Positions 1 to 64,000 of a stretch of DNA of 64,000 nt are shown here, in pieces. Each line of letters starts with the position of its first letter. Positions within the stretch are counted from its first letter, which is position 1. The translations under genes and the position numbers were made by a program. Under the pieces are notes generated by a model. The model saw only the letters and a list, made by a program, of their open reading frames with translations. It had not been told where the DNA came from and did no database searches. This DNA is from Escherichia phage vB_EcoM_RZ. The stretch lies in sequence record MW598459; one strand, 5' to 3'.

Positions 1-919
1 CATCCGGCACAAACCCTTGCTTCAGTTTGTATTCATTCAATAATGCACGGAAGGTATCCGCATGAGCGCCACCGGTTGGATATTGTTTTATCTTCAGAGT
101 CCCAAGAGTCCCGGAAGCACGCCATTTTTCCATCTTAGCTTTATATTCCGCCCATGATATATGACCTTCATCAATATCATCCAGAGACACATCCAACAAG
201 TTGGCATCAATACGTTTGGCACATACTTCTTCAGCCATTTCCATGCTTATATAAAGCACGTTATGACCAGTCTGAAGATAGTCAGCGGCTAATGAACAAA
301 GTCCAAGGGATTTGCCGACGTTTGTCCCAGCCAGTAAAACGTTCTCTGTACCGTACTCAACCCCACCCTTTGTGATTTTATTCAGGATGTTAATACGGAA
401 CGGAACCTTCTTCGATTTGTTCAGATAAGTCTGGAATCGAGCTTCGTAATCGTTTAACCAGTCATGGCCCAGAGCGGAGTCAAAACAGATAGACAATGCA
501 TCGCGCATGATGTCGGGGATAGCACCAATATCCGGGATTCGTTTATCACGTTTATCTTTCGGAAGTTCGGCATTACTCTGGATTTCGATAATCCTGGATG
601 TGGCATTGAACATCGCAGACTTCTGTACATACTTCTCGGTTTCTTTAACCAACCATTCCTGGTCTTCTGGAGTATCGGCCAGGACTCCTAAGAGTTTCTT
701 TGTGCCTTCATATTCGACTTCAGAAAGGTCAGAACTATCGAGCGCGATATCAAGTGCAGTCTTAGTTGGTACCGCTTGATATTCTTTTACGTGTTCGTTA
801 ATCGTATTAAAAAGGGTCTTTGCAGGACCCTTTTCAAAATATGTGTTATTCAGATATGGCCAGACTTTAACAAAATATTCCTTGTTAAAGAGTAGCTGGG
901 ATAAAATAGTTTCTACCAC
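1..919 (-). CDS. 41: Replicative DNA helicase gp41, N-terminal ~306 codons; C-terminus lies beyond window edge
   Basis: Minus-strand frame reads MVETILSQLLFNKEYFVKVWPY... with P-loop GTNVGKS, matching T4 gp41 from memory; probable GTG start at 917-919 overlapping gene 40 stop; not in ORF track because truncated. Confidence 0.85.
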   Translation of the reverse strand, partial: MVETILSQLLFNKEYFVKVWPYLNNTYFEKGPAKTLFNTINEHVKEYQAVPTKTALDIALDSSDLSEVEYEGTKKLLGVLADTPEDQEWLVKETEKYVQKSAMFNATSRIIEIQSNAELPKDKRDKRIPDIGAIPDIMRDALSICFDSALGHDWLNDYEARFQTYLNKSKKVPFRINILNKITKGGVEYGTENVLLAGTNVGKSLGLCSLAADYLQTGHNVLYISMEMAEEVCAKRIDANLLDVSLDDIDEGHISWAEYKAKMEKWRASGTLGTLKIKQYPTGGAHADTFRALLNEYKLKQGFVPD

Positions 920-1257
920 TTCCACCACCTCTTTTTCATTTTAATCTTATCAATTTCATCTTGTATTTGCATTGTAACACACTTTTCTACATGCACTGCA
1001 AGCTCCGCTTTGCGGTCTTCGGAAGGGGTGCCGAAATCAACTGAAACTTTTCCAGATGGTTCAATTTTAATTCCGGTTACGTACACAATGTGACTGGACC
1101 CATCAGGGAGTGATAACAGAATTTCCTGTCGCACGGTTCCCATGGATTGCCGGATAATCTCCAAACTTTTTTCGTAGTAAGGTACAGAAGGAGCCTTAGC
1201 TCCCTCCGCATCTTTCTCGAAATTATCTAAATCAGATAAATCGATATCATTCATCAA
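913..1257 (-). CDS. 40: Head vertex assembly chaperone gp40-like (114 aa)
   Basis: Track ORF; position between uvsX and 41 as in T4; size matches gp40; assignment by synteny only. Confidence 0.55.
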   Translation of the reverse strand: MMNDIDLSDLDNFEKDAEGAKAPSVPYYEKSLEIIRQSMGTVRQEILLSLPDGSSHIVYVTGIKIEPSGKVSVDFGTPSEDRKAELAVHVEKCVTMQIQDEIDKIKMKKRWWKW

Positions 1258-2425
1258 GGTCTTCCATCATATCTAAATCGTTTTCAATATCTGCAGCAGA
1301 CGGTTTTGTCTTACCTTCCGGAGCAGTGTATTTTTCAACCTTGGAGGCAATAAGCGCGTCAACTTCGGCATCAACAACAGCATTGCTATCGATTGCACCC
1401 AGTTGGTAATGGCGTTTGATTGCATCACGGAAAGGTTCGTGTTTGAACAGTGGGCCCCAGAATTCGGTGCAGTTAGTATCTTTTGCGCGCCATGATTTTT
1501 CTTCGCGGACCATTTCACCGGTCTCAACATCAAGATATTCACGGTTATACCAACCAACTTTTGGTTTCACCACAAATCCGATTTCCATTGCCATATCAAG
1601 CAGGCCAGAATACGGGTCAATACCGCCATCGAATTTTACATCAATGAAGAATTTACTTTTCTCTTTGACCATACGAGATTTTTCGGCGTTCAGAACAAAT
1701 TGGAAGCCTTCAAGTTCTTTACCAGTTTCTTTAATCTGGCGTTTGCCGATAATGAATACGGTGTCCGCGGAATACATAACACCTGTACCGCCGGTCATAA
1801 CGGTTTTACTGTACATCTCAATCGTCTCGATTGTATGGTTAACCGCGACACAAGGAATATCCTTGATGCTAAAATATGGAGTAACAATACGGAACAGAGA
1901 TTTCAGGGATTTAGCACGAGTCATATCGCCAACAACTTTTTCGTTCATCGCATCTTCTGTTTCTTTTTTCGACGCCATGTTACCGATTGAGTCAATAAAG
2001 ATAATGACTTTTTCACCACGCTCAATTGCTTCAAGCTGGTTAACCATATCAACTTTCAATTGTTCAACCGACTGGATTGGTGTATGGATAACACGCTCCG
2101 GGTCAACTTTCATTGCACGAAGATAGGCTTCTGTGATACCAAATTCTGAATCATAGAACAAACAGATTGCATCGGGGTATTTGTTCATATATGCAGAGAC
2201 CATCGTTAAACCCATATTGGATTTAAAGTGTTTTGACGGACCAGCAAAAATAGTCAAACCTGACTGCATACCACCATCTAGTGCACCGCTGATTGCAATG
2301 TTCAGCATTGGGATTTTTGTACGAACTACATCTTTATCATTAAAGAACTTGGACTTGGTAAGAGTCGCAGTCATTTTGGATGTAGAAGCTTTAATCAAAC
2401 GGGATTTCAAATCTGCAATAGACAT
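1247..2425 (-). CDS. uvsX: UvsX RecA-like recombinase (392 aa)
   Basis: Track ORF; near-colinear match to T4 UvsX recalled from memory (MS..DLKSRLIKASTSK, GPSKHFKS P-loop, C-terminal acidic tail). Confidence 0.95.
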   Translation of the reverse strand: MSIADLKSRLIKASTSKMTATLTKSKFFNDKDVVRTKIPMLNIAISGALDGGMQSGLTIFAGPSKHFKSNMGLTMVSAYMNKYPDAICLFYDSEFGITEAYLRAMKVDPERVIHTPIQSVEQLKVDMVNQLEAIERGEKVIIFIDSIGNMASKKETEDAMNEKVVGDMTRAKSLKSLFRIVTPYFSIKDIPCVAVNHTIETIEMYSKTVMTGGTGVMYSADTVFIIGKRQIKETGKELEGFQFVLNAEKSRMVKEKSKFFIDVKFDGGIDPYSGLLDMAMEIGFVVKPKVGWYNREYLDVETGEMVREEKSWRAKDTNCTEFWGPLFKHEPFRDAIKRHYQLGAIDSNAVVDAEVDALIASKVEKYTAPEGKTKPSAADIENDLDMMEDLDE

Positions 2426-2504
2426 TCATTTTTTCCATAGGCACCATTATATTTTTCTCACAGGTTTAAGATAGGATAATTATATCACTGTATTTTTAGA
2501 GCAA

Positions 2505-2633
2505 TTAACGATTGAAACCACGATTAATTGCACGTTCAACAATCTTCCGGGTCTGACGTTTGTCCCACCAGTACATAAAACCAATACCAAATGCAGACAA
2601 CATCCACAGACTAATCAATAGCACACCAATCAT
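2505..2633 (-). CDS. Small hydrophobic protein (42 aa), hypothetical
   Basis: Hand-translated ATG..TAA ORF MIGVLLISLWMLSAFGIGFMYWW...; below track size cutoff; one predicted TM helix. Confidence 0.3.
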   Translation of the reverse strand: MIGVLLISLWMLSAFGIGFMYWWDKRQTRKIVERAINRGFNR

Positions 2634-2660
2634 AATATTTTTCCCGCAGTTCAGAGTAAT

Positions 2661-2768
2661 TTAGTAAACGTTTCCACGTTTCCAGTTTTCTTCAGCCAAA
2701 TGCTTATTACGCTTTTCTAATAGCAGCAAACCAATTACTGTTCCAACAATCAGAAGTAATAATAACAT
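2661..2768 (-). CDS. Small hydrophobic protein (35 aa), hypothetical
   Basis: Hand-translated ORF MLLLLLIVGTVIGLLLLEKR...; ATG overlaps stop of upstream lipoprotein gene (TGATG). Confidence 0.3.
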   Translation of the reverse strand: MLLLLLIVGTVIGLLLLEKRNKHLAEENWKRGNVY

Positions 2769-3271
2769 CAGTTAATACCTTGGCGTGCTTTCTCTTTAGC
2801 TACACATTTATTAATATAGCTCAGACGGTTTTGAGCAGAACGCTGATACATATCGCGGTACTCATTAGCTTTTGGAGAACCCGTCTCTGCTGCCTGATAA
2901 GCTTCCGCGCGCATAATGTTTATCTGCATATTGATGTATGACATGCAGACCTGTGAAATCTGGTTAACAGTGTCAAGGTCATTTTGTCGCTTGGTTTCTG
3001 CTTCCAGTTTGGCAATGATTTCGTCATGCTTCGCAGCTTGTTCGCGTTTGTACTCAATTTCACGTTGAGCATATTTCGCGCAGTTGTTTCCACATTGATT
3101 GTTGTCGCGTTTGTAGATAAGTCCAGTACCACCTTTGAAATCAAAGGAACCATTATGCACCTGACGGTCTGCAGCAATTCGCGCTTTACCAATCTCATTG
3201 GCATTAACAACATCACCCTGGTAAGCACAACCAGATAGCAGCATAACAGCTGCGATAGCTAACTTTTTCAT
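2768..3271 (-). CDS. Putative lipoprotein (signal peptide with lipobox LLSGC), hypothetical
   Basis: Track ORF 2768..3298; internal ATG at 3271 gives MKKLAIAAVMLLSGC with GAGGA RBS upstream; Gln/Ala-rich coiled region. Confidence 0.5.
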   Translation of the reverse strand: MKKLAIAAVMLLSGCAYQGDVVNANEIGKARIAADRQVHNGSFDFKGGTGLIYKRDNNQCGNNCAKYAQREIEYKREQAAKHDEIIAKLEAETKRQNDLDTVNQISQVCMSYINMQINIMRAEAYQAAETGSPKANEYRDMYQRSAQNRLSYINKCVAKEKARQGIN

Positions 3272-3281
3272 TGTATTTTCC

Positions 3282-3425
3282 TCAATTAAAACATTCATAG
3301 CGGGCTTGGAGTCCCAAAAATACCCAACCCAAAATTAAAGTTGGAATCATATGCGGAGTCATTATTGCCCAATAGATTGACATACTAAAAAATGCAATCA
3401 GTACAATAATTGTAATTATCTTCAT
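3282..3425 (-). CDS. Small membrane protein (47 aa), hypothetical
   Basis: Hand-translated ORF MKIITIIVLIAFFSMSIYWAIMTPHMIPTLILGWVFLGLQ...; ATG overlaps stop of imm-like gene. Confidence 0.3.
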   Translation of the reverse strand: MKIITIIVLIAFFSMSIYWAIMTPHMIPTLILGWVFLGLQARYECFN

Positions 3426-3664
3426 TTGGTTTCCTTGATGATAATTACTTGTGCGTTTGATTTACGCTCAGCAACGAGTGCCCAGATAAATGCAATAAAC
3501 CATCCGACCATTGTCCAACCTAACAGGAGGTTAACAAAGAAGATTCCGCAATTACTTTTGGTTCCTCGCAGTAGCGCGATAATCCATGGCAGAAAATATG
3601 CCAGTGCAGCCAGGAAGAAAGAACCAGCACCAAGAACAACAGTACCTGCAATTAATGTTTCCAT
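3422..3664 (-). CDS. imm: Imm-like superinfection immunity membrane protein (80 aa, two TM helices)
   Basis: Track ORF immediately downstream of gene 43 as imm is in T4; size and two-TM topology fit; sequence identity not verified. Confidence 0.45.
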   Translation of the reverse strand: METLIAGTVVLGAGSFFLAALAYFLPWIIALLRGTKSNCGIFFVNLLLGWTMVGWFIAFIWALVAERKSNAQVIIIKETK

Positions 3665-3704
3665 TTTAATATCCTTAATTTAATCATCAGTAGTTGATGG
3701 AGTA

Positions 3705-3734
3705 ATCATACGGCAATCCTTTGCCGTTGTAAAC
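3705..3734 (-). promoter_or_regulatory. Early sigma70-type promoter (-35 GTTTAC, 18 bp spacer, -10 TATGAT) with hairpin CGGCAA/TTGCCG in the spacer
   Basis: Read on minus strand directly between gene 43 stop and imm-like start; followed by conserved leader ..CCATCAACTACTGATGA. Confidence 0.5.
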
Positions 3735-3736
3735 AC

Positions 3737-6451
3737 TTAAAAATCAAACATATCAAAAAGAGATGCTTTTTTCTCGTAATCAACCTTAGCTGCTTCAGAG
3801 AACCCTGTTAATGGTTTGACAAAAGTCTTCTGGAACAGTGTGTTGTAGTCCATCCACTGCAAGACTTGGTCACGAATTTCAATCGGGAGTTCAATCCCTG
3901 ATGGCCATGCAATCACGGTTTCGCCAAACGGGTTACCAACTTTAAGAGGAAGCACATACACCTTTTCCCCTTCCATGATTTGTGGAACAGTCTTCAGACC
4001 TTTAGTTGCACGCATATATGCAAGCACACCTTTGATATGAGCCGGGCACTTAAATCCAGGGAAACCGCCTTCATTATATTTCTGGATGTTGTTAACCGAT
4101 GATACACCTGCGATGGTCATGTAGTTAAGCTCATTAAATTCCTTATTGAATTCCTTGAAGTATGTCTGCAGAGATTCTTCACCTTCTTGCAACATGCGGC
4201 GGATACATTCTTTCAGAGCTTTCTGACATGCCTTTGGAGTGCTCGACTTTTGAGTTTCCAGACCCATGATTTTCAGTTTCGGAACAGCATATCGTGTGCC
4301 TTCCATATCGTACACGTTCAACGCATAACGCTTCTTCGCCGTCCAGAACCCACCAACACCTTTAGAACCCAGCGGAGGACATGCAATCGCTTCACGGTCC
4401 ATAAACATAAGGTGCTGTTTGTTGTTCATGTATTCAGCCAGCTCACGGAAAGCTTTATCGATTGCCGGTTCCAGACGGTCTTTCGCGAACTTGTCCATGA
4501 AGTCAACCAGGTGGTTTGTATCACGGAATTTAGATTCACCACCAACCTTTTTAATCAGGTTATCGCACTGGATATAAATGGAGTCAGTGTCACCATAGAA
4601 TACGTAGGTTTCGCCGTTTGTCCCACAGACACTATCGAAGTATTCGTTAACTTTACGCTCAATCCACTGCAATGCAAGTTGTCCGAAAGATGTAATCGCG
4701 GTTGCATTTCGCAGGTCAAAGTAACGGAACCAGATATTACCCAGAGCGCCATAACAACTGTTGATAAGCAGTTTACGGTTAATCTGTGCGGTCATGCCTG
4801 CAACTTCTTCCATTTGTGCTTTGTACAACATACCATTCAGAACTGTTTGATTCAGTCCATGCAAGGTTGTTTTCATATTGTCATCAAAGTCATGACGATA
4901 ATCAACTTCAGGCTCGGTTGTACCAGTTCCTGGATTACGCAGAGCTTCCTTAATCAGTTCACCATTACGTTGAGCCGCAAGCATATAGCCTTTGTGTTCT
5001 TTACGCTGATTAAACACCTTGGTGACTTCTGTTGGAATAATACCTGCAACATCTTTAAAATACATCATACCATTTGGGGCACAACTAAATGTATCAGATG
5101 GACGGTCAGCAGTTCCTGCGATGTATTCATACATCTGGGCTGGAGCAAATGAACCGGCAATCGTTTCGGGACTGATGTTAATCTGTCGGATGATGCTCGG
5201 ATACAGAGATGTTAAGTCACAGCTCATTACATATTTGTATGCGTTCGGAATAGGTTCCTTAACAAATGCACCGGGGAACGATTGACGAACATGCGATTTG
5301 GTTTCCGGAATGACTTTGTTTTGAGTCTTCAGGCTGTTAAAGATAATCGCATCCCAAGTTTTGATTGGGCTGAATACAGACTGAATCTGCATCTTTGCAT
5401 AATAACCCATTGACTGACTCAGGTTAATAAACTGCCGCTTACGGTCAATCTGCACAACACGATAAACGTCGATGATGTTATAAGAAATATACCGTTGGTG
5501 ATTTGATTCACGCAGTTTAGAAATTGGGCCATCATATGGGAGTTTACCAACACCCAGTTCAGATTCCGCAACATAATCCAACGAATAAGACGGTTGATTT
5601 GTGAAGCTGAACTTTTTATACAGGTCCAGATAATCCAGAACAGAGATACCCAGAATCTGAATGATTTCTTGTTCTTCACCGAAACCGTTGTTAATGACCT
5701 TAACTTTTGTACGACGATGCGGACTCAGACGTTTTGCCGTAGCTTCACCAAATACATTTTTAAGACGGTTGTAGATATATGGAATATCAAACTTCTCGAT
5801 GTTCCAACCAGTTAACATAACCGGAGTTTTCTCGTTCCAGAATACCAAATACTGCTGGAGCATTTCTTCTTCTGAATCGAAAGCCATATAAACAATTTTT
5901 TCCAGGATTTCTTCAGGGACTTCATCGCCGCCATCTTCTTGCAGCTTAGCAGCAATATCAATAGACCATTGCTCCACAGTGGCGTATGGTGAGCTCAAAA
6001 GGTCAAAGACATAGAATTTATCGTCTACCGAATCATAGTGCGTCAGGGCATCAATAGGGTGACGTGCTTCAGACGGCTCAGGGAACCCATCGGGAGATGT
6101 CACCTCGATATCGAAGTTAGCAACACGGATTTTACTTGAATCATATTTGATTTCGTGTGGGTAACGGTCGGACAAGTATGCAAGTTTAAAGTCATCCATA
6201 CCCATAGCTTCGAGACCCATGTCATTCATTCGCTTCATCCACTGGGATGCATCACGCATGGAATCGAATTCTTTTTTCACACAACCTTTATTATAGATGT
6301 CTGTATACTTTGCAGCCTGGTCTTCACGGGCGTGCATAAACAAGCATGGAGCATAAGGGATTTCACGAACACGTTCATGACCGTTCTTGTCAATGTATCG
6401 TTCGAGCAGATTGTCACCGATTTGTTCGATAGTTAAATAAAATTCTTGCAT
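3737..6451 (-). CDS. 43: DNA polymerase gp43 (family B, 904 aa)
   Basis: Track ORF; FDIE exonuclease motif, DxxSLYPS, KxxxNSxYG and YGDTDS polymerase motifs; close to T-even/RB69 gp43 from memory. Confidence 0.97.
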   Translation of the reverse strand: MQEFYLTIEQIGDNLLERYIDKNGHERVREIPYAPCLFMHAREDQAAKYTDIYNKGCVKKEFDSMRDASQWMKRMNDMGLEAMGMDDFKLAYLSDRYPHEIKYDSSKIRVANFDIEVTSPDGFPEPSEARHPIDALTHYDSVDDKFYVFDLLSSPYATVEQWSIDIAAKLQEDGGDEVPEEILEKIVYMAFDSEEEMLQQYLVFWNEKTPVMLTGWNIEKFDIPYIYNRLKNVFGEATAKRLSPHRRTKVKVINNGFGEEQEIIQILGISVLDYLDLYKKFSFTNQPSYSLDYVAESELGVGKLPYDGPISKLRESNHQRYISYNIIDVYRVVQIDRKRQFINLSQSMGYYAKMQIQSVFSPIKTWDAIIFNSLKTQNKVIPETKSHVRQSFPGAFVKEPIPNAYKYVMSCDLTSLYPSIIRQINISPETIAGSFAPAQMYEYIAGTADRPSDTFSCAPNGMMYFKDVAGIIPTEVTKVFNQRKEHKGYMLAAQRNGELIKEALRNPGTGTTEPEVDYRHDFDDNMKTTLHGLNQTVLNGMLYKAQMEEVAGMTAQINRKLLINSCYGALGNIWFRYFDLRNATAITSFGQLALQWIERKVNEYFDSVCGTNGETYVFYGDTDSIYIQCDNLIKKVGGESKFRDTNHLVDFMDKFAKDRLEPAIDKAFRELAEYMNNKQHLMFMDREAIACPPLGSKGVGGFWTAKKRYALNVYDMEGTRYAVPKLKIMGLETQKSSTPKACQKALKECIRRMLQEGEESLQTYFKEFNKEFNELNYMTIAGVSSVNNIQKYNEGGFPGFKCPAHIKGVLAYMRATKGLKTVPQIMEGEKVYVLPLKVGNPFGETVIAWPSGIELPIEIRDQVLQWMDYNTLFQKTFVKPLTGFSEAAKVDYEKKASLFDMFDF

Positions 6452-6536
6452 TTGGTTTCCTTTATAGTCGAGTGATTGACTTTTGTTTTATGACTTGACG
6501 CTATTATACTACAAAAGGGACCGAAGTCCCTTTGCT

Positions 6537-6764
6537 TTAAATTTCTATTGTACGACGTTCGATAGTCGGATTACCATTTTCATCTTTAGTTCTAACCATA
6601 GCCTGGAAGACTCTCTGCCCAGGATGTAATAATTTATTGAGTTCCTTTTGAAATTCTATTTGAAGTTCTTTGGAAAGGTCAAAAATAGTTTGAGTTGGGG
6701 AAAGTCCATATATTTCTTTAAGGCGTTCACATGTTTCAATTTCATGCTTCATATCAATTACCAA
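6537..6764 (-). CDS. Hypothetical protein (75 aa)
   Basis: Track ORF co-directional, downstream of regA. Confidence 0.4.
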   Translation of the reverse strand: MVIDMKHEIETCERLKEIYGLSPTQTIFDLSKELQIEFQKELNKLLHPGQRVFQAMVRTKDENGNPTIERRTIEI

Positions 6765-7122
6765 TTGTGTATTTGGCTACAAGCTTCCAGTCGTCTTTTT
6801 GTTTGAAGGAGATAACACGGAAGTTGTTTGTTACTGCGAACAATTCATTATGCTCTTCTTCTTTGATAGCGATTAAGCCCCAGTCTTCAAGCAGTTGGGC
6901 AATGGAATCACGGCGCTGATAGTCTTCGCCGTCAATATCCACCTGACGACCATCCATGCGCAGCATTTCTTTGAAGTGAACAATATAATAACGACCTTGC
7001 TTCTGGAGGATGTGACAGCTCTGGTACAGCACACGGTCTTTATTATTTGCGATGCCCATACGGGTCAGAGTTTCTTTAACTTTCAGGAAGTCTTCAGGTT
7101 GCTTTAATGTAATTTCAATCAT
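6754..7122 (-). CDS. regA: Translational repressor RegA (122 aa)
   Basis: Track ORF; MIEITLK.PEDFLKVKETLTRMGIANNKD matches T4 RegA from memory; same length. Confidence 0.9.
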   Translation of the reverse strand: MIEITLKQPEDFLKVKETLTRMGIANNKDRVLYQSCHILQKQGRYYIVHFKEMLRMDGRQVDIDGEDYQRRDSIAQLLEDWGLIAIKEEEHNELFAVTNNFRVISFKQKDDWKLVAKYTIGN

Positions 7123-7123
7123 T

Positions 7124-7702
7124 TTACCATTCCAATATTTGTTTTTTAATTTCTTTTTGTTCTTTCACATTACTGGTAACGGTCTTTAAGAATTCATCCG
7201 TTACCAGACCTTTTGTCTTTTTCAAAACATCTTTAAGACTACCTTTGACTTTCAATGTTTCCATATACATCAAAGCATCATCTGCATTAATTGTATAATA
7301 TTTCATTAAAAGCTTTAACACAAGCTGGACGTTGACCGCATCCGGCTCAGCCTTTGCCCATTTGCCATAACGCTTGCCTTGTGGAACTGCATGCAGCAAA
7401 TAATTATAATGCTGTTGGTCTGTTAACCCGGAACCGATTAAGTTCATCACATTCACCTGCATAATGCAATCGACATGTTGGCTCAATGCGTTTTCCAACC
7501 AGAATTTATTGTAGTTTTCTGATTGAATCAGGTTCCGTGGTTTTTTGCTAACGGTTATGTCGTTAAGAATCGCGAACAATTCATTTTCTGCTTTCTCTTT
7601 GTATGAATCGGACAATTCCTGAATTTTGTTAAAGTCGCGTGATTTCCACGCAACCTCATGTTCGTTTAATTGAACGTCATCATCAAAGAGACTTACAGCC
7701 AT
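7124..7702 (-). CDS. 62: Clamp loader small subunit gp62 (192 aa)
   Basis: Track ORF between regA and gene 44, as in T4; size fits. Confidence 0.75.
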   Translation of the reverse strand: MAVSLFDDDVQLNEHEVAWKSRDFNKIQELSDSYKEKAENELFAILNDITVSKKPRNLIQSENYNKFWLENALSQHVDCIMQVNVMNLIGSGLTDQQHYNYLLHAVPQGKRYGKWAKAEPDAVNVQLVLKLLMKYYTINADDALMYMETLKVKGSLKDVLKKTKGLVTDEFLKTVTSNVKEQKEIKKQILEW

Positions 7703-8652
7703 TTCATTTCCCCAGCCAGTTGAGCAAACAGATAAGTCAAGTGAACTTCAGTATTGGCTGCAATGCCATGGTACTGATTATTCTCACCCACAATCTCATA
7801 CATACGGATGATGCTTGCACCAGTCAGTTTGCCATACATTTCATCAGCCAGCTTTGCAATGAAGCTTGAATAATCATTTGCATGCTTAGGAGCCAGCCCA
7901 CGGAGAACTTTAAAGTTACGGTCCTTAAGGGCATCAATCACATCATCAATTGGTGTGCGATTGTTTGTCACGATGCTCAGAATACCGGAATCGATAACAC
8001 CTTTTGCAGAGTAACGGTCAAGCTCATTAATTGTCTTACGCAGGTCCGGGAAGTTATGCTTAACCAGAGCAGCAACAACTTTCAGGTCTTCGATTTCAAC
8101 GCCTTCGTTTTTACATATCGCGACTGCACGATGAATCATCTCTTTCATCATAGTAGTCTGGTCAGCTGGAGTTGCTTCACCAAACTTAATTACGCGGCAA
8201 CGAGACTGCAACGGAGTGATGATACCATCGATATTGTTCGCGGTCATAATGATTGAACAGTTGCTCGAATAAGCTTCCATAAAGCTACGAAGGTGTCGTT
8301 GTGATTCAGCCAGACCCGCACGGTCAAACTCATCGATAACGATTACCTTACGGCGTCCTTCGATTGATTTAGATGATGCAAAGCGAGTCAATTCATTACG
8401 CACAAAGTCAATTCGACAATCGGAGCCGTTAACAAACAGCATATCAGAATTCGTATCCGCACACATAGCTTTTGCAACTGTTGTCTTACCAGTACCAGGG
8501 GAAGAACTGACCAGAATCAAGTTAGGAATCAAACCTTTTTTAACAATCGCCTCTAATGTTTCTTTATCATGAGCCGGAAGAATACACTCTGATAATGTAC
8601 CTGGACGGTATTTTTGTTCCCACATGAATTCTTTGTCATTAACCGTTAACAT
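7693..8652 (-). CDS. 44: Clamp loader ATPase subunit gp44 (319 aa)
   Basis: Track ORF; AAA+ Walker A SSSPGTGKTT and Walker B VIVIDEFD; synteny. Confidence 0.9.
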   Translation of the reverse strand: MLTVNDKEFMWEQKYRPGTLSECILPAHDKETLEAIVKKGLIPNLILVSSSPGTGKTTVAKAMCADTNSDMLFVNGSDCRIDFVRNELTRFASSKSIEGRRKVIVIDEFDRAGLAESQRHLRSFMEAYSSNCSIIMTANNIDGIITPLQSRCRVIKFGEATPADQTTMMKEMIHRAVAICKNEGVEIEDLKVVAALVKHNFPDLRKTINELDRYSAKGVIDSGILSIVTNNRTPIDDVIDALKDRNFKVLRGLAPKHANDYSSFIAKLADEMYGKLTGASIIRMYEIVGENNQYHGIAANTEVHLTYLFAQLAGEMKWL

Positions 8653-8708
8653 ATATTTTCCTCATATTAGTTTCTACTTTGTACTCCATGGGGCCGAAGC
8701 CCCATTTA

Positions 8709-9404
8709 TTAATCTTGGAATTCGTGGCTAGAGCCTTGTTCCATTGCAATCACATAGCTTGCTTGTGTGCCTTCAAACTTCGTAGCAAATTTATCATCTT
8801 TTGCCCAAAGCATAACACGATAATCAGCCGGAATCATTTTCATGTTCAGTTTGTTAATGATAAATTTAAACGCTGCATCACCTTCGTAATCGCCACACAC
8901 CAGGGAATACAATGGACGCGCTAACTCTTTATCTTCGAGCTGATTATAACCATGGATAACAATCTTACCGTCTTTGTTGGTGATTGCAAAAGTATCCAGA
9001 GACAAACCACCAGCCACACGCAGAAGCTGTTGCAGGTCACTACCTTTCAGGTCGAAAATAACCTTAGCTACCGGGAAAGGAATCTTCTTAGCAGGGAACA
9101 CGATAGTGCTCGGGTCTGCAGCAGGCCAGTGAATCGTTGAACGTTGGTCTTTGATAATGATGTTTGATGCATCTTCAGCCAGAGATACTTCAGCTTGGTC
9201 AGTTACCAGGCCCAGGATACTTAAGAAGCCGTTTAGGTCATAAATTGCAGCTTCAAAGTCGATTGTATCATTGATTTCGGCTTCGCCATATGACGCTCCA
9301 GTTACGGAACGAGTCAGGATGGTATTACCTGGCTTAAGCATAATGCCAGAGTAAATGGAAGTGAAGTTTTTCAGAACTGCGATAGTGTCTTTAGAGAATT
9401 TCAT
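8709..9404 (-). CDS. 45: Sliding clamp gp45 (231 aa)
   Basis: Track ORF; matches T4 gp45 from memory (MK.SKDT...LKNF..I.SGIMLK, WPAADPST). Confidence 0.9.
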   Translation of the reverse strand: MKFSKDTIAVLKNFTSIYSGIMLKPGNTILTRSVTGASYGEAEINDTIDFEAAIYDLNGFLSILGLVTDQAEVSLAEDASNIIIKDQRSTIHWPAADPSTIVFPAKKIPFPVAKVIFDLKGSDLQQLLRVAGGLSLDTFAITNKDGKIVIHGYNQLEDKELARPLYSLVCGDYEGDAAFKFIINKLNMKMIPADYRVMLWAKDDKFATKFEGTQASYVIAMEQGSSHEFQD

Positions 9405-9431
9405 TTAATTACCTTTTATTCAAATCAAAAA

Positions 9432-9863
9432 TTAAGCAACAACTGCCATTTGTTTGCGGATAGCTTCCGGAAGAGATTCAATATACTCTGGAAGTTGTGC
9501 AGCAATAATAGAACCAGCTTGCACCAGATGGTCATCAGAGTTAACACAATAATCATCTTCAAGACGTTCGGAACCGTCACGGTCGATAACCAGTTTAGCA
9601 CCAGCAGCCAGTGAATCGTTGTAGTGATTACGCATCAGTTCAATCCACTTATCAGATACATCAGTATCAATCACACCGTATAGCATGAATTTAATTTCTT
9701 GCGGCAGAGACTGCAGACGGGTAGCAGATGCTTCATCGCATGCCAGGACCCAGGATTTACGAACACGGTTTTGGTTATGCGGGTTAGCGTCAGTGCGGAT
9801 GGTTTTAACTTGGATATCTTTAGCAGTTACGTTGTTCATAATATTCTCTCTATTCATTATCAA
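9432..9863 (-). CDS. rpbA: RNA polymerase-binding protein RpbA-like
   Basis: Track ORF in the T4 rpbA position between 45 and 46; assignment by synteny; start may be an internal Met. Confidence 0.5.
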   Translation of the reverse strand: MIMNRENIMNNVTAKDIQVKTIRTDANPHNQNRVRKSWVLACDEASATRLQSLPQEIKFMLYGVIDTDVSDKWIELMRNHYNDSLAAGAKLVIDRDGSERLEDDYCVNSDDHLVQAGSIIAAQLPEYIESLPEAIRKQMAVVA

Positions 9864-10055
9864 TTAATCAAAGTATTCATATGCGAACCAGGCATTGTGT
9901 CTGTTCGCGATTATTTTAACATATTCTTCACCGAAAGCGTTTTGCAAGTCACGTTCAGTGACAAGGTGTTCATCTTTCGAAAAGGTATTAACTAACACAT
10001 ACCGTTTAATTTCAGGGACAGCCAATAAATGCTGCCCGGTTAAGAAGTCAGCCAT
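9864..10055 (-). CDS. Hypothetical protein (63 aa, 45.2-like position)
   Basis: Track ORF co-directional between rpbA and 46. Confidence 0.4.
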   Translation of the reverse strand: MADFLTGQHLLAVPEIKRYVLVNTFSKDEHLVTERDLQNAFGEEYVKIIANRHNAWFAYEYFD

Positions 10056-10090
10056 AATAGCCTCTATTATAACATCCTTGTTTTAAAACA

Positions 10091-11773
10091 TTATTCCATA
10101 ACAGTGAATCGACCAACTTTTTTCATCTGGAGATGTTGTCCGTATGCTTCCGGGTCATGGTCTCGGTGACTGATGATAAAGATGTTGGTGTCTTCCAATT
10201 TGTTCAGGATGGTAGCAATTGCTTTAACACCCTCTACGTCAGTGGCCGAGTCAAAAACTTCATCCAGAATCAATGTGTTAATATTAACACCAGATACTTT
10301 CGCAGCAATATCGCGCCATGTAAACAGCAATGCAATATCTATACGAGCTTTTTCGCCCTGGCTAAATGATGCATAACTAAAGTCTTCACGACCACGAGAT
10401 TTAATCGTTTCGTTGAACTCTTCATCTAACGTAAAGCTATAATCAGCTTCCATAACTTTAAGATAAGCGTTTATCTGCTTATTAAAGATAGGAATATATT
10501 TCTTAATAATCGCGCCCTTAATACCAGAATCTTTCAACATATCCGTTAAGATACCACGTTGATATTTTTCCATCACAAGGTCGGATTTTTGTTTGACTAT
10601 TTTATCAAGCTGGTCTTGAAGCATTTTAATGTCTGCTGCATGGTCAATAAATTCCGACTTAGCTTGCTCGATTAATGCTTTAACCTTTTTAGCTTTTTCG
10701 ACAGTCTGGACTAAGGTTTGTTTCTTAGTTTGAATGTCTTGAGCTATTGTACGCTGGTTTTGTCTTGCCTTGGTATACGCATCAAATTGCTCTTGAACAG
10801 CATTCTGGCGAGCTTTATGCTTATCAGCTGATGCATTACATTCTTCAATCTTTGACTCAATCCTGGCGACAATAGGGTCTCCTGGATGCAACTGACTGGC
10901 ACAAGTCTGACAACAACCGCCCTTCTCGTACAGACCAACAACCTTTCGGTAATCGTCAATCTTCGATTTAATCAGGAATGATTCCTGCTTTAACTTTGTG
11001 AGTTCGTGCTCGGGGTCTTCTCCCAAAATTATCTCGGTCAGTCTTGTTGTTGCTTCTTCGATAGTTGTCTTGATTCCACGTGCTTCTGTAGCAAGTTCAT
11101 CATACATCGTTTGCAGCCGCAACAGATTATCACCTGACAATTTTCTTTGACGGTCTTCGTTGTCCTGATAGATTTTAATCTGTTGAACGATACCGTCATG
11201 CTGTACATCCATAACCTGGATTTGGCTATTGACTTCGCGGATAAGAGATTTGTTCAGCTTATCCATATCGGCCAGTACAGAAACCTCTAAAAGGTCTTCG
11301 ACAAGCTTTCTTCTGGCAGGAGTGGATAGGCCCATAAAAGGGGTATATCCAGCTGTGCCGAGTACGACAATTTGTTTGAAACTGGCGTATGACATTCCGA
11401 TAAGCTGTTCAAATTCCGCTTGGAAGTCTTTACTGCTGGCAGATTCATCAAGACGTTTACCGCCACAAGAGATTTCAAAAACATTGGGTTTTTGCCCGCG
11501 TTTGATATAGTATTCTTTTCCATCATATTCCATCCACAATTCAACGAGCATATCTTTTTTGTTGCTCGAGTTAATCAACTGGCCTTTCTTTACATCACGG
11601 AAAGGCTTACCGAACATAGCAAAGGTAACCGCTTCAAGGAACGTAGATTTACCCGCGCCATTCTTGCCGGTGACCAGAGTTTTCTGGACTTTATCCAGTT
11701 CAACAGTAATCGGTTGAGCACCAACCGACATAATATTTTTATAGATAACTTTCTTAAGCTTAAAAGTCTTCAC
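10091..11773 (-). CDS. 46: Recombination nuclease subunit gp46 (SbcC/Rad50-like ATPase, 560 aa)
   Basis: Track ORF; N-terminal Walker A GKNGAGKST, long coiled coil with CxxC zinc hook (GGCCQTC), C-terminal Walker B LILDEVFD. Confidence 0.9.
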   Translation of the reverse strand: MKTFKLKKVIYKNIMSVGAQPITVELDKVQKTLVTGKNGAGKSTFLEAVTFAMFGKPFRDVKKGQLINSSNKKDMLVELWMEYDGKEYYIKRGQKPNVFEISCGGKRLDESASSKDFQAEFEQLIGMSYASFKQIVVLGTAGYTPFMGLSTPARRKLVEDLLEVSVLADMDKLNKSLIREVNSQIQVMDVQHDGIVQQIKIYQDNEDRQRKLSGDNLLRLQTMYDELATEARGIKTTIEEATTRLTEIILGEDPEHELTKLKQESFLIKSKIDDYRKVVGLYEKGGCCQTCASQLHPGDPIVARIESKIEECNASADKHKARQNAVQEQFDAYTKARQNQRTIAQDIQTKKQTLVQTVEKAKKVKALIEQAKSEFIDHAADIKMLQDQLDKIVKQKSDLVMEKYQRGILTDMLKDSGIKGAIIKKYIPIFNKQINAYLKVMEADYSFTLDEEFNETIKSRGREDFSYASFSQGEKARIDIALLFTWRDIAAKVSGVNINTLILDEVFDSATDVEGVKAIATILNKLEDTNIFIISHRDHDPEAYGQHLQMKKVGRFTVME

Positions 11774-11988
11774 AAAAGATTCCTTTTAATGTATCTTTTA
11801 GACCATTCTATCATATCATCATAATCTAAAAAGCATTCATCAAATTCAGCCATGCAAACCACTCCCTGCGCCGTTTTTGATGTGATATAAATTATTCCGA
11901 CATATCTAGAATTTTCTTCGGTATAATCAATATTTGCTACAAATTCATCATCAAGATTAAATTCAAAAGTCTTCATCATAATAAGCAT
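11770..11988 (-). CDS. Hypothetical protein (72 aa)
   Basis: Track ORF overlapping gene 46 start by 4 nt. Confidence 0.4.
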   Translation of the reverse strand: MLIMMKTFEFNLDDEFVANIDYTEENSRYVGIIYITSKTAQGVVCMAEFDECFLDYDDMIEWSKRYIKRNLL

Positions 11989-12226
11989 CCTTGATGCATG
12001 ATTCAGCCATATGAATTAATGTCTCTGGAGTATCATCTTCCATTACATTAAAGCTAAATTCTACGGCCCAATCGGTGACTACATAGACTTTGATAAGTTG
12101 ACCGGTTTCCCGGTCGGTGATAGCTTCAAACCAATACTTAATAGTATTCGGTTGATTATCGTCGTCAACCACATCACATTCGCGGATATGCTCAAGCCCC
12201 GCTTCATTAAAATCGTAAAGTCTCAC
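11963..12226 (-). CDS. Hypothetical acidic protein (87 aa)
   Basis: Track ORF co-directional between 47 and 46. Confidence 0.4.
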   Translation of the reverse strand: MRLYDFNEAGLEHIRECDVVDDDNQPNTIKYWFEAITDRETGQLIKVYVVTDWAVEFSFNVMEDDTPETLIHMAESCIKDAYYDEDF

Positions 12227-13242
12227 GGTTGCACCTCAAGATATAATTTGTTGGCCAATGCTTTGAGAGCTTTTGATTCTTTCTCATTGGCATCAGGTAA
12301 TGCATCGATATATTCTGCCATCATATCAGTTAAGCGTTTTATGTCTAACTCTTCTTCGGAGTCAGTCGTATCAACACTATTGTCAACCTTATTGACCACA
12401 CGCAAATCATGCACGCGCTTTTCTAATTCAGATTCAAACTTGGTCAGGTCTTTATCGACTTTTTCTACAATAACACGGACTGATAAGTCTTTAAAGTCGT
12501 CGTAGTTAATAGTTTCGTTTGGATAGAAAATCTTCCGATGCCAGGTGGTTTCATTCGGAATAAATTTCATCTCTTCGGTTTCGGTGTCAAATTCCCAAAA
12601 CCCACGAGGGTCATTCTCATCACCTGCTGTTAATGTCCATGGTGTCCCTATGTACTTAACGTTTGCAGCTTCTGAAATGGTATGGAAGTGTCCAGACCAA
12701 ACTTGCTTGTACTTCTTAAGGAAATCAGGCTCAAGCCCGTGGGATTTCAATCCTTTATAGAAATAAAACCCGGACAATTCCCAGTGACCAATGCAATATT
12801 CAGCACCAGAAGTTTTGATGTGTTGATGAATGTCAGTCGCGTTCTCGTCACACATCCATGGAATCATATCAATCTGACAGCCGTCAAAATCAACAGTCGT
12901 TGGCTTGTCGTAGATTTTAACATGGTCATACTTATTCAGGAGTTCGGTGATAGCATTAGGATGAATCTTATTCTTCAGATTCATGTCATGGTTCCCGACT
13001 ATCGTGTGCATAGTAATTCCTGCTTCACGAAGGAGTTCCATAATCTCGCGACTGAATTCCATCGTCTTATGCGTTACGGCCTTACGGACGTCAAAGATAT
13101 CACCATATTGAATCCAGACTTTAATTCCATTCGCCTTAGAATATGCAATCGCCTGTAAAATACCATCACGTTGAATGTTTTGAGCCCATGGGTCGTCAGC
13201 TTTGACACCTAAGTGCCAATCACCTAAATTTAAAATTTTCAT
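12223..13242 (-). CDS. 47: Recombination nuclease subunit gp47 (SbcD/Mre11-like phosphoesterase)
   Basis: Track ORF 12223..13269; ATG at 13242 gives MKILNLGDWHLG calcineurin-like motif I, later GNHD; T4 gp47 synteny. Confidence 0.9.
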   Translation of the reverse strand: MKILNLGDWHLGVKADDPWAQNIQRDGILQAIAYSKANGIKVWIQYGDIFDVRKAVTHKTMEFSREIMELLREAGITMHTIVGNHDMNLKNKIHPNAITELLNKYDHVKIYDKPTTVDFDGCQIDMIPWMCDENATDIHQHIKTSGAEYCIGHWELSGFYFYKGLKSHGLEPDFLKKYKQVWSGHFHTISEAANVKYIGTPWTLTAGDENDPRGFWEFDTETEEMKFIPNETTWHRKIFYPNETINYDDFKDLSVRVIVEKVDKDLTKFESELEKRVHDLRVVNKVDNSVDTTDSEEELDIKRLTDMMAEYIDALPDANEKESKALKALANKLYLEVQP

Positions 13243-13382
13243 AAGCCAAGCGCCATTATCGCAATGCAAAATAAAATTATTGAAATGAACCCGTCAGGAG
13301 TAGAAAAGAATCCTATCCAACAAGCTCGTGTGAATGTGTAGAATGCCATGAATAACACGACATATCCTAAAAATAATTCCAT
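13239..13382 (-). CDS. Small membrane protein (47 aa), hypothetical
   Basis: Hand-translated ORF MELFLGYVVLFMAFYTFTRACWIGFF...; stop overlaps gene 47 ATG. Confidence 0.3.
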   Translation of the reverse strand: MELFLGYVVLFMAFYTFTRACWIGFFSTPDGFISIILFCIAIMALGL

Positions 13383-13426
13383 ATACTCTCCTCAGTTGGT
13401 TCATTTTATCATCCCGAATATAAAGC

Positions 13427-13449
13427 AAAAAAGGAAGCACTAGGCTTCC
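13427..13449 (-). terminator. Intrinsic terminator hairpin (GGAAGC-ACTAG-GCTTCC) followed by U-run on minus strand
   Basis: Inverted repeat with A6 on plus strand (T-run on the transcribed minus strand). Confidence 0.45.
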
Positions 13450-13694
13450 TTTCCAATTAATACACCATACAGAGGTTCGCGATTAGACTTGAACTTGATT
13501 TTCTTATGGGTAATAGTACCTTCATTTTCTGCTTTAATACGAGCGGCTTCAAATTGAAGTATCATCTCATTTTTGTCAGATTTAATCTTATCAAAATCCG
13601 TCGAATTCGTCATTCATATAGCCTCTTAAACTTTTTCGTATTCGTCATTCATAAGTTTAAAAATCCGGGTGTTCGTCTTCAAAGCAACCGATAT

Positions 13695-13895
13695 TCATCG
13701 CTGCCACCACTTCTTAAGTTGATGTGAATCCACCCAAACCTTGGCCACGGGCTCAATCTGAAAAATACCATCAGAATACTGCCCAACCATTTTATATTCG
13801 GTTTCGGTCTGCTTGATACAGATATTACCGTATGAGCGAAGTCTGAAAGCGGCTCCAACAAGAAGCCGTTTAAAAGGTTTATTTACTAATGCCAT
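13695..13895 (-). CDS. Hypothetical protein (66 aa)
   Basis: Track ORF. Confidence 0.3.
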   Translation of the reverse strand: MALVNKPFKRLLVGAAFRLRSYGNICIKQTETEYKMVGQYSDGIFQIEPVAKVWVDSHQLKKWWQR

Positions 13896-14190
13896 TTACG
13901 ATTTCCCAAATTTGTTTGCGAGTAGTTTCCCACATCAACTTAATCAGGTCTTCCGTAACTGGTTGGCGGTAAATTCCACGCAGTTTAACTAAAGCATATT
14001 TGTATGCTTCAAAATTGTTTTCCAGCACCGCCCCTTGAGCATGCTTATTCAGTCGTGCAATTTCACGAGCATTCTTTTTCAGAATCTTTGCTGCTTGACT
14101 CTGTGCTTCGAGTGCGTTCGCTTCTTCGAGACGTTCCTGTGCTTCTTCAATCTGCTTATCGGTCAGTTGAGAAATATCTGGAGCTTGCAT
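13879..14190 (-). CDS. Hypothetical protein (103 aa)
   Basis: Track ORF co-directional upstream of the former. Confidence 0.45.
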   Translation of the reverse strand: MQAPDISQLTDKQIEEAQERLEEANALEAQSQAAKILKKNAREIARLNKHAQGAVLENNFEAYKYALVKLRGIYRQPVTEDLIKLMWETTRKQIWEIVNGISK

Positions 14191-14191
14191 A

Positions 14192-14443
14192 TTAATCCTT
14201 GGGAGTTAACTCAATTGTAAAATATAGATTAGCATTATCCACATGATAACGGTAATCAACGTTATTATCCGGCGAAGTAAATTCCAAATTCCGGACGTTT
14301 AAAGGGTCGATATCAATTGGAAGACCTTTTATGTCTCGCAGATAAAGTTTAATGAAATATGGGAGCGCAGTAAAGTCTTCCTCGATTTTATCTAAAAAAT
14401 CGGTAATATCAAATTGATGTTCCATATAAAAAATCCAAATCAC
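14192..14443 (-). CDS. Hypothetical protein (83 aa)
   Basis: Track ORF directly downstream of gene 55. Confidence 0.4.
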
Positions 14444-14966
14444 CTTCTTTATCTTTGGCGCTCTTATCAGACCCTGGCGCTTTAACTAAAGAGGATTCGT
14501 ACTGTGTCATTTTGTCATAGATGTCCTGGATAAATGTTTCATCAGCCAGAGCCACCATATCGTCGTCACGTGAATCATACACGTTATGAACGAAGTAGCT
14601 ATATTTCTTTGCCATTTCTTTACGTTCTTTTTTGATACGCTGAACGAAAGCATTGAAGCAAGCCATTGTTATGTAAGCATGTGGATTATCGTATTTTGTT
14701 TCGTCGAAGTTATGAAGACCTTTTATTGCGGCCTCAATTCCATCCGCTATCATTTCTTGCTTCCAGGATTGGGTATATCCGGAGAAGTTGAAACGTTTGC
14801 TAAGACCTTCGGCTATAAGCATAATTGCCAGGCCAATAACATCGTTCTGGCGAATAATTTTGTTCGGGTCGGTGTTCGCATTCAGCTTCTGTTTCCACTC
14901 CGAAATAGCTTTCAAAAGCTCTTTATTATTTACATAGTTATTCTTGGTTAATTTAATTTCGTTCAT
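14409..14966 (-). CDS. 55: Late transcription sigma factor gp55 (185 aa)
   Basis: Track ORF; matches T4 gp55 from memory ([42 protein letters not shown]). Confidence 0.9.
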
Positions 14967-15014
14967 ATCGCCTCACTTAGTATATGAATATTATATCATC
15001 CTTTATACAAAGCA

Positions 15015-15281
15015 TTAGCGAAGTAAACAGTAAGCCTGGAAGACCTTCTCCATAATTGCCTTAAATTCATGGATGTCAATATAAGGGATAACCTCGGCAT
15101 CACTAATGAATTCCATCAAACGGTCATGCTCGTTGTGGTATTGTCCTTCATTCAGCATACTGATATGGGACTCCCAAGAGCCGTACCCTTCTGCGTGCGG
15201 GAAGAATGTTATTTTCATAAATTCATCCACCCAAAACGTTCCCAGGTCCTGGACGGATATCATTGTATGATTGATGTGCAT
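15015..15281 (-). CDS. Hypothetical protein (88 aa)
   Basis: Track ORF in 55.x-like array. Confidence 0.4.
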   Translation of the reverse strand: MHINHTMISVQDLGTFWVDEFMKITFFPHAEGYGSWESHISMLNEGQYHNEHDRLMEFISDAEVIPYIDIHEFKAIMEKVFQAYCLLR

Positions 15282-15547
15282 CAGTACACCATCTGAGCAG
15301 CTTCTAAAACATCGTCAAGCTTATCAAACTGGTCAACATAATCAATCCCACCTACTTCATCTTTGGCATACAACCAATACTGATGGAATTCATATTCAAT
15401 AATAAAGTGGTCACCTTCAATCTGGAGAACACCAACATCATTAAATTGAACTGCATAACCCGCCAGACGTACATCATTCAGGAGTTCTTCTTTCATAGTA
15501 ATCATTTCCAGGTTTTTATCGTAATTAGAGAGTTTTATTTTAATCAT
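15281..15547 (-). CDS. Hypothetical acidic protein (88 aa)
   Basis: Track ORF. Confidence 0.4.
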   Translation of the reverse strand: MIKIKLSNYDKNLEMITMKEELLNDVRLAGYAVQFNDVGVLQIEGDHFIIEYEFHQYWLYAKDEVGGIDYVDQFDKLDDVLEAAQMVY

Positions 15548-15788
15548 TTAAGTAGTCCAGGAATTCGTCTAATGTCATGCCTTCCGCCCAAGCTATTTTA
15601 GGGTCAGGCATTTTCATATAAGTGGTCTTAGAGCTTATAGGAAGTATCCTGAAATCATAATGACTTCCACGTAGCCTCTTAGCCTCTTTTATAATAGTTT
15701 CACTATTAACCATCATAGATGTACGTTGGAAACCAGATAAAGCTTTAAGGACGATTATGGCTGATACACCTTCTGGTAAATTATTCAT
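15540..15788 (-). CDS. Hypothetical protein (82 aa)
   Basis: Track ORF. Confidence 0.4.
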   Translation of the reverse strand: MNNLPEGVSAIIVLKALSGFQRTSMMVNSETIIKEAKRLRGSHYDFRILPISSKTTYMKMPDPKIAWAEGMTLDEFLDYLND

Positions 15789-16111
15789 TTCGCACCCTTA
15801 ACAATTTTCAGGTCAACAAAACCTTTCTTGCGCTGGGACTTCATACGCTTGATAGCTTTATCAGAAACTTCTTTGTTTTCGCGCAGAAGCGGCAGACCAA
15901 ACGCTACTACATCAAATTCGTTCAGGATATACTGGACAAGGCTTTCACGAATACGCGCTTTACCCATTGTCTGACCTTCTGCAATAATCAACTTCTGTAC
16001 ATCGCCTTCCCACTGGTCCAGAATCTCAGGGGTAACGAAACCAGATTTCATCAGAGTGTTAACTTTAGCAAATGCGAAATTAGCGATGGTGTTAGTGATA
16101 GATGCAGTCAT
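15785..16111 (-). CDS. Hypothetical protein (108 aa)
   Basis: Track ORF. Confidence 0.45.
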   Translation of the reverse strand: MTASITNTIANFAFAKVNTLMKSGFVTPEILDQWEGDVQKLIIAEGQTMGKARIRESLVQYILNEFDVVAFGLPLLRENKEVSDKAIKRMKSQRKKGFVDLKIVKGAK

Positions 16112-16183
16112 GATATATTCCTCAGTCTCATTAAATTAAAATTTTATTATCCTAGGGTCATTATACCATGACCCCGTTGGTTT

Positions 16184-16381
16184 TTACTGCGCTTTAGCGC
16201 CTTTCCAACCTTCATACATCATTGCGGCGGAAATTAATATTGCTCCTGCACATTTTGAATAATAGAGATTCCAAAACCAGTTTAGAAAAACTTCATCATC
16301 AATACCTTGAGCTATCATATTTTCAAAGAACTGACGACGAGATTCAGCAATTCGCTGTGATAATTTAGATTCAGGATTCAT
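16184..16381 (-). CDS. Hypothetical protein (65 aa)
   Basis: Track ORF. Confidence 0.35.
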   Translation of the reverse strand: MNPESKLSQRIAESRRQFFENMIAQGIDDEVFLNWFWNLYYSKCAGAILISAAMMYEGWKGAKAQ

Positions 16382-16606
16382 TTAAATTTTCCAGTTACCG
16401 TTTTCATCAATAAATTTAATCCAGTCATTTACTGACCACTTAGTTGTATCGCCTTTTGGAGCAGAATTTAAAGCGTATAATCCTTGTTTAAAAAGCATTC
16501 GTTTGATATTCATGTTTTCCTCAGCTGTAACGATAGCACTCGTTTGATTTACGTTTTGCAACAAGATGAGAAGTATTATAATCCAAATCATCCTCAACGT
16601 ATACAT
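16382..16606 (-). CDS. Hypothetical protein with hydrophobic N-terminus; start uncertain (internal Met at 16591 or 16513 possible)
   Basis: Track ORF; overlaps upstream ORF so true start is probably internal. Confidence 0.35.
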   Translation of the reverse strand: MYTLRMIWIIILLILLQNVNQTSAIVTAEENMNIKRMLFKQGLYALNSAPKGDTTKWSVNDWIKFIDENGNWKI

Positions 16607-16814
16607 CTTTTTTCAACTGACGAACTTCTTTACGAAGCTGGCGATTCATTTCATTCTTAACTTCAGAATCAACACCACGCATACGCTTCCATTTGTCTGA
16701 ACGGAAGATATTTTCTTCAACTTGTTCCTGACTTACACCATCAGGTGCCTGACGGCGTCCTGAATAATAAAAATCTTTTACAGACAATTCTTTGCGACGA
16801 ATAGTTTTACCCAT
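16521..16814 (-). CDS. Hypothetical basic protein (97 aa)
   Basis: Track ORF. Confidence 0.4.
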   Translation of the reverse strand: MGKTIRRKELSVKDFYYSGRRQAPDGVSQEQVEENIFRSDKWKRMRGVDSEVKNEMNRQLRKEVRQLKKDVYVEDDLDYNTSHLVAKRKSNECYRYS

Positions 16815-16816
16815 AG

Positions 16817-17071
16817 TTACCTCAGCAGTTTGTATCCAATAAGATTTTTAATGTACTGGATATCTTTGACATCCAAATCCAACTTAAGGTCTTTCAGACG
16901 GTCACCCAGGGTCAAAAAGGTTACATGTTTCCAATTCTTCACTGGGCAACAATAAGTCTTAGGACCATTTGCAATTTCAATATTCTTATCAGTGACGGTG
17001 ATAAAAATCAGGCGCTCATCATCAAGATTAAGGGTGGCGACATTTTTCATTGAATGTAATTTCAGGCTCAT
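16817..17071 (-). CDS. Hypothetical protein (84 aa)
   Basis: Track ORF. Confidence 0.4.
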   Translation of the reverse strand: MSLKLHSMKNVATLNLDDERLIFITVTDKNIEIANGPKTYCCPVKNWKHVTFLTLGDRLKDLKLDLDVKDIQYIKNLIGYKLLR

Positions 17072-17244
17072 AATTTAATTTCCTTAGCTACTGAACAAAA
17101 TACACCACGGTCACAAATCATTTTAATATTAAGGTCAATTATGGTATACCACACATCCAGACTAGATATTTCAGTTACTAGAACAGCTTTGCCGTTGATT
17201 GAATAATACTGGTTGACTTTAATTTCTTTATCTTGGATAGTCAT
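17068..17244 (-). CDS. Small hypothetical protein (58 aa)
   Basis: Hand-translated ORF MTIQDKEIKVNQYYSINGK... served by the early promoter at 17276-17305; stop overlaps next ATG. Confidence 0.35.
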   Translation of the reverse strand: MTIQDKEIKVNQYYSINGKAVLVTEISSLDVWYTIIDLNIKMICDRGVFCSVAKEIKL

Positions 17245-17275
17245 TATGTTTTCCTCATCATTAGTTGATGGGATA

Positions 17276-17305
17276 ATGATACACCGTTCAAAGGGGCTTG
17301 TACAC
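17276..17305 (-). promoter_or_regulatory. Early promoter (-35 GTGTAC, 18 bp, -10 TATCAT) embedded in hairpin AAGGGG/CCCCTT that also terminates nrdH
   Basis: Read on minus strand; conserved leader CCCATCAACTAATGAGGA follows. Confidence 0.5.
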
Positions 17306-17310
17306 CCCTT

Positions 17311-17628
17311 TTAATCTTCAATTAAGTCCTGGTCATATCCCAGGGATATCAGTTTTGTTTTAAAGGCAGGAATATTTGTCATTTTTTCATCATTGACAAA
17401 AATCACTGGGTAACGAATGTTAAGGGTAGGATATCCAGCACGCTTAGCCAAAGACACGATTAATGGCCTGTCATAAGCGATTTCAGAGCCTTGTTTGTTA
17501 AGGACTGAATAGAATGTATAAGGAAGGTTTAAGGAGCCCAGAAGGCTCCTGACGTGCATACAACCAGGGCATCGACCGACTTCTTCGGGGATACCATAGA
17601 TTTCAATCTTAGTCGAGTTTTGGCCCAC
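17311..17628 (-). CDS. nrdH: Glutaredoxin-like protein NrdH (105 aa, CPGC redox motif)
   Basis: Track ORF; CxxC active-site motif; position next to nrdG/nrdD as in T4. Confidence 0.6.
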   Translation of the reverse strand: MGQNSTKIEIYGIPEEVGRCPGCMHVRSLLGSLNLPYTFYSVLNKQGSEIAYDRPLIVSLAKRAGYPTLNIRYPVIFVNDEKMTNIPAFKTKLISLGYDQDLIED

Positions 17629-17908
17629 AGGAAATCACTCCTTGGTAGTTCCAGGTTTTAATAACTTCTTCATCGCTGGTGGTTGCATACGGGACATAAA
17701 CCTGAATAAGGAAACCTGTGTCATCGAAAGAGAAATAAACCGTCGGTTTGATTCCATGAATCTCAGATAGAGCATAGATATCTTTAAGGTCTTCTTCTTT
17801 ATCAGCAAAGAATTTCGGGTCCAGGTCACAGTCGTGGAAGTACCATTCATCACCGAACTTGTCCCACGCGGTCCAATTAGTAGCTACATATTCTTCAAAA
17901 CGTTTCAT
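17609..17908 (-). CDS. Hypothetical protein (99 aa)
   Basis: Track ORF. Confidence 0.4.
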   Translation of the reverse strand: MKRFEEYVATNWTAWDKFGDEWYFHDCDLDPKFFADKEEDLKDIYALSEIHGIKPTVYFSFDDTGFLIQVYVPYATTSDEEVIKTWNYQGVISCGPKLD

Positions 17909-18144
17909 TCTTTCACCTTCATCATTTTAGCAATAACACTATGCACAGCCTGGATTCGTTTGTCGAACTCAGACCCTTCGAGGCCCTTTTCAGTACTCAG
18001 GGCGCCAATCATCACAAACAGCAATCCAAATGGGATAACCAGGATTAAAAGGCACACAATAAACAGGACAAATGTAATATTGGCCAGGATATCAGAAACA
18101 GCATTACGAAATTTATTCATATTTACCCTTAATTGATTAACCAA
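17905..18144 (-). CDS. Hypothetical membrane protein (79 aa)
   Basis: Track ORF; one long hydrophobic segment. Confidence 0.4.
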   Translation of the reverse strand: MVNQLRVNMNKFRNAVSDILANITFVLFIVCLLILVIPFGLLFVMIGALSTEKGLEGSEFDKRIQAVHSVIAKMMKVKE

Positions 18145-18234
18145 GCATTGATAAGCACTAAACTATACTGCGAATAAAATTCTGGACCAAAATGAAAAAT
18201 CATATCATTTATAGTATCCATAATATAATTAAAT

Positions 18235-18705
18235 TTAATCATGTTTCCACACCCCATCGGTATTTGACCAAAGTCGCTGATTATCTGACCCTCGCCACAG
18301 TTTTTTGGTCGGAAGATTTTTCTCATACTTCCCATCAATAATAATATCAACATATTTAAGCATTTCTAGTTGTTTAATATCTTCAAACTTATATCCTGTC
18401 CACATCCAAATGCTTTTATTTGGATAAAGATTTTTAACAGTTTGAACCACAGAGTGAATAACATCTCGGTTATCAGGATAGAGAGGGTCTCCTCCGGTTA
18501 TAGTTAATCCTTCTATATAATCATTATTCAAACATTCAATTAATTGTTCTAGTGTTTCACCAGTGAATGGAATGCCATTTCTAGCATTCCATGTTGATTT
18601 ATTATAACACCCTTCACATTTATGCAAACAACCTGTGACGAAAAGAACGACCCTGCATCCAGGGCCATTCACAAAATCGCAAGGATAAAATCTATCATAA
18701 TTCAT
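18235..18705 (-). CDS. nrdG: Anaerobic ribonucleotide reductase activating protein NrdG (radical SAM)
   Basis: Track ORF; CxxxCxxC cluster CLHKCEGC; downstream of nrdD. Confidence 0.9.
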   Translation of the reverse strand: MNYDRFYPCDFVNGPGCRVVLFVTGCLHKCEGCYNKSTWNARNGIPFTGETLEQLIECLNNDYIEGLTITGGDPLYPDNRDVIHSVVQTVKNLYPNKSIWMWTGYKFEDIKQLEMLKYVDIIIDGKYEKNLPTKKLWRGSDNQRLWSNTDGVWKHD

Positions 18706-20519
18706 TGGTGTTTAACCCTATGCATGATTTCTTTATTTTTGCCGAGATTAAATCCGCGTTCGTTCGGATTTCCCAAATAACCACAAGTTCTTCTTATTGT
18801 GTTCATCTTTTTAGGGTCAGTTTCTCCACAAATAGAACAAACAAATCCGTTTTCAGTAGGAGTCATTTCATGAGTACTTCCACACGTAAAACATTTATCT
18901 ACTGGCATATTAACACCAAAATAATCTAAATGTTGTGCGGCATAATCCCATACAGCCTCAAGACCTTTTAAGTTATTTTTCATATCAGGAAGTTCAACAT
19001 AAGAAATGTGACCACCTGTCGCAATGAAATGATATGGGGCTTCGCGAGAAATCTTTTCAAACGGAGTGATATTTTCTTCTACTGAAACGTGGAAACTGTT
19101 AGTGTACCAGCCTTTATCAGTAACATCCTTTACACTTCCATATTTTTCAGTATCAAGTTTACAAAAGCGATAACAAAGGTTTTCAGCAGGTGTAGAATAC
19201 AAACTAAAAGCAAAACCGGTTCTTTCAGTCCACTGCTTAAGACGAGCATTCATTTTAGTTAAAATTTCTTGCCCAATATCACGACCGGCAAGAATATTCA
19301 ATTCGTGAATACCAATGTATCCCAAAGACACTGAACTTCTACCGTTTTTAAATAACTCAATTATGTCGTCATCAGGTTTAAGACGAACCCCGAATGCACC
19401 TTCTTGGTAAAGAATAGGAGCAACAGTCGCTTTAACTCCTTTTAAAGAACTAATTCTACACATCAATGCTTCAAAGCATAAATCCATTCGCTCATTGAAC
19501 AATTCGATAAATTTCTGTTCATTGAACTGTGTTCCAATATAAGAATCTAACGCAATGCGAGGAAGATTCAGTGTTACAACACCAAGATTATTACGCCCAT
19601 CAAGAATTTCATTACCAGTCGAATCTTTCCATACGCTCAAGAAACTACGACAACCCATTGGAGAAACAGGAATAGATGAACCGGTGATAGCTTTGTTATT
19701 CTTAACTGAAATAATATCAGGATACATCCTTTTGCTTGCACACTCTAGAGCAAGCTGCTTAATATCATAGTTCGGGTCGTCTTTATAAAGATTAACACCT
19801 TCTTCAACGAACATAACAAGTTTAGGGAAAATAGGAGTTATCCCATCGCGACCAAGACCTTTGATACGATTTTTCAGAATTGCTTTCTGAATCATTCGTT
19901 CAGTCCAGTCAGTTCCCGTGCCAAACGTAATTGTCACAAAAGGCGTTTGCCCATTTGAACTAAAGAGCGTATTTACTTCATATTCATAAGCTTGGAATGC
20001 ATCATATACGTCTTTTTCTGTTTTAGATTGAGCATAATTCAATGCATCAGTGATTTGCCATTTTTCTGCATCTTCAATATGTTTTGCGTATGTACGTTTA
20101 ACATAAGGAGAAAATACTTTGTCTACATTAGCAAAAGTCGTTCCACCATATTGGTGAGAAGCAACCTGTGCAGTAATTTGTGCCATAATTGCAGTAGCAA
20201 CACCAATTGATTTAGGAGTTTCAATCTGCGCATTACCGAGCTTAAACCCGTTCTCAAGCATTCCTTTTAAATCTACTAAACAGCAATTAGTAAATGGAAG
20301 AGCGGGGGAATAATCAATATCATGGAAATGAATAATTCCACTTTCATGTGCTTTCATAATAAAAGACGCGACCATATTTTTGGCAATGTGTTTAGATACA
20401 ATACCAGCCATAAGGTCCCGTTGAGTTGGAAAAACACGAGAATCTTTATTAGCATTCTCGTTTAAAAGGTCTTTATTAGTTTTATGAATCAATCCTTCAA
20501 TTTCGTTTTCAATTGTCAT
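18702..20519 (-). CDS. nrdD: Anaerobic ribonucleoside-triphosphate reductase NrdD (605 aa), uninterrupted
   Basis: Track ORF; C-terminal zinc ribbon CFTCG...CSICG and glycyl-radical motif RTCGYLG; same length as T4 NrdD. Confidence 0.9.
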   Translation of the reverse strand: MTIENEIEGLIHKTNKDLLNENANKDSRVFPTQRDLMAGIVSKHIAKNMVASFIMKAHESGIIHFHDIDYSPALPFTNCCLVDLKGMLENGFKLGNAQIETPKSIGVATAIMAQITAQVASHQYGGTTFANVDKVFSPYVKRTYAKHIEDAEKWQITDALNYAQSKTEKDVYDAFQAYEYEVNTLFSSNGQTPFVTITFGTGTDWTERMIQKAILKNRIKGLGRDGITPIFPKLVMFVEEGVNLYKDDPNYDIKQLALECASKRMYPDIISVKNNKAITGSSIPVSPMGCRSFLSVWKDSTGNEILDGRNNLGVVTLNLPRIALDSYIGTQFNEQKFIELFNERMDLCFEALMCRISSLKGVKATVAPILYQEGAFGVRLKPDDDIIELFKNGRSSVSLGYIGIHELNILAGRDIGQEILTKMNARLKQWTERTGFAFSLYSTPAENLCYRFCKLDTEKYGSVKDVTDKGWYTNSFHVSVEENITPFEKISREAPYHFIATGGHISYVELPDMKNNLKGLEAVWDYAAQHLDYFGVNMPVDKCFTCGSTHEMTPTENGFVCSICGETDPKKMNTIRRTCGYLGNPNERGFNLGKNKEIMHRVKHQ

Positions 20520-20989
20520 TTTAAACTCTTTCTAAGCTGCTTCTTAAATGAAGCCATTAATTGTGTTTTGGTGTCAGATTCATTATAAGTCATACCATTC
20601 AAAAGCATTTCCCGAATCATTTCTTCTTTCCCCAGACGACCGAACTCTTTGGCTTTGTCTGCCACAAAATTAGGGTGAATATTGTTTTCGGTATAATCAG
20701 ATTTCAGATAGACAAGCAAACTCTCTAACCATTCCAGGTAGTCAACATCGCGACTTTTCAGACCCGAACGGCTGAACTTATGCTTCATTTGTCCTTCTGT
20801 CCCATTGCACAGATTGCATAGTAACCCGCGAACCTTACCAGCTTTTGGCCCGTTCAATTCGTGGTCATGGTCAAGATGGTTGGCCTGAACATCAGAGTCC
20901 AAATCACGGTGGCAAATTGGACACTTACCAGCTTGTGCATCATAAAGTTTTTGTTTTTCTTCTTTGTATAATTTGCCAGTCAACAACAT
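20516..20989 (-). CDS. 49: Endonuclease VII gp49 (Holliday junction resolvase, 157 aa)
   Basis: Track ORF; near-identical to T4 gp49 from memory (MLLTGKLYKEEKQK, HLDHDHELNGPKAGKVRGLLCNLCN). Confidence 0.92.
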   Translation of the reverse strand: MLLTGKLYKEEKQKLYDAQAGKCPICHRDLDSDVQANHLDHDHELNGPKAGKVRGLLCNLCNGTEGQMKHKFSRSGLKSRDVDYLEWLESLLVYLKSDYTENNIHPNFVADKAKEFGRLGKEEMIREMLLNGMTYNESDTKTQLMASFKKQLRKSLK

Positions 20990-21024
20990 AATAAACCCTT
21001 ACCATTATTAGATAAGGGTATTTA

Positions 21025-21201
21025 TTAAATATTATAGAACGAACGGTGCAACCGTTTAAATTGACGAATCATCTTTTTGGTAGGACGAGTATACAATCCT
21101 ACACAGGTGGCCATAAACTGGTCAGTAGGACTTCCTTTGATAAGAAGTTTCCAGACCTTGCCACCATTTAACTTTTCGGTATAGACTAATTTAGTTTTCA
21201 T
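21025..21201 (-). CDS. Small basic hypothetical protein (58 aa)
   Basis: Hand-translated ATG..TAA ORF; ATG overlaps stop of the next small ORF. Confidence 0.3.
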   Translation of the reverse strand: MKTKLVYTEKLNGGKVWKLLIKGSPTDQFMATCVGLYTRPTKKMIRQFKRLHRSFYNI

Positions 21202-21374
21202 CAGAATGCCTTATCAGCAAAACGAAGTTGAGCTTCGAGCCAATGTATATAATCAGCCGCAGCTTTAATCAAGTCAGATTCTTCATCGGGTAACTTACGA
21301 GAATCTGACAATTCGTAAAGCGAATGTTCAATCAGACGGCCTTTGTGACGGCCAACTTCAATTTTGGTACTCAT
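21201..21374 (-). CDS. Small hypothetical protein (57 aa)
   Basis: Hand-translated ORF MSTKIEVGRHKGRLIEHSLYEL... Confidence 0.3.
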   Translation of the reverse strand: MSTKIEVGRHKGRLIEHSLYELSDSRKLPDEESDLIKAAADYIHWLEAQLRFADKAF

Positions 21375-21490
21375 ATCCAAACTCCATATCGATTAAATCA
21401 TTGTTTGAAGGTTCATTATAATCTATTTCGGAATCGTTGTAAACAGGTTCCTCTGGCTCGACAGTTTCCCATCGAGCGGTATACCATGGC

Positions 21491-21799
21491 TTAACGGTCA
21501 CACCAATAACAACTTACTTCAAAATCAGGCTCGCCGTCGTCCCAGTACCAAGGACCAACCGGATGCCAATCGCCATGCTTATCTTCTTCATATTCTATAG
21601 ATTCAAGCCCAACGTATTGCCATTGGACTTCATAAGCAGTGCCACCAATTACAACAGTGTTCTCACCATACGGGTTAGCCACAGCAAAGTCAATACCTTC
21701 TTCCTTTGCCAGGGCGACCATGTATTCGTAGAGTTTATATTCCAGGTCGTCTTCGTTGCCATCGCCCAGATAAATTGTTTGTCCGTCTAATTCACTCAT
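21491..21799 (-). CDS. Hypothetical acidic Trp-rich protein (102 aa)
   Basis: Track ORF. Confidence 0.4.
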   Translation of the reverse strand: MSELDGQTIYLGDGNEDDLEYKLYEYMVALAKEEGIDFAVANPYGENTVVIGGTAYEVQWQYVGLESIEYEEDKHGDWHPVGPWYWDDGEPDFEVSCYWCDR

Positions 21800-21821
21800 A
21801 ATTCCACCATAAATTTGTCAA

Positions 21822-21989
21822 TCATTTAAAGTTCCAGAATGAAGCACCAACCAGAAATAAAGGCCAACAAATCATAGACGTCAGCCACCAACAAAAGTCA
21901 CCTGCACCGAAATCATCTAATTTAGCTAGGGTCTTAGCATAACCAATACCGATGATAAGATACAAAATACCCAACAATAATTCAATCAT
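21822..21989 (-). CDS. Small membrane protein (55 aa), hypothetical
   Basis: Hand-translated ORF MIELLLGILYLIIGIGYAK...; ATG overlaps nrdC stop. Confidence 0.3.
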   Translation of the reverse strand: MIELLLGILYLIIGIGYAKTLAKLDDFGAGDFCWWLTSMICWPLFLVGASFWNFK

Positions 21990-22249
21990 TTAAAATATTC
22001 TCGCAGTTCAGTGAATCCGCCAATATGACTTCCGTCAGGAGCAAATACTTGCGGCATGGTCAAACCAATTTGAGATTCGCGACCAAGTGCAGCCAGGAGT
22101 TGGGCAATCTTCTCATCATCAAACACACCTTTTTCTGGCATAACGTTGATGAACTCGTAAGGTTGTTTTTTAACATCCAAAAAACGTTTTGCATTATCGC
22201 AGAATACACAGCGATGAATAGATGAATCATAACCATATACTTTAAACAT
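21986..22249 (-). CDS. nrdC: Thioredoxin/glutaredoxin NrdC (87 aa)
   Basis: Track ORF; matches T4 NrdC from memory (MFKVYGYDS.IH.CV.CDNAKR, GLTMPQVFAPDGSHIGGF). Confidence 0.88.
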   Translation of the reverse strand: MFKVYGYDSSIHRCVFCDNAKRFLDVKKQPYEFINVMPEKGVFDDEKIAQLLAALGRESQIGLTMPQVFAPDGSHIGGFTELREYFK

Positions 22250-22250
22250 A

Positions 22251-22508
22251 TTATTCCTTAATTCCTAATACTTGTTTGAAGGTCTCAGTATAATCGGGGT
22301 ATTGACCGGTTTGTTCTTTATGTTTGACCATAATACCATAAACTTCTGAACGCATATTATTATATGAACGAGTTAAAGCAGATTTCAATACTGAATAACT
22401 ATCCGGAAGTTTACCGTGTTCTTTATAATAGGCCAGAGTTAATTCACGGACCGCCTTATCAGCAGTCTCAAGATATTCTTTACGCTTTGCCATTTTCGTC
22501 TCGCTCAA
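22251..22508 (-). CDS. Hypothetical protein (85 aa)
   Basis: Track ORF. Confidence 0.4.
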
Positions 22509-22812
22509 ATTTGTGTTTACAATGTCTGCATTTGTAACGAAGAGTACTAGTCTGCCAATGGACTAACTGGACCTGTTCAGTTCCGCATTCTGGACAGTTT
22601 GGAACACGCTTAGAAGCACGTTCCCGACGGCGAACCATAGTCATTACCATATCCCAATCAGTAACCTGACTATAATCGCCACAGCCATGAATCTTTCCCA
22701 ACTGCACAAGGTCAGCATCAATAAATTTTAAAAGACCTTTATTAACCCCCGCAGCGGGGGTCCATTCTGGAAATGCAGTTTCTGCAATATCTTCAGCTAA
22801 ACGTTGTTTCAT
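22480..22812 (-). CDS. Hypothetical zinc-ribbon protein (110 aa)
   Basis: Track ORF; CPECG...C.HCKHKF Cys pairs. Confidence 0.4.
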
Positions 22813-23840
22813 TTCAGCAGCTCCAGAGCCTGTTCCAGTTTATCCAGACGATTAGTTGATTCTTCCCAAAGTCGCTTGGCTTTGGTATAGTCTTCAGTTG
22901 CCTTTTTATTAATAGCAAGAGCTTCATTATACGCTGTTTCCAGGGCAACAATTTCAGGCGCTTTTTGTTTCACTGGCTCATTATTCAGATTATCAATCAG
23001 GTCTTCAAGGGTGGTAACTTCATGCGGAGCATTCATAATTTCCTCACTTTTCTTTTTATAAATTTCTGCATCAGTTGGTTGTTTTGCGCATTTAACTTCA
23101 CGCAATGTCACCACAATTTTCCAACCTTTCCAACCATGAGTACTGGTGATAGGGTCTACTTTAATTTTTTCAACAGTACGCATATAATTAAGGGCACACT
23201 GCATCTGTGAAGTAAGCGTGCTCGCGACATCAAGATACTTTTTGACATTTTCTGGAGTAGCTACCGGCGTAAAGAATTCATACTTAACTGTAATAATTAC
23301 CTGGTTTTCACCAGACTCTTTAACATTTATCATGTGCTCAGCCAAATGGGAAATAGTGCGATAATCGCTACCCATCAATTTTGTCGCTGATTTGATGATA
23401 GACATTTTGTTATCTCTGAATTCACGAGCCCAGCAATTTGCGAATTCAGAAACAGTATAGCCTTGTTTATCAAGGTAGTATTTTTCAACATCACCAAACC
23501 AATGATATCCAATTGTACCTTTACCATGTCTGGATTCAACGCCAAACTTATTAAGAAGGTCTTTATTAACCAGGTATGCCAGGACTCGGGAACCTTTAAA
23601 AGTTTTCTTGATATCATCTTTACCTGCACGACTCGCAATAGTCGCGATGTCTTTTTCAAAGCGACCAGATGCAACAATAGTCGAATCAATCTGATTTAAC
23701 CAGGAATTGATAATCGAAAGGATAGCCGATTCACCTGTTAATGGTTTTACTTTTGCATCGATAGTGGTGTTAAAGGCCCGGATATATTCGTTACGTGTCA
23801 TAGTGTTCTCCTCATAAAGTAGGAATTCATTATACTCCAT
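22809..23840 (-). CDS. Hypothetical protein (343 aa) with C-terminal coiled coil
   Basis: Track ORF. Confidence 0.5.
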   Translation of the reverse strand: MEYNEFLLYEENTMTRNEYIRAFNTTIDAKVKPLTGESAILSIINSWLNQIDSTIVASGRFEKDIATIASRAGKDDIKKTFKGSRVLAYLVNKDLLNKFGVESRHGKGTIGYHWFGDVEKYYLDKQGYTVSEFANCWAREFRDNKMSIIKSATKLMGSDYRTISHLAEHMINVKESGENQVIITVKYEFFTPVATPENVKKYLDVASTLTSQMQCALNYMRTVEKIKVDPITSTHGWKGWKIVVTLREVKCAKQPTDAEIYKKKSEEIMNAPHEVTTLEDLIDNLNNEPVKQKAPEIVALETAYNEALAINKKATEDYTKAKRLWEESTNRLDKLEQALELLK

Positions 23841-23859
23841 CCATCCCTGGAAGTAAACA

Positions 23860-24795
23860 TTATTTTAATGCTTTGATTGCCGCTTGCAATTTATTGCGTT
23901 GTTTTTCCATATTCTTGATGCGATTCAGAACATCCTGGATACCCTTTTTCTCATCTTCAATCAGACCATTTAAGCGGTTAACTGATTCCCGGATAGCATC
24001 AGCATGATAGCTCTCAATAGGCTTCATTGGTGGGTTAAAGATTTCAAGAGAGCTGTTTGGCTGGATTTTCCATTGATACATATTTTTAACTTCCAGTGGT
24101 GAAATTTTAGTCTGGTCGTAAGATTTAAACTGACCTGCAAATGCTGGGCCATATGATGCGGTAGGGATACGTTCCATTTCTGGTTCCTTTTTATCTTCTG
24201 GTTCATTTTTCTCTTGATAAGGAGCATAAGATAAAAGATATTCTTTAGTCAATTTAATATCAATGGCTATAGTTTTGAGGAATTTTTCCGTTTGGTGGAT
24301 ATAATTTGTATCTTCATCAAACGTGTACGATTCAACAGCATGGCGCATATAAAACAGCGCAATACCCATAACCTCTTTAAAGTTATGACAAAGAGCAACA
24401 TCGCCCTTGGTAGTTGGTTTGAACTTAATCTGTACACCATCATTCTTAATATTGATAATCAAGTTGTCAGAGTTAAAATTATAGTTCTTGATGTTAACCG
24501 GAGCTTTGCGAATACGAAATCCGCCGGCCAGAATTTCCTTGATACTCTTACGAACCGTGGCACCAAACAAAAACGCTGGGCGACGGCAGTAATCATTCAG
24601 AGAGTTAATTCTTACAATACGTTGACCATACCCCTGGGTAGCAGAACCTGATTTGATTTTGCCAAAGTTAACCAAAGAATTCATTGCGATAAGACGAGTC
24701 ACACGACCGTCATGTGGTTCATAACTACTAGCGTATTCTTTACGTGTTTTAATTTTCATATCATAGTCCAAATAATTTTTCATAGAATTTAGCAA
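23860..24795 (-). CDS. Hypothetical protein (311 aa) with C-terminal coiled coil
   Basis: Track ORF. Confidence 0.5.
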   Translation of the reverse strand: MLNSMKNYLDYDMKIKTRKEYASSYEPHDGRVTRLIAMNSLVNFGKIKSGSATQGYGQRIVRINSLNDYCRRPAFLFGATVRKSIKEILAGGFRIRKAPVNIKNYNFNSDNLIINIKNDGVQIKFKPTTKGDVALCHNFKEVMGIALFYMRHAVESYTFDEDTNYIHQTEKFLKTIAIDIKLTKEYLLSYAPYQEKNEPEDKKEPEMERIPTASYGPAFAGQFKSYDQTKISPLEVKNMYQWKIQPNSSLEIFNPPMKPIESYHADAIRESVNRLNGLIEDEKKGIQDVLNRIKNMEKQRNKLQAAIKALK

Positions 24796-24976
24796 TAGGC
24801 CAACACACCATCATAATTGCCAAAACAAACCAAAGCAGAGGCCATACTAGTGTAATGAATACTGCATCATAGCTTGATTCAATTTCGATTGGATTCCAAT
24901 CACCCGATTTATGAATGATAATGGTCGTCATGAATCCTAGCACAAAGTAAAGGAGAATAAAACCTACAATTTCCAT
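24761..24976 (-). CDS. Hypothetical membrane protein (71 aa, two TM)
   Basis: Track ORF. Confidence 0.4.
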   Translation of the reverse strand: MEIVGFILLYFVLGFMTTIIIHKSGDWNPIEIESSYDAVFITLVWPLLWFVLAIMMVCWPIAKFYEKLFGL

Positions 24977-25060
24977 ATTAACCTACAATATTTGAGAATA
25001 TCAGCCACAGAATACCTGTGGCAACGATTGCATAACCAAGAACAGCAAGCCATTCCATAA

Positions 25061-25909
25061 TTAATCCTTAAGCAATTCAATAACGTTCATCAGTTTCTGA
25101 CGTTCGGCTTTCGCTGCGCTATTCAGTCCTGACAGACGGAAAATTTCATCATCTTGCTGCTGGATGGTGATGTTAAGCTCTTCAATCTGTTTAGTGAAAA
25201 GCTCAATTTGCTCTGAATATTTTTCATTGCTTCGCACTGGAACAGGTTCCATTTTAGGAGCTTGTTCAATGGGGCTCTCGACTTCAACTTGGTCTTTAAT
25301 TTGACATAGTTTAATACGCTGGACGCCTCCAGTTTTAACATCATAAAAGGTAAGAATGCCGTGACATTCCAGTACAGACAATGCCAAACGAAGATGGAAT
25401 TTCCAATTATCATATTGACATCCACTAAAAGAAGAAATACTGTATTCACCTTCTTTTTGACCTTTAATAACATTAAATAGTTTATAATCTAAAGAATTAT
25501 TGGTTTTAAAGGTCATTTGTTTATCTTGACCGCTTGCTAAACGAGCGCCTAATGCCAATAAACGGCGCTGGTTTTTCCAAAGGTCTTTAACCACTTCATC
25601 AAACGTCATGGTGCTAATCGCACGACCATAAAGGTCATAGCCTTTATTATAATTTTTAAGTAGAATTTTGGCATTAGCACGAGACAACATACCTGAACGA
25701 TGAAGAGATTTCATGACTCGGTCTTCTAATGTAAGAAGACCAGTGGTCTTTTCAAAGATTTTAGTGAATTCAGCGGAATTAGTACAAACATTGAACTTAT
25801 TCCACATCATATATAAAACATTTAAAACCACATCTTTAGTGCTTGGAATACTGTTAAATTTAACAACTTTTTTAACTTCAGAACGAATTTCATTAATTGC
25901 TTGTGACAT
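25061..25909 (-). CDS. Hypothetical protein (282 aa) with C-terminal coiled coil
   Basis: Track ORF. Confidence 0.5.
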   Translation of the reverse strand: MSQAINEIRSEVKKVVKFNSIPSTKDVVLNVLYMMWNKFNVCTNSAEFTKIFEKTTGLLTLEDRVMKSLHRSGMLSRANAKILLKNYNKGYDLYGRAISTMTFDEVVKDLWKNQRRLLALGARLASGQDKQMTFKTNNSLDYKLFNVIKGQKEGEYSISSFSGCQYDNWKFHLRLALSVLECHGILTFYDVKTGGVQRIKLCQIKDQVEVESPIEQAPKMEPVPVRSNEKYSEQIELFTKQIEELNITIQQQDDEIFRLSGLNSAAKAERQKLMNVIELLKD

Positions 25910-25972
25910 AATAATTTCCTCAATAGATTAATCAAAGGTCAGAACCATTATACCATCCTTGGTATAAAGCGT

Positions 25973-26497
25973 TTATGCGAGAACCGTCTTTAAACGCTCT
26001 TCAAACTTCTGAAGGAGTACCTGGCGCTCTGCTCTTTGTTTGGTATAGGTTTCAATACGCTCTGAAGTGAGATTGTATTGTTCATTAACTGATTCCCGCA
26101 TGAATTCAGGAATCTCTTTACATGCTTTGATTTCATTGAACTTATCAAGCACCGCTTGTTGTTCAGCAATCAGACCATCATAATATTGGATATCTGATTT
26201 GATGTTTTGTACATCAGATTCAGTAGGCATATTTTTCTTTGCTCTTGTCGCCTGATACTCAGCATTAGTCTCTCTTGACCAGAACAAGGAGCGGTTTTTA
26301 TTGGTGTTTTTATACACATCAACAATACCAACTGAATCAACAGTCACAATCCAGTTCCAGGTGTTTTTATAAGTTTGACCACCTGATACTGTAATCTCAC
26401 CAGCACAAGCAACATCATTAAAGAACTTGCTTTGTGCTTCTGATTTAAAATTACCATTATTGTAATTAATCAGATTAAAGATTGATTTGGCTTCCAT
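25973..26497 (-). CDS. Hypothetical protein (174 aa)
   Basis: Track ORF with early promoter upstream. Confidence 0.5.
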   Translation of the reverse strand: MEAKSIFNLINYNNGNFKSEAQSKFFNDVACAGEITVSGGQTYKNTWNWIVTVDSVGIVDVYKNTNKNRSLFWSRETNAEYQATRAKKNMPTESDVQNIKSDIQYYDGLIAEQQAVLDKFNEIKACKEIPEFMRESVNEQYNLTSERIETYTKQRAERQVLLQKFEERLKTVLA

Positions 26498-26533
26498 TTT
26501 ATTCTCCAGTATTTGGTAACTCAGTATGGGAAC

Positions 26534-26563
26534 ATTATACGTCTATCCCCATACCATGTACAC
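26534..26563 (-). promoter_or_regulatory. Early promoter (-35 GTGTAC, 18 bp, -10 TATAAT)
   Basis: Read on minus strand upstream of ORF 25973..26497; leader of the GTAACTCAGTATGG class. Confidence 0.5.
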
Positions 26564-26565
26564 AT

Positions 26566-26868
26566 TTAATTAAAAGTTCTTTCAGTATTTTCACCACTGA
26601 ACCAGACGCTCTTAACGGCTTGCTGGGCGCGATGGAGCTGCTCTGCCATATAAACACCAAGGGCCTCAGCTTTACGTGCCCTGTGAGCTTCTGCGGCGAC
26701 TATTTGCAACTTATCCATCATGATAAGAGCTTTACATTTCTCCTTCAGAGCATATCGCTTCTTCTCTTCTGGGGTTTTGACCATTCCTCTTAACTTGTGC
26801 ATTTTCAACTTAAAATGGTCAGCAGATTTCAGACATGCCTCAATCATGTCAAGTTCATACTTTTTCAT
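26566..26868 (-). CDS. Hypothetical protein (100 aa)
   Basis: Track ORF. Confidence 0.45.
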   Translation of the reverse strand: MKKYELDMIEACLKSADHFKLKMHKLRGMVKTPEEKKRYALKEKCKALIMMDKLQIVAAEAHRARKAEALGVYMAEQLHRAQQAVKSVWFSGENTERTFN

Positions 26869-26874
26869 AATTCC

Positions 26875-27081
26875 TCACTTGCGACGACGTTTTGGTAATG
26901 GTTTAGGGAAGAACATTGCTTTACCTGCAGGGGTCAAAGTCACACGCAAAGCATTACCAATACCAAGGGATGCTTTAACCAGACCTTTGGCTTTTAACTC
27001 ACCAAATGCTTGACGTTGTTCAGGGTCACGAGTGTTAACCATCAGACCTTTTTCACCAGCAGCTTTGATTAATTCTAACAT
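26875..27081 (-). CDS. Hypothetical basic protein (68 aa)
   Basis: Track ORF. Confidence 0.4.
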   Translation of the reverse strand: MLELIKAAGEKGLMVNTRDPEQRQAFGELKAKGLVKASLGIGNALRVTLTPAGKAMFFPKPLPKRRRK

Positions 27082-27122
27082 TTTATTCTCCGTTTGTTTA
27101 TTTGGTAACTCAGTATGGAATC

Positions 27123-27152
27123 ATTATGCATCATGACCATCTGGTTGTACAC
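27123..27152 (-). promoter_or_regulatory. Early promoter (-35 GTGTAC, 18 bp, -10 CATAAT)
   Basis: Read on minus strand upstream of ORF 26875..27081. Confidence 0.5.
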
Positions 27153-27198
27153 ATATACTAAATAAAAATACTTAATAAAACCATAAAGGAGAAAGTTT

Positions 27199-27945
27199 AT
27201 GATTTTATCCGGAAGAACTGTTGATGAACTCAATGAAAAAGTCCAGGCTGCCTTGGCTGATAATTGGTATTTGTTTGGTTCTACTATGGTGTTGCCGAAT
27301 ACCCCTACAGATAGCAAAGAGCGTTTTTTCCAAACTATGTCCAGCTCGGAAACTCAGATACCGGGTCCGCTTGGTCCCAAAGGAGAACCGGGTGTACCCG
27401 GACCAAAAGGAGACCCAGGTGGGGATGGAAAATCTTCTTATCAGATATGGCTTGACTTGGGAAATACAGGAACTGTTGATGATTTTTTAACTGATACAGC
27501 AGGAAAGAGGGAAAAATCCGAGGTGTTTTGGAGTGGTATAAACGTTCTATTAACTAATGGTACGACTTCAAACATAATTAGTGTTTTAAAGGGGATTCCA
27601 CCGACTGCAGGGACTCTATCTCCGTTTTTTAGAACCACTGATGATAAGTTGTGGCCATATAACCAAGACAGAAGCCTAATGTTTAAACTCAACCTTATTG
27701 GTAATTTTGCAGGAGCCTCGCAAGCTCGAAGTATAACATTAAATTTCGTTGGAACCAACGGAAACACTTATATACAGAATCGTCCGGAAAATGCTACAGA
27801 TATTTTGTCTTTTACAACGTTCTTTAGCATTGATAAAGATGGGGCAATGGCAACCAATGGTACAGCTATAACTGTTATGCCAAATGGCGGCAACTTTACA
27901 ATAACCTCCGCATTGTTAGTAGCCGAACAAACAGTGACTTCATAA
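27199..27945 (+). CDS. Collagen-like repeat protein (248 aa), hypothetical; only plus-strand gene in a minus-strand region
   Basis: Track ORF; AAGGAG RBS 7 nt upstream of ATG; seven Gly-X-Y triplets; Asn/Thr/Gly-rich C-terminal half. Confidence 0.6.
   Translation: MILSGRTVDELNEKVQAALADNWYLFGSTMVLPNTPTDSKERFFQTMSSSETQIPGPLGPKGEPGVPGPKGDPGGDGKSSYQIWLDLGNTGTVDDFLTDTAGKREKSEVFWSGINVLLTNGTTSNIISVLKGIPPTAGTLSPFFRTTDDKLWPYNQDRSLMFKLNLIGNFAGASQARSITLNFVGTNGNTYIQNRPENATDILSFTTFFSIDKDGAMATNGTAITVMPNGGNFTITSALLVAEQTVTS
27364..27429 (+). repeat. Gly-X-Y collagen-like triplet run (GPLGPKGEPGVPGPKGDPGGDG)
   Basis: Seen directly in the translation of ORF 27199..27945. Confidence 0.8.
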
Positions 27946-27967
27946 ACAAAAAAGGGCCATCCGGCCC
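27946..27967. terminator. Hairpin GGGCC-ATCC-GGCCC flanked by A-run; strong intrinsic terminator for minus-strand transcripts, possibly bidirectional
   Basis: Perfect 5-bp GC stem; T6 follows on minus strand; sits between convergent genes. Confidence 0.55.
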
Positions 27968-28163
27968 TTAGATTGCACTCCAAAAATTATGGAATCTTAT
28001 AGTATTGATAGCCCAGTTAACAAACCTGCGAGTTTGTTTGGGAGTTGGTTTACATATGTACTTATTGTTGATTCGTCTGCCAGTTTCCCGACAGACTGCT
28101 TCGAGATACCAGCGCCGACCTTTATTAGGTCTTCCGTATGATAAGAAGACCTTCATTTCTTCA

Positions 28164-29174
28164 TTAACGATAATAGGAATTGTGGTTGTCAAGGTATACC
28201 TCTTCAACAAACTTGTCCCAGAACTTCATGTCTACCTTATCAGGCATACCATTCTTAGCAGCCTGGATGGCCAGAACTTCAACTAAATCGACAGTATCTT
28301 CAAGAAGTTCTTGAACTTCTTTAAATGGTAATTCACCAGCTTTAATCAGCTTAATGATAGAGGCTTCACGCAATGGGAATACCAAGTCACCTGTTTGGTA
28401 GATTTCCATCAATTGATACCCTGCACGATAAGCATGGCTCAGTGCTTTCCAATCAATACCTTCGTTAGCTTCTGCTTTACGAGCACGTTCACCATATTCG
28501 GCGTCGAGTTTATTCAGAGATTGCTTGAGCTCGATTAATGACAGAGTAGTTTGGTACTTACGTCCGAGAACAGTATAGAACGTTTGTGGACCTGTTTTCT
28601 CATGGTTATGGAATACCCATTCACAGAACTCGTTTTCAGGGAGTCTGTGTTTGATATCTTCTACCTTAGTACGACGAAGTCTATCAGGGATTCCTTCTTG
28701 ATAATCGACCCACTGTTCAGGAATCTGGTTAACAATTGCCAGTACACCACGCAGTGCAGCCAATCGAGAACCTTTAACACCATATTTGGAAGCTTGCTTA
28801 CGGACGTACCCCAAATAGGCTTTCATGTTAGTTGTATAGAACCGCGAACGGTTGTCTTGAATAAACTTCCATACATCTGGTAAATCGGATTTGACAACCA
28901 GGTTAGCCGGGGTGTGAATCATGTCCAGAGCAACGGTTTCGCCTTCGGCTGCCAGTTTAAAGAAATATTTCAGGCTATAAAGTTCATGGTCAATATCGTC
29001 TTTTGTATTTTTGGTAGCCGTGTTATTCGTGTTCAGGTTTGTATGGTTCATCGCGGTTCCGAGCAGGATATCTCGCGGATGAGGAACAAAGATTTCTTTA
29101 AAATCAACATCAGATTCCGGAGTGCTTGTTCCATAAAGATGGCTACCGAAGTAGCCTTTCATAACTGTTCTCAT
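28164..29174 (-). CDS. Pol-beta superfamily nucleotidyltransferase-like protein, hypothetical function
   Basis: Track ORF 28164..29204; ATG at 29174 gives MRTVMKGYFGSHLYGTSTPESDVDF (GS-x9-SDVDF nucleotidyltransferase motif); family not established. Confidence 0.55.
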   Translation of the reverse strand: MRTVMKGYFGSHLYGTSTPESDVDFKEIFVPHPRDILLGTAMNHTNLNTNNTATKNTKDDIDHELYSLKYFFKLAAEGETVALDMIHTPANLVVKSDLPDVWKFIQDNRSRFYTTNMKAYLGYVRKQASKYGVKGSRLAALRGVLAIVNQIPEQWVDYQEGIPDRLRRTKVEDIKHRLPENEFCEWVFHNHEKTGPQTFYTVLGRKYQTTLSLIELKQSLNKLDAEYGERARKAEANEGIDWKALSHAYRAGYQLMEIYQTGDLVFPLREASIIKLIKAGELPFKEVQELLEDTVDLVEVLAIQAAKNGMPDKVDMKFWDKFVEEVYLDNHNSYYR

Positions 29175-29623
29175 TTTTTGTCCTCGAAGTGGATTACAGG
29201 ACACATCTTAGATTTACGAGCTTTAATGTATTGAATAACGATGTTTTCTTTAGTTTCCTTTCCTTCACGTTTGGCTAGAATACGTTGCCATTCCTTTTCT
29301 TCTTTACGTAAATCATACCATGCGTGCAAATTCATCGCACCTAATGCCAAACCAATGGATAGCGCAATAATAAGAGCTATTGCAATCAACCCTAAAACAA
29401 ACCCTAGACTCAACAGAACAGGAGTACTTAATACAAAGAAATGCTCTAATACACCAGCTCCTGCAACAGTTAATCCAAAAAGCGTACTACCTGCAACAAC
29501 AGCACAAGCAAAACAAGCCCAAACCATTTTCCAGAAGTAAGCACACAAAGAGTGTGGTCGAGAATGACGGTCATAAAAACGGTCGTGTAATTTAACGTGC
29601 CAAGAGTTTGCATTGATAATCAT
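29171..29623 (-). CDS. Hypothetical membrane protein (150 aa, about three TM helices, basic C-terminal tail)
   Basis: Track ORF; stop overlaps the nucleotidyltransferase ATG. Confidence 0.5.
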   Translation of the reverse strand: MIINANSWHVKLHDRFYDRHSRPHSLCAYFWKMVWACFACAVVAGSTLFGLTVAGAGVLEHFFVLSTPVLLSLGFVLGLIAIALIIALSIGLALGAMNLHAWYDLRKEEKEWQRILAKREGKETKENIVIQYIKARKSKMCPVIHFEDKK

Positions 29624-29633
29624 AATATTTTCC

Positions 29634-30194
29634 TTAAGAGTTCATAGTTGGGATAACAGAGTTCAGATAAGAGACTAAAACTTTTAGCTCGTCCTTAGTA
29701 AATACCACTTCATTAAAACCATCGTGTACTTGGGTAATACATAGTTGGTCACGACCATCATGCTGAACAACAGTCAGTTCAGTATTATAATTCAATTCCT
29801 CTTCGTCACCGTCAAAGGTTTCACTAGAGCGAATCACTGCATCTTGACCTGGGACTTTCCATTCAACTTCTGGCTTACATTCTTCCTGGAACAGTTTGAA
29901 AATACAATCAAAGAATTTATCAGAATCGCTAATGCTCAGACATTTTTCATCTGTTTCAATATTAAACCCACCATCGTGCTTATAAATGCGAGCACATACA
30001 TCATCGTTAATATCAAATACACCACTAAAACTACCACTAAGATATTCGTCTTTATCCAAAACCTTTAAATCATAAAGTGGTTTAATATCTTGGATAGTCA
30101 GTACGATTTTATCGTCTTCTTGACAAAGCTCAATTGCATTATTAACTACTTCAGCGGTCAGTTCGCCAAACAATTCAGTTGTTTCAATAATCAT
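29634..30194 (-). CDS. Highly acidic hypothetical protein (186 aa)
   Basis: Track ORF; very high Asp/Glu content. Confidence 0.5.
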   Translation of the reverse strand: MIIETTELFGELTAEVVNNAIELCQEDDKIVLTIQDIKPLYDLKVLDKDEYLSGSFSGVFDINDDVCARIYKHDGGFNIETDEKCLSISDSDKFFDCIFKLFQEECKPEVEWKVPGQDAVIRSSETFDGDEEELNYNTELTVVQHDGRDQLCITQVHDGFNEVVFTKDELKVLVSYLNSVIPTMNS

Positions 30195-30204
30195 TTTCTG
30201 TTCC

Positions 30205-30489
30205 TCAACGGTTATGTTTTAAAATACTATAAAGTGCTTCTACTTGGCTTGCATCCAGGTAAATAACATCATCATCTTGCTCAATGGAAATCCCACCGGT
30301 ATTACCTTTAACAAAATTACATTCGCATACTTCAACTGGGCGGTATACGTCACCAACTGGATGCTCAGGCTCCAGAACAATCACACCATTTTCAGAATTG
30401 CCGCTTGGGTCATATAACATTACATTTTCCTCACTAACCACGAAAAGAATAAACCGATTAAAATAGGACCTATAATCATTGTTGACCAA
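30205..30489 (-). CDS. Hypothetical protein (94 aa)
   Basis: Track ORF. Confidence 0.4.
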   Translation of the reverse strand: MVNNDYRSYFNRFILFVVSEENVMLYDPSGNSENGVIVLEPEHPVGDVYRPVEVCECNFVKGNTGGISIEQDDDVIYLDASQVEALYSILKHNR

Positions 30490-30511
30490 GCCCAGGGTTC
30501 TAAGTAATAAA

Positions 30512-30769
30512 TCATCTCATGCTCCTGTGCCAACAATTTCTTGGTTCACGTTTAAAAATTTCATCATGCATTGATTGACAACCAACACAATATATCACAC
30601 CTTTAATCGCTTGTCTCCGCGCTTCAGGAATTTTTTCGTCGCAGTCAAAACAGAATTCAGCAGACTCCCTTTCAACTGCAACCTGTGCTCTCGCATGGGT
30701 GATAGCGGCCTGTACAACCGCTTCCATCTCTAACTGTTCAGCACCATCTTTTGCAAATCCAACAGCCAT
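30512..30769 (-). CDS. TraR/DksA-family C4 zinc-finger protein (85 aa)
   Basis: Track ORF; CFDCDEKIPEARRQAIKGVIYCVGCQ four-Cys finger typical of TraR/DksA C-terminus. Confidence 0.5.
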   Translation of the reverse strand: MAVGFAKDGAEQLEMEAVVQAAITHARAQVAVERESAEFCFDCDEKIPEARRQAIKGVIYCVGCQSMHDEIFKREPRNCWHRSMR

Positions 30770-30951
30770 TATTCTTTCAACCCATTCAGATAAGCAATTA
30801 ATTCTTCTTTAGAACTATTCAAATCACGCTTACACTGTTCTATTCCAGAATATGAATAACCTTCACAATATTCAACAGCCAGGTCATTGGATGCATTTTC
30901 AATGTGCCAAGCGAGTTTGATAATTTTCTCAATCTGTTCAGTAGTTAACAT
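30769..30951 (-). CDS. Hypothetical protein (60 aa)
   Basis: Track ORF. Confidence 0.35.
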   Translation of the reverse strand: MLTTEQIEKIIKLAWHIENASNDLAVEYCEGYSYSGIEQCKRDLNSSKEELIAYLNGLKE

Positions 30952-31208
30952 TATGCAGTCCTGTAATCAATAATTTCGTCAAGGAACATATCCAATGCTT
31001 CCAGAGCATTGCCAACTTTTGCTTCTAATTCTTTACCGCCAGATACAGATGGGGCTGCCCAAGCATAAGCTGCCATTTCATCATCTGCTTCACGAATTGC
31101 TGCAACTAATGCAGAGATTCTCTTTGCTTGTTCTAAAGTAATCATTATTCCACCACATATGATAATGAGAAAATTGCTGATGAAAGATGAGTAGCATCTT
31201 CTTCGCAC
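30951..31208 (-). CDS. Hypothetical protein (85 aa)
   Basis: Track ORF; start may be an internal Met. Confidence 0.35.
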   Translation of the reverse strand: MRRRCYSSFISNFLIIICGGIMITLEQAKRISALVAAIREADDEMAAYAWAAPSVSGGKELEAKVGNALEALDMFLDEIIDYRTA

Positions 31209-31348
31209 AGTTCAAATGGAGCTTTCTGCAAGAGTTCAACCACTTCTTCATCAGTGGCACTGTCCATAAAGATTGCATAATCATTAAGATAGATAACAAC
31301 CTCATCACCAGTATTAACTGCATCAATCTTGATATTTTTAATTCTCAT
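31145..31348 (-). CDS. Hypothetical acidic protein (67 aa)
   Basis: Track ORF directly served by the early promoter at 31377-31406. Confidence 0.4.
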   Translation of the reverse strand: MRIKNIKIDAVNTGDEVVIYLNDYAIFMDSATDEEVVELLQKAPFELCEEDATHLSSAIFSLSYVVE

Positions 31349-31376
31349 TGTATTCTCCTCAGTAGTTGATGGGATA

Positions 31377-31406
31377 ATAGTACACCCTTTTTATAAGGAT
31401 GTAAAC
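31377..31406 (-). promoter_or_regulatory. Early promoter (-35 GTTTAC, 18 bp, -10 TACTAT)
   Basis: Read on minus strand; conserved leader CCCATCAACTACTGAGGAGAATA precedes ATG at 31348. Confidence 0.5.
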
Positions 31407-31416
31407 CCCCTAAATG

Positions 31417-31446
31417 AAAAAAGGTCCACCCGAAGGCAGACCTTTT
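31417..31446 (-). terminator. Intrinsic terminator hairpin with U-run on minus strand
   Basis: Inverted repeat AAAAGGTC...GACCTTTT just downstream of the stop of ORF 31450..31833. Confidence 0.45.
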
Positions 31447-31449
31447 GAA

Positions 31450-31833
31450 TTACTCTAGTGTTAACAGATACTTAGTCTGAAAGAAAACTCCAACGATATC
31501 GTCCAGAGTCGATTGAATAGCCTTAGGTACAACTTTATAGACTCTTTCCGAGCTTTTAATCATTTCATCTAAAAACAAAATTGTATCTTTCGGCAAGTCC
31601 GAGGCGGACGGTAATGCAGCTTTGTATTGTTTCCCGCTGTAACCTAACCATTGCTCACTGAACTGGTCGAGTGGACCTTGGATTTCTGTGAAGTAGAAAT
31701 CATAAGCTTTATGGCGGGCGTAACTTTTGGTTTCAAGATGGGCGGATTTAAAATAAGCCAAAGAGACTAACAACCACCCAATATATGAATCCACCTCAGA
31801 CCCACGACCCGTTACGAAATCATCAAATTTCAT
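31450..31833 (-). CDS. Hypothetical protein (127 aa)
   Basis: Track ORF. Confidence 0.45.
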   Translation of the reverse strand: MKFDDFVTGRGSEVDSYIGWLLVSLAYFKSAHLETKSYARHKAYDFYFTEIQGPLDQFSEQWLGYSGKQYKAALPSASDLPKDTILFLDEMIKSSERVYKVVPKAIQSTLDDIVGVFFQTKYLLTLE

Positions 31834-32164
31834 CTTCCAATTTTACCTTCATTAATTTAGCGTATTCGACTGCAGCAGCACGGCCATCAATTTGACATGT
31901 GATTTCATTTACACATTGACTCTTATTGTTCCATTCAGTTTTAATAAAAGCCCAAAATTGTTCGGACTGCTCGACGCTGGGTTCTTTGAATTGCGAATAG
32001 ATTTGCATCGCACTATCTGCATACTGGGTAAATTTACCATCTGTAGCAGAGGACATATTTGGGCCTAAACAGCCCATTAGTAATAGACTTAGAGAAAGTC
32101 CTCGAATAAGGTCCATAAAGGACTCCTTATTGTTGGTCATGATTACGCTTTGCAGCCTTAACAT
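31823..32164 (-). CDS. Putative secreted protein or lipoprotein (LLLMGC lipobox-like), hypothetical
   Basis: Track ORF; start uncertain. Confidence 0.4.
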   Translation of the reverse strand: MLRLQSVIMTNNKESFMDLIRGLSLSLLLMGCLGPNMSSATDGKFTQYADSAMQIYSQFKEPSVEQSEQFWAFIKTEWNNKSQCVNEITCQIDGRAAAVEYAKLMKVKLEDEI

Positions 32165-32190
32165 AGCGGAATACTAGTTAGTAACTGTAT

Positions 32191-32466
32191 TTATAATCTT
32201 TTAAATTTGAAACAATACATTGCAAATAAATCAGAAAAATGTCTATCAACCCATATTCTTTGCACTGGACTAGTAACAGTCAACATATAATGTGATTTTT
32301 GTAAATTTATTCCATTTTTATTCGGGCATTCTTTATTAACAGAATGGTACGTGCTTGCTACTATTTCAATTTCCCTTTCATATCTCTCGCTATCTGTTTG
32401 TGTGGGGATAAATGCAATCCCAGCAATAACAAAAATAGAGATATACGTCCAAACCTTGTATATCAT
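32191..32466 (-). CDS. Hypothetical membrane protein (91 aa)
   Basis: Track ORF; hydrophobic N-terminus. Confidence 0.4.
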   Translation of the reverse strand: MIYKVWTYISIFVIAGIAFIPTQTDSERYEREIEIVASTYHSVNKECPNKNGINLQKSHYMLTVTSPVQRIWVDRHFSDLFAMYCFKFKRL

Positions 32467-32473
32467 GCGAACC

Positions 32474-33046
32474 TCAGCTTGTTAATTCGAGCCAATGTTT
32501 CCTGCATAAAGATACGTACGATTCATTCCCACCGACTAACACTTGCTCGCCGTCCTTTACAGCAGCACCGTCGATTACTCGCGCGGTCATGGTTGCTTTC
32601 CGGCCGCAATGACAGACGCCCTTTAATTCAACCAGTTTATCCGAAATAGCCAGAAGTCTGGCTGAACCGGGAAATAATTGACCCCGAAAATCTGTTCTTA
32701 ACCCGTAACACATAACGGGGATATTGTAATTATCAACCACTTGAGCTAACTGGTCAATTTGCTCTGGTAACAAAAATTGAGCTTCATCGACCAGGACACA
32801 ATGGATATCCTTTTGAGACTCGGCCCATTTATAGAATTCAAACAGGTTCATGTCGGCCGTTACCAGGTTTGCTTCCTGGCTAATACCAATACGTGATTTG
32901 ATTTCAGATTCCGAGTCCCGATTATCAATAACAGGTTTTAGCAAAAGCACACTCATTCCACGCTCTTTATAGGAATAAGCTGCAGTCAGCAATGAAGCTG
33001 TTTTGCCTGCATTCATTGCTGCGTAATGATAAATTAAACTCGCCAT
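32474..33046 (-). CDS. tk: Thymidine kinase (190 aa)
   Basis: Track ORF; P-loop AAMNAGKTASLL, VDEAQF, C-terminal zinc ribbon CHCG...C; T4 tk-like. Confidence 0.9.
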   Translation of the reverse strand: MASLIYHYAAMNAGKTASLLTAAYSYKERGMSVLLLKPVIDNRDSESEIKSRIGISQEANLVTADMNLFEFYKWAESQKDIHCVLVDEAQFLLPEQIDQLAQVVDNYNIPVMCYGLRTDFRGQLFPGSARLLAISDKLVELKGVCHCGRKATMTARVIDGAAVKDGEQVLVGGNESYVSLCRKHWLELTS

Positions 33047-33055
33047 ATCACCTTC

Positions 33056-33241
33056 TTAAAGCGTATTCACATAAGCTATTAATTCGTTTTCTTTCGCATC
33101 AAATCGATTAGCAAATTCTTCCTGATGTTCGGCATCTATCGGACCATATTCATCATAAAAGGCGTTTGCTTCCGTATGCTCATCCAAAAGCTCATGGATA
33201 AGCTCAAATAATCTACTTTTCTGACTAATGCTTAAACTCAT
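33056..33241 (-). CDS. Hypothetical acidic protein (61 aa)
   Basis: Track ORF. Confidence 0.4.
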   Translation of the reverse strand: MSLSISQKSRLFELIHELLDEHTEANAFYDEYGPIDAEHQEEFANRFDAKENELIAYVNTL

Positions 33242-33444
33242 TTCGGTTCACCATATCGCACAAATTTAGGATGTTCGCAATAACCAGAATGAAAACCTTC
33301 ACCCTTATGATTAGAACATCCTTTATTAGAACAGTACCACCAGTAATCATATTCGCAATTCATTTCATCATTGCATAAAGCTGCGATTACTGGCCATTCA
33401 CATTTTTCACATTTGGCCGTTTTAAGAATTCGGGCTTGGCTCAT
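33238..33444 (-). CDS. Hypothetical Cys-rich protein (68 aa)
   Basis: Track ORF; multiple CxxC/CxxxC pairs. Confidence 0.4.
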   Translation of the reverse strand: MSQARILKTAKCEKCEWPVIAALCNDEMNCEYDYWWYCSNKGCSNHKGEGFHSGYCEHPKFVRYGEPK

Positions 33445-33895
33445 AATCCACCACTATTAAATCAATATCAGGAGTAAACATGTCGATTAATTTAGAAACC
33501 TTATCCCAATCGCCGCCAGCAATACCACAACCAATACGAGGAATATAAATTACCGGTTTAAACAAAAGGGTTTCTGCCTGTAGATTTAATTCTATCATAC
33601 AATTTACTAAAGCGCCATAATCAAGATTAGGGCCCGGTTCATATTGGGTGTACAAATTATAGCACATACCAAACCCAGTAGGTTTATGTTTAAAAACAAT
33701 AGACATATCGCCGAGTTTTTCTCTGGAACCATATTCAGTAGTGGTTTTATCTATTTCTAAAACTTTTGGATAGGCCTTCGCCAACTGTCCAGCTACGCCA
33801 GAACCCATTGTGTGAAAGCAGTTGCAACCATGTGCAATAATATTGCCTTGAAGAAAGAGGGCGACGATATCGCCCTTAATATACTGGGTAATCAT
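33422..33895 (-). CDS. Macro-domain-like protein (157 aa), putative ADP-ribose binding/hydrolysing
   Basis: Track ORF; GDIVALFLQGNIIAHGCNCFHTMGSGVAGQL resembles the macro-domain N-terminal ADP-ribose binding motif; motif-level only. Confidence 0.5.
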   Translation of the reverse strand: MITQYIKGDIVALFLQGNIIAHGCNCFHTMGSGVAGQLAKAYPKVLEIDKTTTEYGSREKLGDMSIVFKHKPTGFGMCYNLYTQYEPGPNLDYGALVNCMIELNLQAETLLFKPVIYIPRIGCGIAGGDWDKVSKLIDMFTPDIDLIVVDYEPSPNS

Positions 33896-34251
33896 TTAGA
33901 GTTCAACCCTCTATTATATGAATCCACTAACCTGTCAACCATACTGGTGCAGGCCGCCTTATATTTTGCACTTGAAAGAATGCAATCCATTTCAAATAAT
34001 TTCTTTTCATATTTGTTGGATAATACATTCTTTTTCAAAAGTGTATGTTCAACATCATTTTGGCCATCTTTATATGCCGCGGTGAGCTTGGCGCTGAACT
34101 GGATTACACAATCCACATTGCTTGGTGCGCAATAATCTTTAGCCGTCCTCGTTGCATATTCTATGATGCTGTTGTTGTCATCGCTCTGTACTGAAGCTAT
34201 TCCTCCCATGCTGAATACTAACCCTATGGCTAAAGTGATAACTCTTACCAT
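33892..34251 (-). CDS. Secreted hypothetical protein (119 aa, signal peptide)
   Basis: Track ORF; hydrophobic N-terminus with cleavage-like site ASVQS. Confidence 0.45.
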   Translation of the reverse strand: MVRVITLAIGLVFSMGGIASVQSDDNNSIIEYATRTAKDYCAPSNVDCVIQFSAKLTAAYKDGQNDVEHTLLKKNVLSNKYEKKLFEMDCILSSAKYKAACTSMVDRLVDSYNRGLNSK

Positions 34252-34253
34252 TT

Positions 34254-34796
34254 TTAATCCACCGTTTTTAATAGGCCTCGTGATTTTAAGTAGTTAGCTT
34301 TTTCTAGGACCTGTGAAGCATACGTATTACCAGCTTTCACATTCCATCCTGCGTTATATGATGATAGTGTTTTCCTTATATCCCCCTTATGAATATTCAA
34401 CCAGTATGAAAGCTCAATGTAAGCCCAGCGTGCACTGTTCTCTCTCTTGCTTATCATCTTGATTATTTCTTTATCTGTCATTGTCCACCCAACCTGTTTC
34501 ACGCGTTCGCGCACGGTTGGAAGATAATTTTGGAATATACCATATGCATGATGCTTATCTTTATTTAATCCAGTATTAATCCCAGCAGAACTCTCCTGCC
34601 AGGTTAAACCAGCCATGATATATCCCAAACCATTATGTTGGTGCGGATTTTCTTTGTACTTACCATTTTTCTGGAACTGTTCTCCAAACGCATAAGCATA
34701 TTGGAGGTTTTCCATTTGTTCATTACTGAAAGTAGGCTCTACGCTATGGGCAGACATACTAACTGTCAATAGTAAGGTGGCGATTACTTTTTTCAT
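34254..34796 (-). CDS. Secreted lytic-transglycosylase-like protein (180 aa)
   Basis: Track ORF; signal peptide MKKVIATLLLTVSMSAHS; GLTWQESS catalytic-Glu-like motif and YGIFQ as in SLT domains; tentative. Confidence 0.45.
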   Translation of the reverse strand: MKKVIATLLLTVSMSAHSVEPTFSNEQMENLQYAYAFGEQFQKNGKYKENPHQHNGLGYIMAGLTWQESSAGINTGLNKDKHHAYGIFQNYLPTVRERVKQVGWTMTDKEIIKMISKRENSARWAYIELSYWLNIHKGDIRKTLSSYNAGWNVKAGNTYASQVLEKANYLKSRGLLKTVD

Positions 34797-34806
34797 GAAT
34801 TCCCCA

Positions 34807-35265
34807 TTAGATATAAATCACTTTTGTGCTAATTTTTCCTTCCAGACGATTAGAGTTAACAAACGCCATACGACAACACATGGTCGGAGACTTCCCAGGA
34901 ATAGCGGGGTTAACTGTCATTCCTAACCACAGGTTCTTGTCCGTGATTTCCAGACGAAGTGGACGGTAGTTCACATTCGGGTCAATTTGTGCTTCAACTT
35001 CCGGGAGTGGTTTCATCTCCAAGAATTCAACGATTTCTTTTACATGTGGTGTGATTTTTCCAAACAAGTCAAAAACATATTGTTCATCAATTTCACGTTG
35101 GATTGCACGGTCCAACAGGTGTGGACTGTACTTAATGAAGAATGCCTCAAGGCCTGCTTCTTTACAAGCCTTGTTGATAGCATTATTAATTTTGAGGAAC
35201 TCCGTTTCAAAAATGCGACGAAGTTTATTGCGGCGAATGTAAACACTTGAATCGATAGTAGTCAT
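34807..35265 (-). CDS. regB: RegB site-specific endoribonuclease (152 aa)
   Basis: Track ORF 34807..35322; ATG at 35265 downstream of early promoter gives MTTIDSSVYIRRNKLRR..., matching T4 RegB from memory. Confidence 0.85.
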   Translation of the reverse strand: MTTIDSSVYIRRNKLRRIFETEFLKINNAINKACKEAGLEAFFIKYSPHLLDRAIQREIDEQYVFDLFGKITPHVKEIVEFLEMKPLPEVEAQIDPNVNYRPLRLEITDKNLWLGMTVNPAIPGKSPTMCCRMAFVNSNRLEGKISTKVIYI

Positions 35266-35292
35266 GATTATCTCCTTTTGTTTGATGGGATA

Positions 35293-35321
35293 ATCATAAC
35301 TCATTTCAATCTGCTTGTACA

Positions 35322-35322
<1 letters not shown>
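35293..35322 (-). promoter_or_regulatory. Early promoter (-35 GTGTAC, 18 bp, -10 TATGAT)
   Basis: Read on minus strand upstream of regB; leader TATCCCATCAAACAAAAGGAGATAATC. Confidence 0.55.
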
Positions 35323-35901
<579 letters not shown>

Positions 35902-35905
<4 letters not shown>

Positions 35906-36120
35906 TTCACTTCCTCATCAGATGCAGTATCATATTCTACCAAACGAAGGCCATCATATCCGCCACGAACAGAGATATACGTACTCGGATAAACAATTTC
36001 TTTACCATTCCATTGGCCACCGTCCCAACATTCCATAAAGCCTTGTTCGCCCTGTTCATGGAACCAGTCAACAAACAGCTTCAGAGCTTCTTCAGAACCT
36101 TCAATTGTCAATTTAGACAT
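35902..36120 (-). CDS. Hypothetical protein (72 aa)
   Basis: Track ORF. Confidence 0.4.
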
Positions 36121-36409
36121 ATTTTTTCCAATCAGAAATCATATGAATCTCTTGGTCATAAGTCAAGAGACTACGAGTAATAATACCCTTACAAGGCCCA
36201 GAGATGAACTCGAGAGTAAAGTAAGGAACCTGTTTCATTAATCGGATACTTGGAGCATGACATCTAAAACGAGAGCCCTTAAAGGGCCCCGACATGAATA
36301 CATATTCTAATGGATAGAAATAAGCATATTCAAAATTTGTAGTAAGGTCCTCTCTTCGGACCTTACGTGAGAAATAGCAGAACTCAAAAAGTTCTTCATC
36401 AGTCATCAT
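36113..36409 (-). CDS. Hypothetical protein (98 aa)
   Basis: Track ORF. Confidence 0.4.
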   Translation of the reverse strand: MMTDEELFEFCYFSRKVRREDLTTNFEYAYFYPLEYVFMSGPFKGSRFRCHAPSIRLMKQVPYFTLEFISGPCKGIITRSLLTYDQEIHMISDWKKYV

Positions 36410-36933
36410 TGCATTCCTATCACAAAGAACAGTGGCAGAGGTTTAGAACCTTGGCACATAAATTTATTCATCATTGTCTGATAAGCTTCATAGAACTTAT
36501 CCATCGCTGGTAGGCGAATAGGCTCTTCAATAATAATCAATAATCGGGTAACAGACAGTCCACGATATTTGTGAAAATGATCTTCATCTAAAAATGAACG
36601 AACAGTATCATATACAACAAAACCAGGTCGTTCAACATTAAGATGTGGCTGTGCTTTAGAAACCCGCTTTATTATATCACAGATTTCTCGTGAGCGATGC
36701 GAAGAACTCGACATAACAATTACATCATTACCCTTAGAAACCCAATCCGCAGCAAATTGTGCAATGGCACTTGTTTTACCTGTTTGCCTTCCGCCGTCAA
36801 GTCTAAGAGTACCAAACTCTTGCATTCTTGAAGCGGGTTCATACCAGGTGTATTGGTCTGAATCTAAGCGTTCAATGGCGCGTTCAGCGAAGGCGTGCAT
36901 TAAGGTTAGATAAATGGGAGTTAAAAATTTCAT
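36406..36933 (-). CDS. Small P-loop NTPase-like protein (175 aa)
   Basis: Track ORF; Walker A GGRQTGKTSA and Walker B-like LLIIIEEP. Confidence 0.5.
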   Translation of the reverse strand: MKFLTPIYLTLMHAFAERAIERLDSDQYTWYEPASRMQEFGTLRLDGGRQTGKTSAIAQFAADWVSKGNDVIVMSSSSHRSREICDIIKRVSKAQPHLNVERPGFVVYDTVRSFLDEDHFHKYRGLSVTRLLIIIEEPIRLPAMDKFYEAYQTMMNKFMCQGSKPLPLFFVIGMQ

Positions 36934-37093
36934 AGTTGCCTCTTAGTTGTGGGGCCGTTCCTTGGCACATAATTCATCCGTGTATCCGTATGTAAACCCT
37001 TTACCGCACTTGGGCTCGACCTTATTACAGGTAGGGAAAGGTCCATCACTCAGAGGACGCAACGTTCATGAGGAGAGGGTCGGCTTGCCTTTA

Positions 37094-37393
37094 TTAGAAA
37101 GAACCAGAGCCTTTAATTGTGTTCTGGCGACCTTTATTTTCTAATTCAGAATGGTCGATTTCGTATGCTTGTGCTACACCAAAGGCCTTTTTAACTTTAG
37201 CTAAAGAACCTTTAGATGTAACAATATTAAAAGTATTACCTTTGGTAAAATCAACCAAATCAACTTGTACACCCTGTTTACCGAGGCTTGCGACAATAGC
37301 ATCAACATATTGTTGGTCTAAAGTACCTTGGACTCCAATTTGGAATGCTTTAGGGGCTTTGGCTTCTGTGATAAATTCTTGATAAGTTTTCAT
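37094..37393 (-). CDS. Internal protein (IPII/IPIII-like) with capsid targeting sequence
   Basis: Track ORF 37094..37432; ATG at 37393 gives MKTYQEFITEA, the T4 internal-protein leader; located beside denV as ipII is in T4. Confidence 0.7.
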   Translation of the reverse strand: MKTYQEFITEAKAPKAFQIGVQGTLDQQYVDAIVASLGKQGVQVDLVDFTKGNTFNIVTSKGSLAKVKKAFGVAQAYEIDHSELENKGRQNTIKGSGSF

Positions 37394-37441
37394 TTTATAT
37401 TCCATTGTTTGGCTGATAAAATCATTATACAACCTTTTTAG

Positions 37442-37858
37442 TTAAGCGTACACAGCTTTCCCATAGTATTTGTACCAAGCAGGCTTTTGAGAAATTTTCT
37501 CATTCAGTCTGGCTTGACTGATTTCAATTGACCAGATTGATGGTTGATAATCATTCTTCCATTCATCAGGAATATCAGTTAAATCTTGGGTAGAAATATC
37601 TTTTATGTTAAACCCTCGCTTTAAACATTCCGCAATAAGTTCTTGATGCCGGTTTTTAAGGAACAAAAGCTTATCATAAAAGAAGATGACATGACCAGTC
37701 CCTAAAAGGAAAGATGATGGGATTTTAAAGTCAGAAACCTTTTTACCATTTTGTACATGCTTACGAACAGCACCAAACACGCGAGGAAGTTCACGATATT
37801 CAGCCATAAGATGTTGGTCAGCGAGTTCAGATACCAGGGTTAAATTAATGCGAGTCAT
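37442..37858 (-). CDS. denV: Endonuclease V DenV (pyrimidine dimer DNA glycosylase, 138 aa)
   Basis: Track ORF; [35 protein letters not shown] matches T4 DenV from memory. Confidence 0.95.
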
Positions 37859-37884
37859 GTTTGTTCTCCGTAGTTGATAGGGTC

Positions 37885-37914
37885 ATTATAACCCTATCAT
37901 TTGGAGATGTACAC
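37885..37914 (-). promoter_or_regulatory. Early promoter (-35 GTGTAC, 18 bp, -10 TATAAT inside hairpin GATAGGGT/ACCCTATC)
   Basis: Read on minus strand between e stop and denV start. Confidence 0.55.
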
Positions 37915-38402
37915 TAATATGCGTCAAAAGTTCCGGTGCGGAAAGTTTCAATAACTCGTTTAGCTCGGTTCGGAGTCTGGACTTTATACCATCTTGAGTC
38001 TGCCAGTTCCTTGGCAGCCGCTTCCCATGATTTAGCCTTCAGCAATCGCATACCCTTAGGAAAACCAGCAACACCAGCAACACCCATCTGGAATACCATA
38101 TTAATGAGTGCACAACGACGAACTTCATCAAGTACATCATAAACAGGTTTTAAGACAGGATGCCTCAAGATTCCGGCTTTAGCTTTTTCGACCGAACGGT
38201 TAAACAATGTTTCAGCTTCGTGCTGGGTTATGCGACCATTACAGACGCGACCCATGAGCTTGTCGAGCTCGGCACGAGCAACATCTTTAGATGGGTTCTT
38301 AGTTATCAGTTGCCCGATGCCAATGGTCCAATAGCCTTCAGTATCTTTATACAAATCCAACTTACAACCTTCATCTATACGTAACATTTCGAATATATTC
38401 AT
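37914..38402 (-). CDS. e: Lysozyme e (endolysin, 162 aa)
   Basis: Track ORF; [25 protein letters not shown] matches T4 lysozyme from memory. Confidence 0.95.
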
Positions 38403-38428
38403 AATACCCCCTTATATAGGGGTATTTA

Positions 38429-38893
38429 TTATCCGAAAATTTGAGTCATTACCTTGTACATCGATTTGCCCATCACATACTGCCATTGACTCGGTTTAAT
38501 CAGAGCAAATGCATCGAACTCTGGAACCGAACTACCATCCGGGAAGGTATGATAGGCAGAGCATTTACTATGTCTGAACTGCTCATGCTCGACCGGAACC
38601 GTGTACAAAAACAGGTGAAGATTTTTGTTATCTGAATAACGGAATTCACCTAAGTCTTTTAAGAATGCTGGGTCGTATTGGGTAAACCCGGTTTCTTCTT
38701 CGGTTTCACGGATAGCCGCTTCAATCGGGGATTCACCAGCTTCAACATGACCCTTAGGGATGTCCCATTTGTGTGCAGGCATACCTGGTTTACGAGAACC
38801 AGTCACACGACCCATGAATAACTCTTTATCTTCAGTCATGAAAATAATGCCAGCAGATAATTCTTTCACCTTGTTTTTCTTACTCATCGTCAC
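38429..38893 (-). CDS. nudE: Nudix hydrolase NudE (e.1-like)
   Basis: Track ORF; Nudix box GHVEAGESPIEAAIRETEEETG; position next to e. Confidence 0.8.
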   Translation of the reverse strand: MTMSKKNKVKELSAGIIFMTEDKELFMGRVTGSRKPGMPAHKWDIPKGHVEAGESPIEAAIRETEEETGFTQYDPAFLKDLGEFRYSDNKNLHLFLYTVPVEHEQFRHSKCSAYHTFPDGSSVPEFDAFALIKPSQWQYVMGKSMYKVMTQIFG

Positions 38894-39116
38894 GTTTCCA
38901 TGATTGGTTAAAAATATCGCTCATTAAAAATTCAAGTCTATTTTCCAATGAAGGGCTTTCACTACTAGAAACTTGAACCATGTAGTCAGCAATAGGTCGG
39001 AACATATCCAAGTCAGTTTCTAAATCATCTTTGATTTTCTCTTCTGATGTACCTGTATCATAGGAATACAGATAAGAATCGCATGACTCAGATTTAATAT
39101 AAATTGCAATACTCAT
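38880..39116 (-). CDS. Hypothetical acidic protein (78 aa)
   Basis: Track ORF. Confidence 0.4.
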   Translation of the reverse strand: MSIAIYIKSESCDSYLYSYDTGTSEEKIKDDLETDLDMFRPIADYMVQVSSSESPSLENRLEFLMSDIFNQSWKRDDE

Positions 39117-39700
39117 TTACGACATTCCTCAATAAAGGAGTTCAATGTATTTTTCTTAGTGATATCGTCATATACCTTTTTAACTTTAGAAATACGAAAA
39201 GGTACTTCAATAACCATAGTCCATAAAAATGATGCAATAAGCCCAGCGAGAGCAGTAGAAAAGCACGCACCCATTACAGCTACGGGTGCTTCATTTTTGC
39301 CTGTCAAGAAAAACCACAGGAATGGTAAAAATAAGATTCCAGCCCAGGCATAAAACCTGGAACAAATTAACTTATCAAATTCATCACTCCAGGTACGAAA
39401 TCCATATTTCTTGCTATAAGAAATTAATGGGTCGGGTGTCTGTTCTTTGAGCGGTTCTGGTTGATGCCCATTAATGATGTATCCCATTTTATATTCCTTA
39501 ATTAAAAGCTCTTTCACATGACGATTGCATCGCGACCAATCAACGTTTTCCACCTTGATTCCTTCATCACCATCATCAAGGTTCGCCCAATATTTTTTGG
39601 TAATCATAAATTCGTCTCTTGATACAATTATACCTGTATTTTCTGCCCGGCGGATGAAGTTTACATCAACACCCATGCAGCCAGTTTCATAAAGGGCCAT
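39113..39700 (-). CDS. Hypothetical membrane protein (195 aa) with C-terminal FIEEC motif
   Basis: Track ORF; C-terminal TM pair then ..NSFIEECRK. Confidence 0.45.
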   Translation of the reverse strand: MALYETGCMGVDVNFIRRAENTGIIVSRDEFMITKKYWANLDDGDEGIKVENVDWSRCNRHVKELLIKEYKMGYIINGHQPEPLKEQTPDPLISYSKKYGFRTWSDEFDKLICSRFYAWAGILFLPFLWFFLTGKNEAPVAVMGACFSTALAGLIASFLWTMVIEVPFRISKVKKVYDDITKKNTLNSFIEECRK

Positions 39701-40386
39701 TACCAGCCCTCCATAGGGAATTCCAGATATACTTGAGCATTAACGCGGATTTCATTTGTAATCTTTTTAACACGGTCGGTATTACGAGACACACGACCAA
39801 ACCAGCGCCAACCGTTACTTACTGCGCGAGAACCCGTATGCCATGTCTGCCAATCAAACTGGAGCAACGTGCGGTCAGGAGCATCCCACTTGGTTAATTC
39901 ATTGGACTCAATTTTTTCCAGAACTTCTTTATGCCACTGGCGATAGATAAGTTCGCCTTCAGGAATCTGACTAAATTGCGCAGTTCCGGTTGCAAAATAA
40001 GTAGGACACACATCAGCGTTAACAAGACCAAGAATATGTTCAGAATGGTAACGAGGATTGTCATAATCAGGTTGCCCTGCAGTAATAAAGTGTTGACCAA
40101 CCGGAATATCCGGGCGTGGTACATCGTCATGGTGATAACCTGGGATAGCAGGATACCAACCAGGCATCAGCATATGAACCCGAGAATCAAATACAACCTG
40201 GTCGGTGTTCCAATCATCCGGCAGACTCATAATAAAGCTACGAGTAATAGGACCGCCATTGTCAAAAGCGAAAGCCAATGAGCTGTTGAAGAACATAGTT
40301 TCGTTTTTGATTTTATCATTAGAAATTTTACCAGCGAAACTGCCTACTGCATGAGCTTGAGAATTAAAAGTTTTTGGACCGTTCAT
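39700..40386 (-). CDS. Hypothetical protein (228 aa)
   Basis: Track ORF. Confidence 0.5.
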   Translation of the reverse strand: MNGPKTFNSQAHAVGSFAGKISNDKIKNETMFFNSSLAFAFDNGGPITRSFIMSLPDDWNTDQVVFDSRVHMLMPGWYPAIPGYHHDDVPRPDIPVGQHFITAGQPDYDNPRYHSEHILGLVNADVCPTYFATGTAQFSQIPEGELIYRQWHKEVLEKIESNELTKWDAPDRTLLQFDWQTWHTGSRAVSNGWRWFGRVSRNTDRVKKITNEIRVNAQVYLEFPMEGW

Positions 40387-40445
40387 AATATTTTCCTCAT
40401 TGATTGTGGGACCATTGTGTCATAGCCCCACTTGGATGTACACAA

Positions 40446-41405
40446 TTATTTTTCGAAAGGGCGAATTAAATGCTGGTTAGCTTTGAAACGTTTAACATAG
40501 TCTTCGTGACCCAGGGTGTTGTACATATTAACCACTTCCTGATAATGTTCCCAGGCATACTCACGGAACCATCCAGAAGTAATGGAGGTACAGACTTTTT
40601 CCAGCGCAATATGGAAGCTCACGGATGGAGAGATATTGAACTCATTGGGAACCTGCGAACGCTCCAGAGCGAGTACACATGCTTCTTCATAAACCCCTGC
40701 CAGTTTAATAATCTCAGGGAGTGCTTCAAATTTTTCACGCGAGGTCATAACTTCTGAATCATCCTTCATATAGAACTTATATGCAGGTTTATCAGCAAGC
40801 GCCACGGCCTCGTGGATGGAGTCATGGTCAAGGGTATAGATTGTATCATTAAAGAAAGTTTTCTTGCCCACGTCTAGTTTAGGGTGACTATATGACAATG
40901 TTTCTGCCTGGCGCTGCAGCATGATTTTATGCAGTTCGTCATTAAGAACAACACCCTTATTGCGAAGGTAATTAATATGACTCATTGTCTTCAGGAAGAA
41001 TGGATTGTTCTTCAGGTAACGATGAGACAGTTTAATTGCCAGACAAATATCAGGAGTCGCCCAATAGAAACCTGTAAGACGGTCTTTCTTAATATGATTT
41101 TCAGCGTATTTCAAGAGACGATAACTTGAGGTGAAATCTTCATCTTGAAGCTCACCAGTAATTTCTCGTACGTTAGTCAGGGCACGGACAATATAAGCTT
41201 CAAAATAGGTTTCTTTGCCATTGTACATACATTTAAAAGCTTGGACATCAGGGTTATCCACAGGAACATGAGCACCGAACATACGTGCTTTAAAGTGGTT
41301 CCAGGAGCCCTGGTCAGCGATAAAGTCCCAATCAGAGTTTTCAATTTTCTGACTTTCAATCAGACCAGCGTTATGTAATGCACGAGAACCAATAACTAAC
41401 ATCAT
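40446..41405 (-). CDS. Hypothetical protein (319 aa) with N-terminal GS...SDWDF nucleotidyltransferase-like motif
   Basis: Track ORF; MMLVIGSRALHNAGLIESQKIENSDWDF; early promoter upstream. Confidence 0.5.
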   Translation of the reverse strand: MMLVIGSRALHNAGLIESQKIENSDWDFIADQGSWNHFKARMFGAHVPVDNPDVQAFKCMYNGKETYFEAYIVRALTNVREITGELQDEDFTSSYRLLKYAENHIKKDRLTGFYWATPDICLAIKLSHRYLKNNPFFLKTMSHINYLRNKGVVLNDELHKIMLQRQAETLSYSHPKLDVGKKTFFNDTIYTLDHDSIHEAVALADKPAYKFYMKDDSEVMTSREKFEALPEIIKLAGVYEEACVLALERSQVPNEFNISPSVSFHIALEKVCTSITSGWFREYAWEHYQEVVNMYNTLGHEDYVKRFKANQHLIRPFEK

Positions 41406-41433
41406 AATATTTTCCTCATTAGTTGACGAGATA

Positions 41434-41463
41434 ATGATACTACGTTTCTTTAGACTTGTATAC
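41434..41463 (-). promoter_or_regulatory. Early promoter (-35 GTATAC, 18 bp, -10 TATCAT)
   Basis: Read on minus strand upstream of ORF 40446..41405. Confidence 0.5.
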
Positions 41464-41506
41464 TAAATCTTGTACATAATTTTCTTATCACATCCTTGTG
41501 ATTAAA

Positions 41507-41734
41507 TTATTTTCCTAACGAAATACGAGTAGGTTTTTTGCCAAAATATTCTTCATAAGAACCATCTAAACGACCCGCTTTAGACCGACAGTATGAATCG
41601 TACTTTTTGTAATAAGTCATCTCAGTATTATAACGCGGGTGTCTATCAGCCATAATAATACTTAATGGCCAACCTTTGGCATAATCGCGAAGACCATTTA
41701 TTTTACTAATGTATCTTTTCTTTAATTTTAGCAT
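41507..41734 (-). CDS. Hypothetical basic protein (75 aa)
   Basis: Track ORF. Confidence 0.4.
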   Translation of the reverse strand: MLKLKKRYISKINGLRDYAKGWPLSIIMADRHPRYNTEMTYYKKYDSYCRSKAGRLDGSYEEYFGKKPTRISLGK

Positions 41735-41952
41735 GAGCTCGGGTACCAGATTTTACCGTCGGCGCGGGCAACGAAGGTACGACCAGCTTCTTCGCCGTAA
41801 CAAGAGCTATTCAGCCAATCTTCAAGACGAACTTCACCGTCATAATCATCTAGCTCAACACCAAAATCCTGAGCAGAAGCCATATCTTTTACTTTCTTAT
41901 ACAGGGCAGCCAGTTCAAGAGCAGCTTTTTCTAATTCGTTAATATCAGTCAT
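41728..41952 (-). CDS. Small acidic protein, paralog family member (C-terminus ..WYPSSC)
   Basis: Track ORF; C-terminal motif related to the three upstream paralogs. Confidence 0.45.
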   Translation of the reverse strand: MTDINELEKAALELAALYKKVKDMASAQDFGVELDDYDGEVRLEDWLNSSCYGEEAGRTFVARADGKIWYPSSC

Positions 41953-41961
41953 TTTTATTCC

Positions 41962-42174
41962 TTAGCATTCGTAAGAGGAGGACACCCAAGAGGTACCACT
42001 AATTGTAATACAACCATTATAAAGCGTAATATGTCGTTCTAGGTCACGAACACCATCAATGTAGATATCAGCTTCTTCGCGTTCTTCTTTACAAATCTGG
42101 ATAACGTTTTCAATAGCTGCCGCGGCAGTACGGATTGCACAATCTAATTCACGAGACATATAATTCCTTAACAT
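41962..42174 (-). CDS. Small protein, paralog family member (C-terminus ..SWVSSSYEC)
   Basis: Track ORF. Confidence 0.45.
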   Translation of the reverse strand: MLRNYMSRELDCAIRTAAAAIENVIQICKEEREEADIYIDGVRDLERHITLYNGCITISGTSWVSSSYEC

Positions 42175-42449
42175 TCAGAAGAGGAGGACACCCAACCGCC
42201 ATTTTCCAGGTCAGTTGTATAGTCATGAGTGTTAACAATAGCCCATTCAGGATGGCCATATTCTTCCCAATGGGCAAGGTCAGCTTTCAAGGCACCAGGA
42301 GAATAATAGTCACCGCCCATACCGCGAGCAGGGTATATATTAAAATGAGTCTCATATTTGTTTGCAATTTCCTCGGCACGCCGAATAGCTTTATGGATGT
42401 CATTTACTGCGTTAGCCAGTTCTTTATTTTTACGGTAATCATTCATCAT
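42168..42449 (-). CDS. Small protein, paralog family member (C-terminus ..GWVSSSSEC)
   Basis: Track ORF. Confidence 0.45.
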   Translation of the reverse strand: MMNDYRKNKELANAVNDIHKAIRRAEEIANKYETHFNIYPARGMGGDYYSPGALKADLAHWEEYGHPEWAIVNTHDYTTDLENGGWVSSSSEC

Positions 42450-42458
42450 AACGTTTCC

Positions 42459-42749
42459 TTAGCACATTGCCGAAGAGGAGACCCAAGCACCAACTGTAAC
42501 GACACCGTTTTCAACTTCACCGCCGTTGTTTTCAATTTCATCTTTAAACCACTGGGAGCATTCATAACCGACAGGATAATATGTACGGCCTGAACCATAA
42601 TCACCGGTACCGAATTGGATACCATATTCATCTGCGATTTCTTCGCAGTGTTTTTCAATTTCAGAGGTCTTATTTAGAAGAGAATAGATGGCTTTTTCTG
42701 CAGATTTCTCATCATAATACTTGGGGATAGCAATTTCAATTTTATTCAT
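42459..42749 (-). CDS. Small protein, paralog family member (C-terminus ..AWVSSSAMC)
   Basis: Track ORF. Confidence 0.45.
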   Translation of the reverse strand: MNKIEIAIPKYYDEKSAEKAIYSLLNKTSEIEKHCEEIADEYGIQFGTGDYGSGRTYYPVGYECSQWFKDEIENNGGEVENGVVTVGAWVSSSAMC

Positions 42750-43099
42750 GATTTACATTCCTTAATAAAGGTTTCAAGGTCATTACGTTTTGTTTTGTCT
42801 AGGAACTTATTATACTCAGCCATTGCCGAAGCATATCTCTTACGGCTAGGAGCATTCACTGCATTTGTGTGACAGATATCATAAACAACCGGGATAAAAT
42901 AAGCCACAACAGCCGGAGCAATTATCATAAAGAAGCCCATCTCAATAGGCATGACTCCCTCGATTGCAGCCATAACCGTGGTCATTACCAGACCAACCAA
43001 ACCACCGAGCATACCGGTGACAATTCCCAATAATAAATTGCCGCCAATATCATATTCAGCCAATTGATAAACATGTGATGCAAGACTAGGCCGTTCCAT
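42746..43099 (-). CDS. Hypothetical membrane protein with C-terminal FIKEC motif
   Basis: Track ORF 42746..43192 trimmed to internal ATG at 43099 adjacent to the upstream stop; several TM helices. Confidence 0.4.
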   Translation of the reverse strand: MERPSLASHVYQLAEYDIGGNLLLGIVTGMLGGLVGLVMTTVMAAIEGVMPIEMGFFMIIAPAVVAYFIPVVYDICHTNAVNAPSRKRYASAMAEYNKFLDKTKRNDLETFIKECKS

Positions 43100-43445
43100 T
43101 ACGAACCTCCTTAATAAATTCTTCGGCACATTTAATTTTGTGCTCTTCTTGTAGGGAAACACATTTTTGTTCCCACTCTTTAACTCGTCCACGATATCCT
43201 TTATTCATATGATTTTGATGCCATACATTTATCAAAATCATACTCAGGACTGTAATAAAAGGAGCTGCGATTATTAGCGCCCAGGCAACTCCAACACTAA
43301 TGATATCCATATCCCCACAAACCACCATCATTATAACCCCAACAATGCACATGGACAAAGCTCCAAATGGAGGCATAAGGTCTTTATCAATCTTGTCTGC
43401 GTATACAAATTTTTCTGGTTTACTTGGCAGATATAACGTTCGCAT
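43086..43445 (-). CDS. Hypothetical membrane protein with C-terminal EEFIKEV motif
   Basis: Track ORF 43086..43481 trimmed to internal ATG at 43445. Confidence 0.4.
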   Translation of the reverse strand: MRTLYLPSKPEKFVYADKIDKDLMPPFGALSMCIVGVIMMVVCGDMDIISVGVAWALIIAAPFITVLSMILINVWHQNHMNKGYRGRVKEWEQKCVSLQEEHKIKCAEEFIKEVRNGTA

Positions 43446-43992
43446 TTTGAACCCCTTTAGCATATTCACGACATTCAGCAATAAAACGATTAAGCTTACG
43501 TTTCCGTTTACGACCCTCTAATGTATACTCAGCCGCCAAATCAAGAAGCTCATCTTTATCATAATTTTTAATATCAGTATAAGTTGGGCGGCGGTCAACC
43601 ATTCCAAAGTGGTCACCATTTTCCAACATCAAATAACACACCAAATGGTCATCATCGTCCGCATTAATAAGCTGCTTATAATCACTTGGTTCATTTAACG
43701 CATACACAGAATAACTCAGCCCAGCGAATTCCACTCGTTGAATACCCAGATTTACGTCAATAATTTCCAAGGCATCTGCAAAAGAAAGGTCTTCAGCTAA
43801 AGCAAAAATAAAAGGCAATTTGGTAGTATCGCCGCGACTTGTTGTTCTTCTTAAGAAATCATTGGAATAGCCCAAGTCGCGGCGGATTCTATAAAGAACT
43901 GTGTTAGTTTCAGTGGCAAGACCACTACCGCCAAACCATTCCACATTTGATAAAAGATTATCATATAAAGTCATAATTTTCTCCTCTCCCAA
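43420..43992 (-). CDS. Hypothetical protein (190 aa) with basic stretch RKRKRK and FIAEC motif
   Basis: Track ORF. Confidence 0.45.
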   Translation of the reverse strand: MGEEKIMTLYDNLLSNVEWFGGSGLATETNTVLYRIRRDLGYSNDFLRRTTSRGDTTKLPFIFALAEDLSFADALEIIDVNLGIQRVEFAGLSYSVYALNEPSDYKQLINADDDDHLVCYLMLENGDHFGMVDRRPTYTDIKNYDKDELLDLAAEYTLEGRKRKRKLNRFIAECREYAKGVQNANVISAK

Positions 43993-44016
43993 TTAGGGGG
44001 CTTTACCCCCTTTATC

Positions 44017-44610
44017 TTACTTAAGTGAATTAATGTATTCTTCAATGTCAGCGGACGTGGTATCCACACCAACCTGTGGGCCTTTGAAGGTTTCAACACG
44101 CATCAGAGTGTCTTCAATATCAATCTTAGTCAATGCAGCGATTTCAACAACATCATCTGCAGTCGCAATACCCAGGGCAGATACCTTACGGGTTTCGCGG
44201 ATGTATTCCAGTTTAACAGCTAGTTCCTGACGAGAATCATCCAACTCTTTAACTTTCAATTTAATTTCATTACGCATTTCAACATAATCATCTGCCTTCT
44301 TACGAAGTTGTTTAGCAGTACGACGATACAGGAGACCCAGTTTAGCATGGACCTGGACATCCGCACCATCAGCAATCAGTTTGCGGATTTCACGCTCTTT
44401 TGAAGCGGCGAGTTGGTCTTTTTCATTCGCTAACTCACGGATGCGTTTTTCTTCATTAACCGACTTAACGTGGGCGGTCTGGAGCTCAGTAATCTTGTCA
44501 ATCAGGGTAGACGCTGCTTGAGTATATTGGTCTTCAATAGACAGATTTTTTGTCATTGCAGTACCCAGTTTGGAGCGGATGAATTCAACAAGTTTCTTTA
44601 AAGTATTCAT
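44017..44610 (-). CDS. Coiled-coil protein (197 aa), possibly PspA/IM30-like
   Basis: Track ORF; heptad-rich throughout; family assignment tentative. Confidence 0.45.
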
Positions 44611-44676
44611 GGTATTTCCTTCAGTTGGTTAATATTTTATTATCCAATGTTTTATTGTGTAACTCAGTATGGAATC

Positions 44677-44706
44677 ATTATGCCTTAAAGCAGGGGGCTT
44701 GTATAC
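44677..44706 (-). promoter_or_regulatory. Early promoter (-35 GTATAC, 18 bp, -10 CATAAT) adjacent to GGGGG/CCCCC hairpin
   Basis: Read on minus strand upstream of ORF 44017..44610. Confidence 0.5.
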
Positions 44707-44718
44707 CCCCTTTTTTAA

Positions 44719-45162
44719 TTAAATTTCAAATTCTTTGCGGAAGTTGGAAGCATAAGACTGAACTGACGCTTTGTTGAATCCAAACTCACGCACAATCATA
44801 TCAATAACAGCTCTGCGAGCAGCACCATTAGACATATTAACAGTTTTGAACATATCATAGCATAAATCTTTGTTGCTCATACCGGAGCGTTTAGGTGCCT
44901 TACGCTCAGCTTTTGGTTCAGCTTTAGGAGTAGGTTTAACTTCTGGGTTAACCTGTCCATCATTCAGACCTTTAAAAATTTTACCTGCCAGAGTTGCCAG
45001 TTTAGCAGCTTCGCCACGAGTGATACCAAATACTGCCGGGTTAAATGAAATACCTTCAGCTGTCAGACGTTTGAAGAACATACGTGCTGCGGATTGTGCT
45101 TCAGCTTCAGAAGAGTTGTTTAATGCCAGTTTAACATACTTAACCAGTTTTGAAGTTTTCAT
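44719..45162 (-). CDS. Hypothetical protein (147 aa), paralog of 45246..45671
   Basis: Track ORF 44719..45213 trimmed to ATG at 45162 (MKTSKLVKY...); shared C-terminal domain ..NGAARRAVID..QSYASNFRK. Confidence 0.5.
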   Translation of the reverse strand: MKTSKLVKYVKLALNNSSEAEAQSAARMFFKRLTAEGISFNPAVFGITRGEAAKLATLAGKIFKGLNDGQVNPEVKPTPKAEPKAERKAPKRSGMSNKDLCYDMFKTVNMSNGAARRAVIDMIVREFGFNKASVQSYASNFRKEFEI

Positions 45163-45204
45163 TTTATTATCCCGTTTGTTTATTTGGTAACTCAGTATGG
45201 GATA

Positions 45205-45234
45205 ATTATACATTATCCCACCTGGAAGTAAAAC
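45205..45234 (-). promoter_or_regulatory. Early promoter (-10 TATAAT inside hairpin TGGGATAAT/ATTATCCCA; weak -35)
   Basis: Read on minus strand upstream of ORF 44719..45162. Confidence 0.4.
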
Positions 45235-45245
45235 ACTTTTCTCAA

Positions 45246-45671
45246 TTATTTTTGAGCTTTGCGGAAGTTGGATGCATATGACTGAACAACAGTCTTTTTG
45301 ATATCATGGGTGGTAACCAGAACATCAATCAGAGCGCGACGAGCTGCATTATCATTCATATCAATTTCTGCAAATGCCTGGAAGCAAATGTCACGAGCGT
45401 TACCAGATTTGGACTGGATTTTTTCTTCTTTAACTTCTTCAATTGGGAATTCAATCATTTCAGCTTGGATTAATTCAATGATAGATTCTTTTGACTGTTT
45501 GGTGTTTACCTTCAGTTCAGAATTAAGGGACTTGGCAATGGCAACAATCTGGGTTGAAGTCAGATGGATAAGTGCATCTTCACGAATGCAGATTTCACAT
45601 ACTTCGTCAGCAACCATTTTGTTAGTGATGCGGGTAACAGAGAATGCAGAGGTCAGGGTCAGAAAGTTCAT
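45246..45671 (-). CDS. Hypothetical protein (141 aa), paralog of 44719..45162
   Basis: Track ORF 45246..45752 trimmed to ATG at 45671 (MNFLTLTSAF...); C-terminus ..NDNAARRALID..QSYASNFRK. Confidence 0.5.
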   Translation of the reverse strand: MNFLTLTSAFSVTRITNKMVADEVCEICIREDALIHLTSTQIVAIAKSLNSELKVNTKQSKESIIELIQAEMIEFPIEEVKEEKIQSKSGNARDICFQAFAEIDMNDNAARRALIDVLVTTHDIKKTVVQSYASNFRKAQK

Positions 45672-45722
45672 TTTATTTCTCCAAAGTTTTGTTTGATTCA
45701 GTGTGTAACTCAGTATGGAATC

Positions 45723-45752
45723 ATTATGCACCCGGTCAATCTGGATGTACAC
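45723..45752 (-). promoter_or_regulatory. Early promoter (-35 GTGTAC, 18 bp, -10 CATAAT)
   Basis: Read on minus strand upstream of ORF 45246..45671. Confidence 0.5.
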
Positions 45753-45790
45753 TACTTTTTGAAGAAAATTTCAAATTTATTCGGGGTATA

Positions 45791-45811
45791 AAAAAGCCCG
45801 CATTGCGGGCT
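45791..45811 (-). terminator. Intrinsic terminator (AGCCCGC-ATT-GCGGGCT plus U-run on minus strand)
   Basis: Perfect 7-bp stem immediately downstream of stop of ORF 45813..46367. Confidence 0.6.
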
Positions 45812-45812
45812 G

Positions 45813-46367
45813 TTAGTTCTTATAAAAGCGGAACGGATTTATATGGAAGGCGAGCATAGCCTTAGGGATGGGTCGGGACAGAAGGCTCTTGAGCTTCCAG
45901 CCACAATAAACACGCAGATAAAAGGTGATTCCACCGACCTTAAGATAAGGAACAGAAGCAAAAACACCCCAGGCATTGTCCGTCCACATAAAGAGCCATC
46001 CGTGATGAGCTTTATCCGGGGAACCAGATTCGACATCAGGATTACCTTTATAATGGAATTCTGAATTGCAATCACGACCGAGCTTGTGGTAAGCAAAATT
46101 GTATGCTTTGTTTCGCCAGAGCCAGGCTACTCGTTGGAAGTAAACACCTAATGGCCATTTTCGGATTTTTGACCAACGTTTGACATGACCCCGGTCACCA
46201 TCAATCGGATTATCATAAGTCATCATCCAATCAAACCCGAACGGAAGTTTACCAGTCTTTTTATTATGGAACGGAACTACAAATGGAGCCAGGATAACGG
46301 CCAGAATCATGGAGATAAAATCCAGCGGAACTAACAGAATCCAACTCAAATATTTTAACAGTTTCAT
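45813..46367 (-). CDS. Hypothetical membrane protein (184 aa)
   Basis: Track ORF 45813..46508 trimmed to ATG at 46367 (MKLLKYLSWILLVPLDFISMILAVILAPFVVPF); upstream part of track ORF overlaps the RNA region. Confidence 0.5.
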   Translation of the reverse strand: MKLLKYLSWILLVPLDFISMILAVILAPFVVPFHNKKTGKLPFGFDWMMTYDNPIDGDRGHVKRWSKIRKWPLGVYFQRVAWLWRNKAYNFAYHKLGRDCNSEFHYKGNPDVESGSPDKAHHGWLFMWTDNAWGVFASVPYLKVGGITFYLRVYCGWKLKSLLSRPIPKAMLAFHINPFRFYKN

Positions 46368-46390
46368 ACGTTTCTCTTTAGTTGATTTAT

Positions 46391-46418
46391 AAAAAAGCCC
46401 CAACCTTTCGGAAGGGGC
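46391..46418 (-). terminator. Hairpin with U-run on minus strand, probable terminator of the tRNA/small-RNA transcript
   Basis: GCCCC...GGGGC inverted repeat preceded by A6 on plus strand. Confidence 0.4.
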
Positions 46419-46458
46419 TATACCTTGTCGGGGTTCCACCTGCAAGGCAAGTGTTTGT

Positions 46459-46550
46459 ACGAAACGCCGGGATTCGAACCCGGTTATTAAGCAGTTGACG
46501 CTACTCAATATTTTTAAAAGGCCATATCTCGACCATATCCGAACGTTCCG
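46459..46550 (-). ncRNA. tRNA-like element (canonical T-arm CCGGG-TTCGAAT-CCCGG plus 7-bp acceptor-like stem) without a recognisable cloverleaf; possible small stable RNA
   Basis: Hand-folded from minus-strand sequence; 92 nt between paired acceptor-like ends; D and anticodon arms not identifiable. Confidence 0.3.
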
Positions 46551-46718
46551 TCAAAAACGCTACTCGGCTTACGGCAAAGATATTTCCTCGAATCGATAAT
46601 TCGGTGCGCCGTTTCTGCTGTGATATAAGGGGACATCAACAAATCGTAAAGATTTATTAATGTCAGTCCTTAAACAGGGAACATCAGTCCGACGACTTAC
46701 CGGTAGCGACCCGGTTTC

Positions 46719-46958
46719 TCATTCAATTGTAATAGCTAATTTGACTTTAACAACCTTATAATTGGAATCAAGGTCATTGAATTCCATAAAATTTGTTGCT
46801 AGTCTGCGAGTCGGGAAACTTAGATATTTATTATGTTCGGGTGGAGCAGTTAATGCAAACCATGGGACTTGTTTATCATTTTCGTCAAACTCATCAAAGC
46901 TATAAACCAGCTCGTTGCTGGTTATATCCATAACTGCATATGATTCACTAATAACCAT
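46719..46958 (-). CDS. Hypothetical acidic protein (79 aa)
   Basis: Track ORF 46719..47003 trimmed to ATG at 46958 with GAGGA RBS; the TTG-initiated extension overlaps tRNA-Arg. Confidence 0.45.
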   Translation of the reverse strand: MVISESYAVMDITSNELVYSFDEFDENDKQVPWFALTAPPEHNKYLSFPTRRLATNFMEFNDLDSNYKVVKVKLAITIE

Positions 46959-46973
46959 AATATCCTCAGTAAT

Positions 46974-47050
46974 TGGTCGGGGTGGTGGGATTCTAACCCA
47001 CAACCTACGGTTTAGAAGACCGTTGCTCTATACAATTGAGCTACACCCCG
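46974..47050 (-). tRNA. tRNA-Arg (anticodon UCU)
   Basis: Hand-folded cloverleaf: acceptor CGGGGTG/CACCCCG, D-arm GCTC..GAGC, anticodon stem ACGGT/ACCGT with loop CUUCUAA, T-arm GTGGG-TTAGAAT-CCCAC, 3' ACCA encoded. Confidence 0.75.
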
Positions 47051-47127
47051 GGTGGCCCCATCCAGATTTGAACTGGTAACCTTTCCCTTATGAGGGGACT
47101 GCTGCTAACCAATTGAGCTACAGGGCC
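47051..47127 (-). tRNA. tRNA with CAU anticodon (Met or Ile2)
   Basis: Hand-folded: acceptor GGCCCTG/TGGGGCC (two GU pairs), anticodon loop CUCAUAA, T-arm CCAG-TTCAAAT-CTGG; abuts tRNA-Arg. Confidence 0.65.
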
Positions 47128-47132
47128 TAAAA

Positions 47133-47399
47133 TTAAATTACAAATCCAGCGGGAGCATTATCATCTTTAATCATATGCTGAATTGTATGATAAGTTAGTT
47201 CTTCTGGTGCAACCAGATAAGCCGCAACGTTAACTAGTGGAATTATTTTTGGTTTAGCGAATGTGCTATCGGCAATTGCCATAAAGGACTCGCCGTCGGT
47301 CTCAACTTCGCCAAATTGACACTCATACGAAATAGAGCAGCGTTTGGTAGTGGTTGTCTTTGTTTTAGGGTCATAAAAAGCTAATTTTAATACTAACAT
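47133..47399 (-). CDS. Hypothetical protein (88 aa)
   Basis: Track ORF directly upstream of tRNAs. Confidence 0.4.
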   Translation of the reverse strand: MLVLKLAFYDPKTKTTTTKRCSISYECQFGEVETDGESFMAIADSTFAKPKIIPLVNVAAYLVAPEELTYHTIQHMIKDDNAPAGFVI

Positions 47400-47536
47400 A
47401 ACACCTCAAGTAAAATTAAGTAAAGTAAGTTTGATTAATAGCACATGCTATTATGAAAGATTCTTTGAGGGAAGAACCTTTGGTAATAGAGGGTACTTAT
47501 TAATAATAACACACAACTCTTAAAGCATATTACTTG

Positions 47537-47917
47537 TTAACCTTCATCAACAATAGTGTGGGTGTTGGCATTAACAATCTGCCACCAGTCAAAACGGTTA
47601 GAACCATAACAAGGCTTATTCTCGTTTTCTTTAATGATAACGCGCAGTTCATCTTCAGTCGCAGCTTTTGCAATTAGGTCTGCATAACCACCCCGGGGAT
47701 AATAGTTATCACCAGCAAAGAGCAAAAAGTTTGTTTTGATATTCTTGAATTCTTCAAGAGTAATAACCGTTCCAGATGGTTGAACAATATCTACGTAACT
47801 ATATCCTAATTTTTGAGCTTCATCTACCGCTTCAAGCAGGGTGTCATGCGCCCACCCAATTTGGCAATCTGGTTTTTCAGATGGATTTGCCTGATAATCC
47901 GCATACACTTTATACAT
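47537..47917 (-). CDS. Hypothetical protein (126 aa)
   Basis: Track ORF 47537..47965 trimmed to ATG at 47917 (MYKVYADYQANPSEKPDCQ...). Confidence 0.45.
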   Translation of the reverse strand: MYKVYADYQANPSEKPDCQIGWAHDTLLEAVDEAQKLGYSYVDIVQPSGTVITLEEFKNIKTNFLLFAGDNYYPRGGYADLIAKAATEDELRVIIKENENKPCYGSNRFDWWQIVNANTHTIVDEG

Positions 47918-47918
47918 T

Positions 47919-48104
47919 TTACTCACCTTTAGAGATTTTATCCATAACGAAAGAGATTGAACCAATTAAAAATGCAACTACTAAAGAGATTATATTCTCA
48001 GAAGTTGAAAGCATATTCAACATAAAGCCAGCAAACATGCTAAAACCAAAAGTGGTAACAGCAACAAGGGCAGTAACATTTCTAATTAATTCGCAACGTT
48101 TCAT
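47919..48104 (-). CDS. Small membrane protein (61 aa)
   Basis: Track ORF trimmed to ATG at 48104 preceded by conserved leader CAACTACTGAGGAGAATAAA. Confidence 0.4.
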   Translation of the reverse strand: MKRCELIRNVTALVAVTTFGFSMFAGFMLNMLSTSENIISLVVAFLIGSISFVMDKISKGE

Positions 48105-48162
48105 TTTATTCTCCTCAGTAGTTGATAGGTCTAGGTTATGATATACTAGACCAGTAACTGTT

Positions 48163-48384
48163 TTATTCAGCACCAACGGCTTTCAAAAGTTTTTTAAGGT
48201 TGACAATACCACGGGCAGAGAAAGTAACCTTACCACCTGTTTCAGATACAGAACCTGTAAGTTTTGCCAATTTATCATTTGGTAACTTTTTAAAATCCTT
48301 CAGTGTACCATCAAAAGTTTTAGATTGAATCGGCAATTCGTCATGCATTTTAGCTTCGTTAATAAATTCTTGATACGTTTTCAT
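48163..48384 (-). CDS. Internal-protein-like (73 aa) with capsid targeting sequence MKTYQEFINEA
   Basis: Track ORF; T4 internal-protein leader; own early promoter. Confidence 0.65.
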   Translation of the reverse strand: MKTYQEFINEAKMHDELPIQSKTFDGTLKDFKKLPNDKLAKLTGSVSETGGKVTFSARGIVNLKKLLKAVGAE

Positions 48385-48412
48385 TTTTTGACCCTCAGTA
48401 GTTGATGGGATA

Positions 48413-48441
48413 ATTATACGCTATCCCATTTAAAAGTACAC
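48413..48441 (-). promoter_or_regulatory. Early promoter (-35 GTGTAC, 17 bp, -10 TATAAT inside hairpin GGGATA/TATCCC)
   Basis: Read on minus strand upstream of ORF 48163..48384. Confidence 0.55.
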
Positions 48442-48696
48442 TTATTTTTTAGGGATACGATAGTAACGCATCTCAACATCTTTCTGCTTGTACCACTTTT
48501 TGATAAGGTCTTCAGAACCGCTAATAGTAACGATGTCATAACGACCATCATGCGATACTTCAGCACTTAACTGCATGAAATTGTCCAGTGAACGACGGAA
48601 TTCCTCATTGGAAAAACTGCCACGCGGCGAACCAACATAAGCAAACTCAACTTTTGCATTTGCAGATTCAGTAATAAATTCTTGATAAGTTTTCAT
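48442..48696 (-). CDS. Internal-protein-like (84 aa) with capsid targeting sequence MKTYQEFITES
   Basis: Track ORF 48442..48726 trimmed to ATG at 48696. Confidence 0.65.
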   Translation of the reverse strand: MKTYQEFITESANAKVEFAYVGSPRGSFSNEEFRRSLDNFMQLSAEVSHDGRYDIVTISGSEDLIKKWYKQKDVEMRYYRIPKK

Positions 48697-48721
48697 ATAG
48701 TCTCCAGTAGTTGATGAGATA

Positions 48722-48751
48722 ATCATACTACAGTTATCCCATCGCGTATAC
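48722..48751 (-). promoter_or_regulatory. Early promoter (-35 GTATAC, 18 bp, -10 TATGAT)
   Basis: Read on minus strand upstream of ORF 48442..48696. Confidence 0.5.
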
Positions 48752-48752
48752 T

Positions 48753-48995
48753 TTATTTTAAGTCTTCCAGACGTTTTTTCATCTTGGTGCCGTTCTTAGC
48801 AATTTCACCCGCGTCTGAACAAAGAGCAAGGAGAGCTTTAACTTTACCCTGGTCGCCTTTAAAAGATGATGCATCTACAGAATCGGCAAGTTCTTTGATA
48901 CGTGCAAACAGGCGCTCTGCTTCAGCAAGGGCTTGACCAAGTTTAACTTCCATACCATGGGAAGATTCTGTTATAAATGTTTGATAAGTTTTCAT
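48753..48995 (-). CDS. Internal-protein-like (80 aa) with capsid targeting sequence MKTYQTFITES
   Basis: Track ORF. Confidence 0.6.
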   Translation of the reverse strand: MKTYQTFITESSHGMEVKLGQALAEAERLFARIKELADSVDASSFKGDQGKVKALLALCSDAGEIAKNGTKMKKRLEDLK

Positions 48996-49003
48996 TTGAA
49001 GCC

Positions 49004-49276
49004 TTATTTAAGATAAATTGCATATTTTTTATAACCAGCTGTCTCATGACGGAGACCCTTGTCATTGGCAAAACGCTCAATGTTATTAATTTGGTTCTGG
49101 TCAAGTTCTGAAATGTCAAACGCGAAAAAGTTGCGTTTGTTACCAATTGTTATATGGTCAGTCAAGTCAATGCTATACAGGTGATTGATATTGTCAATCA
49201 TAGATTTGACTGCTTTACTAATTTTTACTTCTTCATTCAGTTGTGACTCGTTGAAAAATTCATTGAAAGTTTTCAT
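49004..49276 (-). CDS. Internal-protein-like (90 aa) with degenerate targeting sequence MKTFNEFFNES
   Basis: Track ORF. Confidence 0.55.
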   Translation of the reverse strand: MKTFNEFFNESQLNEEVKISKAVKSMIDNINHLYSIDLTDHITIGNKRNFFAFDISELDQNQINNIERFANDKGLRHETAGYKKYAIYLK

Positions 49277-49284
49277 AAGAAACC

Positions 49285-49617
49285 TTATTTATAAAGTTTT
49301 GCCAGTTCTTTACGTCCACGAGCAGACATAATAAATTGTTCATCGCCAATTTTAAAATATGCCATACCACCGTCAACAGCGATACCAATTTCTTTAGTAC
49401 CTTCTTTGCCTTTCCACTTGCCACCAGATTTCAGGACAGCTTCAACTGCAGCTTTGGAATATTTGGACGTTTGAAAACGTTCATTACCAATCTGAAAGAA
49501 AACACCATCTGCATTTTTGGTTAAACCAAATTTCAGAGAGCCTTCACTATCATCAATTGATTTGGTCTCATTGATGGCGGATTCGGCTAAAAACTCGTTG
49601 TAAGTTTTGATGTTCAT
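49285..49617 (-). CDS. Internal-protein-like (110 aa) with targeting sequence MNIKTYNEFLAES
   Basis: Track ORF; own early promoter. Confidence 0.6.
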   Translation of the reverse strand: MNIKTYNEFLAESAINETKSIDDSEGSLKFGLTKNADGVFFQIGNERFQTSKYSKAAVEAVLKSGGKWKGKEGTKEIGIAVDGGMAYFKIGDEQFIMSARGRKELAKLYK

Positions 49618-49648
49618 TTTAACTCCGTTTGTTCGTTGGTGTAGGTGT

Positions 49649-49677
49649 ATAATACTGCACCTACACTCATTTGTACA

Positions 49678-49678
<1 letters not shown>
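49649..49678 (-). promoter_or_regulatory. Early promoter (-35 GTGTAC, 18 bp, -10 TATTAT inside 9-bp hairpin GTGTAGGTG/CACCTACAC)
   Basis: Read on minus strand between 57B stop and ORF 49285..49617. Confidence 0.55.
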
Positions 49679-50368
<690 letters not shown>

Positions 50369-50369
<1 letters not shown>

Positions 50370-51046
50370 TATATTACCTTATTAATTTTATCAAAAAGTT
50401 CTTCGAGTGTGCCATCGTTTTTAATAACAATGTCACTAGCTAGTGGTGGAAGTCCAGCTTCCGTAATGTGTGTATCAGTAGAATGATTTGCTTCATCGCG
50501 TTCTACAAAGATTATTGTAGCACCCATCGCCCGAAGCGAATCAAGTTCGTTCTTTTGGCGAACATCTGGGACAACGTAATATTTATATCCAGAATAGAGG
50601 TTGTCAAGATAGTCGCATGCAAAAGTTTTAATCCAAAACATGCTGTCGAACTCTGTACAAACAATATCAGTTCCAAGGGTCTGCATGAAACGTCTAACTG
50701 TCCAGGGCTCAACATTATTTAGTGTGTGAAATTCAATGATTTTACGAACCATATCTGGATTCGGAAGGTCAAGATTATATTGTTGTTTCAACCATTCAAG
50801 AGCATCAACCAGAAGAATATAAGCTTCGGTGTTGTTCATTATCAAGGTTTTTTCACGGTCATAACCTTGTCCATCAAAATTTTCCAGGGTCAAATTGTGT
50901 GGCAGGTCTTGACGAATCCACGCGTTATAAAGCGCTTCTTTAATCGGACCAGCAAGCTGCCACTTTGTTCCGTTTTGACTAATAACATAATCAGCAGTCG
51001 TATCTTTACCACTGCGTTTTTTACCCACAATCGCAATTAATTTCAT
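50369..51046 (-). CDS. 1: Deoxynucleoside monophosphate kinase gp1 (225 aa)
   Basis: Track ORF; P-loop GKKRSGKDTTAD; T4 gp1-like. Confidence 0.88.
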
Positions 51047-51642
51047 ACGTTTCTCATAGATGGATGCATTGACTTAGACCTGATTTCCTGTTGCATTGCC
51101 GCATTACTATCAATCTGTGGTCTACCTTCTATTATTATACCATCAATTTCTACAGCAAAAGACTTAAAGTTAAAAGTTGCTGTTGCAATGATAGCCGGGT
51201 CAGAATCTTCTTTATATGAATACTGAATCTCTGACAGGTCGGACGGCCATGCTCCATAGTAATGGATTGACATGACAATTTTGTCCTTGTTGTTATCTAA
51301 GATATGAAGCGTGACCGCTTCGGGACGACCCTTCGGATGCCATGCTTTTGATTCGTGTGTGATGTAGTTGTTGAGCGAGAGCATCCATTTATAGATATCA
51401 AGCCATGCTCTTAGGTCTTTGTCACACAGAAAGTTAACAATCAGCGGGTCGAATTCTATTGTACTACCAGGAAGACTGGAGCGATTTATACCTTGTGTTC
51501 CGCCCGGGACATCCGTCACAGGAATGTGAACCCCTGGGAGGGTAACGTCTTGAACGTTTAGTTTAAAGGTCTGTGTGAGGTTTGAATCGCTCACCTCTAA
51601 TATAAAGTTAGTCGTGTTAGTTTGATTATATAAACCTGACAT
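51043..51642 (-). CDS. 3: Tail completion / sheath stabilizer gp3-like
   Basis: Track ORF 51043..51819 trimmed to ATG at 51642 (MSGLYNQTNTT...); position between 1 and 2 as in T4. Confidence 0.6.
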   Translation of the reverse strand: MSGLYNQTNTTNFILEVSDSNLTQTFKLNVQDVTLPGVHIPVTDVPGGTQGINRSSLPGSTIEFDPLIVNFLCDKDLRAWLDIYKWMLSLNNYITHESKAWHPKGRPEAVTLHILDNNKDKIVMSIHYYGAWPSDLSEIQYSYKEDSDPAIIATATFNFKSFAVEIDGIIIEGRPQIDSNAAMQQEIRSKSMHPSMRNV

Positions 51643-51727
51643 AGTGCACCTTGTTTGCTTTAAAACAATCAGTGTTATAATGGTTCTAGACCTTTTGTCC
51701 TTACCAATAACACTGACCGATAATAGA

Positions 51728-52561
51728 TTATGAATTTCTCCATACTTTCTGTGAAGAAAATCTTTTGCCTTTTGAAAAAAACTGCTGAAGGGGGAGTAAT
51801 ACCACATTTGCCCAGTCACTGGGCTTGATTTCAGTAATAGTACCTTTTATATTGCCAGGTATATATGCTTTAATCATCTGGTCAGCCCCTTTAAATCCCT
51901 TCACCTTTGACCAATCAATCTTCAGATGAGTCTTGTTCGTAATCGTAGGAGTATTAGCATATTGCTTAAGAAGTTCCTCAAGGAACTCTTGACGTGCCTT
52001 CGGTGGAATATAGTGCAAGTTCAAACCATACATCAAATTGTGCTTACCTAGCCCAAGATAAATGATTAACGGATATTTGTCCCAGTACGGAAGAGTATCC
52101 TTATGCTTTGCATCATAGATATAAGCATAAATCTTACCCGGTTGAGGTTTAGCCGTTACGTGGCCACGAACTGATTTCTTAATTGTCTCAGCGAACCATC
52201 TGGCAGATTTGGTGTTGCTTGCTGCGCCTTCGTTAGCAATCTTATCTCTTATGCTCTTTCTAAAGCTATTCACCATTATCAGCTGGCGTTCAGCCTTCGT
52301 AAGTTTACCGGCGGGTTTCTTTTTGAGCTTGGATACTTTATAAGCAGTCTGAATTCTCGAATGATATCTTGACATGCTTTTGGTAAAGGTCGAATAGTTG
52401 ATTCCTTTCTCTTCAGCAAACTTCTTCGAGGTCATTCCCTTTTCTTTTGCTGTATAAAATTCAACCCCTATTTCAACCCATTGTTGTTCGGATTTACTGG
52501 GTTTTGGACCTGGTTTATCTACAGATTCATTGATAAATGTAAAAATACTCATCCTTTCCAT
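51728..52561 (-). CDS. 2: DNA end protector gp2-like (277 aa; alternative ATG at 52552)
   Basis: Track ORF; basic protein of T4 gp2 size in syntenic position. Confidence 0.7.
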
Positions 52562-53277
52562 CCTTCTATAAAATTAATCAAATCATTTTTTAAATAGTAT
52601 GGTAAGGTTTCTGTATAGCCATCGACCATAATATCTTTATTCAAATAACCTCTGTCTTTTATATATAATACAGATATTGCGGATTCTAACATTTTGGCTT
52701 GTGCACCCAGTTCAAATTCTCGATAATATAATTTGGAACTAATGCATTTGGAAAAATGATTTTGCTGCCACAATCTAAAATCATGATTGGAAGTTATACC
52801 ATACTTTAAAGCAGTTCCGCCCGGATATTCTATTTTATTAACATAAACAATAGCAGGTTTCTTTGCGTTAAATCCTTTGTGACAACAGTTTGGACATCCT
52901 TTGTTTTTTGTTGTAAAGTTGTTTAGATTTGTAATCCAACTGGTTGAACATGTAGAACACTTTATATAGGCTTTTGATTTTGTAAAAGTTGAATATGTGG
53001 TATCCCATTTATCAAAACTATACAATGGATTCACGGAATTTATTCTTGTGATTGCATCTAATTCAGATATTAATTTGCTTTCACCATAAGAACGTTTTAA
53101 ATTACAATTAGAACACCAACTTTTTGTTTTTAACTTATGCTTTAAAACAGTTGCTTTGTATTTGCATGTTTCTTCACATATAAAGCACTTTACAAATATC
53201 AAAGTTTTTGATTTATTAAAATCGCCTTGTCCCACTATCTCGCCATTTGTGATGTTAAAATCTGAACAATCGTACAT
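52549..53277 (-). CDS. Cys-rich hypothetical protein (242 aa), possible GIY-YIG-like nuclease with N-terminal zinc fingers
   Basis: Track ORF; CxxC pairs CFICEETC...CSNCN and CSTCS...CPNCCH; C-terminal IVYVNKIEY...KYGITSN...R...E; lies between genes 4 and 2. Confidence 0.4.
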
Positions 53278-53729
53278 TATAAACCCTTATATCCCATTTT
53301 TCTAAGCGCATCTTCAGTAATCAATCTAAACTGGATGCCCATTTTATCGGCTACGGCCTGCGCTGCTTTCCACTTATCCTTGTTAACGGCCCAAGTGTAC
53401 ATTTCGTTCATAAACCTCTTCTTACTTGCGGCGGTCGTATTGACTGGTTTTGCCGGCGGCCTTGTTTCCTTTTTGGGTTTGACCTCAAAGAAAAACTGTT
53501 GTCCATTTGAGAATTTCACCCACATATCCATGTAATATCTGCGTTTTTTACCATCCGCATTACTGAAATATGGAATAATTACGGTCTCAGAGCCCCATTG
53601 TATCACATCTGGATGATTATCTAACCAATTAAATACAAATTTTTCCCAATTTGACCTGTATGTGATTTTCTTCCAGTCTCCTTTGTACTTGGCAACGTTT
53701 TTTGGCTGCCACTTCCCGGAGTATGCCAT
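53277..53729 (-). CDS. 4: Head completion protein gp4 (150 aa)
   Basis: Track ORF; MAYSGKW.PKN..KY.GD.KKITYRSNWEKF matches T4 gp4 from memory. Confidence 0.92.
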   Translation of the reverse strand: MAYSGKWQPKNVAKYKGDWKKITYRSNWEKFVFNWLDNHPDVIQWGSETVIIPYFSNADGKKRRYYMDMWVKFSNGQQFFFEVKPKKETRPPAKPVNTTAASKKRFMNEMYTWAVNKDKWKAAQAVADKMGIQFRLITEDALRKMGYKGL

Positions 53730-53757
53730 ATAGCCTCCTAATAAATATTGATATACT

Positions 53758-53765
53758 TATTTATA
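53758..53765 (-). promoter_or_regulatory. Late promoter TATAAATA for gene 4
   Basis: Exact T4 late consensus on minus strand 28 nt upstream of gp4 ATG; part of palindrome AGCCTCC...GGAGGCT shared with gene 53 RBS. Confidence 0.55.
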
Positions 53766-53777
53766 AATGGAGGCTTT

Positions 53778-54380
53778 ATGCTTTTTTCATTTTTTAACCC
53801 AATTGATTATGATGCAAAAACAATCAGAAAAAACTCGGCATCATTAACGAAAGAAGACGTCTTAAGCATCCCAATGACTGACATCTTCAGAAACTATCGT
53901 GCCTATTTTGATAAGGTTGCGGTTAATTATACACCAAAAACATATTACATCGCTGGAGCTCCGAGACCTGAAGAACTTGCATACCAGCTCTATGGAAACA
54001 CGCAACTCTATTGGGTTCTCCTTATGCTTAATAATATCTATGACCCTTATTATGGTTGGATATGTTCACAAGAATCATCGTATCAGGCATCAATTCAACG
54101 CTATTCAAATATAGGTGGTAATCAGGTTCTTTATCATGTAAATGAAGATGGTGAAAAATTCTGGAATCTTGTTTCTTATCCTGATAATCCGTACACCTGG
54201 TATGATAAAGGTGATAAGAATAAATTGTACCCACAATATGAAGGTCCATTGGCTGCAGTAGATATCTATGAAGATGCTATTCGCAAAAATGAATATAAAC
54301 GAGAAATAAAGATAATCGACCCTAATGATATCGAATCATTTATTTCGGCATTAATCCGTGAGATGGAGAAGGCATTATGA
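53778..54380 (+). CDS. 53: Baseplate wedge protein gp53
   Basis: Track ORF 53748..54380 trimmed to ATG at 53778 with GGAGG RBS (MLFSFFNPIDYDAKT...); matches T4 gp53 from memory. Confidence 0.88.
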   Translation: MLFSFFNPIDYDAKTIRKNSASLTKEDVLSIPMTDIFRNYRAYFDKVAVNYTPKTYYIAGAPRPEELAYQLYGNTQLYWVLLMLNNIYDPYYGWICSQESSYQASIQRYSNIGGNQVLYHVNEDGEKFWNLVSYPDNPYTWYDKGDKNKLYPQYEGPLAAVDIYEDAIRKNEYKREIKIIDPNDIESFISALIREMEKAL

Positions 54381-56119
54381 TTAATATGTCAGATAATGTA
54401 AGTTGGTTCGTCGGTGTTGTCGAAGACCGAATGGACCCACTTCAACAAGGCCGAGTCCGTGTCCGTGTATGGGGTATGCATCCATATGAGAAATCGCAAG
54501 GGCCTGTAAAAGGTATCAGAACTGAAGACCTGCCATGGATGTCTGTACTGATGCCAACATCATCTGCATCAGTTTCTGGTATTCAAACTGCAATGACCGG
54601 TATGGTGCCAGGGACTCAAGTATATGGTCACTTTTTAGACAAGTGGAAACTCAACGGGCTTGTTATTGGTACGTATGGTTCAGCCTCAAGACAAAAAGCA
54701 AATCCCAACGAAGGCTTCTCTGACCCCACAGGACAATATCCACTTTATGTAGGTAATGATGCTGCTGCGCTCAACCGTGGCGGTGAGGTTGGTTATGATG
54801 CAACTTCGAACGTAATTCAGGATGCAAACACCGATGTAGGTATTAACCCTGATGGCCTTGATTTGAGTCAAGTTAAGCCAGATGATAATCCTAATTTCAC
54901 AATTGAAAATATGCTTCACCGTGATGAAGGTCTTCGTTTGAAAGTATATTGGGACACCGAAGGTTATCCTACTATAGGTATAGGACACTTAATTGCACCA
55001 CAACCTATTAGAGATATGAATCAGATAAACAAAATATTATCTAATCAAATAGGCCGTGAAGTTAAAGGTAACCCTGGTGCAATATCAATGGACGAGGCTT
55101 CTAAGTTATTCCAGGAAGACCTTAAAAAAGTTCAAAACGATATAGGCCGGCATAGTGTTGTAGGCCCGGTTTACAATAAAGAAAACCGTTCGAGACAAAT
55201 GGCTCTTGAAAACATGGCTTTCCAAATGGGATTGGGTGGGCTTGCTAAATTTAAAACGATGCTCGCTGCAATGTTAGCCGGAGATTATAAGAAAGCATTT
55301 GATGCCGCCCGTGATTCTGTATGGTTTAACCAAACTAAAGGCCGTGCATCAAGGGTATCAATGATTATCCTCACAGGTAATATGGAATCATATGGTATTA
55401 TGGCCCCTAAAGAAAGGTCATTTAAAGGGCGTTCATATAGGATGATTCAAACCTTTGCAGCCCCTGCAAATTCTGACCCAGCCGACCCGTGGACTCCAGA
55501 AGATACGAGGATTTTGTTTAAAGAGCCAGAATCCAGTTACAAGGGCGAATATCCTTATGTGCAGACAATGCAAACTGAAGGCGGGCATGTTCAGGAATTC
55601 GATAACACCCCTGGACAAGAACGTTATCGACTGATTCACCCGACCGGTTCCTATGAGGAAGTTGCACCAGATGGTCGTAAGACTTCGAAGACAGTGGCTG
55701 ATGGATATTATATGACCCAGGGCGATTCGAGTACTTACGTTGGCGGTAATAATAAAGTCAACGTTGGTGGTGATGAAACCTATTATAATATGGCTAACGT
55801 TCGTCGTCAGACCGATGGAAACGAAAGCATTCATATTCGTGGGAATGAAACCAAAACCATTGAAGGTGACGGTACAATTATTGTCAAAGGTAATGTAAGT
55901 ATTCTGGTCGAAGGTAATGCTGAAATAACTGTTAAAGGTGACGCAAAAACTCTTGTCGAAGGTAACCATGATTATACGGTAAATGGTAATGTCAAATGGT
56001 CCGTTAATGGAAACGTTGATATGACCGTGGCTGGCAATTGGTCCGAAACAATGTCAACAATGAGTTCTATTGCATCTGGTCAATATACTATTGATGGTTC
56101 GAGGATTGACATTGGCTAA
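54377..56119 (+). CDS. 5: Baseplate hub / tail lysozyme gp5 (580 aa)
   Basis: Track ORF; OB-fold N-terminus, lysozyme domain YWDTEGYPTIGIGHL, C-terminal beta-helix VxGxxxxx repeats. Confidence 0.95.
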   Translation: MINMSDNVSWFVGVVEDRMDPLQQGRVRVRVWGMHPYEKSQGPVKGIRTEDLPWMSVLMPTSSASVSGIQTAMTGMVPGTQVYGHFLDKWKLNGLVIGTYGSASRQKANPNEGFSDPTGQYPLYVGNDAAALNRGGEVGYDATSNVIQDANTDVGINPDGLDLSQVKPDDNPNFTIENMLHRDEGLRLKVYWDTEGYPTIGIGHLIAPQPIRDMNQINKILSNQIGREVKGNPGAISMDEASKLFQEDLKKVQNDIGRHSVVGPVYNKENRSRQMALENMAFQMGLGGLAKFKTMLAAMLAGDYKKAFDAARDSVWFNQTKGRASRVSMIILTGNMESYGIMAPKERSFKGRSYRMIQTFAAPANSDPADPWTPEDTRILFKEPESSYKGEYPYVQTMQTEGGHVQEFDNTPGQERYRLIHPTGSYEEVAPDGRKTSKTVADGYYMTQGDSSTYVGGNNKVNVGGDETYYNMANVRRQTDGNESIHIRGNETKTIEGDGTIIVKGNVSILVEGNAEITVKGDAKTLVEGNHDYTVNGNVKWSVNGNVDMTVAGNWSETMSTMSSIASGQYTIDGSRIDIG

Positions 56120-56129
56120 TATACTTCCA

Positions 56130-56651
56130 ATGAGCACTGACCTAGGAGACTCCATGGAAGGAGCCTCAATCGATGTTACGTTTACGGCTCAATTAGAAAC
56201 AAACGAAACATTAGTCGAAATAAATATAACTGAATATGAGGCCACCCCTGGCGTTAATGTTGAGGAGAATCATCTTTATGGTGTTTATGAATCCGTGTTC
56301 GGATTCGCAGATGATGCACTTAAATATCGGCTTAATGATGAATTCAAAACTGCCGGTTCATGGGAAGACCTTCCTACCGATAAGAGTACTCAATTGTATC
56401 TCTGGAGGGCTCCAGCGAGCCTCCAGAAGGTCTTTTCATACACGGTAACCCTAACCTATGACTTTCAAGAAGAGAGCTCTGGTGGAGACACAGGGAGCTC
56501 CGGCGGCAGTAATAGCCGTGCAGGTAATGAGACCGACCCACCTCCTGCTCCAGTAAGAAAAACAATGACAAAAGTTTACACAAAAACTATCGTTGGTAAC
56601 TGGTCAAGATGGGCAGATAAACTGCGTTCATACGTATACGCGAGGGATTAA
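56130..56651 (+). CDS. 5.1: gp5.1-like hypothetical protein
   Basis: Track ORF 56070..56651 trimmed to ATG at 56130; position between 5 and 5.4. Confidence 0.5.
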
Positions 56652-56944
56652 TGGCTGGATTAAGTTTTAATCAATGTGTTACAGCAGGCCACGAAGCATG
56701 GCCACCGACTGTAATTAATGCAACTCAAGGTAAAGTATTCACCGGGGGAATTCCGGTGTTAGTTGCCGGAGACCCTATTACCGAGCATACCGAAATTAAA
56801 AAACCATATGAAACTCACGGTGGAGTAACACAACCGCGCACATCAAAAGTATTTGTTACCGGTAAGAAAGCTGTTCAAATGGCAGACCCGATTTCATGTG
56901 GTGATACTGTGGCTCAAGCCTCATCAAAAGTCTTTATAAAATAG
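56651..56944 (+). CDS. 5.4: PAAR-repeat spike tip protein gp5.4 (97 aa)
   Basis: Track ORF; same length and position as T4 gp5.4; Cys/His pattern typical of PAAR proteins. Confidence 0.8.
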
Positions 56945-56952
56945 GAAATAAA

Positions 56953-58899
56953 ATGGCTACTCCTACGAATTACCAATTAACAAGAACCGTTAACGCTATC
57001 CCAAAAGTATTTGTGGGAGCTACGTTTGAAGAAATTAAAAAGAACATCATCGACTGGTTATCAAGCCAGGATGAATTTAAGGATTATGATTTCGTAGGTT
57101 CGCGAATGAATATCCTGATTGATATGCTTGCGTATAATACACTTTATATGCAGCAGTTTGCTAATACAGCAGTTTATGAATCATTTATCGGAACTGCAAA
57201 CTTAAGGTCTTCGGTTGTTCAGGCGGCACAGGATAATGGATATCTTCCATCTTCACGTTCGGCCGCAAAGACTTCGGTTATGTTGACATGTTCTCATGCT
57301 CTACAACCATCGAATATTGAAATCCCACGAGGAACTAAATTCCTGGCCTATGCTCGTGATACATCAGCTGACCCTTATGTTTTTGTTACCACGGAAAACG
57401 TTATCGCGGTTAAAGATATTAACAACCAATACCTTCCGATTGTATCTCTGGCACAGGGTCGTATTATTCGTACGGAACTTTTATATGACCCGAAACAACC
57501 TATTCTTATCCGCGACCCGGATATCGACCGCAAAGAAGTTAAGTTATATGTGAATGGTGTTGAGTGGGATGACTGGACGAACAAATCAATGGTTCATGCT
57601 GGTTCGACTTCCACCATATTTTATATGCGTGAAACAATCGATGGCTATACCGAATTTTTCTTTGGTGAAGGTGAATCCACCAAATCTGTAGCTGGTGGTG
57701 TTATGGAAGCCAACTATATTGGCGGTCTCAAACCTGTGCAAGATTCGACAATTGTTATTGAATATCTTCGTACCTCAGGGGCAGATGCAAACGGTGCTGT
57801 TGATTTCAGTTATGCCGATACTTTGTCCTATATAACAGTGGATAAAATTACTGAAAACTATAATAACGACCCTGATTATGTCGGTGCCGATGGCGGTGGT
57901 GACCCAGAAGATATCGAACGTATCCGTGAACTAGCTGTTGTTAAACGTGAAGCGCAGATGCGTGCTGTCACCGGAACGGATTATGATACCTTCGTATCCG
58001 AAAGATTTGGCTCAATCGTGCAAGCCGTACAGACGTTTACAGACGCTAATAAACCTGGGTATGCGTTTATATCAGTTAAGCCTAAATCGGGCTTGTATCT
58101 CACTGCAGTGCAGCGTGAGGACATCCAGAACTACCTTAGCGAGTTCAACGTATCAACAATTACACCATCGGTAATTTCTCCGGATTATTTGTTCCTTAAA
58201 CATAATATCAAAGTATCTTATGCGCTGAACAAATTACAAGAATCTGAACAATGGTTGCAAGCACAAATCATTAATCAGATTGACCGTTATTATATCGATG
58301 AAGTTGAAATCTTTAACAGAAGTTTTGCTAAGTCAAAAATGCTTACATATGTGGATAATACTGACCATAGTATTCTTGGTTCATCTGCAACCATTTCGAT
58401 GGTGCGTGAAGTCCTGAACTTCTTTAAGACTCCAGAATCCGGCATTAAATACTATAACCAGTATGGCAACCGTTCAGTCGAATCAAGTGAATTTGAATTT
58501 GTTCCGACCACGGGTGAAGCCTATAACGTTCGCATTGTCGCAACTGATAAAGATTCTCGTGGTGACGGTAAAATGGTAATTGGTCCATTCCGTCCAGGCG
58601 ATGTTATTGAAAATGTAAACATCCAGCCTTACCTACTAGATGACTTTAATAAAATGGAAGCTCCGGCTGACCAAACAGTTTATTACGCAATTGGCGAAAT
58701 TGACTATTACTCTGATTATATTTTTTGGGATATCGCTGCGATTGGATTGACCTCCGACCGCTTTGAAGTTCAATCAATCGAACTTTATGCAAGCCCTAAC
58801 CAAGATAATATATACACGCAAGATGGTTCACTGATTGTATTTGAGAATGACCTTCGTCCGCAATATACAAAGATTGACCTTGAACCAATTACACTATAA
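56953..58899 (+). CDS. 6: Baseplate wedge protein gp6 (648 aa)
   Basis: Track ORF; synteny and size. Confidence 0.88.
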   Translation: MATPTNYQLTRTVNAIPKVFVGATFEEIKKNIIDWLSSQDEFKDYDFVGSRMNILIDMLAYNTLYMQQFANTAVYESFIGTANLRSSVVQAAQDNGYLPSSRSAAKTSVMLTCSHALQPSNIEIPRGTKFLAYARDTSADPYVFVTTENVIAVKDINNQYLPIVSLAQGRIIRTELLYDPKQPILIRDPDIDRKEVKLYVNGVEWDDWTNKSMVHAGSTSTIFYMRETIDGYTEFFFGEGESTKSVAGGVMEANYIGGLKPVQDSTIVIEYLRTSGADANGAVDFSYADTLSYITVDKITENYNNDPDYVGADGGGDPEDIERIRELAVVKREAQMRAVTGTDYDTFVSERFGSIVQAVQTFTDANKPGYAFISVKPKSGLYLTAVQREDIQNYLSEFNVSTITPSVISPDYLFLKHNIKVSYALNKLQESEQWLQAQIINQIDRYYIDEVEIFNRSFAKSKMLTYVDNTDHSILGSSATISMVREVLNFFKTPESGIKYYNQYGNRSVESSEFEFVPTTGEAYNVRIVATDKDSRGDGKMVIGPFRPGDVIENVNIQPYLLDDFNKMEAPADQTVYYAIGEIDYYSDYIFWDIAAIGLTSDRFEVQSIELYASPNQDNIYTQDGSLIVFENDLRPQYTKIDLEPITL

Positions 58900-58918
58900 G
58901 CCTCTTCGGAGGCTTTTT
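58899..58918 (+). terminator. Intrinsic terminator (AGCCTC-TTCG-GAGGCT then T5)
   Basis: Perfect stem with UUCG tetraloop and T-run between gp6 and gp7. Confidence 0.6.
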
Positions 58919-58927
58919 AAGGAAACC

Positions 58928-61900
58928 ATGATGAGTGTTAAAGCCCCTTATGTAACCAGCTTACGGATTGATAAACTATCTGCTAACCAGGTTAGCATAA
59001 AATGGGATAATGTTGGCGCCAACTTTTATTATTTTGTTGAGATTGCTCCGACAAAAGAAAATGGTGTTGCTATTCCAGAAGAAAATCTGTTATGGAGGAA
59101 TTTAGGTTATACTCCAGACAATGAATGGTTCGAACAAGATTTTATTCGTCCAGTATCATTTTACAAAATGCGTGTTGCTGTTGCAGCAATGGGTTTTGAA
59201 CAATCTGATTGGGTTTATACCGAAGAATTTGAAACCTTTGCAACTAACGCATACACATTTGAACACATGCGTGAGTTTACATTAACAAATAAATTCATCG
59301 AAGAAAAATTCACAAACAATAATCAGGCTTATATCAACTTTAATAATGATGCAATTATGGCATCGTTGATGTCTGAAGATTTTAGCTTTACTCCTGCCTA
59401 TTCTCATTTGTCTTCAATTTCAAACTATGTATTAAAAGAAGACCAATATCACGAAATTCAGGGTAGTATTCAGCCAGTGTGTAACGATGTTAATCGTACG
59501 ATGATTGCTGAACTCGGTGGTGTACTGTATTTGTTTGAACGATTCCAGACAACGGTCAAAGTCTCCAATGATAAAGGGCAGAACTGGTATTATGTAAAAT
59601 TGTTTAATGACCGTATCGGTAACCCGGTTTCGCGCACAATTTATTATCAATCAGATACGACAACTTACGTACTCGGGTATGACCGAATTTTTTACGGTCG
59701 CAAATCAAGTGATATAAGATGGTCTGCTGATGATGTTCGATTCAGTTCTCAGGATATAACATTTGCAAAAATTGGTTCGGATATCAATCTCGGATTTGAT
59801 ATTGAAATATTTGGCACATACGCAAGACTCCCGGCATACATCTCGACAATTGCCGAAGCAATTACTACCACCGATTCCATGATTTACGTTGCCGGGCGCG
59901 ACCGCGTATACAAGGCTAAATCTTCTGATGCTCCAATTGATAACGACCCTAACTCTCCAACATTCGGTGAAAAATTATTTGAAGCTGGATATAGTACAAT
60001 AAGCGGCAACCCAAAAGCTGTTTGTTACAAGATGGATTCAATTGACGGTGAAGTGTTTGCATTAATCACGGGTGAAGTAAAGGAAGAACGCCAAGACCCG
60101 ACTAAGCCTGAAAACGTTGTCGATTCATTATCAAAGGGCGTTTATAAATTAAATACCGATACCGATACATGGACACGAGTTTTTGGTAATACAGAGGATG
60201 AACGTCGCCGTATTGAACATGGTTACACAAGCATGTCAACTGATGGAATTGAACTTTTTATCAGTTCAAGTAACTTCCGTTATTCCGTTGAGCCAGATAC
60301 CGAACTCCCTGCTAAGTATCCTGAAGAAGTTAACGAAGCAGTCAAATATGTGTATGATGAACAATGGATACATGACAAGCATTATTTGATGATGAGTTTT
60401 AGGTCGAATAAAGATTCAGGTTGGGAAGAGTTTAAACCTGGACGTATGTCATATTACGCTGAACCGTTCTTTAACTGGTCTCGCCGTGATGATACTCGTT
60501 GTTGGATTACCACATCAGACAGAGCTCTGGTTGTATATAATGACATGCTGTATCAAAAGATTATCGATACCTTTGGTGGTTCATCCCCTGAACGTATTGT
60601 GCACGAATACTGGAATAAAGGTCAAGTGAAAGTTACTTCTCCTAACATCGAATTCAATGGCTTTAAAAAATATGCCTCGGGTATTATGTTACATAAAAAT
60701 ACTGGTGAGCTTATTGGTTATTTTGAATTCGACTATCGTATGCGTGATGAAGTTAGATTAATCTGGAAACCGAAAGAAGTTATGTTCACTGCAGAATTAC
60801 AGAACCAGGAACATGATATTCCATGGACCCCGGATAATGATGAACAAGAGAAAGACCCGGACTTGCGTCCTCTTTTAACAAAGATGGTTCCGGATAGTTA
60901 TTTGCTCCAGGATAGCAACTTCGAAAAATTCTGTGAATATTATTTGCAGTTTATCAGTGATGGTTCTGGCACATATTATAACAACCTTTTGAACTTGATT
61001 CGCAACCAATACCCACGCGAGGAAGATGCATGGGAATACCTTTGGAGTGAAATGTACAAAAGAAATATATATTTGTCAAAGACCAAGCGTGACGAAGTAG
61101 TTCGTTTCTTTGAAGCAAGACAGTCTGATTTTTGGGCAACCAAGGGGACTGAAGCATCCTATAAGTTTTTATTCAAATTGTTATATAATGAAGACGTTGA
61201 AATCGATATTGAATCCAAGAACGGAACCGAGTATGACATAATCGTCGAATCTGATAACATCAGCGAAGATATTGTTGGACAAACAATTTACACACCAACT
61301 GGCCGCAGTAACGTTACCTATATGGAGCGTGACTACAAACAGGGTAAATTGAGATGGCGTATCACGATTCATAACTTGCTTGGTCGCTTTATTGTTGGGC
61401 AAGAAATTAAATCCGAAAGGACTTCCTTTGAAGGCATGATTGTTCAGGGTGTTCGCGGAAAAGAATTACTTAGCAACAACATCGATTATATCAACCGAAA
61501 TCGTTCTTACTATGTAATGACCATTAAATCAAGTCTCCCAACATCTCGTTATCGTAATGACGTATTGAGATTTGTTCATCCGGTTGGATTTGGATTCGTT
61601 GGAATTACATTATTGACAATGTTTGTTAATGCTGGTCTGTCATTAAAACACACAGAAACCATTATCAATAAACTGAACAACTATCGTTGGTCGTCGGGTA
61701 TTCCGTCAGAATGGTGTGACCGTATCGCAGTTATTGGAGCCGATGGAAACATTGAGCATAATGCTGTTACAGGCGAAGCAGTATATAATATTGCTCCTAA
61801 CGCAGGTTTACCGTTCCCATTACCAGCAGATTATGACGCCGAAAACGATTTTTCAGATTTTCATGGGACTCTCCCATCTGAACGTCGTAAAAAATACAGT

Positions 61901-62026
61901 CCATTGTTTGACCAGTCCGCCGTGACTTTTGCTAACTGGCGCAATTTGGTTAATCAACGTCTTAAGGATGATATTGGTAATCCACGCGACCCGAAAGACC
62001 CCACACAGGTAAAGGTAAATGAATAA
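58928..62026 (+). CDS. 7: Baseplate wedge protein gp7
   Basis: Track ORF 58835..62026 trimmed to ATG at 58928 (MMSVKAPYVTSL...); size and synteny. Confidence 0.88.
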   Translation: MMSVKAPYVTSLRIDKLSANQVSIKWDNVGANFYYFVEIAPTKENGVAIPEENLLWRNLGYTPDNEWFEQDFIRPVSFYKMRVAVAAMGFEQSDWVYTEEFETFATNAYTFEHMREFTLTNKFIEEKFTNNNQAYINFNNDAIMASLMSEDFSFTPAYSHLSSISNYVLKEDQYHEIQGSIQPVCNDVNRTMIAELGGVLYLFERFQTTVKVSNDKGQNWYYVKLFNDRIGNPVSRTIYYQSDTTTYVLGYDRIFYGRKSSDIRWSADDVRFSSQDITFAKIGSDINLGFDIEIFGTYARLPAYISTIAEAITTTDSMIYVAGRDRVYKAKSSDAPIDNDPNSPTFGEKLFEAGYSTISGNPKAVCYKMDSIDGEVFALITGEVKEERQDPTKPENVVDSLSKGVYKLNTDTDTWTRVFGNTEDERRRIEHGYTSMSTDGIELFISSSNFRYSVEPDTELPAKYPEEVNEAVKYVYDEQWIHDKHYLMMSFRSNKDSGWEEFKPGRMSYYAEPFFNWSRRDDTRCWITTSDRALVVYNDMLYQKIIDTFGGSSPERIVHEYWNKGQVKVTSPNIEFNGFKKYASGIMLHKNTGELIGYFEFDYRMRDEVRLIWKPKEVMFTAELQNQEHDIPWTPDNDEQEKDPDLRPLLTKMVPDSYLLQDSNFEKFCEYYLQFISDGSGTYYNNLLNLIRNQYPREEDAWEYLWSEMYKRNIYLSKTKRDEVVRFFEARQSDFWATKGTEASYKFLFKLLYNEDVEIDIESKNGTEYDIIVESDNISEDIVGQTIYTPTGRSNVTYMERDYKQGKLRWRITIHNLLGRFIVGQEIKSERTSFEGMIVQGVRGKELLSNNIDYINRNRSYYVMTIKSSLPTSRYRNDVLRFVHPVGFGFVGITLLTMFVNAGLSLKHTETIINKLNNYRWSSGIPSEWCDRIAVIGADGNIEHNAVTGEAVYNIAPNAGLPFPLPADYDAENDFSDFHGTLPSERRKKYSPLFDQSAVTFANWRNLVNQRLKDDIGNPRDPKDPTQVKVNE

Positions 62027-63023
62027 TTCATCTGTAGTTTATCGTTCGATAATTACCTCGAAATTTCGAACTGAAAAAATGTATAACTTTTATAAAATGA
62101 TTGGCAACGAGCCCGACCAGAATACGATGTATGTAACATTCGGTCGTGCTGAACCCTGGGCATCAAATGAGAATGACCCGGGGTTCGCCCCGCCTTATCC
62201 GGTTGATACGGCACAAGGTGTTGAAGATACTTGGACAAATATGATGGGTGCAGTCAAAGTTTATAAGTCAATGCTTGATTGTGTTGTCCCACGTAAAGAC
62301 TGGGGCGATATTAGATATCCTAATCCGCTTAACTTCCAGGTAGGGGAAATTGTTGTAGCTAACAGTGCTCCGTATAACCGAACTGATGTTGGTAAAGGTT
62401 GGATGGTTTATCGTTGTGTAGACGTTCCTGATGTTGGGACTTGCTCCATTTATTCTATTATCAATAAAGAAGAGTGTTTAAAACTCGGTGGTAAATGGAC
62501 TGCAGAATATAACTCGACGAGAGCTCCAGCTGGGACTGGCGATACAGAAGGACGAGTCGATATGGGCGATGGTTATCTCTGGGAATATTTGTATGAGATT
62601 CCACCTGATGTATCCATCAACCGTTGTACTAACGAATATATTGTTGTTCCATGGCCTGAAGAAATCGAAGAAGACCCATCACGTTGGGGCTACAAAGACA
62701 ATATCAGCTGGCAACAAGATGATTTCGGTTTAATATACAGAATCAAAGGATATACAATCAGATTTAAAGCATTTATGGATTCCATTTATTTCCCAGAGTT
62801 CAGTCTCCCGGGGAACAAAGGTTTCCGCCAGCTGTCGATTATATCCAACCCACTTGAAGTTAAAGTACATCCTAATGACCCAAATATCAAAGCAATCAAA
62901 GAATACTACGATGCAATTGATTTGGACCGTCATTCCGGGGAAATGATTTATATGGAAAACCGCCCACCGATTATTCGTGCAATGGACCAGACAGAAGAAG
63001 TTAACATTATTTTTGAATTCTAA
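62019..63023 (+). CDS. 8: Baseplate wedge protein gp8 (334 aa)
   Basis: Track ORF; identical length to T4 gp8; synteny. Confidence 0.88.
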   Translation: MNNSSVVYRSIITSKFRTEKMYNFYKMIGNEPDQNTMYVTFGRAEPWASNENDPGFAPPYPVDTAQGVEDTWTNMMGAVKVYKSMLDCVVPRKDWGDIRYPNPLNFQVGEIVVANSAPYNRTDVGKGWMVYRCVDVPDVGTCSIYSIINKEECLKLGGKWTAEYNSTRAPAGTGDTEGRVDMGDGYLWEYLYEIPPDVSINRCTNEYIVVPWPEEIEEDPSRWGYKDNISWQQDDFGLIYRIKGYTIRFKAFMDSIYFPEFSLPGNKGFRQLSIISNPLEVKVHPNDPNIKAIKEYYDAIDLDRHSGEMIYMENRPPIIRAMDQTEEVNIIFEF

Positions 63024-63025
63024 CA

Positions 63026-63048
63026 AGGGACCTTCGGGTCCCTTTTTT
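63026..63048 (+). terminator. Intrinsic terminator (GGGACC-TTCG-GGTCCC then T6)
   Basis: Perfect stem, UUCG loop, T-run directly after gp8 stop. Confidence 0.65.
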
Positions 63049-63052
63049 ATTC

Positions 63053-63060
63053 TATAAATA
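63053..63060 (+). promoter_or_regulatory. Late promoter TATAAATA for gene 9
   Basis: Exact late consensus about 28 nt upstream of gp9 ATG. Confidence 0.6.
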
Positions 63061-63087
63061 TAGCTATATCAATAACGAGGCTTACCT

Positions 63088-63957
63088 ATGATTAATCAAA
63101 CCCCAAAATTATTAGTAGACATCGGCGAGATTGGTAACGCCAGCACCGGTGATATTCTATATGAAGGCGGTCGTAAACTGAACGTGGATTTAGACAGTTT
63201 GTATAATACATTCGGCGACCAGCGTCTGTACTCTGTGAACAATGGAGAAAACTCCCAGGTACTTCATGCTACTGGCTACTATCAAAAAGCCACAAATATC
63301 ATCGAATGGAACTCAACTGTTGCTCTCGGTTCTATGCGGGATGTCAATACTGCCGAAGGCGTTATCACTGCAAGAATTGCAAAAGGTAAAGCAGGCGAAG
63401 GTGTTATCTTTATTAACTCCAATGGTTCATTATCCACCTCGTTGCCTCTGGAAGTTGAACTACAAGGCACAGATTCATTCCTGACTGCTGCAACGAACAA
63501 AATGAAATTTACTCAGCCTTATACAAAAATTACATTGTGGTGTATTGACGATGCTAACGGCGTAGGGACCTGGGACTACAAAATTGAAAGTATGTTTGGC
63601 AACCAATCTGTATTGCTCGACAAAACATACAATATGAGCTCGGTTGTTCGTGATATTCCACTTGCTTTCCGTGCAGATTATAAAACTATCAAATTGATGC
63701 TGACGGCTATTTCAACAGACGAAACTAAATACAAAGCATCAGAAATATTACTTTACATCGACCTTAAGGACCGCAAGGTATATAGCACAGAATACGCTGT
63801 AATCAGACGTGGACAAACCAATGAAGAAGATGAGATATATGCCATCGATTTTAGAATTGATAACCAGGATATCATTCAGGCGGCTATAAGCTCACCCACT
63901 GCCATGAAGCTCGCTATTAAAGTAATTTCCGCCCAAACAATCGGAGTACCGGTATAA
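63088..63957 (+). CDS. 9: Baseplate wedge / long tail fiber socket protein gp9 (289 aa)
   Basis: Track ORF; size and synteny with T4 gp9. Confidence 0.88.
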   Translation: MINQTPKLLVDIGEIGNASTGDILYEGGRKLNVDLDSLYNTFGDQRLYSVNNGENSQVLHATGYYQKATNIIEWNSTVALGSMRDVNTAEGVITARIAKGKAGEGVIFINSNGSLSTSLPLEVELQGTDSFLTAATNKMKFTQPYTKITLWCIDDANGVGTWDYKIESMFGNQSVLLDKTYNMSSVVRDIPLAFRADYKTIKLMLTAISTDETKYKASEILLYIDLKDRKVYSTEYAVIRRGQTNEEDEIYAIDFRIDNQDIIQAAISSPTAMKLAIKVISAQTIGVPV

Positions 63958-64000
63958 TGAAACAGAATTTAAAAATTGGCAATATGGTTGATGATGGTAC
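63957..64000 (+). CDS. 10: Baseplate wedge protein gp10, first 14 codons only (window edge)
   Basis: ATG overlapping gp9 stop (TAATG); MKQNLKIGNMVDDG matches T4 gp10 N-terminus from memory. Confidence 0.7.
   Translation, partial: MKQNLKIGNMVDDG

Follow-up and report, generated by a model that had tools for sequence, protein, structure and literature searches.

The gene 43–uvsX slot of a Gaprivervirus phage: a conserved imm region without the cytosine-modification module, and a thymidylate synthase homologue predicted to methylate dCMP

Introduction

T-even phages are the classic model of cytosine replacement in DNA. In T4, the genes between the DNA polymerase and the recombinase are arranged in the order 43–imm.1–imm–(Y02C/42.1)–42–beta-gt–segA–uvsX. 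The same spot is occupied in Dhakavirus and in RB69 (Mosigvirus) by an arabinosyl-5-hydroxycytosine cluster, which comprises a ThyA-like 5-hydroxy-dCMP synthase, a sugar isomerase, a kinase-like gene, and transferases (PMC13326640). Two publications have singled out Gaprivervirus as an unexplained exception, having the machinery that destroys cytosine-containing DNA without a known substitute-base enzyme: the genus was reported to lack a known synthase or hydroxymethylase, yet to encode dCTPase, DenB, and Alc (PMC8056088, PMC12115623). From restriction patterns, the DNA of phage VR7 was described as containing modified, non-glycosylated cytosines (PMC6326788, main text and Supplementary Figure S4); in the same study, VR7 was labelled apart from a hydroxymethylated T4 mutant and was BREX-sensitive (PMC6326788). 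The absence of the hydroxymethylase from the genus and the modified cytosines of VR7 are therefore already published, and a literature search found no earlier report of 5-methylcytosine or of an Asp177 td in Gaprivervirus. Here, a stretch of 64,000 nucleotides from Escherichia phage vB_EcoM_RZ (sequence record MW598459), referred to below as the window, was analyzed together with the genomes of its relatives.

Layout of the gene 43–uvsX slot

The DNA of the window comes from Gaprivervirus, a T-even genus (VR7/SP18/TH40 group). The interval between gene 43 and uvsX covers 1311 bases (2426–3736), and the ORF map shows five ORFs there on the minus strand. Both the coordinates and the small-ORF content, including an Imm homologue and a lipoprotein, are as given in the original prediction. 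The features of the slot and its borders are as follows:

3737..6451, minus strand: gene 43 DNA polymerase, 904 aa (ORF; upstream border of the slot)
3705..3736, minus strand: candidate early promoter for imm (GTGTTTACA, 17 nt, TATGAT; sigma-70 scan 10/12)
3422..3664, minus strand: imm, superinfection immunity membrane protein, 80 aa (PF14373, phrog_1039)
3282..3425, minus strand: 47-aa hydrophobic peptide (phrog_3610, 7.6e-27; PF26865 Phage_T4_Y02C)
2768..3271, minus strand: lipoprotein, 167 aa (MKKLAIAAVMLLSGC...; phrog_1754, 5.8e-47; lipobox LLSGC)
2661..2768, minus strand: 35-aa single-helix peptide, an optional cassette (ORF map and hydropathy; start overlaps the lipoprotein stop)
2505..2633, minus strand: 42-aa single-helix peptide with the basic tail RKIVERAINRG, an optional cassette (all-or-none unit within the genus)
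2479..2506, minus strand: putative MotA-box-like middle promoter for uvsX (AATTGCTCTA, 12 nt, TATAAT; alignment)
1247..2425, minus strand: uvsX recombinase, 392 aa (ORF and annotation of relatives; downstream border of the slot)

The gene 43 product is annotated as DNA polymerase in VR7, MN01, and JS98, and the exact protein was found in a Logan contig with PF03104/PF00136. The other border is well conserved, UvsX of VR7 being 79% identical to that of T4. Hydropathy analysis predicts all five products of the slot to be envelope proteins. The ORFs had been described as a chain linked by overlapping stop and start codons; only two such junctions are present, between imm and the 47-aa ORF (ATGA) and between the lipoprotein and the 35-aa ORF (TGATG). 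The remaining gaps measure 10 nt, from the 47-aa ORF to the likely lipoprotein start (3271), and 27 nt, from the 35-aa to the 42-aa ORF. The imm gene, the 47-aa ORF, and the lipoprotein gene are not chance ORFs: changes among nine genomes are mostly synonymous, internal stops are absent, and homologues are found in JS98 and T4, with the T4 counterpart of the lipoprotein alike at the N-terminus only.

Imm and its partner peptide

The imm gene starts 72 nt past the gene 43 stop. Its product matches PF14373 with an E-value of 1e-17 (64.2 bits, cut-off 27.9) and phrog_1039 with 1.8e-30, shares 52% of its residues with T4 Imm over 83 aa (full length) and 68% with JS98 Imm, and contains, as expected of a small inner-membrane protein, two hydrophobic helices with hydropathy peaks at residues 4–22 and 46–64. 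By these comparisons it is genuinely homologous to the exclusion protein of T4 and is predicted to block DNA entry of superinfecting T-even phage. Homologues of the 47-aa peptide are JS98 orf44 and the ORF that separates imm from 42 in T4 (Y02C/'42.1'); the PF26865 assignment is taken from a precomputed record for an identical product. Its identity to the T4 peptide is 51% over 53 aa by tblastx, and the C-terminal motif MIPT-I-GW...YEC-N is common to the T4 and JS98 ORFs. The Y02C/'42.1' peptides are about 45–49 aa long and directly follow imm, as does the ORF of this slot; in T4 and JS98, too, imm has this conserved companion.

The lipoprotein and the two tiny ORFs

The signal peptide of the lipoprotein ends in a lipobox that fits [LVI][ASTVI][GAS]C, and the segment MKKLAIAAVMLLSGC is invariant in nine homologues. 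Four further cysteines and a helical C-terminal half complete the protein; the longest possible ORF begins at 3298 and would encode 176 aa. A homologue search returned 8 clusters, and JS98 orf43 is 53% identical. The resemblance to T4 Imm.1 is confined to the first 39 aligned positions, about 47 residues: hhalign gave 90.7% probability over 39 N-terminal columns only, signal peptide included, tblastn gave an E-value of 6e-4 over 28 aa, and the protein is unrelated to Imm.1 beyond about residue 47. The AF2 model has a pLDDT of 69.7 and is confident only for the helical C-terminal half. With Foldseek, the only matches in the viral and PDB libraries were the JS10 homologue and generic helical hairpins. 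A sequence search of the PDB gave no match, and NCBIfam gave only a match at the level of the signal peptide; a match to Cor at E = 0.027 likewise covers just the signal peptide.

The 35-aa ORF is carried by only 10 phage records. This phage, MN01, ph212, TH40, TH41, and VR25 have it, whereas exactly this segment is missing from VR7, VR20, and SP18. The 42-aa ORF is 46% identical to an ORF of IME281 and has an unannotated homologue upstream of uvsX in JS98 (...REVRKIVDKAINRGIK). The two ORFs come and go independently among close relatives, SP18 having neither, and are dispensable presence/absence cassettes in Gaprivervirus.

Comparison with T4 and JS98

The slot shares with T4 its borders, gene 43 and uvsX, as well as imm and a small ORF directly after imm. 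The N-terminal motif of the lipoprotein, a lipobox followed by QG-VVN----GK, is also common to both. In contrast to T4, the slot lacks gene 42, beta-gt, and segA and contains two extra tiny membrane ORFs; its lipoprotein is larger than T4 Imm.1 and is located after imm, whereas Imm.1 precedes it. JS98, of the sister genus Dhakavirus, has the same order as the slot, 43–imm–small ORF–lipoprotein ... 42-aa-like ORF–uvsX, except that five extra genes, including the ThyA-like 5-hydroxy-dCMP synthase (orf38–orf42, 4.2 kb in all), separate the lipoprotein gene from the 42-aa-like ORF.

These comparisons bear on the original prediction that the small envelope proteins may form a superinfection-exclusion module. 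That all five genes constitute one multi-component exclusion machine that took over the slot is doubtful. The homology of Imm to the T4 exclusion protein, the predicted envelope location of five out of five products, the stop/start overlap at two junctions, and the retention of the imm/47-aa pair in T4 and JS98 are in line with it. However, imm, the 47-aa ORF, and the lipoprotein coexist with modification genes in JS98 and T4; being ancestral neighbors alongside such genes, they replaced nothing. In addition, the 35- and 42-aa ORFs vary in occurrence independently of each other among close relatives, with both missing in SP18, and the lipoprotein has no family or fold link, the Cor match being a signal peptide match only. 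An exclusion role is supported only for Imm (PF14373, 52% to T4 Imm); the 47-aa peptide is its conserved partner, the lipoprotein gave no informative fold match, and the tiny ORFs are dispensable.

The slot is best read as the ancestral T-even "imm corner", in which an early-expressed Imm is translationally coupled to the conserved 47-aa membrane peptide, followed by a periplasmic lipoprotein, two optional single-helix membrane peptides, and the putative middle promoter of uvsX.

Absence of the modification module

No hydroxymethylase-like or glycosyltransferase-like ORF had been seen in the window, and this was borne out by tblastn, HMM, and Pfam searches. T4 gene 42 and beta-gt, compared with the 64-kb window by tblastn, gave best E-values of 0.13 and 2.3, respectively. 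A ThyA-family HMM applied to all six frames of the window reached a best E-value of 0.021 and revealed no ThyA-family ORF, and thymidylate-synthase-like and glycosyltransferase families were not found in a Pfam scan of 30 of the larger window ORFs. When the arabinosyl-cluster proteins of JS98 were used as tblastn queries against the window, orf42 gave a best E-value of 0.036 and orf38 gave no match at E ≤ 0.1; none of orf38–orf42 is present in the window, nor anywhere in VR7 or TH40. One further feature concerns the second transferase slot of T4:

13270..14410, minus strand: counterpart of the T4 a-gt slot (genes 47 to 55), small ORFs only (ORF map)

This region is syntenic with VR7 34631–35676, which is annotated a-gt.2 to a-gt.5 without a-gt; the absence of alpha-gt is read from this synteny, the tblastn queries being T4 gene 42 and beta-gt and the JS98 cluster proteins.

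Two complete genomes were searched as well, that of TH40, the closest complete relative retrieved, and that of VR7. No homologue of gene 42, beta-gt, or the arabinosyl cluster was found in either by tblastn or HMM, and gene 56 is present; td is the sole match of the ThyA-family HMM in VR7 (3.1e-110) and TH40 (3.5e-99). The modification module is cleanly missing in Gaprivervirus, at the slot and elsewhere in the genome. The original prediction had left the modification genes as either relocated or absent: the VR7 and TH40 genomes, with td as their only ThyA gene and no gene 42 or transferases, support absence and not relocation. Since JS98 has the same flanks with the arabinosyl cluster at this spot, Gaprivervirus simply lacks the module, which would have been lost from the imm–uvsX slot or never acquired. 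The empty slot is a physical trace of the Gaprivervirus exception.

The genes that act against cytosine are retained. The VR7 annotation contains 56, alc, denA, denB, ndd, cd, gene 1, and td and lacks 42, a-gt, and b-gt; the TH40 gene set matches that of VR7 (56, alc, denA, denB, ndd, cd, gene 1, td). One of these genes lies in the window:

50369..51046, minus strand: gene 1 dNMP kinase (PF21448, 5e-77)

Its product matches T4 gp1 (PDB 1DEK) with an E-value of 4.7e-58 and is 98.7% identical to VR7 gp1. Because dCTPase (56), Alc, DenA, DenB, Ndd, dCMP deaminase, and the dNMP kinase are kept, the DNA cannot be expected to contain plain cytosine.

An Asp177 td in Gaprivervirus

The td gene is located about 50 kb outside the window, so the allele of this phage itself was not seen, and the evidence on td comes from sequenced relatives. 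At the position of Asn177, Asp is found in 6/6 Gaprivervirus sequences or clusters (VR7, TH40, and P0001–P0004, the TH40 td belonging to cluster P0004). Asn is found in 117/117 comparators, consisting of 116 other close homologues and E. coli ThyA. The local sequence is flglpfNiasy in T4 td (PDB 1TIS) and flglpfDigsy in VR7 td. The overall relationship is clear, with an E-value of 7.8e-128 to T4 thymidylate synthase (PDB 1TIS) and PF00303 recorded for clusters P0001–P0004, and 14 catalytic residues are kept altogether, with the phosphate- and folate-binding set and catalytic Cys146 intact (R21, E58, W80, Y94, R126, R127, C146, H147, Q165, R166, S167, D169, H207, and Y209). The Asp177-type td is present in exactly 31 phage records, with identities of at least 84.6% and the next match at 69.6%; all listed records are of the Gaprivervirus type. 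The slot without gene 42 likewise occurs in 31 records.

It has been reported that the N177D substitution turns thymidylate synthase to dCMP, with 5-methyl-dCMP as the product (PMC8670742), and that the product correlates with residues 143 and 169: methyl with Leu143, hydroxymethyl with Asp/Glu143, and 5-hydroxy with D169N (PMC13326640), these rules for residues 143, 169, and 177 being derived from mutants and correlations. The 143/169/177 signature is L-D-D in Gaprivervirus td, L-D-N in genuine td, D-D-D in T4 gp42, and E-N-D in JS98 orf39. The change at residue 177 of Gaprivervirus td is the classic dUMP-to-dCMP specificity switch. As Leu143 and His147 are kept, a methyl rather than a hydroxymethyl product is predicted, and the enzyme is a predicted dCMP methylase that would give 5-methylcytosine DNA.

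The closest parallels are the dCMP methyltransferase of Xanthomonas phage Xp12 and the engineered mutants E. coli N177D and L. casei N229D, with which td shares the ThyA fold, the full catalytic set, and Asp177. The hydrophobic residue at 143 also fits the dCMP-methylation pattern (PMC8670742, PMC13326640), the parallel with Xp12 being drawn from published description. Unlike these enzymes, Gaprivervirus td is a positional td orthologue with 65–69% identity to true thymidylate synthases of T-even phages; the genome has no second ThyA homologue beside it, and its activity is a prediction. T4 gp42 acts on dCMP as well and has the equivalent of Asp177, but it belongs to a distant branch with Asp143 and Thr147, whereas Gaprivervirus td has Leu143 and His147, and BLAST-level similarity between the two is absent.

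The td gene adjoins frd and nrdA and is the positional orthologue of thymidylate synthase. Accelerated evolution of td was considered and rejected: the VR7–T4 identity of about 65% is typical for neighboring genes (frd 66%, gp43 60%). The divergence of td is therefore ordinary, and apart from the substitution in the active site no independent signal points to a shift in function. Look-ups of the exact gene 43 product of this phage led only to short Logan contigs of one sequencing run, SRR22742279; those of td matched other samples, clusters P0002 and P0003 coming from runs other than SRR22742279, and linked no td contig to the source sample of the window. From its close relatives, this phage presumably carries the Asp177 allele.

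Proposed route to modified cytosine and its alternatives

Since the exchange in td, which the original prediction did not foresee, is the one that shifts enzymes of this kind to dCMP, replacement of the module is most likely, rather than its relocation or loss. The best explanation, which we regard as reasonably probable, combines an imm corner lacking the module with td-made 5-methylcytosine in place of cytosine. Asp177 td would methylate dCMP to 5-methyl-dCMP, the gene 1 kinase and host NDP kinase would convert it to the triphosphate, and the gene 43 polymerase would build DNA with 5-methylcytosine instead of cytosine; dTMP could be supplied by host ThyA, Tk salvage, or Cd deamination of 5-methyl-dCMP. 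For Gaprivervirus as a whole, a T-even lineage with 5-methylcytosine for cytosine through a td repurposed by the change of Asn177 to Asp has, in our estimate, slightly better than even chances. Against 5-methylcytosine, McrBC-type nucleases should attack fully 5-methylated DNA and no counter-measure was identified, and Alc, DenB, and dCTPase may not tell 5-methylcytosine from cytosine.

It is unlikely that an unrecognized non-ThyA enzyme makes another cytosine derivative, with the Asp177 td being incidental or a dual-specificity thymidylate synthase. The published view leaves the base and the enzyme unassigned, many ORFs of the genome, some of them genus-restricted, have no assigned function, and the restriction data specify only "modified cytosines". 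Yet Pfam/PHROG scans of about 30 larger window ORFs gave no candidate. The sole annotated lead, VR7ORF147c ("cytidine/dCMP deaminase-like"), was rejected as a modification enzyme: its window copy (45246–45752) has neither a Pfam match nor a deaminase zinc motif and is a Lys-rich paralogue of the adjoining ORF. Moreover, Asn177 is invariant in the 117 comparators and its replacement coincides exactly with the loss of the dedicated enzyme, so an incidental td change would be a large coincidence.

The use of ordinary cytosine, with dCTPase, Alc, and DenB kept but retuned or inactive, is very improbable. Krischvirus and Pseudotevenvirus do use cytosine and keep a dCTPase/dUTPase homologue; however, they lack alc and denB, both of which Gaprivervirus has, and VR7 DNA, which is resistant to methylation-sensitive enzymes, has been described as containing modified cytosines. 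Least credible is a simple rearrangement with gene 42 and a transferase elsewhere in the genome, named in the original prediction as the finding that would overturn it: the window spans only some 37% of a genome of about 171 kb, and T-even relatives, being mosaic, differ by many insertions and deletions, but gene 42, beta-gt, and the arabinosyl cluster are missing from the complete VR7 and TH40 genomes (tblastn/HMM, one ThyA-family gene), which rules this out for the genus, none of them is listed in the VR7 annotation, and two published surveys agree (PMC8056088, PMC12115623).

The td-based reading names a gene, a residue, and a product for an open puzzle. If it is true, a third T-even route to modified cytosine would exist beside hydroxymethyl and hydroxy, in which a dispensable housekeeping enzyme was recruited to anti-restriction, and td would be a natural, evolutionarily fixed case of the textbook N177D specificity switch. 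These phages would then have no thymidylate synthase of their own, relying for dTMP on the host, salvage, or 5-methyl-dCMP deamination, and would provide an easily grown coliphage supply of fully 5-methylated DNA. The question also bears on which defenses, such as BREX and McrBC-type enzymes, stop these therapy-candidate phages.

Candidate regulatory elements of the slot

No RNA element was recognized in the slot by Rfam, which gave one sub-threshold chance match only, and the single site of the terminator scan lies within the 47-aa ORF and is no more than expected by chance. A 7-bp hairpin (ACGGCAA/TTGCCGT, 3727–3710) is located inside the candidate imm promoter, just past the gene 43 stop, with a predicted fold of −11.9 kcal/mol (z = −2.4). 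This promoter/hairpin element is kept in nine Gaprivervirus genomes and is a candidate for a role in imm expression. The MotA-box-like element upstream of uvsX, which we take to resemble the T4 middle-promoter consensus, is nearly identical across all nine aligned genomes.

Gene content of the gene 43–uvsX interval

Region 2300–3900 of the window is matched by 480 phage records, with at least 80% of the region covered in 31, and the closest are Escherichia virus TH40 (98.3%), pEC-M719-6WT.2, MN01, VR20, VR26, VR7, and SP18. All of these best matches for which the record or taxonomy was available are members of the genus Gaprivervirus (Tevenvirinae). The entire window is colinear with VR7 21707–83742 and with TH40 65557–131349, the latter at 94.6% identity across 60,389 of the 64,000 bases. 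Genes in the first 53 kb are read from the minus strand, and the 1311 bases between gene 43 and uvsX contain five ORFs.

Features of the interval (window positions, strand, description)
6451–3737, −, gene 43, border
3664–3422, −, imm, 80 aa
3425–3282, −, 47-aa ORF, start inside the imm stop (ATGA)
3271–2768, −, lipoprotein, 167 aa, MKKLAIAAVMLLSGC; ATG 3271 follows a GAGGA ribosome-binding site
2768–2661, −, 35-aa ORF, overlapping the lipoprotein stop (TGATG)
2633–2505, −, 42-aa ORF, 27 nt past the 35-aa ORF
2425–1247, −, uvsX, border

As originally predicted, the interval holds small membrane and lipoprotein ORFs, including an Imm homolog. The proposed chain of overlapping stop and start codons holds for two of the four junctions, imm/47-aa and lipoprotein/35-aa, but not for the other two. 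The Imm homolog matches Pfam PF14373 (1e-17, well over the curated cut-off) and phrog_1039 “immunity to superinfection”, contains two hydrophobic helices, and shares 52% identity with T4 Imm and 68% with JS98 Imm. Judged by family membership, it most likely acts like T4 Imm in keeping out the DNA of superinfecting T-even phages. The 47-aa ORF is a member of phrog_3610, and precomputed annotations place it in PF26865 (Phage_T4_Y02C). Its counterparts are orf44 of JS98 and a 49-aa ORF lying between T4 imm and gene 42 (5225–5383 of the T4 locus compared, minus strand), which carries no annotation in the RefSeq record; all three share the motif MIPT-I-GW...YEC-N. Conserved, translationally coupled, and adjacent to Imm in three genera, this peptide probably works together with Imm in the inner membrane.

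The longest ORF for the lipoprotein starts at 3298, but the 167-aa form agrees with the MN01 and VR7 annotations, and ATG 3271 is the likely start. It resembles T4 Imm.1 only over the initial 39 aligned positions (about 47 residues), QCGNNCAKYAQRE is a conserved motif, and the helical C-terminal half is modeled confidently. Family and structure searches found no informative match for it; exclusion or receptor masking at the envelope is a possible, albeit unsupported, role. The suggestion of an exclusion module is thus borne out by family match for Imm, but not for the other ORFs of the interval.

Conservation was judged on nine Gaprivervirus genomes. The imm gene, the 47-aa ORF, and the lipoprotein gene show mainly synonymous change and no gained stops, and their indels relative to VR25, the most diverged genome, are in-frame. 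The 35-aa and 42-aa ORFs each encode a single N-terminal hydrophobic helix followed by a short charged tail. Both are carried by the window, MN01, phage 212, and TH40, only the 42-aa ORF by VR7 and VR20, only the 35-aa ORF by TH41 and VR25, and neither by SP18; the deletion ends coincide with the ORF boundaries or lie a few bases off. These two ORFs behave as cassettes. Directly upstream of uvsX, JS98 has a protein-level homolog of the 42-aa ORF (...REVRKIVDKAINRGIK; about 3954–4061 of the JS98 locus compared, minus strand), which the RefSeq record leaves unannotated, and IME281 has another (46%). The 35-aa ORF was seen in ten Gaprivervirus records only. Both are plausibly genuine, yet dispensable, small membrane peptides.

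The T4 order is 43, imm.1, imm, small ORF, 42, beta-gt, segA, uvsX; that of JS98 (Dhakavirus) is 43, imm, orf44, lipoprotein orf43, orf42–orf38, 42-aa-like ORF, uvsX. The five genes orf42–orf38, of which orf39 is an RB69 gp48 homolog, constitute the arabinosyl-5-hydroxycytosine pathway described in 2026 (PMC13326640). JS98 and Gaprivervirus share the flanks, but Gaprivervirus lacks the 4.2-kb modification module. The membrane genes therefore belonged to this corner ancestrally and replaced nothing, and the gene content of the interval is ordinary and conserved among T-even phages.

Two candidate promoter signals were assigned from consensus knowledge. Just past the gene 43 stop, a sigma-70-type match precedes imm (GTGTTTACA, 17 nt, TATGAT; 10/12) and encloses a 7-bp hairpin. 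A T4 middle-promoter-like pattern (2506–2479; MotA-box-like TGCTCTA, 12 nt, TATAAT) precedes uvsX and hardly varies across the nine genomes.

Absence of the modification genes

The predicted lack of gene 42 and glycosyltransferases in the window was confirmed. T4 gp42 and beta-gt gave no tblastn match (best E values of 0.13 and 2.3), JS98 orf38–orf42 queries found nothing in the window, and neither did a ThyA-family HMM built from T4 gp42, JS98 orf39, and VR7 td (the phage thymidylate synthase gene) in its six frames. Pfam scans of 30 larger window ORFs revealed no thymidylate-synthase-like or glycosyltransferase family. In the a-gt slot, T4's second transferase slot between genes 47 and 55 (window 13270–14410, minus strand), the only ORFs are small and resemble a-gt.2 to a-gt.5.

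The original prediction left the choice between relocation and absence to a whole-genome search. When complete VR7 and TH40 genomes were searched in the same way, 42 and the transferases were not found, and td was the single ThyA-family gene, which decides for absence; the VR7 annotation likewise lists no 42, a-gt, or b-gt. Both genomes encode dCTPase (56), Alc, DenA, DenB, Ndd, dCMP deaminase, dNMP kinase, and Tk. In T4, such a set presupposes phage DNA free of cytosine. Two comparative surveys have noted that Gaprivervirus lacks the hydroxymethylase but keeps these genes, and their conclusion is that a protein or base not yet described has to be involved (PMC8056088; PMC12115623). VR7 DNA “has modified cytosines” that are unglycosylated (PMC6326788 and its Supplementary Figure S4); in that study, VR7 was labeled apart from a hydroxymethylated T4 mutant, the restriction assay included T4 beta-glucosyltransferase treatment, and BREX blocked VR7 fully. 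Thus, the absence of gene 42 is real, known, and acknowledged as unexplained.

An Asp177 thymidylate synthase as a candidate explanation

The td gene lies outside the window, and its Asp177 allele is known from sequenced relatives. VR7 Td has GLPFDIGSY at the site of GLPFNIASY in E. coli ThyA. Among 120 close homologs retrieved from a large protein collection with VR7 Td as query, Asp occupies the E. coli Asn177 position, as in VR7 itself, in the Gaprivervirus-type clusters P0001 (SP18 type), P0002, P0003, and P0004 (vB_YenM_P8/TH40 type). The other 116 (Tequatrovirus, Mosigvirus, Dhakavirus Bp7, and others; 64–69% identical) have Asn, as do E. coli ThyA and, by direct alignment, the solved T4 enzyme (1TIS). 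Fourteen catalytic or binding residues are unaltered in Gaprivervirus Td, and N177D is its sole difference from T-even Td among the twelve residues listed within 6 Å of the substrate C5 (PMC13326640).

Residues at three positions (E. coli ThyA numbering: 143, 169, 177)
Genuine thymidylate synthases (E. coli ThyA, T-even Td): Leu, Asp, Asn
T4 gp42: Asp, Asp, Asp
JS98 orf39: Glu, Asn, Asp
Gaprivervirus Td: Leu, Asp, Asp

Asp177 turns the enzyme to dCMP, with 5-methyl-dCMP as product (PMC8670742); a bulky hydrophobic residue 143 accompanies methyl rather than hydroxymethyl products, and Asn169 marks 5-hydroxy-dCMP synthases (PMC13326640). The Leu143/Asp169/Asp177 pattern predicts that Gaprivervirus Td is a dCMP methylase. 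The Asp177 type occurs in exactly 31 phage-collection records (84.6–100% identity; next match 69.6%), those listed being all Gaprivervirus-type, a count equal to that of the records showing the interval without gene 42. Since 7 of the 149 representative clusters of related thymidylate synthases contain similar Leu143/Asp177 variants, the enzyme class is not new; what is new here is such an enzyme as the only ThyA homolog of a T-even phage. VR7 Td has diverged from T4 no more than neighboring genes have. Between VR7 and TH40, Td (84.6%) and dCTPase (70.5%) are less similar than the neighbors Frd (96.9%), Cd (99%), and gp1 (99.6%); td and gene 56 exist in two allelic forms within the genus, with Asp177 in both Td forms.

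In the proposed route, host DNA breakdown and dCTPase would supply dCMP, Td-Asp177 would methylate it with folate recycled by Frd, the gene 1 kinase (window 50369–51046) would phosphorylate the product, and the gene 43 polymerase would incorporate 5-methyl-dCTP. dTMP could come from host ThyA, Tk salvage (window 32474–33046), or Cd acting on 5-methyl-dCMP, a deamination reported for Xp12. This mechanism fits the VR7 restriction data, in which enzymes blocked by 5-methylcytosine do not cut, Csp6I does, and nothing points to hydroxymethyl groups or sugars (PMC6326788). As a caveat, McrBC-type enzymes should attack bare 5-methylcytosine DNA, and no counter-measure came to light. The Asp177 td of the genus is a specific, cheaply testable candidate answer to the published puzzle.

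Other features of the window

Anaerobic ribonucleotide reductase genes nrdG (156 aa, PF13353) and nrdD (605 aa, PF13597) at 18235–20519 (minus strand) are shared with TH40 and missing from VR7 at that position. Relative to VR7, genes 2 and 4 are separated by an inserted 242-aa ORF (52549–53277, minus strand) with a weak treble-clef zinc-finger match, probably a homing endonuclease; the window has no copy of the MobB-like endonuclease that VR7 carries between its genes 3 and 2. For the ORF at 45246–45752, VR7 gives the note “cytidine/dCMP deaminase-like”, which no Pfam match or zinc-binding motif supports. This ORF and that at 44719–45213 (both minus strand) are adjacent Lys-rich paralogs with a common C-terminal domain (phrog_18416, phrog_9997, phrog_17275). 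Larger minus-strand ORFs with DUF matches only are located at 40446–41405 (DUF7275 and DUF7277; the adjoining VR7 “restriction endonuclease” ORF135c is missing from the window), 23860–24795 (DUF7235), and 45813–46508 (DUF7338). On the opposite strand within the early region, at a place where VR7 has no counterpart, a 248-aa ORF (27199–27945, plus strand) combines a collagen-like repeat with an Sf6-type tail-needle knob domain (PF16532, 2.6e-32).

Follow-up and report, generated by a model that had tools for sequence, protein, structure and literature searches.

How do three neighbouring proteins that look unlike one another come to end in similar C-terminal tails, and what would such tails be for? 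The question is raised by the genes between nrdC.2 and nrdC.8 of Escherichia phage vB_EcoM_RZ (sequence record MW598459), which we analysed within a stretch of 64,000 nucleotides, here called the window. The window comes from a T4-like phage of the Gaprivervirus/Dhakavirus type. The initial annotation had proposed a shared oligomerisation or targeting module fused to variable effector domains. Our explanation as a whole, which we consider probable, is that the genes are tandem, very diverged paralogues specific to Straboviridae, in which the body binds a host target and the tail oligomerises. The T4 members of the family are NrdC.3, NrdC.4, NrdC.5 and NrdC.6, and those of the window are NrdC.4, an NrdC.5-like DUF7235 protein and NrdC.6.

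The three genes had been described as ORFs of 343, 311 and 282 aa. Their coordinates, the minus strand and the length of the third were correct, whereas the lengths of the first two were not. The starts of the NrdC.4 and NrdC.5-like ORFs were moved inward on the basis of homologue alignments and ribosome-binding sites, giving the following features.

22809..23801, minus strand: NrdC.4 homologue coding sequence, 330 aa and a stop codon; the start of the 343-aa ORF lies 13 codons too far upstream
22812..22958, minus strand: NrdC.4 tail, residues 282-330; a single long helix of seven heptads
22959..23102, minus strand: NrdC.4 linker, residues 234-281; low-confidence, Pro/charged and indel-rich
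23860..24759, minus strand: NrdC.5-like coding sequence, Pfam DUF7235; 299 aa from MKIKTR
23863..24033, minus strand: NrdC.5-like tail, ~57 residues; an NPxMKPIExYHAD cap precedes a heptad helix with the end ..KQRNKLQAAIKALK
24034..24213, minus strand: NrdC.5-like linker; indels are numerous and no other segment varies as much; mean identity 0.46
24761..24976, minus strand: 71-aa predicted membrane ORF between the NrdC.6 and NrdC.5-like genes; phrog_7899, E = 2e-31
25061..25909, minus strand: NrdC.6 homologue coding sequence, 282 aa
25064..25237, minus strand: NrdC.6 tail, residues 225-282; a PVPVRSNEK cap precedes a heptad helix with the end ..AERQKLMNVIELLKD
25238..25300, minus strand: NrdC.6 linker, residues 204-224; modelled as disordered, identity 0.43
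25973..26497, minus strand: NrdC.8 homologue of 174 aa whose C-terminal half is helical; phrog_2274

The NrdC.4 gene starts at ATG 23801 (MTRNEY), with GAGGAG 7 nt upstream. Its product matched phrog_1435 over positions 1-334 of 334 (E = 1.8e-141), and its membership of PF26897 ('Phage_T4_Y04OP') was assigned by proxy, through its 60 homologues, all of which carry this domain and have a length of 330 aa. The counterpart in phage SP18 is annotated nrdC.4, and the position after nrdC.2 is syntenic with SP18 and T4. The NrdC.5-like gene starts at ATG 24759, 1 nt past the stop codon that ends the preceding 71-aa ORF, and encodes 299 rather than 311 aa. The 311-aa ORF matched PF23882 (DUF7235) with 426.7 bits (E = 7.6e-128, model positions 1-307 of 307), the gathering score being 30 bits. 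For NrdC.6, phrog_2257 was matched over positions 1-303 of 303 (E = 2.5e-121). PF26899 was present in all 104 NrdC.6 homologue clusters, several of which are named NrdC.6, and synteny was kept in the position before nrdC.8. The 71-aa ORF is not a family member but is translationally coupled to the NrdC.5-like gene; the same arrangement is present in the metagenomic contig L020. NrdC.8 was considered as a fourth member and rejected. It was not demonstrably related to any family (hhalign E ≥ 0.06 against all of them), and its heptad score did not exceed that of shuffled sequences (p = 0.21). The sole structural lead for NrdC.8 was a weak Foldseek match to a 175-aa protein of KPV15.

The charged heptad-repeat C-termini noted at the outset were found in all three proteins, each with about seven heptads in a common phase counted from the C-terminus. 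Over the last ~50 residues, the heptad scores of the tails were 0.72-0.82, compared with 0.52-0.60 after shuffling (p ~0.01-0.03 each; NrdC.4, 0.82 vs 0.60; NrdC.6, 0.78 vs 0.55), and the two seam positions were 71-100% hydrophobic. The AF2 models (pLDDT 81 for NrdC.4 and 79 for NrdC.6) placed the tail helix of NrdC.4 at residues 282-329 and those of NrdC.6 at 232-262 and 264-281. The preceding linkers had pLDDT values below 50 at residues 237-242, 259-265 and 271-280 of NrdC.4, where the length varies in the homologue alignment, and at 207-228 of NrdC.6. In the NrdC.5-like family alignment, the linker corresponds to columns 200-290, and IQDVLNRIKNME.QR.KL.AA..ALK is almost without variation in the tail; cap and tail are also found in T4 NrdC.5. 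Two variants of the NrdC.6 tail circulate, ..KLMNVIELLKD and ..KYIDILNLLKD. Contig L020 contains an 83-aa ORF made up of the tail only, with its reading frame kept intact.

The similarity of the tails exceeded generic coiled-coil composition, and the motif proved specific in heptad-shift, column-shuffle and leave-one-family-out PSSM controls. The three window proteins and T4 NrdC.3, NrdC.4 and NrdC.5 all carry the common end motif L-x-x-[AV]-[IL]-x-x-L-[KN], placed at a constant phase relative to the C-terminus. Counted from the C-terminus, the five related families all keep one heptad phase in their hydrophobic positions for 49 residues. Profiles anchored at the C-terminus gave positive scores over the final 14 residues in 10/10 family pairs (13.8-30), above those at heptad-shifted offsets (column-shuffle p ≤ 0.013). 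When a PSSM was built from four of the families, the family left out scored 11.6-23.6 bits, against a background 99th percentile of 2.4-5.5 bits for the C-termini of the other 195 ORFs of the window.

The bodies had been taken for unrelated N-terminal domains. This holds at the BLASTP level only, where pairwise comparisons among the bodies of the three window proteins gave no matches; profile and structure comparisons show distant homology. The merged NrdC.3/4 and NrdC.5/DUF7235 profiles aligned in hhalign over 233 colinear columns including the tail (E = 4.5e-5, probability 69%). Closer pairs gave E = 7e-13 (NrdC.3-NrdC.4) and E = 4.6e-21 (T4-NrdC.5 family vs DUF7235, 254 columns), and NrdC.4-NrdC.5 gave E = 9e-4. 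The evidence for colinear homology is thus strong within NrdC.3-NrdC.4 and NrdC.5-DUF7235, and good between the two groups. By sequence, NrdC.6 was only weakly connected to the other families (E = 0.003-0.07; NrdC.4-NrdC.6, E = 3e-3 over 189 columns). The family profiles are shallow (Neff ~2), and adding AF2-derived secondary structure to the NrdC.4-NrdC.6 comparison brought no gain (E = 0.03 to 0.09). When 1.84 billion proteins were searched with the NrdC.4 profile (hmmsearch), 7 proteins only were retrieved, with NrdC.3 at E = 1.3e-7, and therefore no new distant members by sequence.

The probable link of NrdC.6 to the other families, weak by sequence, rests mainly on structure. In the NrdC.4 and NrdC.6 models, the secondary-structure elements follow one common order. 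A Foldseek search of BFVD matched the NrdC.4 model to an NrdC.6-family protein of Sf25 (E = 1.5e-4), and both models matched, at full length, the same proteins of fHyAci03 (1.7e-8 and 7.5e-8, respectively) and PM2 (7.6e-7 and 1.9e-8). The multi-domain, flexible nature of the models kept the TM-scores for the NrdC.6 link low (0.3-0.5). Two of the BFVD matches are tandem genes directly downstream of nrdC in Acinetobacter phage Acj61, and have similar tails; these homologues were connected by structure and synteny, with no sequence link (E ≥ 0.008). Searches with all three family profiles against PDB sequences returned noise only, NCBIfam returned nothing, and PADLOC gave a noise-level Cmr5 match alone. 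Most families begin with M-(K)-T-R-x-E-Y. The MKTRxEY start resembles the T4 capsid-targeting sequence (MKTYQEFIAE); a capsid-targeting reading was set aside, as the L/I-x-E cleavage context is missing.

The members share an architecture. At the N-terminus, a helical domain bearing a small beta wing is followed by a second, alpha/beta domain (beta-beta-alpha-beta-beta), a flexible linker rich in proline and charge, and a ~50-residue amphipathic helix of seven heptads with the fixed-phase end motif. Colinearity from the N-terminal start to the last residue indicates whole-gene duplication, not domain shuffling. Thus, of the proposed module on variable effectors, the homologous C-terminal heptad segment stood, while its fusion to unrelated domains did not. 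After whole-gene duplication, the body diverged fast and the tail slowly.

This difference in rate was seen in every family. Mean pairwise identity was 0.72 in the tail and 0.52 in the body for NrdC.4, 0.78 and 0.67 for the NrdC.5-like proteins, and 0.74 and 0.60 for NrdC.6. The corresponding pN values were 0.09-0.13 and 0.40-0.52 for NrdC.4 (pS ~0.5), 0.17 and 0.35 for the NrdC.5-like genes (pS saturated), and 0.14 and 0.39 for NrdC.6 against Tequatrovirus. Across tails and bodies alike, pS was 0.5-0.9. Purifying selection at the protein level is two to five times stronger on the tail than on the body, and in each protein constraint peaks in the tail. In the extreme case, the tail retained 84% identity and the body 26%, with diverged synonymous sites. 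As synonymous sites are equally diverged in tail and body, nothing points to a recent transfer of the tail.

The window genes are likely to encode fast-evolving host-defence antagonists that are held together or docked by a coiled-coil tail, a function we infer. The members would be early or middle accessory proteins. Their fast-evolving body may bind a host target, which in at least the NrdC.5 lineage would be a defence protein. Through the conserved tail, the protein would form a coiled-coil oligomer, composed of one paralogue or of different ones, and such an oligomer would give avidity against oligomeric targets. The putative 'oligomerisation or targeting' role first suggested for the tail is a reasonable one. 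Related phages have frequently lost or disrupted these genes, as in the ACG-C40 deletion and the split gene of SP18.

The family may be real and the tail a helix that docks onto a single shared partner whose evolution is slow, either a host hub or another phage protein; each paralogue would then bring a different body to this partner. We regard this as possible, though on the unlikely side. The solvent-facing heptad positions b, c and f are also conserved (majority fraction 0.66-0.90), which fits partner docking at least as well as simple self-association. The extreme constraint on the tail while the body drifts to 26% identity, the constant spacing between end motif and free C-terminus in every family, and the retention of the tail-only ORF as an intact reading frame point the same way. 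Against docking, a regular hydrophobic seam of the a/d type runs through the seven heptads, as would be seen in a self-associating coiled coil, and the partner is itself hypothetical. Docking and self-association are not exclusive. One extension, which we hold to be a long shot, is that the paralogues of one phage co-assemble by their tails into a mixed bundle, or dock on a common hub, to form a multi-headed counter-defence complex, because the tails are equal in length, heptad phase, end motif and outward-facing conservation. If so, the bodies would each neutralise a host immune protein of their own, which for the NrdC.5 head would be Dsr1, and the tail-only protein of contig L020 could be a regulator or cap.

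The counter-defence role itself might be mistaken. The proteins could have a different early role, in which the N-terminal domain with its helices and wing might, for instance, bind nucleic acids or act in regulation, and the effect of NrdC.5 on Dsr1 would be a lineage-specific speciality. We find this doubtful, while giving it some weight. A phenotype has been tested for one member only, the window homologue is just 27% identical to T4 NrdC.5, the N-terminal domain looks helix-plus-beta-wing, and basic motifs of NrdC.6 (NQRRLLALGARLA, NYNKGYDLYGR) are strongly conserved across genera. However, no DNA-binding family was matched in Pfam, NCBIfam or PDB, and fast divergence of the body, frequent loss and pseudogenisation and tandem amplification are typical of accessory genes in an arms race.

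A mobile coiled-coil module, joined to unrelated effector domains by domain shuffling, is an improbable origin for these proteins. It would account for bodies that BLASTP does not pair, for families that PHROGs and Pfam keep separate, for tails conserved far above the bodies and for the tail-only ORF. It is contradicted by between-family alignments that run colinearly from body through tail, the common order of secondary-structure elements, the structural cross-matches that link the families, the N-terminal start common to most of them, and tail synonymous sites diverged like those of the body. That the tail resemblance is due to chance, to generic coiled-coil composition or to a promoter, a translational-coupling site or a similar DNA signal where the genes end is scarcely credible: coiled coils do look alike through composition, the tails do not match significantly by pairwise BLASTP (best E = 0.51), and TTGCTTAAA can encode LLK and resembles the T4 MotA box, but the heptad-shift, column-shuffle and leave-one-family-out controls and the common heptad phase speak against it, the likeness is confined to the protein level, with different codons at the three gene ends (CTGGAGCTGCTGAAA, ATCAAAGCATTAAAA, ATTGAATTGCTTAAG), and pN is low in tails with saturated pS. 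An origin of the ..LLK ending from a MotA box or promoter was ruled out by the differing codons and saturated synonymous sites in the tails.

The paralogy of the three proteins, whose bodies are candidate counter-defence modules and whose tails probably oligomerise, matters because T4 NrdC.5 disarms the bacterial Dsr1 defence. This early gene counteracts Dsr1, a SIR2 NADase, and its expression from a plasmid restores phage plating on E. coli carrying Dsr1 (Srikant, Guegler and Laub, eLife 2022; PMC9391042). Among the papers searched, no other deals with the function of nrdC.3, nrdC.4, nrdC.5 or nrdC.6. With one diverged family and NrdC.5 a proven Dsr1 antagonist, NrdC.3, NrdC.4, NrdC.6 and the DUF7235 proteins become counter-defence candidates. 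The T4 nrdC.3-nrdC.6 block has consisted of 'hypothetical proteins' for decades and has been split by databases into separate families. Many GenBank records of NrdC.3-NrdC.6 are mislabelled 'thioredoxin'. The contrast of a racing body with a frozen tail offers a useful signature by which such families may be sought in other phages.

Among known systems, T4 NrdC.5 is comparable to the window 299-aa protein over ~300 aa of body and tail (BLASTP E = 5e-25, 27% identity), and tblastn with T4 NrdC.5 showed that Gapriver/Dhaka-type phages carry an NrdC.5-like gene (E = 2e-18, in the near-identical phage UPEC01). Both genes lie between nrdC.4 and nrdC.6, and both proteins have the NPxxKP[IV]ExxHAD cap and a tail ending ..KQRxKLxxAxxAL[KN]. 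Unlike the window protein, T4 NrdC.5 has a longer N-terminal region (~35 extra residues); it is assigned to a different PHROG family, and a Pfam DUF7235 search among relatives of the window protein did not match it. By homology, the window protein belongs to the T4 NrdC.5 lineage, and its anti-Dsr1 activity is putative. The window 330-aa protein is orthologous to T4/Tequatrovirus NrdC.4 (~52% identity to Tequatrovirus NrdC.4), with a like tail ending, and it also matches T4 NrdC.3 over the body (E = 7e-6). T4 has NrdC.3, whereas the window phage is without a copy, nrdC.2 directly following nrdC.4. Orthologues of the window 282-aa NrdC.6 show 47-50% identity in Tequatrovirus and 70% in Dhakavirus; the T4 reference NrdC.6, unlike the window copy, lost its tail through a frame change. 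A further likeness, by function alone, is to DSAD1 of an SPbeta-type phage, which neutralises a SIR2-domain NADase by direct binding (PMC10973363, PMC10981675 and PMC11087589). DSAD1 differs from NrdC.5 in coming from another phage group and targeting DSR2, not Dsr1, and the abstracts of these papers claim no C-terminal coiled coil for it. By analogy with DSAD1, the NrdC.5 lineage may likewise neutralise a SIR2-domain NADase defence by binding it directly.

The window phage is T4-like. Over the 4.2 kb at the locus, identity was 93-95% to Escherichia phages MN01, DK-13, and VR25 and 89% to Shigella phage SP18 (Gaprivervirus). nrdD, endonuclease VII, and nrdC lie directly upstream of the three-ORF stretch, every gene of which is carried by the minus strand. 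All three ORFs of the initial annotation (343, 311, and 282 aa) were present; the starts of the first two were corrected, using homologue alignments and ribosome-binding sites:

22809-23801, minus strand: NrdC.4 homologue, 330 aa, MTRNEY start (phrog_1435, E = 1.8e-141)
23860-24759, minus strand: DUF7235 protein, 299 aa, MKIKTR start (Pfam PF23882, E = 7.6e-128)
25061-25909, minus strand: NrdC.6 homologue, 282 aa (phrog_2257, E = 2.5e-121)

The ATG of the DUF7235 gene is located 1 base past the stop codon of a predicted 71-aa membrane ORF. All three genes fall into known T4 families without an assigned function; the sequence of one of them relates it to a proven anti-Dsr1 gene (T4 nrdC.5). Many deposited T4-like genomes (GenBank) label the NrdC.3, NrdC.4, NrdC.5, and NrdC.6 homologues 'thioredoxin'. 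No thioredoxin match was found in the homologues so labelled, and the labels are apparently carried over from the name of the neighbouring nrdC gene. Further features were observed at and near the locus:

25940-25975, minus strand: ACGCTTTA, 12 nt, TATAAT ahead of nrdC.6, resembling a T4 middle (MotA-box) promoter
23829-23857, minus strand: promoter-like TTTACT-17-TATAAT ahead of nrdC.4
24979-25059, minus strand: 26-codon hydrophobic mini-ORF (MEWLAVLGYAIVATGILWLIFSNIVG) between the nrdC.6 stop and the 71-aa membrane ORF, overlapping the nrdC.6 stop region
27199-27945, plus strand: 248-aa ORF between nrdC.9 and nrdC.11, with a short collagen-like G-x-y run and an Sf6-type tail needle knob domain (PF16532, E = 2.6e-32)

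The last ORF, on the strand opposite to all its neighbours, is an unexpected structural-type gene for its place; SP18 annotates nothing at the counterpart position.

Each of the three proteins is closed by a helix of ~50 residues (282-329 in NrdC.4 and 232-281 in NrdC.6, according to AF2), with heptad scores exceeding those of the shuffled protein (p about 0.01-0.03). Since T4 has four such genes in tandem (NrdC.3, NrdC.4, NrdC.5, and NrdC.6), five families, including DUF7235, could be compared. Two hydrophobic seam positions kept the same heptad phase from the C-terminus over 49 residues in all five. Ungapped profiles of the last 14 residues, anchored at the C-terminus, scored positive in each of the ten family pairs (13.8-30). 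These scores exceeded those at 7- and 14-residue offsets, which control for generic coiled-coil periodicity, and beat column shuffles (p ≤ 0.013 each). A leave-one-family-out PSSM gave the omitted family 11.6-23.6 bits, against a 99th percentile of 2.4-5.5 for the C-termini of 195 other window ORFs. The tails share the end motif L-x-x-[AV]-[IL]-x-x-L-[KN]. Different codons are used at the three gene ends; therefore, the likeness is a protein-level feature. The similar heptad-repeat C-termini noticed initially were borne out, their similarity exceeding generic coiled-coil composition; the common tail is genuine and reflects homology. Elsewhere in the window, three otherwise different ORFs share an end motif similar among themselves:

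42746-43099, minus strand: 117-aa ORF, phrog_2330, ending ..NDLETFIKECKS
39113-39700, minus strand: 195-aa ORF, phrog_2203 'membrane protein', ending ..NTLNSFIEECRK
52549-53277, minus strand: 242-aa ORF, phrog_681 'endonuclease', ending in a similar motif

The bodies looked unrelated because pairwise BLASTP detected no body-to-body similarity among the three proteins. Profile comparison (hhalign) joined NrdC.3 to NrdC.4 (E = 7e-13) and T4 NrdC.5 to DUF7235 (E = 4.6e-21); T4 NrdC.5 also matched the window DUF7235 protein by BLASTP (E = 5e-25, 27% identity). The merged NrdC.3/4 and NrdC.5/DUF7235 profiles aligned over 233 colinear columns reaching the last residue (E = 4.5e-5). Among 1.84 billion proteins, the NrdC.4 profile found only 7 matches, including NrdC.3 (E = 1.3e-7). 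The link of NrdC.6 to the other families was weak by sequence (hhalign, E = 0.003-0.07), and its alignments always paired the same motifs: SRLLSxLV with GxLSRxNA, IlKsAxKLxxGD with RRLLALGARLAxGxD, and the AL..M..VE helix with HLRLALSxLE.

AF2 modelled NrdC.6 (pLDDT 79) and NrdC.4 (pLDDT 81) with a common succession of elements: some six helices, then a small beta wing, another two helices, a beta-beta-alpha-beta-beta unit, a linker of low confidence, and the long helix. In BFVD, the NrdC.4 model matched the Sf25 protein of the NrdC.6 family (E = 1.5e-4), and both models matched, at full length, a shared set of 300-335-aa proteins from other T4-like phages, such as fHyAci03 (E = 1.7e-8 and 7.5e-8 with the two models) and PM2 (7.6e-7 and 1.9e-8). 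The TM-scores were low (0.3-0.5), as expected of flexible multi-domain models, so the homology of NrdC.6 to the other families, supported by these models, is probable rather than proven. The matches included Acj61p120 and Acj61p121 of Acinetobacter phage Acj61, which lie in tandem directly downstream of nrdC. Both proteins close with comparable helices (..TLNKALEIMML and ..ILAKALVV..). Hence, the family is an old one in Straboviridae that has kept its genomic place. The bodies, probably including that of NrdC.6, are diverged paralogues, 'unrelated' at the level of pairwise BLASTP only. Thus, of the proposed shared module on variable effectors, the homologous tail stands and the unrelated effector bodies are not supported.

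The tail was the best conserved part in each of the three families. Identities of tail, body, and linker were 0.72, 0.52, and 0.55 for NrdC.4; 0.78, 0.67, and 0.46 for DUF7235; and 0.74, 0.60, and 0.43 for NrdC.6. The linker was called the worst conserved part in each family, although the NrdC.4 figures put the body below it. Between genera, pS was saturated in both tail and body (0.5-0.9), and non-synonymous differences were 2-3x lower in the tail (0.13-0.17) than in the body (0.35-0.40). The extreme case was an NrdC.4-like gene on a metagenomic contig (L020), with 26% identity and a pN of 0.52 in the body and 84% identity, a pN of 0.09, and a pS of 0.50 in the tail. This pattern reflects purifying selection at the protein level. 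Diverged synonymous sites (tail pS 0.5-0.9) with low tail pN speak against both recent exchange of a tail module and a DNA signal. NrdC.6 was a mosaic exception, its tail occurring in two variants out of step with the body.

The three genes are expendable, as split, deleted, or tail-less copies occur. In SP18 (L001:4919-5823), the DUF7235/NrdC.5-like gene is annotated as two CDS (125 + 170 aa) and is probably broken. In vB_EcoM_ACG-C40 (L017:4802-5213), a deletion takes out the whole nrdC.4 and fuses the nrdC.5 5' end (annotated with 71 codons) to the end of nrdC.3 that encodes the tail; recombination between paralogues may be the cause. The T4 reference NrdC.6 (L002:12067-12894, 275 aa) ends ..QIEELIFLFNNMMMKFSDYLD versus the conserved ..QIEELNISIQQYDDEIFRLSGLSSKAKSEREKLIKIVDLLKS of other Tequatroviruses, its tail being lost by a frame change or sequencing error. 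In vB_EcoM_005, NrdC.4 (L014:6941-7909) carries an in-frame deletion within the tail, with the terminal motif kept, and the DUF7235 copy lacks ~36 internal residues. The metagenomic contig (SRR23924977_88013, L020:188-439) holds, directly after a homologue of the 71-aa membrane ORF, an intact 83-aa ORF (..IKPVEQYHSDELKKSL...KAKLIAAIESLK) comprising the NrdC.5-type linker end and tail without a body; this is either a leftover or a tail protein that stands on its own.

The sole experimental datum on these genes concerns T4 nrdC.5, which is described there as an early gene not yet characterised: a T4 deletion mutant regains plating on E. coli with dsr1, a SIR2-domain defence gene of ECOR17, when nrdC.5 is expressed from a plasmid (PMC9391042). 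Our literature search found no other paper dealing with these genes, and the solved structures and curated families searched gave no further functional hint. The anti-Dsr1 result, the arms-race style evolution, and the architecture suggest accessory, probably counter-defence, proteins, in which the variable body would bind a host target and the conserved tail would form a putative coiled-coil oligomer. The outward-facing heptad positions of the tail are also conserved, which leaves room for docking on a common partner or for co-assembly of the paralogues through their tails. Pfam and PHROGs list the families separately, with the possible exception of PF26897, whose name ('Phage_T4_Y04OP') suggests that it covers at least two T4 proteins. 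Uniting these families is apparently new, as is the contrast of a frozen tail with a racing body.

Follow-up and report, generated by a model that had tools for sequence, protein, structure and literature searches.

A knob protein with a DUF1737-type domain and a collagen-like tract, encoded on the opposite strand of a T4-like early region: a candidate head decoration fibre

Introduction

Why would a T4-like phage carry a single plus-strand gene in the middle of its minus-strand early region, and where does the product of this gene act? The question is raised by a locus of Escherichia phage vB_EcoM_RZ (sequence record MW598459), of which a stretch of 64,000 nucleotides, here called the window, was analysed; it comes from a Gaprivervirus, a VR7-like relative of T4. 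The original prediction for this locus was a lone collagen-like gene, acquired horizontally as a moron, perhaps encoding a structural decoration or a host-interaction protein, and outside the conserved T4 core. The annotation "tail needle knob" is already known; what is new is the architecture of the protein and its implication of a head anchor.

The Gene and Its Conservation

The gene was found exactly as predicted at positions 27199..27945 of the plus strand, where an open reading frame (ORF) with an ATG start encodes a DUF1737-collagen-knob protein of 248 amino acids (the stop codon is inside these coordinates). The strong ribosome-binding site is there as well, with AAGGAG at 27186-27191, 7 nt 5′ of the ATG. 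The isolation of the gene was corroborated in EAWsc9, a close annotated relative, in which about 105 consecutive minus-strand CDS extend between gene 41 and the segB-ipI region, with only one on the plus strand, the knob gene. The frame is intact in all nine homologs compared, and the homolog comparisons give dN/dS values of 0.11-0.24 (0.13-0.24 among the Gaprivervirus carriers). Because of these values, the nine intact homologs and a Pfam match of the product to Phage_tail_NK (E=2.6e-32), the ORF is confirmed as a real gene under purifying selection and not a chance ORF. Full-length matches to the protein are present in 40 phage records. No signal peptide or transmembrane segment was found in the window protein, and the PADLOC and NCBIfam searches gave no match, defence families included; a defence or counter-defence role was therefore left unsupported by both. 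An Rfam scan of the window returned two tRNAs only, both away from the knob locus.

Distribution and Origin

Among 244 matching records, coverage of the locus reaches 80% or more in only 7, and only seven related records have the knob gene at the slot of the window. In relatives, empty and alternative states of this slot are both seen. The placement of the gene outside the conserved T4 core was thus borne out, its presence varying among close relatives while the flanks are conserved. VR7 itself lacks the knob gene and has an ORF196w collagen protein and a second Hoc-like gene. Whether these two tend to be missing where the knob gene is present was considered, but the genomes that carry either are too few to tell.

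The horizontal import that had been suggested did not hold up as a recent event. In five or more T4-like genera, full-length homologs are located in the same nrdC-rI hyperplastic region, and this shared location points to an old and mobile member of the T4-like accessory pool. Composition gives no foreign sign either: the gene has a GC content of 41.1% and the window one of 39.5%, its GC3 and its CAI-like index fall within the range of the genome, and among the 51 long ORFs of the window the gene ranks 30th for GC and 10th for the CAI-like index. A foreign origin by composition was ruled out on these measures. Regarding moron status, the locus consists of one ORF, equipped with a promoter-like leader and a terminator, which lies between genes that are adjacent in relatives; its promoter is canonical only in homologs, and the distinct base composition of a moron is not seen.

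Other genomic contexts are found as well. In the head/packaging module of Carvajevirus siphophages, the gene directly after that of the large terminase encodes a full-length homolog, and Aeromonas Biquartavirus has a knob protein encoded between gp23 and gp24; the N-terminus of the Aeromonas homolog is tail-fibre-like.

Domain Architecture

The C-terminal half had been described as Asn/Thr/Gly-rich and reminiscent of fibre or adhesin domains. N, T, G and S together account for 40% of it (24% in the long ORFs of the window), and searches in Pfam, PDB and Foldseek identify it as a fibre-tip or adhesin-type module, the Sf6 tail-needle knob (residues 101-248; 27499..27942, plus strand). Residues 99-244 match PF16532 (Phage_tail_NK) with 112.3 bits against a cut-off of 27, PHROG 1030 is matched with E=3.3e-67, and a PDB profile search retrieves 3RWN (E=2e-47) and also 4K6B, the knob residues only being matched. 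The AF2 model has a pLDDT of 70-94 over the knob and aligns in Foldseek to 3RWN with a TM score of 0.86, an rmsd of 1.9-2.4 Å and 38-40% identity; the following ranks are TNF-like lectins, C1q heads and PRD1 P5, with the phi812 central spike knob among the next-best. By sequence and by its predicted TNF-like jelly-roll fold, this part is a member of the knob family. Both 3RWN and 4K6B contain three chains and, as these solved homologs and the collagen tract imply, the window knob would also trimerise. The comparison of C6 with AnYang, which have 100% identical N-terminal domains and 70% identical knobs (that of C6 being 94% identical to the window's), shows that phages exchange the knob as a module. 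It is proposed to be the distal ligand-binding tip.

The collagen-like tract is read directly at residues 56-79 (27364..27435, plus strand). Of the earlier description, the tract GPLGPKGEPGVPGPKGDPGGDG (residues 56-77) stands, but the count of seven Gly-X-Y triplets becomes eight once GKS is included; these eight are uninterrupted and contain 7 Pro. The shortness of the tract leaves its Pfam Collagen (PF01391) score at 16.8 bits (E=0.0057), under the cut-off of 27.2; the longer tracts of P0008, P0011 and P0012 carry PF01391 in precomputed annotations. The number of triplets in homologs goes from 0 to 20 or more, and the substitution P58L in the tract is private to the window copy. We propose that the tract forms a short triple-helical stalk, of about 7 nm by estimate. 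It is followed by the connector SYQIWLDLGNTGTVDDFLTDT (residues 80-100; 27436..27498, plus strand), whose motif SYQIWLD...DFL is nearly invariant in alignment A1. The connector recurs beside collagen segments of phage fibre proteins, is repeated in P0011, P0012, P0017 and P0018, and is matched by PHROG tail-fibre families.

The N-terminal domain (approximately residues 1-50; 27199..27348, plus strand) is of the DUF1737 type and is the proposed virion (capsid) anchor. Pfam DUF1737 (PF08410), whose cut-off is 24 bits, is matched by the window protein under threshold, with 13.7 bits and E=0.058, and by the Pseudotevenvirus homolog P0015 with 21.8 bits (E=1.8e-4). However, a profile of the T4-like N-terminal domains, searched against 1.8 billion representatives, recovers proteins that Pfam itself scores as DUF1737 above its cut-off, and hhalign aligns the domain to a DUF1737 set including phi24B gp84 with 98.7% probability and E=3.9e-16. 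In the full-length AF2 model, built from 11 sequences, residues 1-101 stayed under a pLDDT of 50; the domain alone, with a deeper alignment, was used instead and gave a model with a pLDDT of 81.7, in which a strand (residues 2-5) and a helix (8-20) precede a beta-hairpin (strands 30-35 and 38-48). BFVD matches to this model carry the DUF1737 annotation, with TM scores of 0.7-0.86. According to these profile methods and models, the domain is homologous to DUF1737 and has the same predicted fold, a helix plus a three-stranded antiparallel sheet. The PDB sequence search with the domain profile returned only chance matches to GCN4 coiled coils, and Foldseek against PDB nothing significant, the phi24B model being apparently absent from the copy searched.

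The meaning of this domain comes from a cryo-EM preprint on the Stx phage phi24B, where DUF1737 anchors a decoration protein to the capsid, is described in its capsid-bound form as a helix and three strands, and carries varied C-terminal cargo across the family (bioRxiv 10.64898/2026.04.10.717836). In the present analysis, P0020 also has DUF1737 in duplicate ahead of another fibre-like protein. The anchoring Tyr42 of phi24B is without counterpart in the window loop PNTPTDSKE; several homologs have Tyr or Phe there. The N-terminal domain is common to myo- and siphophages whose tails are unrelated but whose heads are of the HK97 type, in agreement with a capsid anchor.

Expression Signals and the Junction

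The leader of the cassette (27153..27198, plus strand), delimited by the alignment of relatives and a motif scan, contains two late-promoter-like motifs and the Shine-Dalgarno sequence. The motifs overlap, ACTAAATA at 27157-27164 and TAAAAATA at 27163-27170, and each differs from the late consensus at one core position. The leader is identical across the five Gaprivervirus carriers compared, all of which have this pair in place of TATAAATA. The late promoter that the original prediction proposed to look for is canonical in homologs but degenerate in the window: exact copies of TATAAATA stand at about -30 to -33 in C6, AnYang, fHe-Yen9-01 and PEi20 (homologs in Dhaka-, Teguna- and Kanagawavirus), and Pseudotevenvirus has CATAAATA. 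The late genes of the window genome use (T/A)ATAAATA, and the gene at 63088 has TATAAATA at -35. As a validated late-promoter variant in this genome ACTAAATA was rejected, its sole other plus-strand copy (63724) being intragenic. It is important to note that position -13 of the late motif is variable, and that CTAAATA is a predicted functional late motif in Aeh1 (PMC1524935). A promoter scan found no plus-strand sigma-70-type promoter upstream of the gene. Late expression of the window gene is a prediction that forms part of the best overall reading.

A GC hairpin at the end of the gene had also been predicted. It is present (GGGCC-ATCC-GGCCC, 27952..27969, with a 7-bp stem, -12.7 kcal/mol and z=-3.2) but its orientation is mainly that of a minus-strand terminator. 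An A-tract flanks one side, and the plus strand offers only UUAGAUU downstream. Because the U-tract UUUUUUGUUU is on the minus strand, the hairpin scores as a terminator, and this is its predicted function, for the converging transcript from the nrdC.11 side; its service as the 3′ end of the knob mRNA is probable. It overlaps the stop codon of a small minus-strand ORF (27968..28210). A hairpin is found at the gene end in all homologs examined and, among carriers, the stems are kept while the loops vary (ATCC, AGAT, GTAT, ATAT).

The left boundary of the cassette is an early-type sigma-70-like promoter (TGTACA-17-CATAAT, 27123..27151, minus strand), detected by promoter scan, which serves the minus-strand gene 26875..27081 and is conserved in the knob-less UPEC07, P896, VR7 and MN01. 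Homology to the empty-site relatives, P896 and UPEC07, ends past 27152, the junctions being at 27152 and about 27970. At the position of the window hairpin these relatives have another one, and their minus strand reads GGACCC-CGAA-GGGTCC, T-tract, GTGTAC-N17-CATAAT, Shine-Dalgarno and ATG. A stem-loop upstream of an early promoter, Shine-Dalgarno sequence and start, at an indel boundary, is the arrangement defined as PeSL (PMC4122927), to which the junction conforms in its predicted elements; the early promoter of the window is its promoter half. The comparison of filled and empty sites indicates that the knob gene is an indel cassette between the stem-loop and the early promoter of the relatives' PeSL-type junction. 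The empty site also contains TACTTTTTAAAATA, which resembles the AnYang late promoter TACTTTTATAAATA. It was considered to be a remnant of it, which would imply deletion of an ancestral cassette; the likeness may simply come from an AT-rich upstream element of the divergent early promoter.

Proposed Role and Its Alternatives

The reading favoured here, with a probability of about 0.5, is that of an optional virion decoration fibre, made late in infection and anchored on the head by its DUF1737-type domain. The decoration or host-interaction role of the original prediction is where the present evidence points too. The protein would trimerise via its knob and collagen tract, as do the Sf6/HS1 knobs and collagen. 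The DUF1737 domain would hold it non-covalently on the capsid surface, as the phi24B gp84 domain is held at hexon centres; the collagen tract would be a spacer of variable length, and the knob a distal lectin- or adhesin-like binder, with which the phage would attach reversibly, and more readily, to host envelopes or to the environment. Such a protein would be a head fibre in the manner of Hoc, phi29 gp8.5 or SPP1 gp12, and dispensable for plaque formation. Knob swapping (C6/AnYang) and the span from 0 to 20 or more triplets speak for host interaction; the exact late promoters of homologs, the gene positions in Carvajevirus and Biquartavirus and the knob protein of Vi01-like virions speak for a late, structural context. 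By analogy with phi24B, the fibre probably sits on the head. Against this reading, the capsid role of DUF1737 comes from one preprint, on a podophage whose shell is T=9 and whose major capsid protein is a different one; the phi24B anchor is hexameric in the hexon pore and the collagen tract and knob are trimeric; Hoc, the occupant of hexon centres in T4, is also encoded by the Gaprivervirus and Dhakavirus carriers; and the off-consensus promoter, the missing phi24B tyrosine and the sub-threshold Pfam DUF1737 score of the window copy weigh on the same side. More tentatively, the protein may represent a C1q-like portable head fibre of T4-like phages and at least one siphophage genus, with a DUF1737 plug, an adjustable collagen stalk and a swappable knob, forming a second capsid adhesin beside or in competition with Hoc and travelling as an opposite-strand late cassette in PeSL junctions. 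In the searchable literature there is no direct report of expression or virion incorporation for the window protein or any full-length T4-like homolog, nor usable virion proteomics of full-length homologs (fHe-Yen9-01, RB43, PEi20, Carvaje), and the CBA120 paper does not mention orf226.

A virion fibre placed elsewhere, on the tail, baseplate or neck (as an accessory tail fibre, whisker or spike tip), whose knob would act near the cell surface at adsorption or DNA delivery like the Sf6 needle, is an unlikely alternative. The only experimentally placed knob members are the tail-needle tips of Sf6/HS1-type podophages, the phi812 central spike knob and PRD1 P5 are among the next-best folds, PHROG and GenBank annotations say "tail", the connector motif occurs in tail-fibre families, and the Aeromonas homolog begins like a tail fibre. 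However, the window protein lacks a gp26-like portal-plug domain or coiled-coil shaft and has instead its DUF1737-type N-terminus; the same N-terminal domain is found in myo- and siphophages with unrelated tails, and the homologs adjoin terminase or capsid genes, not tail genes. The T4 tail tip is gp5/gp5.4 and T4-like tails are not known to have a needle, which also argues against this placement.

A late protein that is not stably in the virion, whether a trimeric lectin-like factor that lysis sets free in soluble form or a protein shed or cleaved from capsids, which would act on the environment, neighbouring cells or debris, is rather improbable. It would suit the late promoters of the homologs and the TNF-like lectin folds among the neighbours of the knob. 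It also has parallels in phi24B gp84, whose cargo is inferred to be cleaved from the DUF1737 anchor given the missing cryo-EM density (bioRxiv 10.64898/2026.04.10.717836), and in SPP1 gp12, described as binding capsids reversibly (Zairi et al., 2014, as related in PMC7602432). The window protein, however, has neither an esterase or other enzyme domain nor, evident in its sequence between the domains, an SSP-type cleavage motif as proposed for gp84, and mass spectrometry detected a knob protein in purified Vi01-like virions (PMC10892097). Still less probable is a gene decaying in Gaprivervirus, with an intact frame, a degenerate promoter and little or no protein. The replacement of TATAAATA in five carriers of a genus whose window genome has canonical late genes, and the private P58L, would agree with decay; the dN/dS values among Gaprivervirus carriers, the leader and hairpin stems kept while loops drift, and the tolerance at position -13 with the Aeh1 precedent run counter to it. 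Least credible of all is an early or middle moron that has no connection with the virion and does its work within the infected cell, for instance in superinfection exclusion, defence or counter-defence. The early-gene surroundings and the window copy's want of a canonical late promoter would favour it, but there is no plus-strand sigma-70-type promoter upstream, no transmembrane segment, signal peptide, PADLOC or NCBIfam match, all recognisable domains are of extracellular or structural types, and the homologs have exact late promoters.

Implications

If the DUF1737 anchor works on T4-type heads, the head decoration fibre favoured here would be a third class of decoration in the T4 family after Hoc and Soc, with a modular binding tip that is exchanged among phages. 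This would be relevant to the adhesion of therapeutic T4-like phages to hosts or mucus, and the anchor might provide T4-type heads with a new scaffold for display. The label "tail needle knob", which implies a structure that T4-like phages lack, would be corrected. A late structural gene would be seen moving through an early hyperplastic zone inside a terminator/promoter junction, and both the PeSL shuffling model and, to contractile-tailed phages, the DUF1737 capsid-anchor family would be extended. If the protein is not on the head, it is an ordinary accessory fibre gene, annotated by homology already.

Comparison with Known Systems

The closest relative of the C-terminal 148 amino acids is the Sf6/HS1 needle knob (the gp9 C-terminal domain; PF16532; 3RWN, 4K6B), with about 40% identity; in both cases a fibrous protein has a TNF-like jelly roll as its very C-terminal part. 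The rest differs: the P22/Sf6 needles (gp26/gp9) have a portal-plug and a long trimeric coiled-coil shaft where the window protein has DUF1737 and collagen, and the window phage is a contractile-tailed, needle-less T4 relative. Since residues 1-100 consist of a DUF1737-type domain, collagen and connector, the protein is not a tail needle despite its GenBank name. The T4-like knob homologs were given as "function unknown" by Leavitt et al. (2013).

With phi24B gp84 and the NanS-p esterases the window protein shares the N-terminal domain of about 50 amino acids, homologous and with a helix and three-strand fold predicted alike, and the plan of an N-terminal anchor, a linker and an outward cargo encoded by a late gene (in the window, presumably late). 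The cargo is a SASA esterase plus a lectin domain in gp84, and a collagen stalk plus knob here; the capsid is the T=9 shell of phi24B in one case and a T4-type head (gp23, Hoc, Soc) in the other, where anchoring is predicted. SPP1 gp12, a collagen-like trimer on hexon centres (PMC7602432), phi29 gp8.5 and T4 Hoc are, like the proposed fibre, non-essential outward capsid decorations credited with adhesion, but they have no sequence or fold kinship to it. Hoc is a monomer of Ig-like domains. SPP1 gp12 has only 64 amino acids and no distal domain.

The overall layout (a short N-terminal attachment, a variable collagen helix and a C-terminal trimeric jelly-roll head) is that of C1q and adiponectin, and also of BclA from the Bacillus exosporium. 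C1q heads match the knob fold with E-values of about 4e-4 to 1e-3 at 6-14% identity, and the C1q/TNF likeness is an analogy or a very remote homology, not family membership. Finally, PeSL shuffling (Arbiol 2010, PMC2839356; Comeau 2014, PMC4122927) resembles the present case in the insertion at a stem-loop/early-promoter junction of a hyperplastic region. The cassettes described are co-oriented early ORFs flanked by PeSLs, whereas the window has an opposite-strand, late-type gene within the junction itself, with the stem-loop on one side of it and the -35 element on the other. Lambdoid morons, in turn, differ in composition from their host phage, while the window gene matches its own.

The gene and its surroundings

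The knob gene is a plus-strand open reading frame (27199..27945) that begins with ATG, encodes 248 amino acids and carries AAGGAG 7 nt upstream of the start codon, in agreement with the original prediction of an ORF with a ribosome-binding site. The window comes from a Gaprivervirus (a VR7-like relative of T4), and its knob locus is 99.5% identical to that of phage DK-13. The annotated relative EAWsc9 has about 105 consecutive minus-strand CDS between gene 41 and the segB-ipI region, and the knob gene is the sole one on the plus strand, as expected for the lone plus-strand gene that had been described. Two adjacent tRNA genes (46977-47127, minus strand; Rfam RF00005) lie about 1.6 kb away from the position expected from EAWsc9, which implies an indel between the two genomes in the e-segB region. 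In the Yersinia phage vB_YenM_P8 (PP693301.1), many nrdC.x/mobD.x genes carry labels such as 'thioredoxin', 'tail tube protein' or 'thymidine kinase'; VR7 and EAWsc9 list them as 'hypothetical' or nrdC.x, and the vB_YenM_P8 labels look like an annotation carry-over error.

The knob gene is a real gene. Full-length matches were found by tblastn in 40 phage records, a small and coherent family was recovered from 5.8 billion proteins searched, the reading frame is unbroken in all nine compared sequences, and dN/dS is 0.11-0.24 in pairwise comparisons with eight homologs, wherever dS is unsaturated. The composition, proposed as a check on the suspected horizontal acquisition, turned out to be unremarkable: GC content is 41.1% (39.5% in the window), and neither GC3 nor a CAI-like index departs from the values spanned by the 51 long ORFs of the window. 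Within the gene, only the collagen tract is GC-rich (60%), because Gly and Pro codons demand GC.

Architecture of the protein

The N-terminal domain (residues 1-50) is kept in all full-length homologs. Against Pfam DUF1737 the window protein scores below threshold (E=0.058). Nevertheless, a profile of five T4-like N-domains recovered, from 1.84 billion representatives, stand-alone proteins of 50-64 aa and tandem-domain proteins that clear the DUF1737 cut-off, and hhalign of the T4-like N-domains with a DUF1737 set including phi24B gp84 gave 98.7% probability (E=3.9e-16, 51 columns). Modeled alone from a 14-sequence alignment (pLDDT 81.7), the domain has a strand (2-5), a helix (8-20) and a hairpin (30-35/38-48), and among predicted viral structures it matches several 'DUF1737 domain-containing' proteins (TM 0.7-0.86). 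Judged by profile and predicted fold, the window protein is a DUF1737 homolog, though under the Pfam cut-off. Elsewhere, tandem DUF1737 domains occur in some database proteins, among them P0020 (ahead of a repeat-rich fibre-like protein) and P0026; schizo-T4-like Vibrio phages (KVP40-like records) have small ORFs that resemble DUF1737 and stand alone, and Klosneuvirus-like giant viruses have DUF1737-annotated proteins (BFVD entries).

The collagen-like tract spans residues 56-79 and consists of eight uninterrupted Gly-X-Y triplets; the original prediction had recognized the tract and counted seven. In the first triplet, codon 58 (27370-27372) makes the Y residue a Leu (GPLGPK). This substitution is private to the window protein: Pro stands there (GPPGPK) in the other four carriers compared from Gaprivervirus. 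There are 8-9 triplets in Gapriver- and Dhakavirus, 15 in fHe-Yen9-01 and at least 20 in a metagenomic homolog, while Pseudotevenvirus and Carvajevirus homologs have none; this variable length would suit a spacer. The connector that follows (residues 80-100, SYQIWLDLGNTGTVDDFL) is nearly invariant across the family and is found again beside collagen segments of other phage fibre-like proteins.

The C-terminal half had been described as rich in Asn, Thr and Gly, and indeed N+T+G+S reach 40% in the last 148 residues against 24% in the window's long ORFs. It forms a knob (residues ~101-248) that matches Phage_tail_NK (PF16532, E=2.6e-32), PHROG 1030 and the solved Sf6 and HS1 tail-needle knobs (E=2e-47). 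Its AF2 model is confident (pLDDT 70-94) and superposes on 3RWN with a TM of 0.86; the next structural neighbors are TNF-like lectins (BC2L-C, PLTL), C1q heads, PRD1 P5 and the phi812 spike knob.

The modules have been exchanged. Between the dhakaviruses C6 and AnYang, N-domains are 100%, connectors 96% and knobs only 70% identical; between C6 and the window, knobs are 94% and N-domains 76% identical, with a dS of 0.13 in the knob and saturation upstream. The knob has therefore been swapped by recombination independently of the anchor, as is typical of host-interaction modules. In C6 (2264-3019 of its locus L010; AnYang counterpart, 3001-3759 of L004), likeness to the Gaprivervirus version extends over the knob, the hairpin and the flank with nrdC.11, a pattern that indicates inter-genus recombination with a breakpoint near residue 100.

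The cassette and its slot

Homology to relatives without the knob gene ends after 27152 (GGTTGTACAC) and restarts at about 27970 (TTAGATTGCACTCC), two points that are linked in those relatives by TACTTTTTAAAATAAAAAAGGACCCCGAAGGGTCC. Read on the minus strand, TACTTTTTAAAATAAAAAAGGACCCCGAAGGGTCC comprises a stem-loop, a T-tract, an early-type promoter (GTGTAC-N17-CATAAT) and the next gene's SD and start; by these features it is a PeSL-type junction, a composite terminator/promoter element of a kind implicated in indels of T4-type hyperplastic regions (PMC4122927). In the window, the knob gene separates the junction into its two halves, and the hairpin differs from the empty-site one. The GC hairpin at which the gene was said to end does follow the stop codon and is stable (27952-27969, GGGCC-ATCC-GGCCC, -12.7 kcal/mol); because the U-tract belongs to the minus strand, the hairpin scores as terminator of the converging nrdC.11-side transcript and not of the knob gene. 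Among carriers the stems are kept and the loops vary (ATCC, AGAT, GTAT, ATAT), as expected of a selected structure.

The slot, between an RB69-ORF102c-like gene and nrdC.11 (27082-28163), occurs in at least five states among gapriverviruses: empty (P896), ORF100c only (UPEC07), ORF099c with ORF100c (VR7), a different 177-bp ORF (MN01), and the knob cassette. Only 7 of 244 matching records cover at least 80% of the 2.2-kb locus. In Dhaka-, Teguna- and Kanagawavirus the neighbors vary (nrdC.10/nrdC.11, or beside rI), and in Pseudotevenvirus a divergent methyltransferase gene starts 27 nt away from the knob gene and a PeSL is absent. All T4-like positions fall within the nrdC-rI hyperplastic region. 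The Kuttervirus knob ORF has likewise been reported as a 536-nt insertion (PMC5048108).

Expression signals

A search for a late promoter had been proposed. It succeeded in homologs from four Tevenvirinae lineages, in which the exact T4 late promoter TATAAATA lies at about -30 to -33 relative to the start codon (C6 and AnYang, Dhakavirus; fHe-Yen9-01, Tegunavirus; PEi20, Kanagawavirus) within surroundings that do not align. In Dhaka-, Teguna- and Kanagawavirus an early promoter runs divergently beside it, with the -35 element within 6-11 nt. Pseudotevenvirus has CATAAATA. The window and the four other Gaprivervirus carriers compared have only ACTAAATAAAAATA, in which two motifs overlap and each departs from the consensus at one core position. 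Position -13 of late promoters is variable, and CTAAATA has been predicted as the Aeh1 late motif (Nolan et al., 2006, PMC1524935). The window's own late genes use the canonical motif, for example TATAAATA at 63053-63060 (plus), 35 nt before the ATG at 63088. Canonical motifs also form a back-to-back pair at the strand switch near 53.7 kb (AATAAATA, 53740-53747, plus; TATAAATA, 53758-53765, minus), and TATAAATA is found at 32188-32195 (minus), 33 nt upstream of the rI homolog start. Otherwise ACTAAATA occurs on the window's plus strand in a single, intragenic copy. Late expression is thus well supported for the family and plausible, more weakly, for the window's copy.

Function and alternatives

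The reading we favor, at a probability of about 0.5, is that the gene encodes a late-made, dispensable, trimeric decoration fibre in which the DUF1737-type domain would anchor the protein to the virion, most probably to the capsid, the collagen tract would form a stalk of about 7 nm (our own estimate) and the knob would serve as a distal binding module. The broader claim of a virion-associated accessory fibre is probable. The role of DUF1737 comes from a single unreviewed study, on a capsid unlike the T4 type: by virion proteomics and cryo-EM, residues 2-57 of the NanS-p esterase gp84 of the Stx phage phi24B, its DUF1737 domain, bind capsid hexons as a hexamer placed above their central pore, with one helix, three antiparallel strands and an anchoring loop residue, Tyr42, and various cargo domains follow DUF1737 in other proteins (2026 preprint, bioRxiv 10.64898/2026.04.10.717836). 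Full-length Carvajevirus (siphophage) homologs (45% identity over residues 2-246) start in overlap with the large terminase stop, directly 3' of that gene in the head/packaging module, and in Aeromonas Biquartavirus the major capsid protein and gp24 flank a knob protein of 288 aa whose N-terminus is fibre-like and of another type. Among the difficulties for the favored reading, the window's loop has no counterpart of the anchoring Tyr, and knob-gene carriers also encode Hoc, which occupies the hexon centres of T4. The hoc locus is itself polymorphic in Gaprivervirus: in VR7 (NC_014792.1, locus 7817-11175) it holds a 427-aa collagen-repeat protein without DUF1737 or knob (ORF196w), a second Hoc-like gene and hoc, and in the carrier EAWsc9 (locus 8721-9569) only a shorter, 281-aa Hoc that lacks one of the Ig-like repeats. 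ORF196w/197w are confined to VR7, VR5 and ESCO10, with fragments in VR25, VR26 and KIT01, and are never in one genome with the knob gene, in numbers too small to call exclusion. Gapriverviruses also encode the capsid vertex protein gp24 twice, as tandem paralogs (VR7 locus 3503-6067; EAWsc9 locus 4367-6931).

Attachment to the tail, baseplate or neck is unlikely, and is the strongest of the alternatives; it agrees with the existing GenBank label ('tail needle knob' or 'tail-NK domain-containing protein') for this well characterized knob family, and the genes beside the Carvajevirus and Biquartavirus homologs speak for the head. A late soluble or shed lectin-like factor, suggested by the TNF-like lectins among the knob's neighbors, is less probable again, and a 'putative tail needle knob' protein has been seen by mass spectrometry in virions of a Vi01-like phage (PMC10892097). 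That the Gaprivervirus lineage holds a decaying, poorly expressed copy would fit the off-consensus late promoter, which is a difficulty for the decoration fibre; set beside the unbroken frames and low dN/dS, it is improbable. Least credible is an early intracellular moron. The location in an early region would fit it; against it, no plus-strand sigma-70-type promoter was found upstream of the gene. A defence role was unsupported.

Comparison with known systems

Knob homologs in T4-like phages, including RB43, were noted earlier with function unknown; in P22 the knob is not essential and does not set host specificity, and needle-tip changes shift DNA-delivery kinetics (Leavitt et al., 2013, PMC3741392). 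In the literature searched, the three-part DUF1737-collagen-knob architecture, the attachment to the head and not the tail that it implies, and an opposite-strand late cassette positioned inside a PeSL junction are apparently undescribed. The hexameric DUF1737 ring of phi24B needs reconciling with the trimeric stalk proposed here. Hexon centres can accommodate a collagen-like trimer, as SPP1 gp12 demonstrates (PMC7602432), and three chains of a P0020-type tandem protein would supply six anchor domains, matching the phi24B count. By its knob the window protein belongs to the Sf6-type knob family; it lacks the plug and coiled-coil shaft of tail-needle proteins and thus falls outside that family, and its three-part layout is analogous to those of C1q and BclA.
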